Assembly: GCA_002269645.1 (NCBI GenBank) | Contig: NIVC01002262.1 | Location: 62,001-126,000 of the forward strand | Reading direction: 5' to 3' | Length of the DNA: 64,000 nt | Origin: Macrostomum lignano | Lineage: Eukaryota | Shown: one piece after another, positions 1 to 64,000 of the stretch | Position numbering within the stretch: the stretch's first letter is position 1 | Layout of the letters: every line of letters begins with the position of its first letter | Position numbers and translations under genes: made by a program | The notes under the pieces: model-generated | Told to the model about the DNA's origin: nothing | The model's input: the letters and a program-made list of their open reading frames with translations, nothing else | Database searches by the model: none

Positions 1-293
1 CTAAATTGGTGCTAAACTCTTGTCTAGGACACTAAATTGGTGCTAAACTCTTGTCTAGGACACTAAATTGGTGCTAAACTCTTGTCTAGGACACTAAATT
101 GGTGCTAAACTCTTGTCTAGGACACTAAATTGGTGCTAAACTCTTGTCTAGGACACTAAATTGGTGCCAAACTCTTGTCTAGGACACTAAATTGGTGCTA
201 AACTCTTGTCTAGGACACTAAATTGGTGCCAAACTCTTCTCTAGGACACTAAATTGGTGCTAAAATCTTGTCTAGGACACTAAATTGGTGCTA
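1..293. repeat. 31-bp tandem minisatellite (CTAAATTGGTGCTAAACTCTTGTCTAGGACA), ~9 copies, truncated by window edge
   Basis: Directly visible period-31 repeat; probably in the intron downstream of the ASK-like exon. Confidence 0.95.
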
Positions 294-829
294 AGGTTTT
301 TATTTTTGCTACAAACAATTTTCAGACAAAAAAGCGTTTTAAAAGCGAAACAGGCCTTTTATTACAGAATTAAAAATCGAGCTACATTTTTAACAGATTT
401 CACCAGCTATTATTGTCTATGCCTTGTTTATTTCATAAATAGAAATGCTTTCTTAGTGCTAAATATTATTCTATACAGTTTAAAATGCACAATTCAAATT
501 TTAAAACTTTCAATTCGACAAATTTGGCTTGAAATTTGACCAGCTGGGCAAATTAAAATAGGCTCTAATTGAAATGGCTGCGATAATTATTACCATTGAC
601 AAAGTATAGCATAAAATAAGCATAGAACTATTAAATTATGCGGTTCCATCGTTTATTTTAGCAGTGCTTTTTTATCCATGACTGCAGAATTTAGCTGTCA
701 GCAGCTGTCGAATCAAAAGTTTAAACAAAATGAACCTTACACCTCTAAGAATTCTTTTAGATCACAGGGGTAGGCGAACTTTTTATCCTCAGAGGCAGAT
801 AAATAATTTAGCTCGCGTCTGCGGGCCAG

Positions 830-975
830 ATTAGAGAGGAAGGGAGAAGAAATAGAGGAGAGAGATGAAAAAGAAAGGAGAGGAGAGGCGAGAATGGAGA
901 ATAGATGAGAGATAAATGCTAGGAGAAAAGAGGAGAAAGAGAGGAGAGGAGAGGAGAGGAGGGGAGAGCTGAGAA
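830..975. repeat. AG-rich low-complexity tract
   Basis: GAGAGGAGAG-type degenerate purine tract; explains ORF 737..1015. Confidence 0.8.
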
Positions 976-1125
976 AAGACCCTGAGCGGGCCGAGTAGCT
1001 ATTGTGGAGTTTCAAAGAACCCGAGAGCCGGACAGAGAGGCTTTGTGGGCTAGAGTTCGCCCTCCTCTGTCAAGACTCGCACACACTAAGCCTATAGTCC
1101 AAGACAATTTTTTCAGTTGTCTCAC

Positions 1126-1355
1126 CGCTTGCAGGCTCGCTCAACATCGGCGAACGCCTTCTGACGGGGAGCCGTTGACGTCAATGACGGCGACGCCGGG
1201 GCGGCGGTTCCCAGAGGCGCGGTCTGGTCGACAACACAAACAACGCGGAGTCGCGACGCGGAGCCGCAGCCGCCAGATGTTGAACCGGCAGCTGAGGCGG
1301 CGGCTGCAGCAGCGCCACCGCTCGAGGCAGCCTGCTGGCTGTGCAAGCTTGCGGC
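1126..1355 (-). CDS. 5' exon of an ASK-family MAP3K (MAP3K5/MAP3K15-like); the rest of the gene lies beyond the left window edge
   Basis: Acceptor TTGCAG| at 1356, donor CG|GTGAGA at 1125. Translation ...RLRVVCVVDQ...RQKAFADVERACK resembles the invertebrate ASK N-terminus (recalled as VVCVID...RKRALEEVRQAC). No in-frame ATG in or near the exon. Confidence 0.55.
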
Positions 1356-1492
1356 CTGCAATTTTGCAATAAGTTTAGCTTGTCAAAATCGTTTCTAGCC
1401 TACTTGCAGTAGAGTAGTGGGACATTTCTGGATAATTTTTTGTAAGGGGGCGGCGGCGCTGACGTAAATCGAGGCCAGGCCGCACGCACGCG

Positions 1493-2366
1493 GACCAAGG
1501 ACTACTCAAGCAGAAGGAAGACCTAAGAAGGAAGGCAGACCTGATGTTAATCTTTTGACCAAGGACTACTCAAGCAGAAGGCAGACCTAATGTTAATCTT
1601 TCGATCAAGGACTACTCAAGCAGAAGGAAAACCTAAGAAAGAAGGCAGACCTGATGTTAATCTTTCGATCAAGGACTACTCAAGCAGAAGGAAAACCTAA
1701 GAAAGAAGGCAGACCTGATGTTAATCTTTCGATCAAGGACTACTCAAGCAGAAGGAAGACCTAATGTTAATCTTTTGATCAAGGACTACTCAAGCAGAAG
1801 GAAGACCCAATGTTAATCTTTTGATCAAGGACTACTCAAGCAGAAGGAAGACCCAATGTTAATCTTTTGATCAAGGACTACTCAAGCAGAAGGAAGACCC
1901 AATATTAATCTTTTGACCAAGGACTACTCAAGCAGAAGGAAGGCAGACCTAATGTTAATCTTTTGATCAAGGACTACTCAAGCAGAAGGAAGACCTAATG
2001 TTAATCTTTTGACCAAGGACTACTCAAGCAGAAGGAAGACCTAATGTTAATCTTTTGACCAAGGACTACTCAAGCAGAAGGAAGACCTAAGAAGGAAGGC
2101 AGACTTAATGTTAATCTTTTGACCAAGGACTACTCAAGCAGAAGGAAGACCTAAGAAGGAAGGCAGACTTAATGTTAATCTTTTGACCAAGGACTACTCA
2201 AGCAGAAGGAAGACCTAAGAAGGAAGGCAGACTTAATGTTAATCTTTTGATCAAGGACTACTCAAGCAGAAGGAAGACCCAATGTTAATCTTTTGAACAA
2301 GGACTACTCAAGCAGAAGGAAGACCTAATTTTAATCTTTTGAACAAGGACTACTCAAGCAGAAGGA
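1493..2366. repeat. ~46-bp minisatellite (CAAGGACTACTCAAGCAGAAGGAAGACCTAATGTTAATCTTTTGAC) with longer variant units
   Basis: About 17 units visible between THOC7 and the ASK-like exon. Confidence 0.95.
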
Positions 2367-3019
2367 CAGGGAATGTTTGAGGCTGGTTTTCGCCGAAAAA
2401 TACACTACGGAGATGGAAATTTTCAGCACAAAAAATGTTATTGCTTTGGATAGGAGGCAGACCCAATGCTCATATTTTAATACGTTGTGTCGTTCTTATA
2501 GCTCTATTGATATTCAAAAAAGCTTTTCGTTTAAAACTAGATTCATAAAACCGATGAGCTGAGCTGTGCCATTTTAATGGTGTTTTTAGGCAAGACATAT
2601 GCAATTGTACAGTACATAGAATAAAAAAATTAACACAAAATCCTAATTTTCTAAACAAAAAGCTTTATGAATATCAATAATTCCCGTCTCCTCTGATGCT
2701 ACAGAGCTACAGAGTCCCCATCTGGACAATCATATATGTATGATGACACTTAACTATTGCAAATTAGCAAAACAGAGACCCTCAAGATGGCAACAGAGCA
2801 GGATATTGTTATTGTTCAAATGTTTATTGATAACATTGATAACAAGCCACGTGTTAATGAAACACGCCAAAATGCAATTAGTTTAAACTAGTAAGTCATA
2901 ATAATTGTGGTTAGAAGAGAAAACATGGGCATTTATACTACTAGGATAAGTAAGTAGTTGAGAGGGACATGATTTCTCAGTCTTGCAAGTTTCGCTGTTT
3001 GCCTCAAAACCAAAGACAG

Positions 3020-5148
3020 CTAGCTGCTAGACGCCGAAGGCTTATTCAGCATTACAACATCTTTATCTTCATCATTCGCTGCAGCCTCCTCGGGTTCGAC
3101 TGACGCGTCCGGCGGCTCGACTTCCAAATCGGTCGCGTCGCCGGATTCGCCGCCTTCGTCTTCTTCAAACGCGGCGGCTGACGAGAAATCGCGCAGAGCA
3201 GCTGCCAACAGGCGGCACTGGCGCCGGCGCGCTTCCAGCCTGGCGCCGAGGCGCCGGTCAGTCTGGCGCAAACTGGCTAGTCTGGCGCCCATTTCGGCTA
3301 GGCGAGCTTCACTTGAGGCGCGGTCGGGGTGGCCGAGAATCACGCCGGCCTGGGTGTCGTATTCCTGACGGTTGCGGCGGCACTGCATGGCCGTCTCGAG
3401 CTCCGACTGAGAGTTAAGAATTTTAGTGCGAGGTAAACGGCGTGAGTAGCTGTTCACAGATTCAAATGTGTGGAGCCTCGGCAGCTAATTACTACTCAGT
3501 GAGATTGAGGACAGGGTCTATGGATGGTGTTTAAGGACAGGGTCTATGGATGGTGTTTAAGGACAGGGTCTATGGATGGTGTTTAAGGACAGGGTCTATG
3601 GATGGTGTTTAAGGACAGGGTCTGTGGATGGTGTTTAAGGACAGGGTCTGTGGATGGTGTTTAAGGACAGGGTCTGTGGATGGTGTTTAAGGACAGGGTC
3701 TGTGGATGGTGTTTAAGGACAGGGTCTATGGATGGTGTTTAAGGACAGGGTCTATGGATGGTGTTTAAGGACAGGGTCTATGGATGGTGTTTAAGGACAG
3801 GGTCTATTGATGGTGTTTAAGGACAGGGTCTATGGATGGTGTTTAAGGACAGGGTCTATGGATGGTGTTTAAGGACAGGGTCTGTGGATGGTGTTTAAGG
3901 ACAGGGTCTGTGGATGGTGTTTAAGGACAGGGTCTGTGGATGGTGTTTAAGGACAGGGTCTATGGATGGTGTTTAAGGACAGGGTCTATGGATGGTGTGT
4001 AAGGACAGGGTCTGTGGATGGTGTTTAAGGACAGGGTCTGTGGATGGTGTTTAAGGACAGGGTCTATGGATGGTGTTTAAGGACAGGGTCTATGGATGGT
4101 GTTTAAGGACAGGGTCTATGGATGGTGTTTAAGGACAGGGTCTGTGGATGGTGTTTAAGGACAGGGTCTGTGGATGGTGTTTAAGGACAGGGTCTGTGGA
4201 TGGTGTTTAAGGACAGGGTCTGTGGATGGTGTTTAAGGACAGGGTCTATTGAGGGTGTTTAAGGACAGGGTCTATTGAGGGTGTTTAAAGACAGGGTCTA
4301 TTAAGGGTGTTTAAAGACAGGGTCTATTGAGGGTGTTTAAAGACAGGGTCTATGGATGGTGTTTAAGGACAGGGTCTGTGGATGGTGTTTAAGGACAGGG
4401 TCTATGGATGGTGTTTAAGGACAGGGTCTATGGATGGTGTTTAAGGACAGGGTCTATGGATGGTGCTTAAGGACAGGGTCTATGGATGGTGTTTAAGGAC
4501 AGGGTCTGTGGATGGTGTTTAAGGACAGGGTCTGTGGATGGTGTTTAAGGACAGGGTCTGTGGATGGTGCTTAAGGACAGGGTCTGTGGATGGTGTTTAA
4601 GGACAGGGTCTATGGATGGTGTTTAAGGACAGGGTCTATGGATGGTGTTTAAGGACAGGGTCTGTGGATGGTGTTTAAGGACAGGGTCTATTGAGGGTGT
4701 TTAAGGACAGGGTCTATTGAGGGTGTTTAAGGACAGGGTCAACTGGGGGTGTTTAAGGGCAGTCTTCCGAGAGTGGTAAAAATAAAGGAAAGACACGAAT
4801 AAAGATCTCTCCGACGAGACCCAAGCTCACCTGCAACTGCACAATCCGTGCTTCCGCAGCCTGAATCTCCTCGGCAACCTGGTCGCCCAGAGCCCGATAG
4901 TGCTGCTGCTCGGTCCTGTTCACTTCCTCTGCTCTGGCTGCGCGGCCCATCGCAGCCTCCAGTTGGGCCACGTGAACCAGCAGCTGCTGCAGGGTCTGGC
5001 CGTCTTTGGCCGGGGCGGGGGCGGCCTCCAGCCAGGCTGCCAGCTGCCGCGTAGCGTACTGCAGCTTCTTGTCCTCGCGGCCGGAGTCGCCTTCCACCAA
5101 TAGCCGGCGCTTGATCACCTCTTCCTCTGTGACAGCCAGCAGTGGCAT
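3020..5148 (-). CDS. THOC7: THO complex subunit 7; exons 5148-4831 and 3406-3020 (234 aa)
   Basis: AVTEEEVIKRRLLVEGD and RRNRQEYDTQAGVILGHPDR...LEARRRQ match THOC7 motifs. Phase-0 GT-AG intron 4830-3407 keeps the frame. Confidence 0.9.
3508..4757. repeat. 26-bp minisatellite (GGACAGGGTCTATGGATGGTGTTTAA), ~47 copies, fills the THOC7 intron
   Basis: Direct tandem repeat with A/G variants. Confidence 0.97.
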
Positions 5149-5162
5149 GGTGCATCGTTGCA

Positions 5163-5725
5163 GGCTGGGGTGACTGCATCACTGGAGGCTGGGGGTGACT
5201 GCATCACTGGAGGCTGGGGGTGACTGCATCACTGGAGGCTGGGGGTGGCTGCATCACTGGAGGCTGGGGTGACTGCATCACTGGAGGCTGGGGTGACTGC
5301 ATCACTGGAGGCTGGGGTGGCTGCATCACTGGAGACTAGATGTGACTGCATCTCTGGAGGCTGGGGTGACTGCATCACTGGAGGCTGAGTGTGACTGCAT
5401 CTCTGGAGGCTGGGGTGACTGCACCACTGGAGGCTGGGGGTGACTGCATCTCTGGAGGCTGGGGTGACTGCATCTCTGGAGGCTGGGGGTGACTGCATCT
5501 CTGGAGGCTGGGGGTGACTGCATCTCTGGAGGCTAGGTGTGACTGCATCTCTGGAGGCTGGGTGTGACTGCATCTCTGGAGGCTGGGATGACTGCATCAC
5601 TGGAGGCTGAGTGTGACTGCATCTCTGGAGGCTGGGGTGACTGCATCACTGGAGGCTGGGTCTGACTGTATCTCTGGAGGCTAGGTGTGACTGCATCTCT
5701 GGAGGCTGGGTGTGACTGCATCACT
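5163..5725. repeat. 24-25-bp minisatellite (GACTGCATCACTGGAGGCTGGGGGT) immediately 5' of the THOC7 ATG
   Basis: Direct tandem repeat; the unit resembles the flanking unique sequence TGCATCGTTGCAGGCTGGGGTGAC. Confidence 0.95.
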
Positions 5726-6064
5726 AAATGGTAACAAGAACAAGTCAGCTATCGAGTGTATGCGAAGTGTGACAACAATCAAAACAGAAAAAAAGTAAAT
5801 GCAAAATCAAGTAACTTATCAAAAGTTTTATTAATATATAGAGAATCTATTATTACTGAAAATGAAAGACAATACCGTAGAAGTGCCGCTTACAGGAATA
5901 ACAAACTTCTTCAAGGCTAAGCAAAAACACCCAAGCTGCTAAAATTACGCGCAAAACGCAAACGAAATTGTCGCCTGTTGTTCTTACAAAGAGTAATCAG
6001 CTTAGCGAAGCAAGATATAAAGTAAATAAATAAATTTACTTGTATAGTATAAATAAAAACACAC

Positions 6065-6950
6065 TGCAGCTCCCCCCTCAGGACCCTCAGCACACTGCCG
6101 CTACTCCCCCCTCAGGACCCTCAGCACACTGCCGCTACCCCCCTCTCAGGACCCTCAGCACACTGCCGCTACTCCCTCAGGACCCTCAGCACACTGCCGC
6201 TACTTCCTCAGCACACTGCCGCTACTCCCTCAGGACCCTCAGCACACTGCCGCTACTCCCTCAGGACCCTCAGCACACTGCCGCTACTCCCTCAGGACCC
6301 TCAGCACACTGCCGCTACCCCCTCAGGACCCTCAGCACACTGCCGCTACTCCCCAAGGACCCTCAGCACACTGCCGCTACTCCCTCCTCAGGACCCTCAG
6401 CACACTGCCGCTACTCACCCTCAGGACCCTCAGCACACTGCCGCTACTCCTCCTCAGGACCCTCGGCAACCCGCAAACTGCCGCTACCCCTCCTCAGGAC
6501 CCTCAGCACACTGCCGCTACTCACCCTCAGGACCCTCGGCAAACTGCCGCTACCCCTCCTCAGGACCCTCGGCAAACTGCCGCTACCCCTCCTCAGGACC
6601 CTCAGCACACTGCCGCTACTCCCCATCAGGACCCTCAGCACACAGCTGCTACTCCCCCCCTCAGGACCCTCAGCACACTGTCGCTACTCCCCATCAGGAC
6701 CCTCAGCACACTGCCGCTACCCCCCCTCCCCTCAGGACCCTCAGCACACTTCCGCTACTCCCTCAGCACACTGCCGCTACCCCCCCTCAGGACCCTCAGC
6801 ACACTGCCGCTACCCCCCCTCCCCTCAGGAACCTCAGAACACTGCCGCTACCCCCCCTCCCCTCAGGACCCTCAGCACACTGCCGCTACCCCCCCTCCCC
6901 TCAGGACCCTCAGCACACTGCCGCTACTCCCCCTCAGGACCCTCAGCACA
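6065..6950. repeat. ~30-35-bp minisatellite (CCCTCAGGACCCTCAGCACACTGCCGCTACT) just 3' of the NTAN1 stop
   Basis: Direct tandem repeat; source of ORF 6040..7158. Confidence 0.95.
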
Positions 6951-6969
6951 GACGGTCGGCAGTCCTGGA

Positions 6970-9490
6970 TCATGCAGTCTTCAAGTCGGACTCCGCAGCC
7001 CCAGCTCCGTGCTGCCACAGGCCGCCAGGCAGCGGCCGTTCAACAATGTCTCCCAGATGAAACACCTGCCGAGCCGGCCGCTTGTTAGCTCGGCCGAATC
7101 GCAGCGCCTGGCGCAGGTTGGCAACAAAGTGTGGCGGCTCTTGACGCGGCGAAGTTGACAATTTAGCCAAGGCCGAATCAGGCGCGTCCGCATAAGCGTC
7201 GAATATCTGGCTGCCGCTGTAGTCAAAGGGTCGCAGCACCAGGCAGTGACTGTCTGGATCGTACACCTGAGGCATTGTGCAATAAGTTAGCAATTGGGCT
7301 TCTCAGCACATTCACTGGCAGTTAAAAGTTAGAAGCGAATTTCAGATGAATTCTGAGGCGAATCTCAGATGAATTCTGAGGTGAATTTCAGATGAATTCT
7401 GAGGCAAATTTCAGATGAATTCTGGGGCAAATCTCAGATGAATTCTGAGGCGAATCTCAGATGAATTCTGAGGCAAATCTCAGATGAATTCTGAGGCAAA
7501 TCTCAGATGAATTCTGAGGCAAATCTCAGATGAATTCTGAGGCAAATTTCAGATGAATTCTGGGGCAAATCTCAGATGAATTCTGAGGCGAATCTCAGAT
7601 GAATTCTGAGGCAAATCTCAGATGAATTCTGAGGCAAATCTCAGATGAATTCTGAGGCAAATCTCAGATGAATTCTGAGGCGAATCTCAGATGAATTCTG
7701 AGGCAAATTTCAGATGAATTCTGAGGCAAATCTCAGATGAATTCTGAGGCAAATTTCAGATGAATTCTGAGGCAAATTTCAGATGAATTCTGAGGCAAAT
7801 TTCAGATGAATTCTGAGGCAAATCTCAGATGAATTCTGAGGCAAATCTCAGATGAATTCTGAGGCGAATCTCAGATGAATTCTGAGGCAAATTTCAGATG
7901 AATTCTGAGGCGAATCTCAGATGAATTCTGAGGCGAATCTCAGATGAATTGAGGCGAATTTCAGAAGAATTCCGAGGTGAATTTCAGAAGAATTCCGAGG
8001 TGAATTTCAGAAGAATTCCGAGGTGAATTTCAGAAGAATTTCGAGGTGAATTTCAGAAGAATTCCGAGGTGAATTTCAGAAGAATTTCGAGGTGAATTTC
8101 TAAAGAATTCTGAGGTGAATTTCAGATGAATTCTGAGGCGAATTTCAGAAGAATTCCGAGGCGAATTTCAGAAGAATCCCGAGGTGAATTTCAGAAGAAT
8201 TCTGAGGCGAATTTCAGAAGAATTCCGAGGCGAATTTCAGAAGAATTCTGAGGCGAATTTCAGAAGAATTCTGAGGCGAATTTCAGAAGAATTCCGAGGC
8301 GAATTTCAGAAGAATTCTGAGGCGAATTTCAGAAGAATTCCGAGGTGAATTTCAAAAGAATTCCGAGGTGAATTTCAGAAGAATTCCGAGGTGAATTTCA
8401 GAAGAATTCCGAGGTGAATTTCAGAAGAATTCCGAGGTGAATTTCAGAAGAATTCCGAGGTGAATTTCAGAAGAATTCCGAGGTGAATTTCAGAAGAATT
8501 CCGAGGTGAATTTCAGAAGAATTCCGAGGTGAATTTCAGAAGAATTCCGAGGTGAATTTCAGAAGAATTCCGAGGTGAATTTCAGAAGAATTCCGAGGTG
8601 AATTTCAGAAGAATTCCGAGGTGAATTTCAGAAGAATTCCGAGGTGAATTTCAGAGGAATTCTGAGACGATTTTTTAAACGAACTGAAAATGGATATCCT
8701 CACATTCAAGTAGCAACTATTCAAGGATTTCAGAATAGCTGCTCTCACGACAAACTCTAACAAACAGACGACGCCAAGCCCCAACCAGAGTTCCACTCTG
8801 CCGACAGACCTCAAACACGACTTCCTCGCGGCTCAGAAACCGCAGTCCGCGCAACGCCTGCCAGGGCCCTCGGACAGGCAGCGGCACCTTGGCGGGCGTC
8901 AGCGAGCCATCGGCAACGGACATCACCAGCCCAGTGATCACCGGATACACGAGGTTGTCCGCGCCGCGCCTGGCGCCATTACTCGGCGCCAAGCAGGCGG
9001 TGCGCAACCGGAAGCGAAGCCGGGAGCGACGAAAAGCCTGCAGCAGTTCTTGGGTGAGCGAAGCGGACTCGCCACGGGAGTCGGGGAAGCCGCCGACCAG
9101 GTGCAGGTCCAGTTCGACCGAGCCGCTGCTGCCGGAGCCGCAGAAGCGCTCATCGACAATGAAGACAAGACTGCTGGCGCCGGCGCCATCAAAGTGGCAC
9201 AGCAGGGTGTCGCCCGTGGCCGGATTTCGCACGGCAACCAAATGACAGGTGGTGGCATCGTCCGAGGCCAGCAGCTGGACGGCCGGATCTGTCCGGCGGA
9301 CGAAGGCGCACTCGCGCTGGTGCAGGTAGAGCAGGCCGGCCGGCCCAGCCTGAATCGGCGGCGTCGACACCAAGCGGAGCGCCGATTGGGCAAGCGCCGG
9401 ACAGGACAGGACGGTGGACAGGGCCGACTTAGGACTGGACAGATCCGTGCTGGACAGTGGACGGCTGTTCGAGTCCAGGTAGACAACCAT
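6970..9490 (-). CDS. NTAN1: Protein N-terminal asparagine amidohydrolase; exons 9490-8810 and 7266-6970 (325 aa)
   Basis: LLYLHQRE, SDDATTCHLV, HFDG, LHLVGGF, STSPRQEPPHFV match the NTAN1 family. Phase-0 GT-AG intron 8809-7267. Confidence 0.93.
7337..8670. repeat. 23-bp minisatellite with two homogenised domains (GCAAATCTCAGATGAATTCTGAG then GTGAATTTCAGAAGAATTCCGAG), NTAN1 intron
   Basis: About 57 units, most containing GAATTC. Confidence 0.97.
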
Positions 9491-9659
9491 TTAGCTGCTG
9501 CTGCTGCTGAAGATTTTGAAGATGTTTTTGAAAGATTAGGGATTCTGTTATTGCAATATTTGGGATTCTATTTTTATTTTTCATTTTTGCGCCACGTGTT
9601 CATGAAGTTTATCAAGCATTGTAACACAGAAAAAATTGACCGTCTTTCTCTCGGAGACG

Positions 9660-10385
9660 CCAAGAAGGCCAAGGGGCGCCAAATGAGTGCCAAGGGGCGC
9701 CAAATGAGTGCCAAAGGGGCGCCAAATGAGTGCCAGGGGCGCCAAATGAGTGCCAAGGGGGCGCCAAATGAGTGCCAAAGGGGCGCCAAATGAGTGCCAA
9801 GGGGCGCCAAATGAGTGCCAAGGGGCGCCAAATGAGTGCCAAAGGGGCGCCAAATGAGTGCCAGGGGCGCCAAATGAGTGCCAAGGGGGCGCCAAATGAG
9901 TGCCAAGGGGGCGCCAAATGAGTGCCAAGGGGCGCCAAATGAGTGCCGATGGGGCGCCAAATGAGTGCCAAGGGGGCGCCAAAATGAGTGCCAAGGGGCG
10001 CCAAATGAGTGCCGATAGGGCGCCAAATGAGTGCCAAGGGAGCGCCAAAATGAGTGCCGATGGGCGCCAAATGAGTGCCGATAGGGCGCCAAATAAGTGC
10101 CAAAGGGGCGCCAAAATGAGTGCCAAGGGGCGCCAAAATGAGTGCCGATGGGGCGCCAAATGAGTGCCGATGGGGCGCCAAAATGAGTTCCAAGGAGGCG
10201 CAAAAACGGAGTGCCAAGGGGGCGCCAAAATGAGTGCCAAAGGGGCGCCAAAACGGAGTGCCAAGGGGGGCGCCAAAATGAGTGCCAAAGGGGCGCCAAA
10301 ACGGAATGCCAGGGGTTTCAAATGAGTGCCATGGGGGCGCCAAAACGGAATGCCAGGGGTTTCAAATGAGTGCCAAGGGGCGTCA
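9660..10385. repeat. 21-23-bp minisatellite (GGGGCGCCAAATGAGTGCCAA) between GTF2H5 and NTAN1
   Basis: Direct tandem repeat; source of the LAP/WRP/FGAP ORFs. Confidence 0.95.
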
Positions 10386-10719
10386 AAAAGAGGGCCAGAG
10401 CAAGAGCTAAAAGGGTTGCTGTTCGCGCTAAAACTTGTGTAACTTTTCAGCCTCCCTCTCCTGCCATAACATGTGGCAATGCCTCTGCATCAGGTGTGTC
10501 CGGAGCCCCCTATACAGACTAGGCGCCTCTGTCCCTGCTATTATTCTTTCTAGGCATATATCTAGGTGTATAAGAAATAAGCAGAGTCCAATGGCAAAGG
10601 CATATTTGATCTCTAAATCATTTTTTACACACACCGAAATGCAAATGCAACATTAGAAGCAAATATGAGTACAGAATGAAATCACTTTACAACAGTTTTT
10701 TCATCAATAACAAAGTCAT

Positions 10720-13156
10720 TCATTCATAAACACTCGATGGAGTGTAAGAAATCCGGTCCATCTCGGATGCCAGCTTCTCTTTGATCTTATCAACCATAGC
10801 CGTCTCAACAAACAGGTGCTCCTCATCCAGGTCGGCAACAACAAAGGCTTTGCCAAGCGCGTGAGACTCAGACAAGTGCAACAGGAGTTGCTTCATTGCT
10901 GGGTCACTAAAACAGTGAGAAATTTGACAGTGACTGGTCAAATTTGGTATAGGAAATTACCATACTTTTACTTGCTACATAGCATAAATTTAAAAAAGTA
11001 CTGACTGTCTAATTAGGATCAATTTTTTCATCTATAAGACAATAATTTTATTATATAATAACAATTGGACAAACAAGTTCTTAAATGACAGGCCTAATCT
11101 TAGTCAACAAAACATGCTATGATTTTTGTATTATAACAATGGTATTTAAGCTATTTCTGACATTTTGATTTTGTGCACTTAGTTTTTTCTAAGCTAAATG
11201 CCATTTACTTAATTTCCATATTTTATTTTATTTTATATTTCATATAAAGTATAAAAAATAGATAATTATTAGGATTCTTGCAACTTTAGGACTTCTATAT
11301 AAATTGTTATTTTTGAGCACTCTATAAATATGAAGTCTATAGTTGATGATTTATATGGGTAAGAGAGACTTAACAAAGTAAATTCAAGGGTAGAAATGTT
11401 GCCATTTTATTGTATTTTTGCATTTTTTAACCTATGTGGTCAATAATTAATATTTTTATTTATAATACTATTATATATAAATATAGAAAATTAATACAAT
11501 ATAATAACATAACTTTAATTTTATTTATACTCTTCAATAATTAGATATACTTGCTAAATCTAAACCTGAGCAGCAAAATTAGTATCCAAATAGAAAGTTG
11601 GATATCTCCAATATGTAACTTTTTGGTTGAGGAACCTTGATACATGTACAATTTTTATGATCCTTTAAAGAAGCTCATTTCTACAAAAATGGTAGAATAA
11701 AAAATAATAAAAAAGTGCAAACATTTATCTGTTCACCATTTTTATAGTATTATTTTTGTATATCATTATGTATATAAAATGATACTTTCATTTTTTACAT
11801 ATTTAGGCCAGTGTGAGGATCATGTATCCGTGTATGCCAGACCAAATTTAGGTGTCAAGGACTTTGTATACCAATGTATGCCAAAAACAAAATGTTGCAC
11901 TAAAATGTACCCCAAAAATTCCTAAAAAAGGTAATACAGTTTTCAGTGTTCATGACTAGAGTTTTCTAAGAAAGGCTTTTGTATGAAAAGTGTTTTTAAA
12001 ATATTATAAATATTTTAAATTTAAACAAACTTAAATTATACCTACAAACATATGATGCAAAATTGATACTCTTAGCAAAAATTCACACTAATTTTATTTA
12101 TTGTTAATTTCAAAAGAAGCAAAATTTTATCAATAATGATACGAATCTGTTACTTTACATAAAAATGTAATTTACATTACAATTTTCATGCATGGCATGA
12201 ATTTATTCACCAAAATTTGTACGCCAAAAAAGTATGTGTGGCTATGTTACTTGTGTACGCCAATAGTGTATGCCAACAAAGTTTGCCAGGGGTTGTGTAC
12301 ACCAATTGTGGCCGTTTTGTATGCCAGAAAAGTTCCGGCGTATATGCATACCATCCGCAACTTGGTATTTAGGTTAGCTATTAGTCACTTGGATAAAAGG
12401 CATTAGCAATAAACAAGAAAAGATTGATCATTTCAACAAATTGCTAAATAAATAGAATTAACAAAATAAGGATATAGCTTTAACTTGATTGTCTTAGAAT
12501 ACCTTTCCATGCTTTAAATGGAAAAAAACTATGGTAATTTTTATGTAAAAATATTAAATACAATATATACTTCTATCTCAATAATATCCCTAGAGTTTAT
12601 AGCTAATTTTGGCCATAGACACATTTTTTGCCAGTGACATCAGCACACAAAATTCAAAATTGCATAATAGTGGTTGAAATTTGAAAAAAAACTGGGAAAA
12701 ACCTAGAAATTACAATAAAAGTTAAGTTGCAACCCTCCACAAATGGAATTTTAATGCCAAAACACTTCTAAAATGTTGGCATAATGAAAATATTTATTTT
12801 TGGAAAGTTTCATGTCAATAGCTAAAAAAAATATTTGTACAGTAAATATAATGAACCATTCTGCAGGATAGCCAATAAGTTCCCAATTAGTAAATATAAT
12901 ATTTTCAAGTTACTAATACTAATAACTAGTAGCACTATATTTTTTCAGATTTGCAATATTTTAATAAGACTATATACCATATATTATAATGTGACTCAAT
13001 TCATTCCAGTGTAGCTCAAATTTACATTAAAATTTACAGCTTATAAATAGCATATTTTTTAATCATTGTTAATTGATATTTATTGACATTTGGCTTACTG
13101 TCAGGAATCTATCTTGCTTACCATTTTACTAGAGTTCCTTTAACATAGTTGACCAT
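10720..13156 (-). CDS. GTF2H5: TFIIH subunit p8/TFB5; exons 13156-13122 and 10906-10720 (73 aa)
   Basis: Spliced product MVNYVKGTLVKC|DPAMKQLLLHLSESHALGKAFVVADLDEEHLFV matches GTF2H5 ([21 protein letters not shown]). Phase-2 intron in the Cys codon (TG|GTAAGC ... TTTTAG|T). Confidence 0.93.
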
Positions 13157-13595
13157 GATTTTGCTGATAATATTGTTTATAAAAGGGGAACAAAATCTAA
13201 TGTCAAGCAAAAATATTATTTACAGGAAAAACTTTATGATACTTTTATGAATTAGTTGTTTTCGGTGAAAATAAAAGCGACACTACTAATTTTATTTACT
13301 GTATACCTGAATACTACAACTTCGATAAACACATGGATCTAGTACTATTAATGAATAGGCTACTTAATTTTTACTCAAGCAGTTATCCAACCGACTGGAC
13401 TGGACCAACGGTTTTTTCAGAGCTAATTTTTAAAACTTTCTACTACGAAGACGCATATTTAAAAATTTTTAGCAAGAAAAAACAAAACAGCTACAGAAAT
13501 TCTCGACAAAACTTTTTCTATGTTAAAAAATAAGGAAATTCAATTTTAAATGTTTTTAAAAATTGTTTTCTTTTCTATATTTAGCGTTTTGTAAT

Positions 13596-13607
13596 TTGCC
13601 ATGGCAA
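13596..13607. promoter_or_regulatory. RFX X-box-like palindrome TTGCCATGGCAA in the divergent GTF2H5/CFAP91 promoter
   Basis: Perfect 12-bp palindrome matching the core of GTTGCCATGGCAAC. It is followed by a candidate non-coding CFAP91 exon ending AAG|GTAATC (13684) and an acceptor TTCCAG| at 14707. Confidence 0.55.
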
Positions 13608-14727
13608 TCCATCGCTCCTTATATTCGAATTAGTACAAATTTTTGCTTTGTAAATTAGTTGCTTCGCTCAAGATAAGCACTAAGGTAATCCTATGCTTGC
13701 AGTCATTTAAAACGTTCAAATATTGAGTTTTAAGAAGAGATAAATTGAGTTCGCTTAAAGCAAAATTTATCCAAGTAGTCTTTGTTTTCGGTTGTTTCGC
13801 TTTTTTCAATAAAAACAGTGGAGAAATGATTCCACGTATTTTTGAATATTTTTACCAAAATATTTTTACATGACTAGGTCACTAGGATCGTCTCGTCTCC
13901 ATTAACTTTTTGCTGTTATGTAGGAATTATTTTCAACAGCTTACAATTAAGAAACTTGAAAAAGAAAAACATTGCCATTGTGACAAAAACAAGATATTTT
14001 GTTAGGGCCTGGAGGAGCACGGGTTTCGAGGTCCATAAAGAGCTAGGCGGCTAGCCTTTTTGTGAAAATTCACTGTCATCCTTTTTAAAATTATTTATGC
14101 ATCTTTACATATCAGGATTTTTTAGTTCTGATAGCGCCCTAGAAAGCAAAACAATGCTTGACAGTAAAGCTGCACTTGCATCTGTGAAGTAATTTACGAA
14201 TAGTAATATTTGAGAATTAATTTAATTTTAATTTTAAGAATTCGAAAAATCCGTTTAATTTAAAATATGTGATGAAATGTCACTAGATCACCAATCTGCA
14301 CTCAAAGCAAAGTTGGCTTTCTATTCTACAGGGGCAAAATAAAGCTAGTTAAATATCTAGTTGCTAGTTGCTCTATACCTAGACAATTTGATAACATGAA
14401 TAATTATGCTTTTTGACCAAGTCGTCTTCTGGCATTCATGTTTCTGTGCATCAGCCTGTGATTATAAAAAAATTACAAAGAAATTTTATGGCATTTTGTG
14501 TAAAGTTCTTTTATCTTTAATAAACTGATTGCATGACCTAATTTTAGCTGTCAAGGCCCCAGAATTGAACAGAAGCTGGGGCTGAACTTTAACCCTGTCT
14601 GTTAGTCTGCTTATTAAATTCTCGAGAGCAAGTGTGCATACGCTCGTGCTTGACCTAATTGGCATTTAAACATGATTAATCAATCGGAAACTTAATTGCG
14701 ATTCCAGACTGACTTGTTCGATTGCTG

Positions 14728-20641
<5,914 letters not shown>

Positions 20642-21139
20642 TGGACGGCCTTTCTCTGCTTTGATGACTGAAGACATGCTTTGTCGGCGAGATTTTTTTA
20701 GAATGTCCAAATAGTGAATAGTGAATATCTTTATTTTAAAAGCTTCAAAATCAGTGCTTTGGTCGATAATGAAATCAACTTATTTGTTAATAATGCCACT
20801 AATATACTACTCATTGATCTACGCAAAGTTATTTCACTGTCGTGTGAATTTAAGTTAGATTAAAAAGGCCTGTCAATATAATTATTCTCTTTAAGCTCTG
20901 CTGATAACTCAAAATTACCAAAATCAGAACCTCGGGAGCTCTGTTCATAACAAGATTTCAGTTAGAAAATTGTCTTAAATTTTTTGAATTACAGCAAATA
21001 TAATATAAAGAAGCTCGCTTTCTTTCCTCTTTTTGTAGTGCGTAAATTTATGAGTGCCAGAAAACTATTATTTATTTTTAATGGCTTTCAAGCGATTTAT
21101 TTTTTCTTCAAGAAAGTCAAGAAATTTTCTAAAAAAATT

Positions 21140-21680
21140 GTCCGAAATAATGAGACTTTTCTAAGAAACGTTTCTTTGGCGTTTCCTAGAAATAAGCCTG
21201 AAACATTTTTAAACAACTTCTTGGCATTTCTCTGAGAATTCTGTGACGGTTCTAAGAAATTTCCACTTTTAAGACACTTTTTAGAAGCTTCCTGGAAGTT
21301 GTCCAGAAATATGTCCACCATGTCACCATTCTATTGTGTTCTTGATATCTTCACAAATGTCTTCAAACTGTTACAGAACTGTTCTGTTCTGTTCTGTCGC
21401 AGAAATGTGCCTGTAACATTTCTAAGAAATTTGCCTGTGACATTTCCAAGAAATGTGCCTGTAAACAATTCTGAGAAACGTGTCAAATATTTCCAAGAAA
21501 TGTGCCTGTACCATTTAGAGAAATGTGCCTGTAATATTTCCAAGAAATTTGCCTGTAACGTTTCCAAGAAATGTGCGTGTAACTGTAACATTTCCACGAA
21601 ACGTGTCAAATACGAGCTATTTCAAAGAAATGTGCCTGTTATATTTCCAAGAAGCTTGTCAGCAACATTTCCAAGAAATG
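21140..21680. repeat. Degenerate ~24-bp repeat (TTCCAAGAAATGTGCCTGTAACAT-like)
   Basis: Recurrent CCAAGAAAT/CTAAGAAAT...GCCTGT motifs. Confidence 0.7.
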
Positions 21681-22479
21681 CGTCCACCATATCACCAGTC
21701 TATTGAATGTCCTTGAATCCTGATACCGTCAAGTCAGGGGTCCATGATAAAAGCAACCATCTGCATAGCGGTGGCAACTGGACAAAGAAAACCAATGAAG
21801 GAATTCGAACAGAAATCAAAAAGCAATCTCGAACCCGGGACAGATATTCCTGTCTGTTGCGCTTCTGCAAAAATCTTGCGTCAGATCCCATTTTGTTGGC
21901 CAATAAAATCCCAAGCTGAGCAGTTGGCCATCGGCCTCATAAATCTCAGTTGCGCCGGAGGCAGACAAACTGGCAAAAATTGTCCACAGAGGCTGCAACA
22001 GCGGACCGCCACACAATATCTCACCGCCCCATCATTCACCCGCCGACACGCGCGCCCGAGGAACACCGGGGGGGGGGAATCTTCAAATATCAGATTTTGC
22101 ATCGACATTCGGTGGCACGCCAAAGGGGCCGCTGCCTCTTCTTCTGGGCGCCTGTCTTCTTTGCGTCTTCATTTTTTTCAAAATTCTGTTGTTGGCGGCT
22201 GGCGGCGGGCCAGGGACGAAGGCCGATCGCATTTCTCTCGGCAAAAAAGGTGAGATTGCAATCTCTGTCTCGCCAGGGCCCTTCAAGCCGAATGCTTTGC
22301 CTGCAGCTTCTTTTTGCTTTTGAATTCGTCCGCTGCCCCCAAAACCCTTAAATCACTGATTATAACAAAACAAAAGCTATTCGTCGTCCGGCGCTTGCAG
22401 TTTTGGCGAATTCCTTTGACAAAATCTTTTGATGCTTCGCGAAGAACGGCTCAACCTTTTTGAGTTCGAGTCCGCCCCT

Positions 22480-22650
22480 CGATACGAGAACCGGGCACAC
22501 AGGTGTACAGCGGCGGCCCTTTGACTGTCTAATGGTCAGGCATGTACACTCTGTGTGTTTTGGGGGTCGGTGCTCATTAGCGCACGGAATCGAACCCGGG
22601 ACCTCCACCTGAACCCTACCATCCAACCCGAGACTTGAATCGCCCCAGCA
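22480..22650 (-). mobile_element. Possible SINE fragment with a pol III B box
   Basis: Reverse strand reads GTCCCGGGTTCGATTCCGTGC; A box not convincing. Confidence 0.3.
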
Positions 22651-23713
22651 TTGGCAATAAAGGAGTTTTTTAAGAGAAATTCCAAAATCCAAATCCTCAC
22701 GGCTAATCTGGCGCTTCAATCAACTTTCTGGCCAAGAGAGAAATCTGCTTTTAAAAGGAGAAAAATAAATGTCGTAACAGAGGCGAATTTTTTGGAAAAC
22801 TGCCGCTGCTGCTGCTGCTGCTGGGGGGGGGGGATATTTTTGACAGACATGAGCAGGCAGCGGGCTCGGATGCCTCCTCTGCAGGGTGGCGCATCGCAAT
22901 GAGGGGGGGGATATTTTCCCCTTGCAATGCCGGGCTGGCCTTATCTTGATGGTGAGTGGGGATGCTGGCATCGGGGATGCATGCAGGATCCCTGCAAGCT
23001 TTGGGCCAGCAGAGCCCCCGGCTGCGGAGAACTCGAGCTCAGAATACCGCTGAGATTTCTGATCTGAGCAGCTGATCTCCGCTCTTCATCAGGCTGAGGG
23101 AGAGAAGGAAGGCAGTGCGCATTGTTATTATTCCCACATCGTGTTGGGAGATTAGCCCAAGAGATTATTGCTGAGCAAACATCTGGATTGGCAAATCTTT
23201 CCTAGAGAAGAAGGCTTATTTAGAGAGTCTGCAAGAGTCGGCCGCATCAGCCGCATTCGGTCAGAAAACAATGGGGGATTCTCGGGTGAAATCGCTCATC
23301 CAGATCCTTAGCTCGAGACCTCCTTGGCTGAGCCGATGCGGGCAGTATAAAACCTGGTTGGAGCCACCCGGGTGAACCGAGTAGTGGAGACTGGCTGGTT
23401 GAAAAGGCCAAATAAAATTGTAAAAAAAAACAACCAACAGAAGCTCTGTTGCTCCATTGGATTAGCCATGGATTGCTGACGTTTATCTGCTAGTGAAATG
23501 GAGCTATTGTTGAGACCAAGGTACCAGCAGATGAAGGCGCAGCTGCGCTACCGCCAGCCATTTCACCGGCTGGCTGGCGTCTTGGGACTTTATGAGGGGC
23601 TGTCATGGATTCTGGAGATTTTTTCAATAGAGAACGAAAACACGACACACAGCGCTTGAATGATTTTTTGAAGATTTAGAGTCAAATTTAGCAAGATTTT
23701 GTTGTGGTCCTGC

Positions 23714-24150
<437 letters not shown>

Positions 24151-24701
24151 AATAGATCTCAAGATGGAATGTAAAACAGTAATCATTTAATAAGTTATAA
24201 TAACGATCAATAAAGTTTGCAAATAGCAACTTTCCCTCAGACTATATTGCCACTCATTACATCAGACCAAGAGCTGAAGTGCGGTGGGAACAGAGGTGTC
24301 AAGCTGTTAGCAAGTACCTGCAATCGACTTTACCAAACAGCCGTAAACTGGTTTAATGCACCGGGCAGTTTGCGCTGACCATGCCAGGCAGTGCAGGAGA
24401 TAAGCGATCTGTTGCTGCCGCCAAGCCCTTCTCTATCACTGACGGATGAATCTGAGCTGGCGAACACGGGGGGGGGGTTCTGCGCGATGGTGAAATATGG
24501 TCAATGTGGGATCACGGCTGCGGCTTGGGGTTCCTGCTGTGTGGCACCACTGCCCGCCAGACAATGCGGCGCGTGTATAGTAAAATAAATGCAATTGCTG
24601 TGCGCCATAAACACTAACGAATGCGCGGCCAGCCATGCAGAGCCGCCCACGGCTGCCTGCTAACTGCGGTGGCGGCTGCGATTCCGATCTGTGCTATCAA
24701 G

Positions 24702-25310
<609 letters not shown>

Positions 25311-26294
25311 ATCTTGCCTACAATATTGACTTTGATAGGCAGGCAGTCCGCAGGGGGTTCAGTACAGTTTTATGGTGTTGCCACCCCAGCTTCATACTGG
25401 CTAATTAGTCTGGGGCTGGAGGCCGAGGCCAAGGCAGGCTCGCACCCTCCCAGACCAGCACAAGCAGTCAGGAGAGTCTGCAACAAAAACTTGTCGAAAG
25501 TGGCGGGGGTTCAGTGGGAAGCGGGAGGGAGGCGCTGCGGGGGCTTCCAAAACAGGTCGGGCTGAACACAAGCGCAGGAGAGAGAAGGAAAGAAAGAAAG
25601 ACAAGAGGCAAAAGAATAATCTTTGCTTTTGCACCTTGCAATTGCGGCCCCTCCAGCGTGGCACCCCTTCTTCTTCCGTGATGTCTGGGCTGCTGAGGGG
25701 GGGGGGGGTTAACAACCACACCGGATTTCAGGGCTTATTTAGGATCCCGAAATTCAACGGGCTGGCCGGTTGGGTTCCCGTGGCAACCTGCTCGGGGAGG
25801 CTGCATTCATCATCATCAGTAGCAGCATCATCTGACTGCCCACTGTGCAGAGGACTGCGTGGGCTGGTTGTGTCTTGGTGGCAGACTCGGTGCATTGTTT
25901 TACCGGGGGGGGGGGTTGTTGGTTCTTCAAACTACCGCAGGATTAATCATTAATTAAACTATAGAAACTGCTTGCTTCGTCAAAAATTGGAACTCGTAAA
26001 AGTTGCTCAGCAGAAATGGAGCAGCGATCAGTGAGCAGACGCTCATTTTACTTGAATTTCAATTTCATATTGAGTGCCTTATTCGGTCAAGCAATTCACA
26101 CATCACCCAGATTCCGGGCGCCTCATCATTAACTGGGAGCGGAGCCAATCGCAGCCGGCCTCTCGAGCCGCAAGCCGCACTCTCCCTCTGCCCCCCTCCC
26201 GAGTGTCCCCCCTCAGCCTCTCCGCCCCATCACCCAGGCTCCCGACCCGACCGACCGCCGCCCGCCACCCCACAAGGTTTTTCGCTTCGGCCGT

Positions 26295-26740
26295 CAAGAT
26301 TTATCAAGCGATGATCTGGCGGAGCCCGGGGGGAGAGAGAGAGAGAGAGAGAGATAGCGGAGACCCGGCTGAATTATCGCTTTCTCTAACAAGCACTGCC
26401 CGGCTTATCAAAATTTGCAGACGGACAGACTGAAGGGCATCTGCCGCCAGCTGCTAATCCGCGTGAAGCAAATCGCTCACAGGATCTATCGATTGTTGCC
26501 TTCCTGCTAATCCATTCCTACCTTAAGCTCCAGTTTCTAAGAAAGGCAACGCGTGCTTATCACCTGTAACCACCTCTGCCGCAGGTAAGATCTTGATGCC
26601 TTTATCAGCAGGAGCACTGGGGCACTTTGGCCCGGCTAGTGAAAGGGGAGAGAACTTCTTATCCTGCGGGGAAATTTCTCCCAAATTCAATTAAGTAGGC
26701 CTTGTTGCTGTTTTTCCAATTACTAATTAACTTATCAGAG
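26295..26740. promoter_or_regulatory. Cluster of GATA-binding motifs at the 5' end of the GATA gene; includes a candidate non-coding exon ending CAG|GTAAGA at 26584
   Basis: TTATCA (=TGATAA) at ~26301, 26405, 26557, 26602, 26732, plus TTATCG/TTATCC near-matches, all in one orientation. Confidence 0.5.
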
Positions 26741-26764
26741 GTACTAGTACTCGAAGCAAAACTC

Positions 26765-27545
26765 GTGACCCACCGATGCTCCCTCCTGACCCACCGATGC
26801 TCCCTCCTGACCCACCGATGCTCCCCCCTGACCCACCGATGCTCCTTCCGGACCCACTGATGCTCCCCCCTGACCCACCGATGCTCCCTCCGGACCCACC
26901 GATGCTCCCTTCTGACCAACCGATGCTCCCCCCTGACCCACCGATGCTCCCTCCGGACCCACCGATGCTCCCTCCGGACCCACCGATGCTCCCTCCTGAC
27001 CCACAAATGCTCCTTCATGACCCACCGATGCTCCTTCCGGACCCACCGATGCTCCCTTCTGACCAACCGATGCTCCCCCCTGACCCACCGATGCTCCCTC
27101 CGGACCCACCGATGCTCCCTTCTGACCAACCGATGCTCCCCCCTGACCCACCGATGCTCCCTCCGGACCCACCGATGCTCCCTCCGGACCCACCGATGCT
27201 CCCTCCTGACCCACAAATGCTCCTTCATGACCCACCGATGCTCCCTCCTGACCCACCGATGCTCCCTCCTGACCCACAAATGCTCTTTCATGACCCACCG
27301 ATGCTCCCTCCTGACCCACCGATGCTCCCTCCTGACCCACCGATGCTCCTTCATGACCCACAAATGCTCCTTCATGACCCACCGATGCTCCCTCCTGACC
27401 CACCGATGCTCCTTCATGACCCACAAATGCTCCTTCATGACCCACCGATGCTCCCTCCTGACCAACCGATGCTCCAGCCTTCCTGACCCACCGATGCTCC
27501 AGTCTTCCTGACCCACCGATGCTCCAATCTTCCTGACCCATCCAA
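26765..27545. repeat. 21-bp minisatellite (GACCCACCGATGCTCCCTCCT), abutting the acceptor CCGTAG| at 27553
   Basis: About 36 copies; the 3n period yields spurious ORFs on both strands. Confidence 0.95.
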
Positions 27546-27571
27546 CTCCGTAGAGTCATACTGAGGAATCG

Positions 27572-36571
<9,000 letters not shown>

Positions 36572-36600
36572 GGCCGCACGATTTATTGATAGTCAATTCT

Positions 36601-36776
36601 TAATCACGTGACTAGCAGTCGCGGGTTATTTAGTCACGTGACTGTATGCCCCGGGTTAGAGAGTTATTAAGTCACGTGACTAATAGTGGCAGAATATTGA
36701 GTCACGTGACTGTATGCCGCGGGGAGAGTTATTAAGTCACGTGACTAATAGTGGCAGAATGTTGAGTCACGTGATC
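36601..36776. promoter_or_regulatory. Six (A)GTCACGTGAC(T)-type palindromic E-boxes in a ~65-68-bp higher-order repeat, GATA 3' UTR/flank
   Basis: Cores at ~36604, 36632, 36670, 36700, 36735, 36765; the two outer copies are partial. Confidence 0.6.
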
Positions 36777-37429
36777 CGACGCCTAGAGTTATTGTTTGCT
36801 AGTTATGTTTTGTTGTCCAAACTGTTTACTAATACAAGTAATTAATGATGATGCATATGAACTAAACTTGCTCTAAGCTATCTTTATCTTAAATTATACA
36901 TCTGCATTCGGCACAAGTTTATTACTTAATTGCTTGAATTAAAAACACCCATGCAATTGCTGGTTCCAATATTTAGTAATACTAAATTGATAATCAGTTC
37001 CAAAGTTTTGAATCTATGTGTGAGATAAGAAATTGTAATGGTTAAATATTGTTATTTTCTGTTACAGTAAGGAAAACTACATGTTGGTAATAAAATAATT
37101 TAGTTGCTTATCTTTGCCAATCGAGATTCGATGCACTTTAATAATTAAATTATATGTTAATAGCAAGATATTTATAACACATACTACAGCTTTTGATTCG
37201 CCCTTTATGACATTTAAAATTTGTTGCTTTTGTTTTATTAATATATTCCTTTTTGAATTTGCCATTCATTCTCTGTAGCGAACACCCCACTGTTGTATAC
37301 ACAGCATGAAAATAAAATGGGTAAATTTCGGTTTGTTAATTAACTGTTTTGCGAGTTCTGTCTTCGCAAAAACAAATGGTTTTGTTCGCTATGAAACAAT
37401 TTTGGTGACTTTTAAAGTTATATTAGTCT

Positions 37430-38005
37430 ACGCAGTCTATACAGCCTCTGTCACTCCAAATCTGAAGTCTATACAGCCTCTGTCACTCAAAGTCTACAGT
37501 CTATACAACCTTTGTCACCCCAAATCTGCAGTCTATACAGACTCTGTCACTCCAAATCTGCAGTCTTTACAGATTCTGTCACTCCAAATCTGCAGTCTAT
37601 ACAGACTCTGTCACTCCAAATCTGAAGTCTATACAGACTCTGTCACTCCAAGTCTGCAGTCTATACCACAGATACTATGATCTGTGGTCTATACAACCTT
37701 TTTCACTCCAAATCTGTAGTCTATACAGACTGTCACTCCAAATCTGTAGTCTATACAGACTGTCACTCCAAATCTGCACTCTATACAGACTGTCACCCCA
37801 AATCTGCAGTCTATACAGATTCTGTCACTCCAAGTCTGCAGTCTATACAGACTCTGTCACTCCAAATCTGCAGTCTATACAGACTCTGTTTCTTCAAATC
37901 TGAAGTCTATACAGACTCTGTCACTCCAAATCTGCAGTCTATACAGACTCTGTCACTCCAAATCTGAAGTCTATACAGACTCTGTCACTCCAAATCTGCA
38001 GTCCA
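37430..38005. repeat. 32-bp minisatellite (GTCTATACAGACTCTGTCACTCCAAATCTGCA)
   Basis: About 18 copies, some with internal deletions. Confidence 0.93.
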
Positions 38006-38577
38006 TACGGCCATTTTGGAATTCGAAATTTCTCAAGAGGAATAGCGCACACAAAAATATGAAAAAAATGAACGCACAATTTGTCTAAAATTTTGCAAGA
38101 AAACAGAAAAAGTTTTTATTGGAGCGTAGAGCAACTCTATTAAGTCTCAGGCGCAGTGAAATAAAGTTCAAACAGCAGGTGAAAAACACAAAAAGCAACA
38201 AAAATATCAATATTTCAGATCGAAGTCTCAGCAAAAAATTATACCCAATACACTGGTTGCTATGCAGTAGTATTTTAGCAAAATACCGTAGATTTAAAAT
38301 TTAACTGAAAGAAATCTTTTAAAATCAGTTTAAGTCGATAATGAAGTCAACCAGATGGAGTAATTCCATGAAGACTTCGATATTTGACCAAAACAGAGAT
38401 TTTATGTTAGGAGAAAATTTAGTTAAAAATTTCTGCAGATGAAAAAGTAAAGAAAGAGAAATGAAAAAAGGTGCAGAATGGCAGGCAGACAAAATAGAGG
38501 AAAATGAGCTGTTCAAGTCCTCCCCATCAGCTGAAAAGCAGTCCTCACCGAGCTCAGATGCCGGTGACACTGCTCAC

Positions 38578-39209
38578 CAGCGGGTAGCCGGGGTACCGCG
38601 GCAGCGCCGGCAGCGTCTTCATGCGGCCGCCGTCGTGCAGGTCCAGCGCCTCGTGATAGTAACCATAGTAACCGGAGCCTTGCCAGCGGGGAAATCGCTC
38701 GTAAGTGGAGAACTGGCTGTGCTCGGGCACCACGGAGTCCTCGCGACGGTAGCCAGTGAGCTTGAGGTCGGCCGGCTTCTCTCCAGGAATATAGGAGGTC
38801 AGCATGGGGGCTGCGGGCGGGGCAGGGCCGGCTGTGTTCTCAATGCATTCTGGTAATTTAGAGAAGGCTACATCAAAAGTTCGCGAAAAGATCTCGACAT
38901 TTTCTCGCACACTACTCAATCGCAAGTAGTGCAGACGCATGTACCTCTCGGCCTGTCGCGGGCCTGGCGGAACTGAACAAAATCGTCTTCGCTCTGAAAG
39001 TCGATGGCGTCGCGACGGGAGGAGCTCGGCAGCGCCGTGTACTCGTGGTAGCGCTGCCAGCGCCTCTCGGAGGGCACGTACCAACCAGCGCCCTGGTACA
39101 CCTCCGACTTGCCATTGCCGGACAGGTAGTTGTTGGGCGGAGTGACAATCTTGGGCCCAGTGAAGGCTGGGTCCGTGCTGTACTTGCTGTAGCAGTTTCT
39201 GGCTGCCAT
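38578..39209 (-). CDS. Uncharacterised ~180-aa Tyr/Pro/Gly-rich protein; exons 39209-38945 and 38849-38578; ends either by read-through to the stop at 38554 or via a 47-nt intron to exon 38530-38513 (LMGRT*)
   Basis: GC-rich coding-like composition in an AT-rich context; 95-nt GT-AG phase-1 intron joins RDRPR-E-CIENTAG in frame; donor CTG|GTGAGC at 38577. No family recognised. Confidence 0.75.
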
Positions 39210-40934
39210 TTAATTCTTTCGCATGAAACAGTATAGTTTTTTGAGTTTTCAGAAATAGATACATACGAGTGATATGGAAATACTAACAGAAATGAGACTT
39301 TAAATTTACTTTTAAAGATTAAAATTAATATAAAGCTACAAGTAAAACATTAAAACAACGTTTTTCGTTTTCTCTACACGAATTAATTTGTTAGATCAAT
39401 TGTGCCTTGGTAAAAATAAATGGTATATTATTGATATATACCTAAAAATTACAGCTTTTGTATTATTATTTTTATTTTTTAATATAACTTCTTATAGCTT
39501 TTTTGTTAAAAATTTGAAGGACATAAGAGCTGTAACTGTTTTTTTACATTATAATATAACAATTAGATGCACTCAACTCAATGGTGAGAGTTTTCTATGT
39601 TTTCATTATGAACAAATTTTCAGTAACAAGCAACCAGAGCATCACAGAACATAGAAAAATATTATTGCCCATAAAACCCTAAGTGACAGGGTTTAGCAAG
39701 TAGCAATATACTAATATAGATATTTTTCTCTTACTTAAAAATCTCAATAAAAAGAAAAAAGAAAATTTAACTGTTAGACAGAGTTACCAATGATAAAGTA
39801 ATTTGACAATTCTTTGATATCGTATTTTTGCAGATTTATTACTTGAGTGTCGTGCTAACATATTATCGACTATTTAACGTATTTGAAGGTCAAGTCACTA
39901 ATCAGTAAAAACATAAGGAAGAAGTAATTTTTTATAAATGCTATCTAGATATTTTACAACGAAATCATCTCCCAGATAGTGCTGTTCATAATACCTGAGA
40001 AAACATATTTTAAATGAACGTAGAAGGTTGGTATCGTAGAACACAAATTAAAAAGTTCATGTGTGATTAAGCTCTAACAAATGTTAACAACTAATTTAAC
40101 CATTAAACTTGACTGGCAAACTAAAACTCTAGTTTTGATGATAAAGAGCATGTTTTTTAATTTTTCTCATGTCTAAAGCTGATATAAATATATACAGGAA
40201 GCAAAATACATGTAGTAGAGAAAAGATGTAGTTTTATTAGCCTACGGTGCATAAAGGCTTTTTTAGGTTTTTTATGATTAGTCCATGTATCTGCACGGCA
40301 GCGTCATGTATTGAAAAACCATTCCTATGGAAATTGTTTAATTTCCGATTTACGCATTCTATATCGAAACGGGACCTCATTCTTTTTGTTACACTTTCGC
40401 ATTCGCTCATGTCAGTACATATACCAGAAGTCCAGAAAGGAAAACGTTTCGGCTTAGAAAACCAAAATTCGGCTTTTCATTCGGTGCTTTTAGCCAATTT
40501 ACATGCTATTCTATTTTAAGCAACACATCCACGCATGCTCTGGTCGCCTTTGATTTCATTTCACTCAGATAATTGGAAGGAACGCAGTTGTGAAAGCGTG
40601 CACGCTTATAACTGCTTGGAAGGCGATGAATGAAGAGAATGTGAATGTCCCACTCGAGTCAAGAAGCGATCGACTAATTGAAAACTCTGTCTAGAAGAAG
40701 CTAGAAACTTAGGCTTCTGCGCGTCGCGAGCAGACCACAAGGCTCTCTGCAAATGCAAAGGCCTCTAATTTGTTTAGAAGCAAGCAATTTAGCGGCGCTA
40801 CACAATGCGTTGAAATTCGATCTAGAATTCTAGACTCAGACTGTGCGATTATAAGCTGCTGAGCATCACTTCCCGCACCCGTGAATTTTGCATAGAACTT
40901 GAGACTAAAACATTTGTAACAATTAACAGCTGTG

Positions 40935-41180
40935 GAATGAGACAGGAGAGCGAGATCAGAGGACTAAGGACAGGAGAGGGTAGAGACAGCCCATCAAGGA
41001 CAGGAGAGAGCAGGGACAGCCCATCAAGGACAGGAGAGTGTAGGGACAGCCTACCAATGACAGGAGAGAGCAGGGACAGTCCACCAAGGACAGGAGAGAG
41101 CAGGGACAGTCCATTAAGGACAGGAGAGAGCAGGGACAGTCCATCAAGGACAGGAGAGAGCAGGGAAAGCCCACCAGGAA
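40935..41180. repeat. 30-bp minisatellite (AGGACAGGAGAGAGCAGGGACAGCCCATCA)
   Basis: About 8 copies. Confidence 0.92.
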
Positions 41181-41635
41181 CATGACAGCGGGAAAAAGAC
41201 TCAATGGAGCAAAAATGTAATATTTTTAATGCAAAAAAATGACAAATGAAACAACAGTCAAAGAAAGTACTTGAAATAGGAGCAGCCGGTTTCTGCTCAA
41301 GCCAATGGCAGTGAATCCAATGGCAGTCCAGTTTTTTATCATTGTCGCAAGGTGGCAGAATCGAGCGTGTCCATTGGTTTAATGACTTTGTTAGTATTTA
41401 TTATTTTGGAACAAGTTCATATTAATATTTTGAGCGAATCCTTCAAATTTCAGAGCTCCAGGTGAAACAGAAAAAGCAGAATAATTAGACAGCCGACTTG
41501 GGGTTCTGAAAATTTTGTGGCATTCTGAGACACCGACAGTTTTTATGGCAGAAGTCGGAGGGATCAGATGATCACTGACACCAGGCCTTCAATGCAGTTT
41601 TTCCTCCCGGATGGTGGCAGTCGAGTCTTCGGTAG

Positions 41636-44600
41636 CTACCGGCGAGAAGCTCGCTTGCCGAATCTGAGTGAGTGCGAGGGCGACACTGGTAATAGCGATA
41701 GTGTCAGTAGGTTGTGTCAGTAGGTTGTGTCAGTAGGTTGTGTCAGTAGGTTGTGTCAGTAGGTTGTGTCAGTAGGTTGTGTCAGTAGGTTGTGATAGTG
41801 ATTGGGTCAGTAGATTGTGTCAGTAGGTTGTGTCAGTAGGTTGTGTCAGTAGGTTGTGTCAGTAGGTTGTGTCAGTAGGTTGTGTCAGTAGGTTGTGTCA
41901 GTAGGTTGTGTCAGTAGGTTGTGTCAGTAGGTTGTGTCAGTAGGTTGTGTCAGTAGGTTGTGTCAGTAGGTTGTGTCAGTAGGTTGTGTCAGTAGATTGT
42001 GTCAGTAGATTGTGATAGTGATTGGGTCAGTAGATTGTGTCAGTGATTGTGTCAGTAGATTTTGTCAGTAGATTGTGATAGTGATTGTGGCAGTAGATTG
42101 TTTCAGTAGGTTGTGTCAGTGATTGTGTCAGTAATTGTGTCAGTAGATTGTGTCAGTAGATTGTGTCAGTAGATTGTGTCAGTAGATTATGTAAGTAGAT
42201 TGTGTCAGTGATTGTGTCAGTAAGTTGTGTCAGTAGATTGTGTGAGTAGATTGAGTATGTGATTGTGTCAGTGATTGTGTCAGTAGATAGTATCAGTAGA
42301 TTGTGTCAGTAGGTTGTGTCAGTAGGTTGTGTCAGTAGGTTGCGTTAGTAGATTTTTTCAGTAGATTTTGTCAGTAGATTTTGTCAGTAGATTGTGTCAG
42401 TAGATTGTGTCAGTAGATTGTGTCAGTAGATTGTGTCAGTAGGTTGTGGCAGTAGATTGTTTCAGTAGATTGTGTCAGTAGATTGTGTCAGTAGGTTGTG
42501 GCAGTAGATTGTTTCAGTAGATTTTTTAAGTAGATTGTGTCAGTATATTGTGTCAGTAGATTGTGTCAGTAGCTTGTGTCAGTAGCTTGTGTCAGTAGCT
42601 TGTGTCAGTAGCTTGTGTCAGCAGCTTGTGTCTGCAGCTTGTGTCAGTAGCTTGTGTCAGTAGCTTGTGTCAGTAGCTTGTGTCAGTAGCTTGTGTCAGT
42701 AGCTTGTGTCAGCAGCTTGTGTCAGTAGCTTGTGTCAGTAGCTTGTGTCAGCAGCTTGTGTCAGCAGCTTGTGTCAGTAGCTTGTGTCAGTAGCTTGTGT
42801 CAGTAGCTTGTGTCAGTAGCTTGTGTCAGTAGATTGTGTCAGTAGATTGTGATAGTGATTGTGGCAGTAGATTGTTTCAGTAGGTTGTGTCAGTGATTGT
42901 GTCAGTAATTGTGTCAGTAGATTGTGTCAGTAGATTGTGTCAGTAGATTGTGTCAGTAGATTGTGATAGTGATTGTGGCAGTAGATTGTTTCAATAGGTT
43001 GTGTCAGTGATTGTGTCAGTAATTGTGTCAGTAGATTGTGTCAGTAGATTGTGTCAGTAGATTGTGTCAGTAGATTATGTAAGTAGATTGTGTCAGTGAT
43101 TGTGTCAGTAAGTTGTGTCAGTAGATTGTGTCAGTAGATTGTGTGAGTAGATTGAGTATGTGATTGTGTCAGTGATTGTGTCAGTAGATAGTATCAGTAG
43201 ATTGTGTCAGTAGATTGTGTCAGTAGGTTGTGTCAGTAGGTTGTGTCAGTAGGTTGTGTCAGTAGGTTGTGTCAGCAGCTTGTGTCAGTAGCTTGTGTCA
43301 GTAGCTTGTGTCAGTAGCTTGTGTCAGCAGCTTGTGTCAGCAGCTTGTGTCAGTAGCTTGTGTCAGCAGCTTGTGTCAGCAGCTTGTGTCAGCAGCTTGT
43401 GTCAGCAGCTTGTGTCAGCAGCTTGTGTCAGTAGCTTGTGTCAGTAGCTTGTGTCAGCAGCTTGTGTCAGTAGCTTGTGTCAGTAGCATGTGTCAGCAGC
43501 TTGTGTCAGCAGCTTGTGTCAGCAGCTTGTGTCAGCAGCTTGTGTCAGCAGCTTGTGTCAGCAGCTTGTGTCAGTAGCTTGTGTCAGCAGCTTGTGCTAG
43601 CAGCTTGTGTCAGCAGCTTGTGTCAGCAGCTTGTGTCAGCAGCTTGTGTCAGCAGCTTGTGTCAGCAGCTTTTGTCATTATTTAGTTAACTGTGTCAGCA
43701 GCTTTTGTCATTATTTAGTTAATTGTGTCAGCAGCTTGTCATTATTTAGTTATCAATAATTGTGTCAGCAGCTTGTGTCAGTAGCTTGTGTCAGCAGCTT
43801 TTGTCATTATTTAGTTAACTGTGTCAGTAGCTTGTGTCAGTATTAGTTAATTGTGTCTGCAGCTTGTCATTATTTAGTTAACTGTGTCAGCAGCTTGTGT
43901 CAGTATTTATTGTGTCAGCAGCTTGTGTCAGTATTTATTGTGTCAGCAGCTTGTTGTGTCATTATTGAGTTAACTGTGTCAGCAGCTTGTGTCAGTATTT
44001 ATTGTGTCAGCAGCTTGTGTCAGTATTTATTGTGTCAGCAGCTTGCTGTGTCATTATTTAGTTAACTGTGTCAGTAGCTCGTGTCAGTATTAGTTAATTG
44101 TGTCAGCAGCTTGTGTAATTATTTAGTTAATTGTGTCAGCAGCTTGTCATTTTTTAGTTAACTGTGTCAGCAGCTTGTTTCAGTATTTATTGTGTCAGCA
44201 GCTTGTTGTGTCATTATTCAGTAAATTGTGTCAGCAGCTTGTGTCATTAATAGTTACGAGCTACATGTAACTGTCAATAGCTTATGTCAGTAATTTAATA
44301 CGGGGCATTAGTCCAGTTAGACACTAGTTAGTCTTTAGTGTCAGAAGGTTGTGTCAGTGGGTTGTGTCAGTAGTTTAATTTGTGTCAGTAGGCAGCCTCA
44401 TTTAGTTACCCTTCGCCCTCAACGCTGGCATACTAAGTAATCCGCGCGCTCTGCACGAAGTTGGGGGATCTCATTATCAGCAAATTAACCCGCTATTTAT
44501 AGACCGGCTTCCAGCCGAGAAGCGGCACCAGACTAACGGAGCGCTGGAGCATGTCCGGCAAGTGATGGCTATAGAAGGAATCCCCTTCCCAATGACTTTG

Positions 44601-46106
44601 CGTTCTTGTGGCCCAGCAGGCACTGGAAATTACCTTTTTATCAACCAATAAGTACATCGCCTAGTTATGCGAGCATGAGCTCACAGGTGCTTCCCCGATC
44701 CCCAACTGTTTGCTCGGAACGCAAACGTATTTTAGTCTTGCTGAATGCAAATCAACTCGATTTTCGGGTCGCATCCGGGATGCCACGCCATCGGCATATT
44801 CCTTGGAGCCTCACCCCGAGCCTTCAGCCGGCAATCTGTCACTCTTCCCCTAACCCAGTTTGACTCAACATTGACTTGGTTTTAGGATAAGAATATTTGT
44901 GCAGAGAGGATGAGATTTGTGAAAACCGCAGTTCCTGGGATTTGGGATATGAGAGATCTACCTTGCTGGACAGGTACAAATAAATCGAGCTCAGTACTCA
45001 CAGGATCCACTTGACTGGGAGGAAATGATCTGGGACAACAGATAGCTTCATCTTCTGCTGGGAAAATCTGGCGAGAATCACAGTTCCCAGCCTAAATATC
45101 GATTTTTGACAGCCTAAAAGCTTGGCGACACAATCTACTGACACAATCACTGACCCAATCACTATCACAATCTACTGACACAATCTACTGACACAATCAC
45201 TGACACAATCTACTGACCCAATCACTATCACAATCTAGTGACACAATCTACTGACACAATATACTGACACAATCTACTGACCCAATCACTATCACAATCT
45301 ACTGACACAATCTACTGACACAATCACTGACACAAGCTACTGACACAAGCTACTGACACAAGCTGCTGACACAAGCTACTGACACAAGCTACTGACACAA
45401 GCTACTGACACAAGCTACTGACACAAGCTACTGACACAAGCTACTGACACAAGCTGCTGACACAAGCTACTGACACAAGCTACTGACACAAGCTACTGAC
45501 ACAAGCTACTGACACAAGCTACTGACACAAGCTGCTGACACAAGCTGCTGACACAAGCTGCTGACACAAGCTGCTGACACAAGCTACTGACACAAGCTAC
45601 TGACACAAGCTGCTGACACAAGCTACTGACACAAGCTACTGACACAAGCTACTGACACAAGCTGCTGACACAAGCTACTGACACAAGCTACTGACACAAG
45701 CTACTGACACAAGCTACTGACACAAGCTACTGACACAAGCTGCAGACACAAGCTGCTGACACAAGCTACTGACACAAGCTACTGACACAAGCTGCTGACA
45801 CAAGCGACACAAGCTGCTGACACAAGCTACTGACACAAGCTGCACAGCTGCTCACCTGGGCAGGCTGACCAGCGCATAGTACAGCCGCAGCTTGTCCAGG
45901 TAGTCCTTCAGATCCTCCGGTGTCCGGAAGTGGCTCGGATCCGGCGGCGGTGGGACGCCAAAATCCGCGACTTCGCCGCCGCCTCCCAGCTGACTGGCAG
46001 CGCTCAGCGCCTCCAGCAGCTCGGGCGGCACTCCGCCGTAGTCCGCCGCGGGTATCGCTGCTGCCAGAGCGACACCCGACAGCAGGAGCAGCAGCAGCGG
46101 TATCAT
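41636..46106 (-). CDS. Neuropeptide F/Y-family prepropeptide; exons 46106-45856 and 41663-41636
   Basis: Signal peptide MIPLLLLLLSGVALA; PP-fold-like PPPPDPSHFRTPEDLKDYLDKLRLYYALVSLPR|F-GKR-ASRR*; Tyr at -10 and -17; phase-2 intron inside the penultimate Arg codon (AG|GTGAG ... CACTCAG|A TTC GGC AAG CGA), the hallmark NPY/NPF intron position. Confidence 0.93.
41695..44390 (+). repeat. 13-bp satellite (TGTGTCAGTAG[G/A/C]T), ~2.7 kb, NPF intron
   Basis: Direct repeat with variant domains, degenerating towards 44390. Confidence 0.97.
45125..45845 (-). repeat. Inverted copy of the same 13-bp satellite (ACTGACACAAGCT on + strand), NPF intron
   Basis: Reverse complement of the 41695-44390 unit, sharing rare variants. 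Confidence 0.97.
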
Positions 46107-46539
46107 GACTGGCTAATGTACAGCGCCGAGACCGGTGGAGTTTACAACCTGAGCTGGTTAACAGCTGCGCCTAAAGCCCGGATTTGTACGCAAAGCATCG
46201 CGCAGTTCCCAACCCGTTGCGTTAAATATAAAACTCGGGCGCTCACCCGTCACATGACCTCCCAATCAGGGATCTCCCAATCAGAATTGGGTAGAGTGAG
46301 CTTTGAGCTGAGCAACAAGTTAGATTCACTCTGCATGCAGTTCCTTTTGTTAGACTTTCATCATTTGTAGGCCTGGCACGTCTCGGCTCAGTCCCGATGT
46401 AGAGCCCCAGTTTCCCAAGTAATGTCACGTGTACACCTGATGTATCTAATTCTGCTTTAGGACAAAACAGCCTGATCGTTAATGCAAAAATCTGGGAAAT
46501 CTACACACAATTGTCTCTATAAATCATGCATGTGTGCTG

Positions 46540-46892
46540 CTGGGATCTGGGAGGCTGGCTCAGCAACTGGGGATCTTCTAGGCTGGCCCAGCAACTGAGG
46601 ATCTGGGAGGCTGGCCCAGCAACTGAGGATCTAGGAGGTGGCTCAACAACTGAGGATCTGGGAGGCTGGCTCAGCAACTGATGATCTGGGAGGCTGGCCC
46701 AGCGACTGAGGGTCTGGGAGGCTGGCCCAGCGACTGAGGATCTGGGAGGCTGGCCAAGCAACTGAGGATCTGGGAGGCTGGCCCAGCAACTGAGGATCTA
46801 GGAGGTGGCTCAACAACTGAGGATCTGGGAGACTGGCTCAGCAACTGAGGATCTTCTAGGCTGGCCCAGCACCTGAGGATCTGGGAGGCTGG
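46540..46892. repeat. 28-bp minisatellite (GCTGGCCCAGCAACTGAGGATCTGGGAG), upstream of NPF
   Basis: About 12 copies; same family as 51720-52155. Confidence 0.93.
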
Positions 46893-47434
46893 CAAAGAAA
46901 GCAGGGCATTAGAATCACACAAGAGTTGCAAGCTGTTCTCAGCTCCAAGTGGCTACAGTATAAAAGCAACCGTACAAAGCAATTGTATTTAAATTATATG
47001 AACTCGCCGCTCCGAGGTTATGCAGCAATAATTTGAGTAATTTGCACGGACTGCAAATGAACAATAATCTAATTGCACTAACCATACCAGTAGTGTTACT
47101 TTAATTTATTAATAATTGTTAGCGGGAGACAAAAAAGCAAAACAGTAAAGCGACGGGGTGGCAGTAGAAGATAACGAAGAGGGCAGAGCGGAGAAAGTGG
47201 CAGAGAAAAATTCTCTGTAAAAACTTTTCGAATAGCCTAGATTTGCATTGAAGCAATTGCATTCGGTTCTTCGGTAAATTCCTGTTGCTTTAGCTTAGTT
47301 TCTGAATTTAATAAGCAAACAATAAAAGTGCACAAATACTACGAAAACAACATTTCAACTAAAAAAAGAACGCCAGATGAGAAATTTGAAATTTCTTCTT
47401 CTGGATCAACGGATTGGGGAGTCAAATCGATTCT

Positions 47435-48265
47435 TGGTCGGCGGGTCAAGGGGCCAAGGCTTTTCTGGGTCAGAGGGTCAAGGGTATTCTGGGTCAGAGG
47501 GTCAAGGCTATTCTGGGTCAGCGGGTCAAGGCTATTCTGGGTCAGCGGGTCAAAGGGTCAAGGCTATTCTGGGTCAGCGGCTCAAGGGCTTAAGGCTAGT
47601 CTGGGTCAGAGGGTCAAGGCTATTCTGGGTCAGAGGGTCAAGGGCTCAAGGCTAGTCTGGGGGCTAGTCTGGGGGCTAGTCTGGGTCAGAGGGTCAAGGG
47701 CTCAAGGCTAGTCTGGGTCAGAGGGTCAAGGGCTCAAGGCTAGTCTGGGTCAGAGGGTCAAGGCTGGTCTGGGTCAAGGGCTCAAGGCTATTCTGGGTCA
47801 GAGGATCAAGGCTATTCTGAGTCAGCGGGTCAAGGGGTCAAGGCTATTCTGGGTCAGCGGCTCAAGGGCTTAAGGCTAGTCTGGGTCAGAGGGTCAAGGC
47901 TATTCTGGGTCAGAGGGTCAAGGCTATTCTGGGTCAGAGGGTCAAGGGCTCAAGGCTAGTCTGGGTCAGAGGGTCAAGGGCTCAAGGCTAGTCTGGGTCA
48001 GAGGGTCAAGGCTGGTCTGGGTCAAGGGCTCAAGGCTATTCTGGGTCAGAGGATCAAGGCTATTCTGAGTCAGCGGGTCAAGGGGTCAAGGCTCTTCTGG
48101 GTCAGAGGGTCAAGGCTGGTCTGGGTCAAGGGCTCAAGGCTATTCTGGGTCAGAGGATCAAGGCTATTCTGAGTCAGCGGGTCAAGGGGTCAAGGCTCTT
48201 CTGGGTCAAGGGATCAAGGCTCTTCTGGGTCAAGGGATCAAGGCTAGTCTGGGTCAGCGGGTCTC
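47435..48265. repeat. ~25-bp GGGTCA-rich minisatellite (GGGTCAAGGCTATTCTGGGTCAGA) between NPF and ZnT1
   Basis: Direct repeat with variable subunits. Confidence 0.92.
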
Positions 48266-49460
48266 AGGGTCAAATCGATTCTAGATCAACACGTCAGTGG
48301 GTCAACTCGCACCTGGTCAGGGACAGGTGCGCCGGGTCAGAAATGGCATTGAGCAGACAGGAGATGCAAGGCTCCACGGTTGAATTTGTCAGCAATCTGT
48401 TCGTGAAACCGGCGCAATAAAAAACAACGGAAGAGTTCATCAAAACAAAATAATTCCAGACCGCCGGCGATCTCTGTGACCCGAAATAAAGGCCAAAAGT
48501 ACATTGGAGCAGGGAATCGGACAGCTCAAGACCTGGCTATGTACAGACACCTGTGCCAGGGTAGGATAAGAACAAAAATATTACGCAAACAAAAACACGG
48601 AGGTAAAATAACTCAACTATCACTGACTCGCCACCTGATTAAATTGGGTAATTGTTACTACTTATATAAGTAGCTGATTAAAATGGCGGGATATATGCAT
48701 ATATTACTAATTTAATACTAGTAACATGAAATAATACTATAGATGAAAGCATCGTTACAGAATTAAGACAAAGAGCACAATTAAAAGCTTAAATTGCGCT
48801 ACAATTAAAATACGAGTATAATGGCACACAACACAACACACTCTTGACAAGCTGAAATGATTTCCTAGAAATCAATATTATTTTAATAAAGTAATCTCAT
48901 CTCGACTTTGTCTAAAAATCGGTCAGTTTCCCGGGAATGCAAATGATTTCATAGAAAAGCAACAGGACAAAAAGAAATAACCAGACGGAAAAGAAACATA
49001 TAGCTAGAATTGTGTTTCTTAGAAATGCTGATTTTTGTTATAATTTAATCGGATTTTCCCAGAAATCAATAGGATTTCTTAGAAATTAAACAGGCTTTTC
49101 TAGGAATTAATAGCATTTCCTATAAAGGGTTTCCCAGTTTGTTCTTAAACAGACTCAGCGCACTTTCTAGAATCAATTGATTTCCTAGAAACCATATTGA
49201 TTTATTAGTTACAGCTTGATTTAGAAGAGGAAGCTCAGATTTCTAAGAAATCAGTCCGACTCATCGCTTCTTACAAAATGGAATAAATTTAGTCAGTTAA
49301 AAATGAGCCCCCCAGACAAGCAACTGGTGAACATGTCCAGCTAGACTAAAGAGCTGGGCAGACAAAAGGAAAGTTAAAAATCGCACAGACAGAAGAGAAC
49401 GGGAAAGCCAGTCAGACAGAGAAACAGAATCAGGAGCGACAATTGCAGCCCGACAACTCA

Positions 49461-59143
<9,683 letters not shown>

Positions 59144-59480
59144 CTGGCTGGCTCTGGAGAGTTTCACAGTGGCTAATTGATATTTAATATTGAAATTTTC
59201 GCAAAGTTTTTTTATGATATTATATGATTTTTGTTTTAGAGCCTAAATGGTTAACCTATAGAATCATTCTTTAAAATATTTTTCTACTCTAATTTACTTC
59301 CTTTCCATTTTAAATTCTAAATATATGAAACAAATGAACAAATTAATTTAGTTTAATAGGGGTCTATGCATTAGTAATAGTGCCAACAATGCTACAAATA
59401 CTTGATAGCCAAGTAGTCACATCAAGCCAAGTAGTTAATAAGATTAAATAGCATGTCTGATTATAACTTGTAAACAAATA

Positions 59481-60306
59481 CAAGGGGCGTCCGGAAAGTA
59501 GTGTTACTATTACTCGGTGTGGACATATGGAAAGTTGCACTTGTATGAGTTTGGTGTCATTTGAAAGTGGCAAGTCTCTTCTTTAAAATGACACCAATTG
59601 CAAGAGATTTGAATATGTGCTTCAAGAGATATGGATAATTAAGTAGAGATAGGTCGGTCATAAACTTACACAAGCTAAAATTTAAGCTAAAAATAGCATT
59701 CAGCTTGAAATTTTATCGATTTTTCTTGCATGCATAAACTGTCTATGGCCAAATTCGATGCAGCAAATGAGAGGGGCTGCCTCAGAAAACTAAGACTGCA
59801 GTTGCTGTGCTGAGTCCATAACAGTCGCGATCAATTGGAGAGCAAGGTTAGGAAGGTCCTGCTGCACCAGATTCCGAGAACTCTGTATGCAGATGCCATC
59901 GACAAGATGCGAGACCGATGGGAGAAGTGCATCATGTCTGGTGGTGACTACGTTGAGAAGACAACTCTGCCAACCAATGAGTTATTTTAACATTGTTCGC
60001 TTGTATAACAATTTTGCTTGTTATCACTTGTTTTCACCTGTTTTTTACTGTACTTTTGTTGTGTTGTTTGGGTTTTTTTGGAGTGATTAATAAAAGTTTT
60101 CTGCAGACACAGCTTGTGTAAGTTTATGACCAACCTATCTCTACTTAATTATCCAGATCTCTTGAAGCACATATTCAAATCTCTTGCAATTGGTGTCATT
60201 TTAAAGAAGAGACTTGCCACTTTCAAATGACACCAAACTTATGCAAGTGCAACTTTCCATATGTCCACACCGAGTAATAGTAACACTACTTTCAGGACGC
60301 CCCTCG
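59481..60306 (+). mobile_element. Internally deleted (non-autonomous) mariner-type DNA transposon, 826 bp, ~196-bp TIRs, TA target duplication
   Basis: TA|CAAGGGGCGTCCGGAAAGTAG... and ...CTACTTTCAGGACGCCCCTCG|TA; TIRs 59481-59676 and 60111-60306 differ at only a few positions; the internal frame encodes a transposase C-terminus ...YADAIDKMRDRWEKCIMSGGDYVEK. Confidence 0.92.
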
Positions 60307-61949
60307 TATATTACTATATTCTAAGAAAAAAGAATCATAGCTTATAAACACATACACACAACTATATTCTAAGAAAAAAGACGCACTGTTTCATAATAAA
60401 CACAATCCTGAAGTGCCCTCCTGCACTGCAAAAAGTGTCCTCTTTTCCAAGCTCCCTTAGCCCAATACATTTTTGACACAACTGCCAGACCTGGCTATGC
60501 AACCATGTGTTTTCTTCAATTTTCTAAAAAAAATTAGATAGTGAAGAAGATGCTAGTTCCAATATATACAAAAAGCTATTTTTGGGTTTGGCTGTGTTTT
60601 TCAACAATCTCACAATGCACTACCTGGATTCCATATATCAGAGTGACAGTAGAAAGCAATTGGCATTGAGTATATATGAGAATAGAGCTTTGACAATTTG
60701 CAAGGCATGTTAACTTAATTTATGTGCCCTCTTCTAATTTTATCAAGCTCTGCTTCTTCACCTCATTTTATCTTTCTCCCTAAGCAGATAGAACACATAA
60801 GGGAAAAAAGTTTTAAAGTGTAATAAAAATGTGCACTTAGCAAAAAAGTTTTTATATAAATAAATATAAATAAACAGATTTTAAATTTTGGTGTATGTAT
60901 TTTTCATGGAAAGTATAACCTATAAGCAGACTAAGCAATAAGATAAGGGCAAAGAAAAATGGACTAATATTAAACATTTTTGTGGTAATAATTACAATTT
61001 ATTAGTAAAGCAGCATAGTTGATATGAGTATATATTCAAAAAAGTCAAATTGAGCTATTGAATGATTAAGATCCCTATAAAAATATACCAATTAATATTT
61101 TTTGCTGCTGCACATGTTTGAAATTATAAAACCAATAAAAGATAACAGTGGGAAATAATCTAGGCCTTTTTAAGTCCTTGATTGCTGATATTAGTTTTTG
61201 TATGAGTTTTAGTCACCACTGAATTTAGCTACTAAGCTCATGCATTATTAACTTGACTTAAAATGGAGATTTGATATAAAGTGAAAGAAACTGAAGCATT
61301 TTATGTATATGTAATAAATCAAGATTCAAGAATCAATATCTATTTGTTGTTGCCATTATAATTTTACATAAAACCTGTTTCAAGGAACACTGCAGTACAA
61401 ATATTGTTCATTTTAGTGCGCATCATACAGTTTATTCTGTATGTATGGTGGTACATTAATATAAAAACAACAATTTTTGGTGTGAATTAAATTCAATGCA
61501 AGTTGTCATTAACCAATGTGTGAAAAATTGACTAATCTCTAAATTACTATTTAAAAAGTGGCTTAACTTACCATATTTATTTTTTTGCAGATAAAAATTT
61601 GTTTCTATGTGAAAAGTCTACTTATCTTTGTTTAAATAATTAATATTACATTCTTATGGATGTTACATTGCATTGTACAAATAGGCATGAAATATGTAAT
61701 ATTTATGCTATACAAGCTGTTGAAACCCGCGGATTTTGAACCCGGGGAACTCCATTCCCCGGAATGATTTTTGCATGTACTCTAAAATCTGAGGTAAAAC
61801 TCAAACAAAAACTTGTTCCCTTGTTAATAGTTAGGATAGAGTTAAACATAAAATAGTGTATATTCATATAATTAGGATTTGAGGCAAACATTGATATTGT
61901 TGGCTGGGGTGCTGCGCAGAATGTCAGGCAAACTCTGGCCTCTACGTAC

Positions 61950-63390
61950 CTCTGCCTCTCCCTATGTCCTTTGCATCCTTTGAAACTTCCATCTTCTTTT
62001 CTGTTTCCTATCTTCTCTCTCGTCTTCTCTCTCTCCCCTCTTATCTCTTCTTTCTTCTCTCCTCTCTCGTCTCCTCTCTCGTCTCTTCCCTCTCCCCTCT
62101 ATTCTTTTCTCTCTCTTCTCCTCTCTTCGCTCTGGTCTCTGGTCTCTCATATCTCCTTTCTCCTGTTTTATATTTTCTCATTTCTCTCTGCTCTCTACTC
62201 TCTCTCCCTCTGCTCTCTGCTCTCTCTTCCCTCACCTCTCTTCTCACTCCTTACTTAACTCCCTCTCTTAACACTTTCCTTATCTCTACTCTCTCCTTTT
62301 TCCTCTCTTCTCTCAACTCTTTCCTCTCCTCTCTCGTCCATTTCACCAATTTCCCCTGTCCTCTCGATTCTCTCCCTTCCCCTCCTCTCTCCTCACTCAC
62401 TTCTCATCTCTCCCGTCTCCACCTCTCATCCCTTATTTCTTATCTCTCCTCTTTTCTCTCTACTCTCCCATCTCTCGTCTGTTCACTCTCGTTTCTGCTC
62501 TCTCATCTCCCCTCTCTTATCTGTCATCTTTACTCTCATATGTTCTCTCACCTCTCTCCCCTTGTACTCCTCTCTTTCCCCTTTTTGACTCAGGAGGACT
62601 CGATCCTTTCTTCTTTCTTCTCGTCTCTTCTCTTCTCTCTTCTATACTCTCTCCCTCTCTTGTCTTCTCTCTTCTCTCTCACTCTCCTCTCTCCTCTCTT
62701 ATATTGTCTGTTTACTCTCATCTTTGCTCTCTCATTCCCCTCTCTCTTCTGTCATCTCTACTCTCCTCTCTACTGTGTACTATTTTCTTCCCCTCTTCTG
62801 ACTCCTCTCTTTCCTTACTCCTCTCTTCTCTTCCCTCTTTTATACTCTCTCCCCTCTATTCTCTTTTCTTGTCTCTCCGCACTCTGCTCTCTCTTCCTTC
62901 ATCTCTAATCTCTACTCTACTCTCTCATATTTTCTTTCATCTCACTCATCTCTACAATCTCATCTCTTTCCTCTCTCCTCCTCTTCCCTTTACTCTATCA
63001 TCTCTCCTTTGTCCTCTCTTCTTTCTCAACTCTCTCTCTCTCATCTCTATCTTCTCTCTTCTCACTCGTCTCTCCCCCTCTTATCTCCTCTCCTATATCC
63101 TTTCTAATCCCCCTCTCGATACTCTCATCTCACTCTTCTCTACTCTCCTCTCTCATCGATCCTCTGTCTCATCTCTCCCCTCTTCTCTCTCCATCTTCTC
63201 ACCTTTACTATTTCCTCTCCCTTCTCTCTCCCCTCCTCTCGCTTCTTCATCCCATATTCTCTGCTCTCTCCTCAACCTCCTCGCATGTCTCTCCTGTTAT
63301 CTTCTATCTTTTCTTTTATCCCCTCTCGCCCCTCCTCCCTTTCAAATAGTCTATTCCTTTTCCTTTTCACTCTCATCTGGCCCGTAGCCA
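61950..63390. repeat. CT-rich low-complexity region
   Basis: Degenerate pyrimidine tract; the Leu/Ser-rich ORFs are artefacts. Confidence 0.85.
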
Positions 63391-64000
63391 TGAGCTGGAT
63401 TCTTTATCTGGCCTTTGAGATAAAAATCTGCCGATCCCTGCTTCGAAAGCCAGGTTGTGGGACATAGTACTATCATGGTTGTTATCATTTCCCATGCTTT
63501 AATCACGTCATCTTTCTGGTCAATTAGCAGCGCTGAGAGAAATTTGTATATCTCCAGCTCCACCACCACAGTCTGCAGCAGTCTAACAACCATGGAAATA
63601 TGCATTTCTTAGGAGGCCATTTAAATTTTAAAGTACCTTATGCGAATCTTAATGTTAAAATTTTTATGGTGCAACTAATTTAGTAGGATTGCATTGTAAT
63701 AAGTTATTCATTAATTTTTCGATATTTTTATAAACCATCCCACATCGCCTTGATTTGCCATCCTTGTTTAACTGCTGCAGACTTATCTATTCAGAGGAAA
63801 GGAAAGTGGTTTAAAATTGAATCTCTCGCTAAACTCTCTCCTCTCCACGCCTCTCCACTCGCGGGTACAGAGAAGGCTATTAAAAAGTTATTCCAAAACA
63901 CTGTACATTCGCTATGTACATTGAGCCCTATCGCCTGACCCTTCTTCTGAGCTGGGGGAATGAGTGAGTGAGCGGCACAAACAACAGAAAAAGCAGACAA

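What the first reader, a model, noticed from the sequence alone, without database searches (positions are those of the whole stretch)
1126..1430. ASK-like kinase exon with no ATG of its own: start codon possibly donated by the spliced leader
Seen: the exon opens at an acceptor (TTGCAG|GCC GCA AGC) exactly in phase 0 with the ASK-like frame. No ATG is in frame. The only nearby ATG (1425) either hits a stop or, spliced through the 48-nt GT-AG gap 1403-1356, enters the wrong frame. Established: flatworm spliced leaders end in AUG, which can act as the initiator Met. Inference: trans-splicing at 1356/1355 would give M-A-A-S-L-H-S-Q..., making translation of this MAP3K dependent on SL addition.
Basis: partly seen in the sequence, partly recalled or inferred. 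Interest (0 to 1): 0.8.

Follow-up and report, generated by a model that had tools for sequence, protein, structure and literature searches.

The report
ASK kinase exon lacking its own ATG
The first coding exon of a Macrostomum lignano (flatworm) ASK-type stress kinase has no start codon of its own and most likely borrows the AUG at the end of the trans-spliced leader, a mechanism known in flatworms since 2006, so this is a new example rather than a new phenomenon.

Summary
On the minus strand an exon runs 1355..1126. It opens at aaaaTTGCAG|GCC and closes at AAGCG|GTGAGA, with 76 open codons and no in-frame ATG. ATG 1425 fails both unspliced and through the 48-nt GT-AG intron.

The organism is the flatworm Macrostomum lignano: the neighbouring THOC7 gene is 100% identical to a UniRef M. 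lignano entry. Its spliced leader (SL) ends in ATG.

The exon belongs to an ASK-family MAP3K. UniRef models A0A1I8JIM8 and P0013 contain it at 100% identity and continue into MAP3K_TRAF_bd domains.

Those models start "LQAASLHS", that is TTG CAG plus the exon. A BLASTN simulation shows that an SL-bearing cDNA aligns to the genome from 1362 (ATTGCA-G|GCC), which gives exactly "LQ". This is indirect but specific evidence for trans-splicing at 1356/1355, yielding M-A-A-S-L-H-S.

The gene models argue against it, but it is not excluded.

No SL-junction read could be examined. Confidence in an SL-donated start is about 0.65. This is a new member of a known kind and of modest interest.

The parts
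1126..1355 (-). First coding exon of the ASK-family MAP3K gene. It has 230 nt: 76 codons plus 2 nt (phase 2 at the donor). It encodes AASLHSQQ...RLRVVCVVDQ...RQKAFADVERACK(R). The rest of the gene lies beyond the left edge of the window.
   Evidence: Translation. It is 100% identical to residues 3-78 of UniRef A0A1I8JIM8 (P0003) and to P0013. Coding periodicity.
1356..1361 (-). 3' splice acceptor TTGCAG. It matches the M. lignano trans-splice acceptor motif [T/C]TNCAG and is the proposed SL addition site (junction 1356/1355).
   Evidence: Motif taken from PMC8629364.
1356..1362 (-). ATTGCAG, the genomic heptamer that resembles the SL 3' tail ATTGCATG. It accounts for the spurious 'LQ' at the start of the public gene models.
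   Evidence: In the BLASTN simulation, SL plus exon aligns from 1362 with one gap. P0003 and P0013 start LQAASL; P0006 starts CRPASL.
1365..1372 (-). TTATTGCA, identical to SL nucleotides 26-33. It may be a chance match or part of the AT-rich acceptor region.
   Evidence: It is the longest k-mer shared between the SL and the 45 nt upstream of the acceptor. The 8-mer occurs 3 times in the 128 kb of both strands.
1383..1385 (-). In-frame TGA upstream of the exon. It closes the reading frame 10 codons before the acceptor, so no unspliced upstream start is possible.
1357..1495 (-). Proposed outron (minimum extent). An AT-rich stretch at 1357-1440 is preceded by a G+C-rich unique segment at 1441-1495. 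That segment may hold a promoter, or the outron may continue into the intergenic repeat if the gene is in an operon.
   Evidence: Sequence. The extent is inferred.
1423..1425 (-). The only ATG within 1 kb upstream. It is out of frame both unspliced and through the GT-AG intron, and in frame only through a GC-AG intron.
1398..1403 (-). GT donor candidate CAA|GTAGGC. It is a poor match to the M. lignano consensus GT[G/A]AG. Used with acceptor 1356, it gives a 78-codon out-of-frame ORF.
   Evidence: Consensus from PMC8629364.
1402..1407 (-). GC donor candidate ACT|GCAAGT (rival model). The 52-nt GC-AG intron 1407..1356 would give MSHYST-AASLHSQQ... in frame.
1120..1125 (-). 5' splice donor GTGAGA of intron 1, a consensus GT[G/A]AG site.
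   Evidence: The models continue ...ACK-R-VGL after this point.
1496..2366 (.). Tandem repeat array with 46- and 64-nt units, filling most of the THOC7-ASK intergenic space.
2823..2828 (-). AATAAA, the likely poly(A) signal of the upstream THOC7 gene.
3020..5148 (-). THOC7 gene on the same strand, directly upstream. Exons are 5148..4831 and 3406..3020. It is a candidate first gene of an operon with the ASK gene.
   Evidence: The spliced product is 100% identical over 234 aa to UniRef A0A1I8IWR3, THO complex subunit 7, M. lignano.

Best explanation
The exon at 1355..1126 (minus strand) is the first coding exon of a Macrostomum lignano ASK-family MAP3K. The pre-mRNA comes either from a promoter just upstream or as a polycistronic transcript with THOC7. 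It is SL trans-spliced at TTGCAG|G (1356/1355). The 35-nt leader ends in AUG, and that AUG lands in phase 0 with the exon. The mature mRNA therefore reads ...UUAUUGCAUG|GCC GCA AGC..., and translation starts at the leader's AUG to give M-A-A-S-L-H-S-Q-Q...

Shown: the exon, its frame, the lack of its own ATG, the organism, the ASK identity of the gene, the fit of the acceptor to the motif, and the 5' ends of the public models.

Inferred: that the SL is actually joined here, and that ribosomes initiate at its AUG.
For: 1. Organism: the spliced THOC7 product is 100% identical to a M. lignano UniRef entry.

2. Spliced leader: the M. lignano SL is CGGTCTCTTACTGCGAAGACTCAATTTATTGCATG. The trans-splice acceptor motif is [T/C]TNCAG, 30% of genes are trans-spliced, and 45% of conserved genes are (PMC8629364). 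A legend in PMC10468722 marks the final ATG of Macrostomum SLs as a translation start codon.

3. Acceptor and frame: TTGCAG at 1361-1356 fits the motif and is the only such site in the intergenic region. SL-ATG plus the exon is in frame and open.

4. Gene models: P0003 (A0A1I8JIM8) and P0013 contain the exon at 100% identity, spliced in frame to ASK domains. PF13281 scores E 1.5e-67 and 6e-98. P0003 is 38% identical to human ASK1 (E 4e-62).

5. Model 5' ends: neither P0003 nor P0013 has an initiator Met. Both start 'LQ' (TTG CAG). The frameshifted copy P0006 starts 'CRP' (TGC AGG CC). All three are consistent with a cDNA alignment starting at 1362 or 1361.

6. Simulation: BLASTN of SL plus exon against the genome starts at 1362 (ATTGCA-G|GCC). 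A cDNA carrying the ATG-1425 mini-exon would instead align from 1355 plus a separate upstream block, and would give a Met start.

7. Homologues: P0014 and P0015 have a genome-encoded Met 38-42 residues before the first beta strand (RPRIDVVLVID, KPKIDVAVLID). The SL-Met model puts Met 35 residues before RLRVVCVVD.

8. Operon geometry: THOC7 lies upstream on the same strand. From the THOC7 stop codon to the acceptor is 1.66 kb. From its AATAAA signal (2828) to the acceptor is about 1.45 kb, of which about 0.87 kb is tandem repeat. The repeat-adjusted distance is thus below the 1-kb operon threshold of PMC8629364.

9. Precedent: in S. mansoni the SL AUG is in frame in 28% of trans-spliced transcripts, and more than 40 cDNAs need it (Cheng 2006, quoted in PMC9851317).
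Against: - No read, EST or contig joining the SL to 1355 could be inspected. No contig of this locus or its mRNA is on record in the collections reached.
- The 'LQ' argument depends on how the ML2 models were built, which I could not read.
- An in-frame cis alternative exists through a GC-AG intron.
- The exon peptide is not significantly similar to other ASK N-termini on its own. BLASTP finds nothing, and a three-sequence HMM gives p of about 0.04 against shuffles.
- The AlphaFold model is unreliable for residues 1-140, with pLDDT below 50. Translation of the whole exon is therefore not proven.
- The context of the SL AUG has a weak -3 position (U), from the SL sequence.
Confidence: 0.65

Rival explanations
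1. Conventional cis-splicing through a non-canonical GC-AG intron. Transcription starts upstream of 1425. The mini-exon ends ...ATG TCC CAC TAC TCT ACT|. The 52-nt intron GCAAGT...TTGCAG (1407..1356) is removed, and the genome-encoded ATG 1425 starts MSHYSTAASLHSQQ...
For: The join is exactly in frame. GCAAGT is the consensus form of GC donors, and apart from +2 it fits the M. lignano GT[A/G]AG pattern (consensus). A G+C-rich unique segment at 1441-1495 could hold a promoter. It is the only upstream ATG with a consensus-like phase-0 donor in 1.66 kb.
Against: GC-AG introns are roughly 1% of introns in animals (general knowledge). The exon side of the donor, ACT, lacks the usual AG. A GT donor competes 4 nt downstream. 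Three cDNA-derived models lack MSHYST and a Met, and instead begin with acceptor-derived residues. The simulation shows a mini-exon cDNA would not produce that start.
Confidence: 0.08
2. The exon, or most of it, is effectively 5' leader. Whether or not an SL is added, productive initiation is at a downstream AUG. The first in-frame Met is residue 110 of P0003, in the next exon. The open frame through exon 1 would then be tolerated rather than required.
For: An open 76-codon frame is expected by chance in 46% of shuffles of this G+C-rich sequence. Exon-alone homology is not significant. The significant BLASTP alignment to human ASK1 begins at residue 115, just after Met110. The AF2 model gives no confident structure for residues 1-140.
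Against: The claimed frame has coding-type periodicity. The motifs RLRVVCVVD and RQKAFADVERACK align collinearly with beta1 and alpha1 of human ASK1 and of P0014/P0015, including an invariant Cys. Homologues start about 40 residues before beta1. If the SL is present, its AUG is the first AUG and is in frame. Met110 lies in a segment that is an insertion relative to all homologues.
Confidence: 0.1
3. No SL is involved. Either a conventional transcription start sits at about 1362 with non-AUG or downstream initiation, or an unrecognised cis exon further upstream or in a region of mis-assembly supplies the ATG. This includes a 1-2 nt assembly indel that would put ATG 1425 in frame through the GT-AG intron.
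For: Direct SL evidence is missing. The models' 5' ends at 1361-1362 would also fit a transcription start there. The repeat-rich surroundings make mis-assembly conceivable, and P0006 shows that indel-laden copies exist in one assembly.
Against: A transcription start 7 nt upstream of a consensus trans-splice acceptor would be a coincidence. No other upstream ATG has a usable donor. The exon sequence is identical in two independent public models. The models would have included an upstream exon if the cDNAs had carried one.
Confidence: 0.08

Closest known systems
SL 3'-terminal AUG used as initiator methionine in Schistosoma mansoni (Cheng, Cohen, Ndegwa & Davis 2006, J Biol Chem 281:733; cited in PMC9851317, PMC12582326, PMC5832876)
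   Same: A flatworm SL ending in AUG is spliced in phase to an exon that has no in-frame AUG of its own, so the leader supplies the Met.
   Different: That case was shown experimentally, in a trematode and for other genes. Here the organism is a free-living macrostomid, the gene is an ASK-type MAP3K, and the SL junction and initiation are inferred, not observed.
slORFs (ORFs created by SL addition; slORFfinder, PMC9851317)
   Same: The ORF exists only after the leader is joined. Annotation pipelines that trim or ignore the SL miss the start. Here they yield 5'-partial proteins beginning 'LQ'.
   Different: slORFs are called from SL reads plus ribosome footprints. Neither was available for this locus.
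M. lignano SL trans-splicing and operons (Ustyantsev & Berezikov 2021, PMC8629364; Wudarski et al. 2017, PMC5730564)
   Same: The acceptor motif TTGCAG is present. The gene is conserved, a class in which 45% of genes are trans-spliced. An upstream gene lies on the same strand at a repeat-adjusted distance below 1 kb.
   Different: I could not consult the published SL-read track for this gene, so its trans-spliced status and operon membership are predictions.
ASK1/MAP3K5 family (human ASK1 N-terminal region, PDB 8QGY)
   Same: The gene models containing the exon carry MAP3K_TRAF_bd, TPR-S and part of DRHyd-ASK. They are 38% identical to human ASK1 over about 300 residues.
   Different: Only exon 1 is in the window. 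The kinase domain was not seen, because the models are truncated. The N-terminal tail is low-complexity Ala/Ser/Gly. The models carry an extra segment of about 34 residues that looks like a duplicated exon.

Membership tests
ASK (MAP3K5/6/15) family | MAP3K TRAF-binding / central regulatory domain (PF13281) with TPR-S | tested here: met
   P0003 scores PF13281 E 1.5e-67 and PF20308 4e-19. P0013 scores PF13281 6e-98. Both contain the window exon at 100% identity.
ASK (MAP3K5/6/15) family | N-terminal thioredoxin-binding / DRHyd-ASK domain, whose first strand and helix would be encoded by this exon | tested here: inconclusive
   PF20309 hits residues 114-134 only, at 22 bits, below the 26.6 cut-off. 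The exon alone gets no Pfam, PDB or BLASTP hit. A small HMM gives p of about 0.04. The motifs align collinearly. The AF2 model has low confidence there.
ASK (MAP3K5/6/15) family | Ser/Thr kinase domain followed by the C-terminal HisK-N-like / coiled-coil region | not testable with these tools
   These parts lie outside the window, and the public M. lignano models found are truncated at 358 and 482 aa. In the homologue locus L002, the ORFs that follow do carry ASK_PH, Pkinase and HisK-N-like.
mRNA with SL-donated initiator AUG (flatworm type) | The organism trans-splices an SL that ends in AUG | tested here: met
   The organism is M. lignano. The SL sequence ends ...TTGCATG (PMC8629364).
mRNA with SL-donated initiator AUG (flatworm type) | [quoted passage not shown] | tested here: inconclusive
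   The acceptor TTGCAG fits the motif. Two weak or non-canonical cis donors lie 48 and 52 nt upstream: GTAGGC and GCAAGT.
mRNA with SL-donated initiator AUG (flatworm type) | The SL AUG is in frame with the conserved ORF, with no in-frame stop and no in-frame genomic AUG before the conserved domain | tested here: met
   MAASLHSQQ... is open through the exon and, in the models, onward into the ASK domains. The first genomic Met is residue 110 of P0003.
mRNA with SL-donated initiator AUG (flatworm type) | The SL-exon junction is observed in RNA | not testable with these tools
   No transcript contigs of this species are on record. The only evidence is indirect: the gene models start at the position where the SL tail would align.
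mRNA with SL-donated initiator AUG (flatworm type) | Translation initiates at the SL AUG | not testable with these tools
   This needs ribosome profiling, N-terminal proteomics or reporter assays.
M. lignano operon (criteria of PMC8629364) | Adjacent genes on the same strand, repeat-adjusted distance below 1 kb, and a downstream gene that is SL trans-spliced | tested here: inconclusive
   Strand and distance criteria are met. From the THOC7 AATAAA signal to the acceptor is about 1.45 kb, minus about 0.87 kb of tandem repeat. Trans-splicing of the downstream gene is inferred only.

The most novel reading that the evidence does not exclude
Production of full-length ASK in M. lignano is strictly gated by SL trans-splicing. 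Without the leader there is no start codon, and the competing cis donors 48-52 nt upstream yield either a blocking out-of-frame uORF (GT-AG) or an alternative N-terminus (GC-AG). The gene is co-transcribed in an operon with the mRNA-export factor THOC7. The SL-like 8-mer TTATTGCA beside the acceptor would contribute to the choice between cis- and trans-splicing. This would make splice-mode choice a regulatory switch for a stress-kinase pathway.
Probability: 0.08. Interest if true: 0.55.

Novelty: new member of a known kind. Interest (0 to 1): 0.3.

Why it matters
If confirmed, this adds a conserved stress-signalling kinase (ASK/MAP3K5 family) to the flatworm genes whose start codon exists only after spliced-leader addition. 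It would be a concrete case in the transgenic model M. lignano, where the requirement can be tested by mutating the acceptor.

There is also a practical point. Public protein entries for this gene (A0A1I8JIM8 and its relatives) begin with two residues, 'LQ', that appear to come from the outron. Pipelines that trim the leader leave such genes 5'-partial or push the start to a downstream Met. The likely true N-terminus is MAASLHSQQ...

The mechanism itself has been known since 2006, so the result extends knowledge rather than changing it.

Tried and rejected
1. I first thought an alternative acceptor 8 nt downstream (AG 1349-1348) would put ATG 1425 in frame. That rested on misreading the donor as AAG|GT. 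The script showed the mini-exon ends CAA|GT, and neither acceptor restores the frame. Rejected.

2. Direct searches with the 76-residue peptide found nothing:
- the word-indexed protein search. This was a false negative, since HMMER later found 100% identical UniRef entries;
- Pfam;
- PDB;
- BLASTP against human ASK1;
- BLASTP against P0014 and P0015.

3. Attempts to fetch the genomic or transcript context beyond the window all failed:
- exact-product look-ups for the NTAN1 ORF, THOC7 (P0001), P0003 and the TTG-started ORF returned nothing;
- a scan of metagenome contigs with the first 30 nt of the exon found nothing.

4. No SL RNA gene or SL copy lies in the window, allowing up to 3 mismatches.

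5. The supplementary tables of PMC5816591 hold no MAP3K5, MAP3K15, MAP3K6 or THOC7 rows. The supplements of PMC5730564 are small. The Wasik et al. 2015 paper is not held, so the method behind the ML2 gene models could not be read.

6. AlphaFold2 on P0013 with a 10-sequence alignment gave mean pLDDT 49.9, below 50 for residues 1-140. A strand at 41-45 and a helix at 64-79 sit where expected, but the model is too poor to use.

7. Other upstream ATGs between 3019 and 1426 all stop within 3-42 codons, and none is followed by a phase-0 donor resembling the consensus.

Full report
**What is in the sequence**

On the minus strand, an AT-rich stretch ends in the acceptor aaaaTTGCAG (1361..1356). A 69% G+C segment follows, running from G1355 to G1126, and ends at the donor GCG|GTGAGA.

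- From 1355 the frame GCC GCA AGC TTG ... AAG CG is open for 76 codons and has no ATG.
- Ten codons upstream in the same frame there is a TGA at 1385-1383.
- The only ATG within a kilobase upstream is at 1425-1423.
- Unspliced, that ATG reads MSHYSTASRLETILTS*. Spliced CAA|GTAGGC (1403) to CAG| (1356), a 48-nt intron, it enters another frame and stops inside the exon.

The open frame by itself means little, because 46% of dinucleotide-preserving shuffles of the exon are also open in frame 0. The claimed frame does show the G-at-position-1 and RNY periodicity of coding sequence (0.47 and 0.43, against 0.22-0.28 and 0.14-0.29). This matches the neighbouring THOC7 CDS.

**Organism**

Directly upstream on the same strand lies a two-exon gene (5148..4831 and 3406..3020). 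Its spliced product is 100% identical over 234 residues to UniRef A0A1I8IWR3, THO complex subunit 7 of Macrostomum lignano. The window is therefore from this free-living flatworm.

What the literature says about its trans-splicing:
- Its single spliced leader is CGGTCTCTTACTGCGAAGACTCAATTTATTGCATG.
- The motif enriched at trans-splice acceptors is [T/C]TNCAG.
- 30% of all genes and 45% of human-conserved genes are trans-spliced (PMC8629364).
- A figure legend in PMC10468722 marks the final ATG of Macrostomum leaders as a translation start codon.

The "not a flatworm" refutation condition is thus ruled out.

**Identity of the gene**

The 76-residue peptide alone matches nothing:
- the word-indexed search;
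- Pfam;
- the PDB;
- human ASK1, whose N-terminal sequence I verified against PDB 8QGY.

The exhaustive HMMER search did find UniRef100_A0A1I8JIM8 (P0003, 358 aa), named "Mitogen-activated protein kinase kinase kinase" of M. lignano. It contains the exon at 100% identity as residues 3-78. A search with P0003 found a second model, P0013 (482 aa), with the same start.

Both models continue ...ERACK-RVGL... into unmistakable ASK sequence:
- PF13281 MAP3K_TRAF_bd at E 1.5e-67 and 6e-98, TPR-S, and a partial DRHyd-ASK hit.
- For P0003, 38% identity to human ASK1 with E 4e-62.

"ASK-like" is therefore confirmed for the gene. Only exon 1 is in the window, and the kinase domain was not seen.

**Is exon 1 translated?**

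The significant alignment to human ASK1 begins only at residue 115 of P0003. In a multiple alignment with two more distant homologues that have complete N-termini (P0014, P0015) and human ASK1, the exon's motifs align as follows:
- RLRVVCVVD aligns with RPRIDVVLVID, KPKIDVAVLID and TTVAYVINE.
- RQKAFADVERACK aligns with RQAAYDEVQRSC, RAECLEIIKRAC and EALQSLREAC. The Cys is invariant.

A three-sequence HMM of that region scores the exon at 2.5 bits, reached by 183 of 5000 shuffles (p about 0.04). The two motifs come in the right order. This is supportive but not strong.

The homologues place their genome-encoded Met 38-42 residues before the first strand. An SL-supplied Met would lie 35 residues before it.

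An AlphaFold2 model of P0013 puts a strand at 41-45 and a helix at 64-79. Its pLDDT is below 50 for residues 1-140, so it adds nothing reliable.

**Evidence for spliced-leader addition at 1356/1355**

No RNA reads or transcript contigs of this species were reachable, so the junction itself could not be seen. Three lines of evidence point to it.

First, TTGCAG fits the published trans-splice motif. It is the only such site in the 1.66 kb between the THOC7 stop and the exon.

Second, the geometry fits an operon:
- THOC7 is on the same strand.
- Its AATAAA signal is at 2828.
- About 0.87 kb of the roughly 1.45 kb from that signal to the acceptor is a 46/64-nt tandem array.
- The repeat-adjusted distance is therefore below the 1-kb criterion of PMC8629364.

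Third, and most specific, is the shape of the public gene models:
- None starts with Met or with MSHYST.
- P0003 and P0013 start "LQAASLHS", that is TTG CAG plus the exon.
- The frameshifted copy P0006 (A0A1I8FLW8) starts "CRPASLHS", that is TGC AGG CC....
- All three are explained by a cDNA-to-genome alignment that begins at 1362 or 1361.

The leader's 3' tail is ATTGCATG and the genome reads ATTGCAG|G. When I aligned SL plus exon to the genome with BLASTN, the alignment began at 1362 with a single gap (ATTGCA-GGCC). A cDNA carrying the ATG-1425 mini-exon aligned from 1355 plus a separate upstream block, and would have given a Met start.

No AG precedes TTG, so an ab initio exon boundary would not fall there. 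The in-frame TGA at 1385 also means that a longer unspliced cDNA could not have produced a 5'-open ORF.

The caveat is that I could not read how those models were built.

Four bases upstream of the weak GT donor there is ACT|GCAAGT (1408/1407). GCAAGT is the usual form of a GC donor. A 52-nt GC-AG intron to the same acceptor is phase 0 on both sides and gives MSHYST-AASLHSQQ... in frame.

I rate it at about 0.08, for three reasons:
- GC-AG introns are rare.
- The exon side of the donor lacks AG.
- The gene models do not show the mini-exon.

Junction reads would settle it at once.

Other rivals:
- Initiation at a downstream Met, with exon 1 acting as leader: about 0.10.
- A leaderless transcript, a hidden upstream exon or an assembly error: about 0.08.

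**How it most likely works**

1. The primary transcript is either monocistronic from the G+C-rich unique segment at 1441-1495, or polycistronic with THOC7.
2. It is trans-spliced at 1356/1355, and the outron is discarded, including ATG 1425.
3. The leader's terminal AUG becomes the first AUG of the mRNA, 33 nt from the cap and in phase with the exon.
4. Translation gives MAASLHSQQAASSGG... followed by the ASK regulatory domains.

If the GT-AG cis intron were used instead, ATG 1425 would open a 78-codon out-of-frame ORF overlapping the start region. The cis-splicing and trans-splicing outcomes therefore differ in coding capacity.

Steps shown: the anatomy, frames, organism, gene identity and model 5' ends. 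Steps inferred: the SL junction and the use of its AUG.

**Comparison with what is known, and verdict**

This is the mechanism described for Schistosoma mansoni by Cheng et al. 2006. [quoted passage not shown] It was later generalised as "slORFs". The M. lignano leader is already noted to carry a start-codon ATG.

The present case is therefore a new member of a known kind. Its practical value is for annotation: the likely true N-terminus is MAASL..., not LQAASL... It also offers a testable example in a transgenic flatworm. Confidence in the SL-donated start is about 0.65, and interest is 0.3.

Noticed in passing
window 3020-5148 (-), with 3508-4762: A complete two-exon THOC7 gene. Its single intron is almost entirely a 26-nt x 48-copy tandem array. 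Just upstream of its ATG (5148) lies another tandem array (about 5160-5600) in which every unit carries an ATG. There is also an out-of-frame ATG 7 nt before the start, so this gene too may need 5' processing to clear upstream AUGs.
   Followed up: partly
off-window; P0003/P0013 residues 79-113 versus 114-148: The M. lignano ASK models carry two consecutive, weakly similar 34-residue segments: RVGLTCISFGHIINDVDTAAELFYSAHAVIVMLTD and LVQFTHLDYGTTTALHEFYNSEVAITEMS... The first is an insertion relative to human ASK1, P0014 and P0015. The noisy copy P0006 seems to skip it. This may be a tandemly duplicated exon, possibly mutually exclusive, wrongly included twice in the models.
   Followed up: partly
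window 1365-1372 (-): TTATTGCA, identical to SL nucleotides 26-33, lies 9 nt upstream of the acceptor. It is followed by a second ATTGCA (1362-1357). The 8-mer occurs only 3 times in both strands of the window. It may be chance, a local duplication, or a feature of the acceptor region.
   Followed up: partly
The word-indexed protein search returned no hit for the exon peptide, although a 100% identical UniRef protein is in the same collection. The low-complexity Ala/Ser/Gly content probably defeated the word index. Negative results from that tool on such peptides should not be trusted.
   Followed up: yes
window 1-294, 1496-2366, and many arrays across the window (for example 24.6-25.6 kb, 26.7-27.7 kb, 28-31 kb, 32.2-33 kb, 34.1-34.6 kb, 55.4-57.7 kb): Tandem and microsatellite-like repeats are very dense in introns and intergenic DNA. 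They create long spurious ORFs on both strands. This is typical of M. lignano and a hazard for ORF-based annotation.
   Followed up: no
window 8717-9490 (-), 16274-17284 (+), about 33800-33990 (+), 58625-59167 (-): Other genes recognised by Pfam: protein N-terminal asparagine amidohydrolase (NTAN1-like, E 6e-41), CFAP91 (E 4e-58), a GATA zinc-finger factor (E 9e-16) and a cation-efflux/ZnT transporter (E 1e-34). The NTAN1 ATG (9490) is preceded at about 9506 by a CTTCAG acceptor-like site.
   Followed up: partly
L002 / L003 (Logan SRR11635883; JGI 3300034981): The closest non-Macrostomum homologue found (P0015, 38% identity) sits on an environmental contig. The whole ASK gene there is split into only three long ORFs: DRHyd/TRAF_bd, then PH plus kinase, then HisK-N-like. 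A genome-encoded ATG starts it. The organism was not identified.
   Followed up: no

What the first reader, a model, noticed from the sequence alone, without database searches (positions are those of the whole stretch)
1126..13156. Candidate polycistronic operon GTF2H5 -> NTAN1 -> THOC7 -> ASK-like
Seen: four co-oriented housekeeping-type genes with gaps of only 1.2-1.8 kb, much of it minisatellite. Before NTAN1 a minus-strand AATAAA (9573-9578) lies ~65 nt upstream of an acceptor-like TCTTCAG (9507), 16 nt before the ATG. Before THOC7 an AATAAA (5826-5831) is followed by a U-rich tract, a CTGAC branch point and TTACCATTTAG (5724) ~100 nt later. I did not identify upstream donors for these acceptors. 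Established: poly(A) signal, short U-rich spacer, trans-splice acceptor is the layout of SL-resolved operons, and flatworms trans-splice. Inference: one transcript is cut into monocistrons.
Basis: partly seen in the sequence, partly recalled or inferred. Interest (0 to 1): 0.7.

Follow-up and report, generated by a model that had tools for sequence, protein, structure and literature searches.

The report
Annotated flatworm trans-splicing operon

Summary
The window is Macrostomum lignano assembly Mlig_3_7, contig NIVC01002262.1. Gaps are 1.2-1.8 kb and 52-80% minisatellite.

After removing tandem repeats, the stop-to-acceptor distances are 493, 367 and 793 nt. All fall under the published 1-kb operon rule for this species.

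Published GenBank locus tags name the transcriptional unit (TU). They place NTAN1 as gene 2 of its TU in all three genomic copies. In the paralogous copy they place NTAN1 and THOC7 in one TU (Mlig017474 g2, g3).

In that paralogue the annotated 5'-partial CDSs of THOC7 and ASK begin exactly after CCGCAG| and TTGCAG|. ASK exon 1 has no in-frame ATG, so the spliced leader, which ends in ATG, supplies the start codon.

- The proposed THOC7 acceptor at 5724 is not supported. The annotated site is 5137|5136.
- In this window copy that AG is missing (CTG, not CAG).
- Whether ASK is co-transcribed or has its own promoter is unresolved.

No RNA reads could be examined. Verdict: real, a known kind, low novelty.

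The parts
13157..14712 (.). Divergent intergenic region between Tfb5 (minus) and CFAP91 (plus); the only candidate site for a promoter of the cluster
   Evidence: CFAP91 is annotated on the opposite strand from 14713. Homology to the paralogous copy L002 covers only 13398-13157. Promoter function is inferred, not shown.
13122..13156 (-). Tfb5/GTF2H5 coding exon 1 (MVNYVKGTLVK + 2 nt), donor GTAAGC at 13121
   Evidence: Joined to exon 2 it gives a 73-aa protein that matches Pfam Tfb5 positions 1-66 of 67. It is absent from the GenBank CDS, which is 58 or 60 aa. It is conserved in all three copies.
10720..10906 (-). Tfb5 coding exon 2 (acceptor TTTTAG at 10912-10907; stop TGA 10722-10720)
   Evidence: identical to annotated protein P0008
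9668..10387 (.). 22-nt-unit minisatellite (about 33 copies) in the Tfb5 3' region
   Evidence: TRF. Its length differs between copies: 647, 699 and 720 nt.
9573..9578 (-). The only sense-strand AATAAA between Tfb5 and NTAN1; probable Tfb5 poly(A) signal, starting 72 nt before the first exon base at 9506
   Evidence: the same 72-nt spacing is found in all three copies. Use as a poly(A) signal is inferred.
9507..9512 (-). CTTCAG, the only match to the published trans-splice acceptor motif YTNCAG in this spacer; the exon would start at 9506, 16 nt before the NTAN1 ATG
   Evidence: motif from PMC8629364. SL addition here is inferred. NTAN1 is 'g2' of its TU. The SL-AUG would open a 26-codon out-of-frame uORF.
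6970..9490 (-). NTAN1 CDS (exon 1 9490-8810; intron 8809-7267 holding a 23-nt-unit minisatellite at 8674-7335; exon 2 7266-6970)
   Evidence: The spliced protein equals PAA59438.1 exactly. Pfam 3e-59; human NTAN1 structure 6A0E, 9e-42.
6060..6950 (.). 33-nt-unit minisatellite starting 20 nt after the NTAN1 stop (inside the presumed 3'UTR)
   Evidence: 506 to 1063 nt in the three copies
5827..5832 (-). The only sense AATAAA between NTAN1 and THOC7; probable NTAN1 poly(A) signal, followed by a U-rich stretch
   Evidence: Its start lies 696 nt before position 5136, or 121 nt after subtracting the 575-nt minisatellite.
5724..5734 (-).
   Evidence: It gives SL-AUG followed directly by UGA, and a 575-nt leader with 22 AUGs. 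It does not match YTNCAG. CTGAC reads CTCAC in the paralogue.
5151..5725 (.). 25-nt-unit minisatellite; each unit carries CTCCAG (23 consensus-type acceptor look-alikes) and an ATG
5136..5138 (-). Position of the annotated THOC7 5' end. GCT at 5136 is the first codon of the 'partial' GenBank CDS. The preceding bases are CTG in this window, CAG in paralogue L002 and Q (CAG) in the ML2 allele.
   Evidence: SL-AUG joined at 5136 reads in frame MAVTEEEV....
3020..5148 (-). THOC7 CDS (genomic ATG 5148; exon 1 to 4831; intron 4830-3407 with a 26-nt-unit minisatellite at 4762-3508; exon 2 3406-3020)
   Evidence: Pfam 6.5e-26. 230 of the 234 aa equal PAA59437.1 / PAA74526.1.
3050..3055 (-). GTAATG inside the last THOC7 exon; used as a cis donor in gene model UniRef A0A1I8F3E1, which joins THOC7 in frame to ASK exon 1
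   Evidence: P0006 sequence (...DKDV|AASLHS...); coordinates. The evidence behind that model is unknown.
2823..2828 (-). The only sense AATAAA between THOC7 and ASK, starting 192 nt after the THOC7 stop; probable THOC7 poly(A) signal
1496..2366 (.). 46/64-nt-unit minisatellite in the THOC7-ASK spacer
1356..1495 (-). GC-rich unique block just upstream of ASK exon 1. It holds the CRE (TTACGTCA on minus, 1467-1460) and the acceptor TTGCAG (1361-1356). It is either an outron or an internal promoter.
   Evidence: There are no differences from L002 over 1495-1058, while the flanks are about 96% identical. This is weak evidence, because a 403-nt identical run also occurs inside the Tfb5 intron.
1126..1355 (-). 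First coding exon of the ASK-type MAP3K (donor GTGAGA at 1125). It has no in-frame ATG, and an in-frame TGA lies 10 codons upstream of the acceptor.
   Evidence: In L002 the annotated 1457-aa ASK CDS (PF20309, PF13281, PF19039, PF00069) starts at exactly this base.

Best explanation
The region is a spliced-leader (SL) operon of the type already catalogued in Macrostomum lignano.

Proposed mechanism:
- RNA polymerase II starts upstream of Tfb5/GTF2H5, in the region shared with the divergent CFAP91 gene.
- It reads through Tfb5, NTAN1 and THOC7, and possibly into ASK.
- Each upstream cistron is cleaved and polyadenylated after the single AATAAA in its spacer.
- Each downstream cistron is capped by trans-splicing of the 35-nt SL (...TTGCATG) onto an acceptor next to its coding start.
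- For ASK, and for THOC7 in the paralogous copy, the SL's terminal AUG is the start codon.
- For NTAN1 the gene's own AUG, 16 nt downstream, is used.
- The minisatellites are neutral filler that inflates spacers whose repeat-free length is a few hundred nt.

Shown: gene identities and models; species and contig; the same architecture in three genomic copies; repeat-adjusted distances; TU-based locus tags; annotated 5'-partial CDSs that start exactly after AG; absence of a genomic start codon for ASK.

Inferred: actual co-transcription; the promoter position; the poly(A) sites; SL use at 9506.
For: - Species and locus. The window is 100% identical to GCA_002269645.1 contig NIVC01002262.1, and the proteins are M. 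lignano entries.
- Published background. [quoted passage not shown] Repeats inflate operon spacers, and the repeat-adjusted mode is about 100 bp with an operon threshold of 1 kb. The acceptor motif is YTNCAG and the SL ends in ATG (PMC8629364; PMC10468722).
- Distances here. Repeat-adjusted stop-to-acceptor distances are 493, 367 and 793 nt in the window, and 528, 385 and 789 nt in the paralogue. From the AATAAA to the acceptor, minus repeats, the distances are 72, 121 and 602 nt.
- Locus tags. The prefix names the TU and gN names a gene cut out of it by SL and poly(A) read evidence (PMC5730564). NTAN1 is Mlig025121g2, Mlig020674g2 and Mlig017474g2. THOC7 is Mlig017474g3 and g4. So one assembled TU spans NTAN1 and THOC7, and NTAN1 is never first in its TU.
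- Partial CDS starts. In L002 the THOC7 CDS (named 'partial') and the ASK CDS start directly after CCGCAG| and TTGCAG|. The L002 THOC7 protein begins with Ala and no start codon was noted in the few dozen bases inspected upstream. ASK exon 1 has no in-frame ATG in any copy, and a stop lies 10 codons upstream. The SL-AUG is in frame at both sites.
- Chimeric model. An independent gene model (UniRef A0A1I8F3E1) joins THOC7 to ASK exon 1 at that same acceptor. This is what a read-through RNA would produce.
- Signals. Each spacer holds exactly one sense AATAAA. The Tfb5-NTAN1 and THOC7-ASK spacers hold exactly one YTNCAG, at the proposed acceptor.
Against: - No RNA data could be examined: no SL reads, poly(A) reads, 5'-end reads or long reads. 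Everything about transcription comes second-hand from locus-tag semantics and CDS boundaries.
- SL-trimmed reads cannot tell near-identical copies apart, so the evidence may belong to another copy.
- In this window copy the TU seems to be split between NTAN1 (Mlig025121 or Mlig020674) and THOC7 (Mlig017474g4).
- The numbering suggests ASK is not in TU Mlig017474.
- In the window and in L003 the THOC7 site reads CTG|GCT, so there is no AG. The alternative AGs nearby give out-of-frame or instantly terminated SL-AUG ORFs.
- The THOC7-ASK spacer is 602-793 nt without repeats, well off the 100-bp mode. It ends in a GC-rich, CRE-bearing block that is invariant between paralogues.
- About 60% of SL trans-spliced genes in this species are not in operons. 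Trans-splicing alone does not prove polycistrony.
Confidence: 0.65

Rival explanations
1. Hybrid arrangement. Tfb5, NTAN1 and THOC7 form the operon. ASK is transcribed mainly from its own promoter in the GC-rich, CRE-containing block at 1495-1356, and it is still SL trans-spliced at 1355. The roughly 100-nt outron is discarded and the SL supplies the AUG.
For: - The CRE TGACGTAA sits at 1460-1467 in a 50% GC island directly after the minisatellite.
- There are no differences from the paralogue over 1495-1058, while the flanks are about 96% identical.
- The repeat-free distance from the THOC7 AATAAA is 602 nt, against 72 and 121 nt at the other junctions.
- Locus-tag numbering leaves no slot for ASK in TU Mlig017474.
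- Most trans-spliced genes in this species are not operonic.
Against: - The spacer still passes the published <1 kb rule.
- The chimeric model A0A1I8F3E1 links THOC7 to ASK exon 1.
- A 403-nt identical run also occurs inside the Tfb5 intron, so the conservation is not decisive.
- TUs are known to break in repeat-rich spacers.
Confidence: 0.35
2. There is no operon. The four genes are independent and closely packed, each with its own promoter in the unique part of its spacer. SL trans-splicing only trims the outrons. The multi-gene TUs in the annotation are assembly artefacts of read-through or overlapping transcripts.
For: - Each spacer keeps 370-790 nt of unique sequence, which is room for a compact promoter.
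- The TU is split in the window-type copies.
- Motif counts are within chance.
Against: - NTAN1 is g2 in all three copies.
- NTAN1 and THOC7 share a TU prefix.
- Only 72 nt separate the start of the Tfb5 AATAAA from the first NTAN1 exon base.
- The unique NTAN1-THOC7 segment is the least conserved non-coding piece between paralogues, at 94%.
Confidence: 0.15
3. The window copy of the cluster is partly decaying. Its THOC7 has lost the SL acceptor AG and may not give a productive trans-spliced mRNA. On this reading the operon is functional mainly in other copies, and the annotation here is carried over by multi-mapping reads.
For: - The window and L003 read CTG|GCT, against CAG|GCT in L002 and the ML2 allele.
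- The annotated CDS nevertheless starts at the same base in all copies.
- Neighbouring AGs give out-of-frame or AUG-UGA products.
Against: - The window copy keeps an in-frame genomic ATG 12 nt upstream, and its coding sequence is intact.
- A capped or differently spliced mRNA could still use that ATG.
- No expression data were examined.
Confidence: 0.3

Closest known systems
Macrostomum lignano SL trans-splicing operons and transcriptional units (Wudarski et al. 2017, PMC5730564; Ustyantsev & Berezikov 2021, PMC8629364)
   Same: Same species and assembly. Co-oriented conserved genes, a single 35-nt SL ending in ATG, YTNCAG-type acceptors, repeat-inflated spacers with repeat-adjusted length under 1 kb, and TU.gN locus tags already covering these genes.
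   Different: Nothing essential differs. This locus is not individually described in the papers I could read. Tfb5 exon 1 is missing from the deposited CDS. The THOC7 acceptor AG is absent in this copy.
Caenorhabditis elegans SL2-type operons
   Same: One promoter, 3'-end formation of the upstream gene coupled to trans-splicing of the downstream gene, and a poly(A) signal, a short spacer, then an acceptor. The Tfb5-NTAN1 spacer here is 72 nt.
   Different: M. lignano uses one SL for all positions, with no dedicated SL2. The raw spacers are 1.2-1.8 kb because of minisatellites. The SL can donate the start codon. No Ur-element test was possible.
C. elegans hybrid operons with internal promoters
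   Same: A downstream cistron that is trans-spliced yet preceded by a longer spacer with promoter-like sequence. That is the situation suspected for ASK.
   Different: No promoter activity or 5'-end data are available for the pre-ASK block. This is an analogy only.
Flatworm mRNAs that take their AUG from the SL (Schistosoma SL also ends in AUG; noted for Macrostomum in PMC10468722)
   Same: ASK, and THOC7 in the paralogue, have open frames that begin at the acceptor with no genomic ATG.
   Different: SL-AUG use is inferred here from annotation and reading frame, not from protein or ribosome data.

Membership tests
M. lignano SL operon (criteria of Ustyantsev & Berezikov 2021) | Immediately adjacent genes in the same orientation, with no opposite-strand gene between them | tested here: met
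   Tfb5, NTAN1, THOC7 and ASK are all on the minus strand. The annotation lists nothing between them in three copies.
M. lignano SL operon (criteria of Ustyantsev & Berezikov 2021) | Repeat-adjusted intergenic distance below 1000 bp | tested here: met
   493, 367 and 793 nt from stop codon to acceptor after removing TRF arrays; similar values in L002 and L003. The true poly(A)-to-acceptor distances must be shorter.
M. lignano SL operon (criteria of Ustyantsev & Berezikov 2021) | The downstream gene of each pair is SL trans-spliced (SL-containing reads at its 5' end) | tested here: inconclusive
   No reads were available. Indirect evidence is as follows. ASK and THOC7 CDSs in L002 begin exactly after AG and lack a genomic ATG. 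NTAN1 has a single consensus CTTCAG 16 nt before its ATG and is 'g2'. In the window copy the THOC7 AG is absent.
Polycistronic transcription unit (operon in the strict sense) | One promoter and one primary transcript covering all cistrons | not testable with these tools
   Only indirect evidence exists: the shared TU prefix Mlig017474 for NTAN1 (g2) and THOC7 (g3, g4), and the chimeric model THOC7-ASK exon 1.
Polycistronic transcription unit (operon in the strict sense) | A 3'-end formation signal for the upstream cistron lies ahead of the downstream acceptor | tested here: met
   Each spacer has one sense AATAAA, at 9578, 5832 and 2828. Actual cleavage sites were not seen.
C. elegans-type SL2 operon | A dedicated downstream leader (SL2) and a raw intercistronic distance of about 100 nt | tested here: not met
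   A single SL sequence is reported for M. lignano. Raw spacers here are 1.2-1.8 kb. The mechanism is alike but membership is not claimed.

The most novel reading that the evidence does not exclude
The duplicated copies of this operon may be decaying cistron by cistron in a reciprocal way. The window-type copies (two contigs) have lost the AG of the THOC7 trans-splice site while keeping intact NTAN1. The diverged paralogue keeps the THOC7 site, and depends wholly on the SL's AUG there, but carries a 42-bp in-frame deletion that removes the conserved HLVGG core motif of NTAN1. If real at the expression level, operon copies would be kept by complementary loss of single cistrons, and start-codon supply would be switching between genome and SL among recent paralogues.
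Probability: 0.15. Interest if true: 0.45.

Novelty: already known. Interest (0 to 1): 0.2.

Why it matters
The finding has little weight as a discovery. SL operons with repeat-swollen spacers are an established feature of M. lignano, and these genes already carry TU-based locus tags. It does show that the first-stage reader can recognise an SL operon from raw sequence.

It also yields a few practical corrections:
- Tfb5 has an unannotated 35-nt first coding exon, 2.2 kb upstream of the annotated CDS.
- The in-window ASK first exon is missing from this contig's annotated CDS.
- The THOC7 5' end annotated in this copy lacks an AG.

These points matter for anyone choosing promoters for transgenes at this locus. 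A promoter taken from just upstream of NTAN1 or THOC7 would probably be inactive.

Tried and rejected
- Transcript evidence from public read assemblies. Exact and homology look-ups of NTAN1, THOC7 and ASK returned only genome-derived or UniRef entries for M. lignano and no RNA contigs. SL junctions therefore could not be read directly.
- ASK exon 1 peptide search. It gave no hits, probably because of low complexity. A longer ASK exon found only a UniRef MAP3K fragment and distant animals, so the ASK locus tag stayed unknown.
- Locus tags in paper texts and supplements: none found. Gene symbols in the eLife 2016 supplements gave only THOC7 in GO lists.
- Wasik et al. 2015 is not held, so the origin of the chimeric model could not be traced.
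- SL RNA gene or any Rfam family in the window: none.
- Conservation between paralogues as a test for promoters. The copies are too similar (94-100%) to be decisive. The invariant pre-ASK tract is matched by a 403-nt invariant intron run.
- A small cis exon upstream of ASK exon 1 (ATG at about 1425 with a GTAGG donor): considered and rejected by reading the frame in the sequence, because the splice would be out of frame.
- Gene order in other Macrostomum species could not be tested. Genomes of M. cliftonense and M. hystrix exist (PMC10468722) but are not in the collections on hand.

Full report
**Where the window comes from.** A spliced NTAN1 protein built from the minus strand is identical to GenBank PAA59438.1 / PAA74525.1 of Macrostomum lignano. 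The contig that encodes it is GCA_002269645.1 NIVC01002262.1, and it matches window 19490..1 at 100% identity. The window is therefore the published Mlig_3_7 assembly, with window base 1 equal to record base 62001. M. lignano trans-splices one 35-nt leader, CGGTCTCTTACTGCGAAGACTCAATTTATTGCATG. [quoted passage not shown]

**Checking the observation.** All four genes are present on the minus strand:

| Gene | Coordinates | Support |
|---|---|---|
| Tfb5/GTF2H5 | 13156-13122 + 10906-10720 (73 aa) | Pfam 2e-25, covering profile positions 1-66 of 67 |
| NTAN1 | 9490-8810 + 7266-6970 (325 aa) | Pfam 3e-59; human NTAN1 structure 6A0E, 9e-42 |
| THOC7 | 5148-4831 + 3406-3020 (234 aa) | Pfam 6.5e-26 |
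| ASK-type MAP3K, exon 1 | 1355-1126 | first exon of a 1457-aa ASK protein in the paralogue |

The gaps are 1229, 1821 and 1664 nt, of which 720, 1466 and 871 nt are minisatellite.
- AATAAA at 9578-9573.
- CTTCAG with its G at 9507, 16 nt before the ATG.
- CTGAC and TTACCATTTAG, with the G at 5724.
- TGACGTAA at 1460-1467.

On their own the motifs are not beyond chance. Minisatellites fill introns and the rest of the 64-kb window just as densely as the spacers.

**Evidence that this is an SL operon.**

*Distances.* The published operon rule for this species is: same orientation, downstream gene trans-spliced, and repeat-adjusted distance under 1 kb. The authors adopted it because repeats inflate operon spacers whose repeat-free mode is about 100 bp.
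- Stop-to-acceptor distances after removing tandem repeats are 493, 367 and 793 nt here. The other two genomic copies give nearly the same values, although their raw spacers differ by hundreds of bases.
- From the single AATAAA in each spacer to the acceptor, minus repeats, the distances are 72, 121 and 602 nt.

*Locus tags.* GenBank locus tags of this assembly encode the transcript assembly. The prefix names a transcriptional unit (TU); TUs that are at least 95% alike share a prefix. The suffix gN names a gene cut out of the TU by SL and poly(A) read evidence (PMC5730564).
- NTAN1 is g2 in all three copies: Mlig025121g2, Mlig020674g2 and Mlig017474g2.
- THOC7 is Mlig017474g3 in the paralogue and Mlig017474g4 in a window-type copy.
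- Two unrelated genes can share a prefix only if one assembled TU contains both.
- NTAN1 is never the first gene of its TU. The only annotated same-strand gene upstream of it is Tfb5.

*CDS starts at acceptors.* In the paralogous copy L002 (NIVC01001709.1) the deposited THOC7 CDS (named 'partial') and the ASK CDS start exactly after CCGCAG| and TTGCAG|.
- ASK exon 1 has no in-frame ATG in any copy, and an in-frame stop lies 10 codons upstream of the acceptor.
- The L002 THOC7 protein begins with Ala, and I noted no start codon in the few dozen bases upstream that I inspected.
- Joining the SL's terminal ATG at those bases gives in-frame MAASLHSQQ... and MAVTEEEV....
- SL donation of the start codon has been noted for Macrostomum (PMC10468722).

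*Chimeric gene model.* An independent model from the older ML2 assembly (UniRef A0A1I8F3E1) splices a GTAATG donor inside the last THOC7 exon (3055) in frame onto the same ASK acceptor. A read-through precursor would give this. I could not trace what evidence that model rests on.

- *The THOC7 acceptor at 5724 is not supported.* It lies at the start of a 575-nt minisatellite. The resulting leader would carry 22 AUGs, and the SL-AUG would be followed at once by UGA. The array repeats CTCCAG 23 times.
- *The annotated THOC7 5' end is 5136 in every copy.* In the window and in the near-identical contig L003, the bases before it read CTG, not CAG, so there is no acceptor AG. An in-frame genomic ATG lies 12 nt upstream. 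L002 has CAG and no ATG. An ML2 allele has both (MPLQ). SL-trimmed reads begin at the first exon base and cannot tell these copies apart. The annotation in this copy may therefore be borrowed from another copy. The nearest other AGs give out-of-frame or dead-end SL-AUG frames. How the window copy's THOC7 mRNA is made is unexplained.
- *SL addition at 9506 is plausible but inferred.* It is the only YTNCAG in that spacer, and NTAN1 is g2. The SL-AUG there opens a 26-codon out-of-frame uORF, so NTAN1 would rely on its own AUG (AAATGG context).
- *ASK is the weak link for co-transcription.* Its spacer is 602-793 nt without repeats. It ends in a 140-nt GC-rich block with the CRE that shows no difference from the paralogue, while the flanks are about 96% identical. 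The tag numbering leaves no place for ASK in TU Mlig017474. The conservation argument is weak, because a 403-nt invariant run also occurs inside the Tfb5 intron. TUs are also known to break in repeat-rich spacers.
- *The promoter position is untested.* Homology between the window and the L002 copy upstream of the Tfb5 ATG ends after 242 nt, at 13398. Beyond that point L002 carries unrelated tandem-repeat sequence.

**Mechanism and confidence.** The best-supported reading is a Pol II unit that starts upstream of Tfb5. It is resolved by cleavage and polyadenylation after each AATAAA and by SL trans-splicing at 9506, at the THOC7 N-terminal site, and at 1355. The SL supplies the AUG for ASK, and for THOC7 in copies that keep the AG.
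- About 0.65 that at least Tfb5-NTAN1-THOC7 are co-transcribed.
- About 0.45 that all four genes are co-transcribed.
- About 0.35 for a hybrid layout in which ASK has its own promoter.
- About 0.15 for four independent promoters.

The hybrid layout is a sub-case of the first figure, and the reading that the window copy is partly decaying overlaps both, so these numbers do not add to one. No RNA data could be inspected. Public read assemblies in the collections held no M. lignano transcripts.

**Comparison with known systems, and novelty.** The region works like, and by the published criteria belongs to, the M. lignano SL operons of Wudarski et al. 2017 and Ustyantsev & Berezikov 2021. It resembles C. 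elegans operons in principle. It is not an SL2-type operon: there is one SL and the raw spacers are in the kilobase range. The kind is known, and the genes already carry TU-based tags, so I rate it as already known, with interest about 0.2.

The one less ordinary thread is a possible reciprocal decay of duplicated operon copies. The THOC7 acceptor AG is lost in the window-type copies. A 42-bp in-frame deletion removes the conserved HLVGG motif of NTAN1 in the paralogue. This is speculative without expression data.

Noticed in passing
window 13122-13156 (also L002 5822, L003 2176): The deposited Tfb5/GTF2H5 CDS (58 or 60 aa) lacks the first coding exon. A 35-nt exon 2.2 kb upstream, with a GTAAGC donor, restores the conserved N-terminus MVNYVKGTLVKC and a full-length Pfam match.
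   Followed up: yes
window 5136-5148; L003 10001; L002 12850: The THOC7 trans-splice AG is present in the paralogue and in an ML2 allele (CAG). It reads CTG in the window and in the second window-type contig. The annotated 'partial' CDS still starts at the same base in all copies.
   Followed up: partly
L002 10357-10358 (corresponds to window 9134-9093): The paralogous NTAN1 copy has a 42-bp in-frame genomic deletion that removes SSGSVELDLHLVGG. This includes the HLVGG motif conserved with human NTAN1 (PDB 6A0E). That copy may be non-functional.
   Followed up: partly
window 3050-3055 joined to 1355 (UniRef A0A1I8F3E1): A 300-aa gene model from the older ML2 assembly fuses THOC7 in frame to ASK exon 1 through a GTAATG donor inside the last THOC7 exon. 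It then runs into the ASK intron. This looks like a read-through or precursor RNA captured as a gene model.
   Followed up: partly
L004 20148 (about 5 kb beyond window base 1, minus strand); window 1126-1355: On this contig the annotated ASK CDS (1322 aa) starts at an internal ATG in a downstream exon, so the in-window first exon is left out. The paralogue's model (1457 aa) includes it.
   Followed up: partly
window 13398 and upstream; L002 1-5580: Homology between the two paralogous clusters stops 242 nt upstream of the Tfb5 ATG. The paralogue has an unrelated tandem-repeat array there and no CFAP91 within 5.6 kb. Even the two near-identical window-type contigs are only about 93% alike in this upstream region.
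   Followed up: partly
window 14713-19490 (+) and 32929-33990 (+): CFAP91 (PF14738, 4e-58) runs divergently from Tfb5. A GATA zinc-finger exon (PF00320, 9e-16) lies near 33 kb.
   Followed up: no
whole window, e.g. 23713-25314, 28894-30677, 32263-32895, 41697-43677: There are very dense micro- and minisatellite arrays, including perfect (TGAC)n, (TGTC)n, (CTAA)n and (CTAT)n tracts of 0.3-0.6 kb and a 2-kb array of 13-nt units. Repeats in the operon spacers are therefore not special to them.
   Followed up: no
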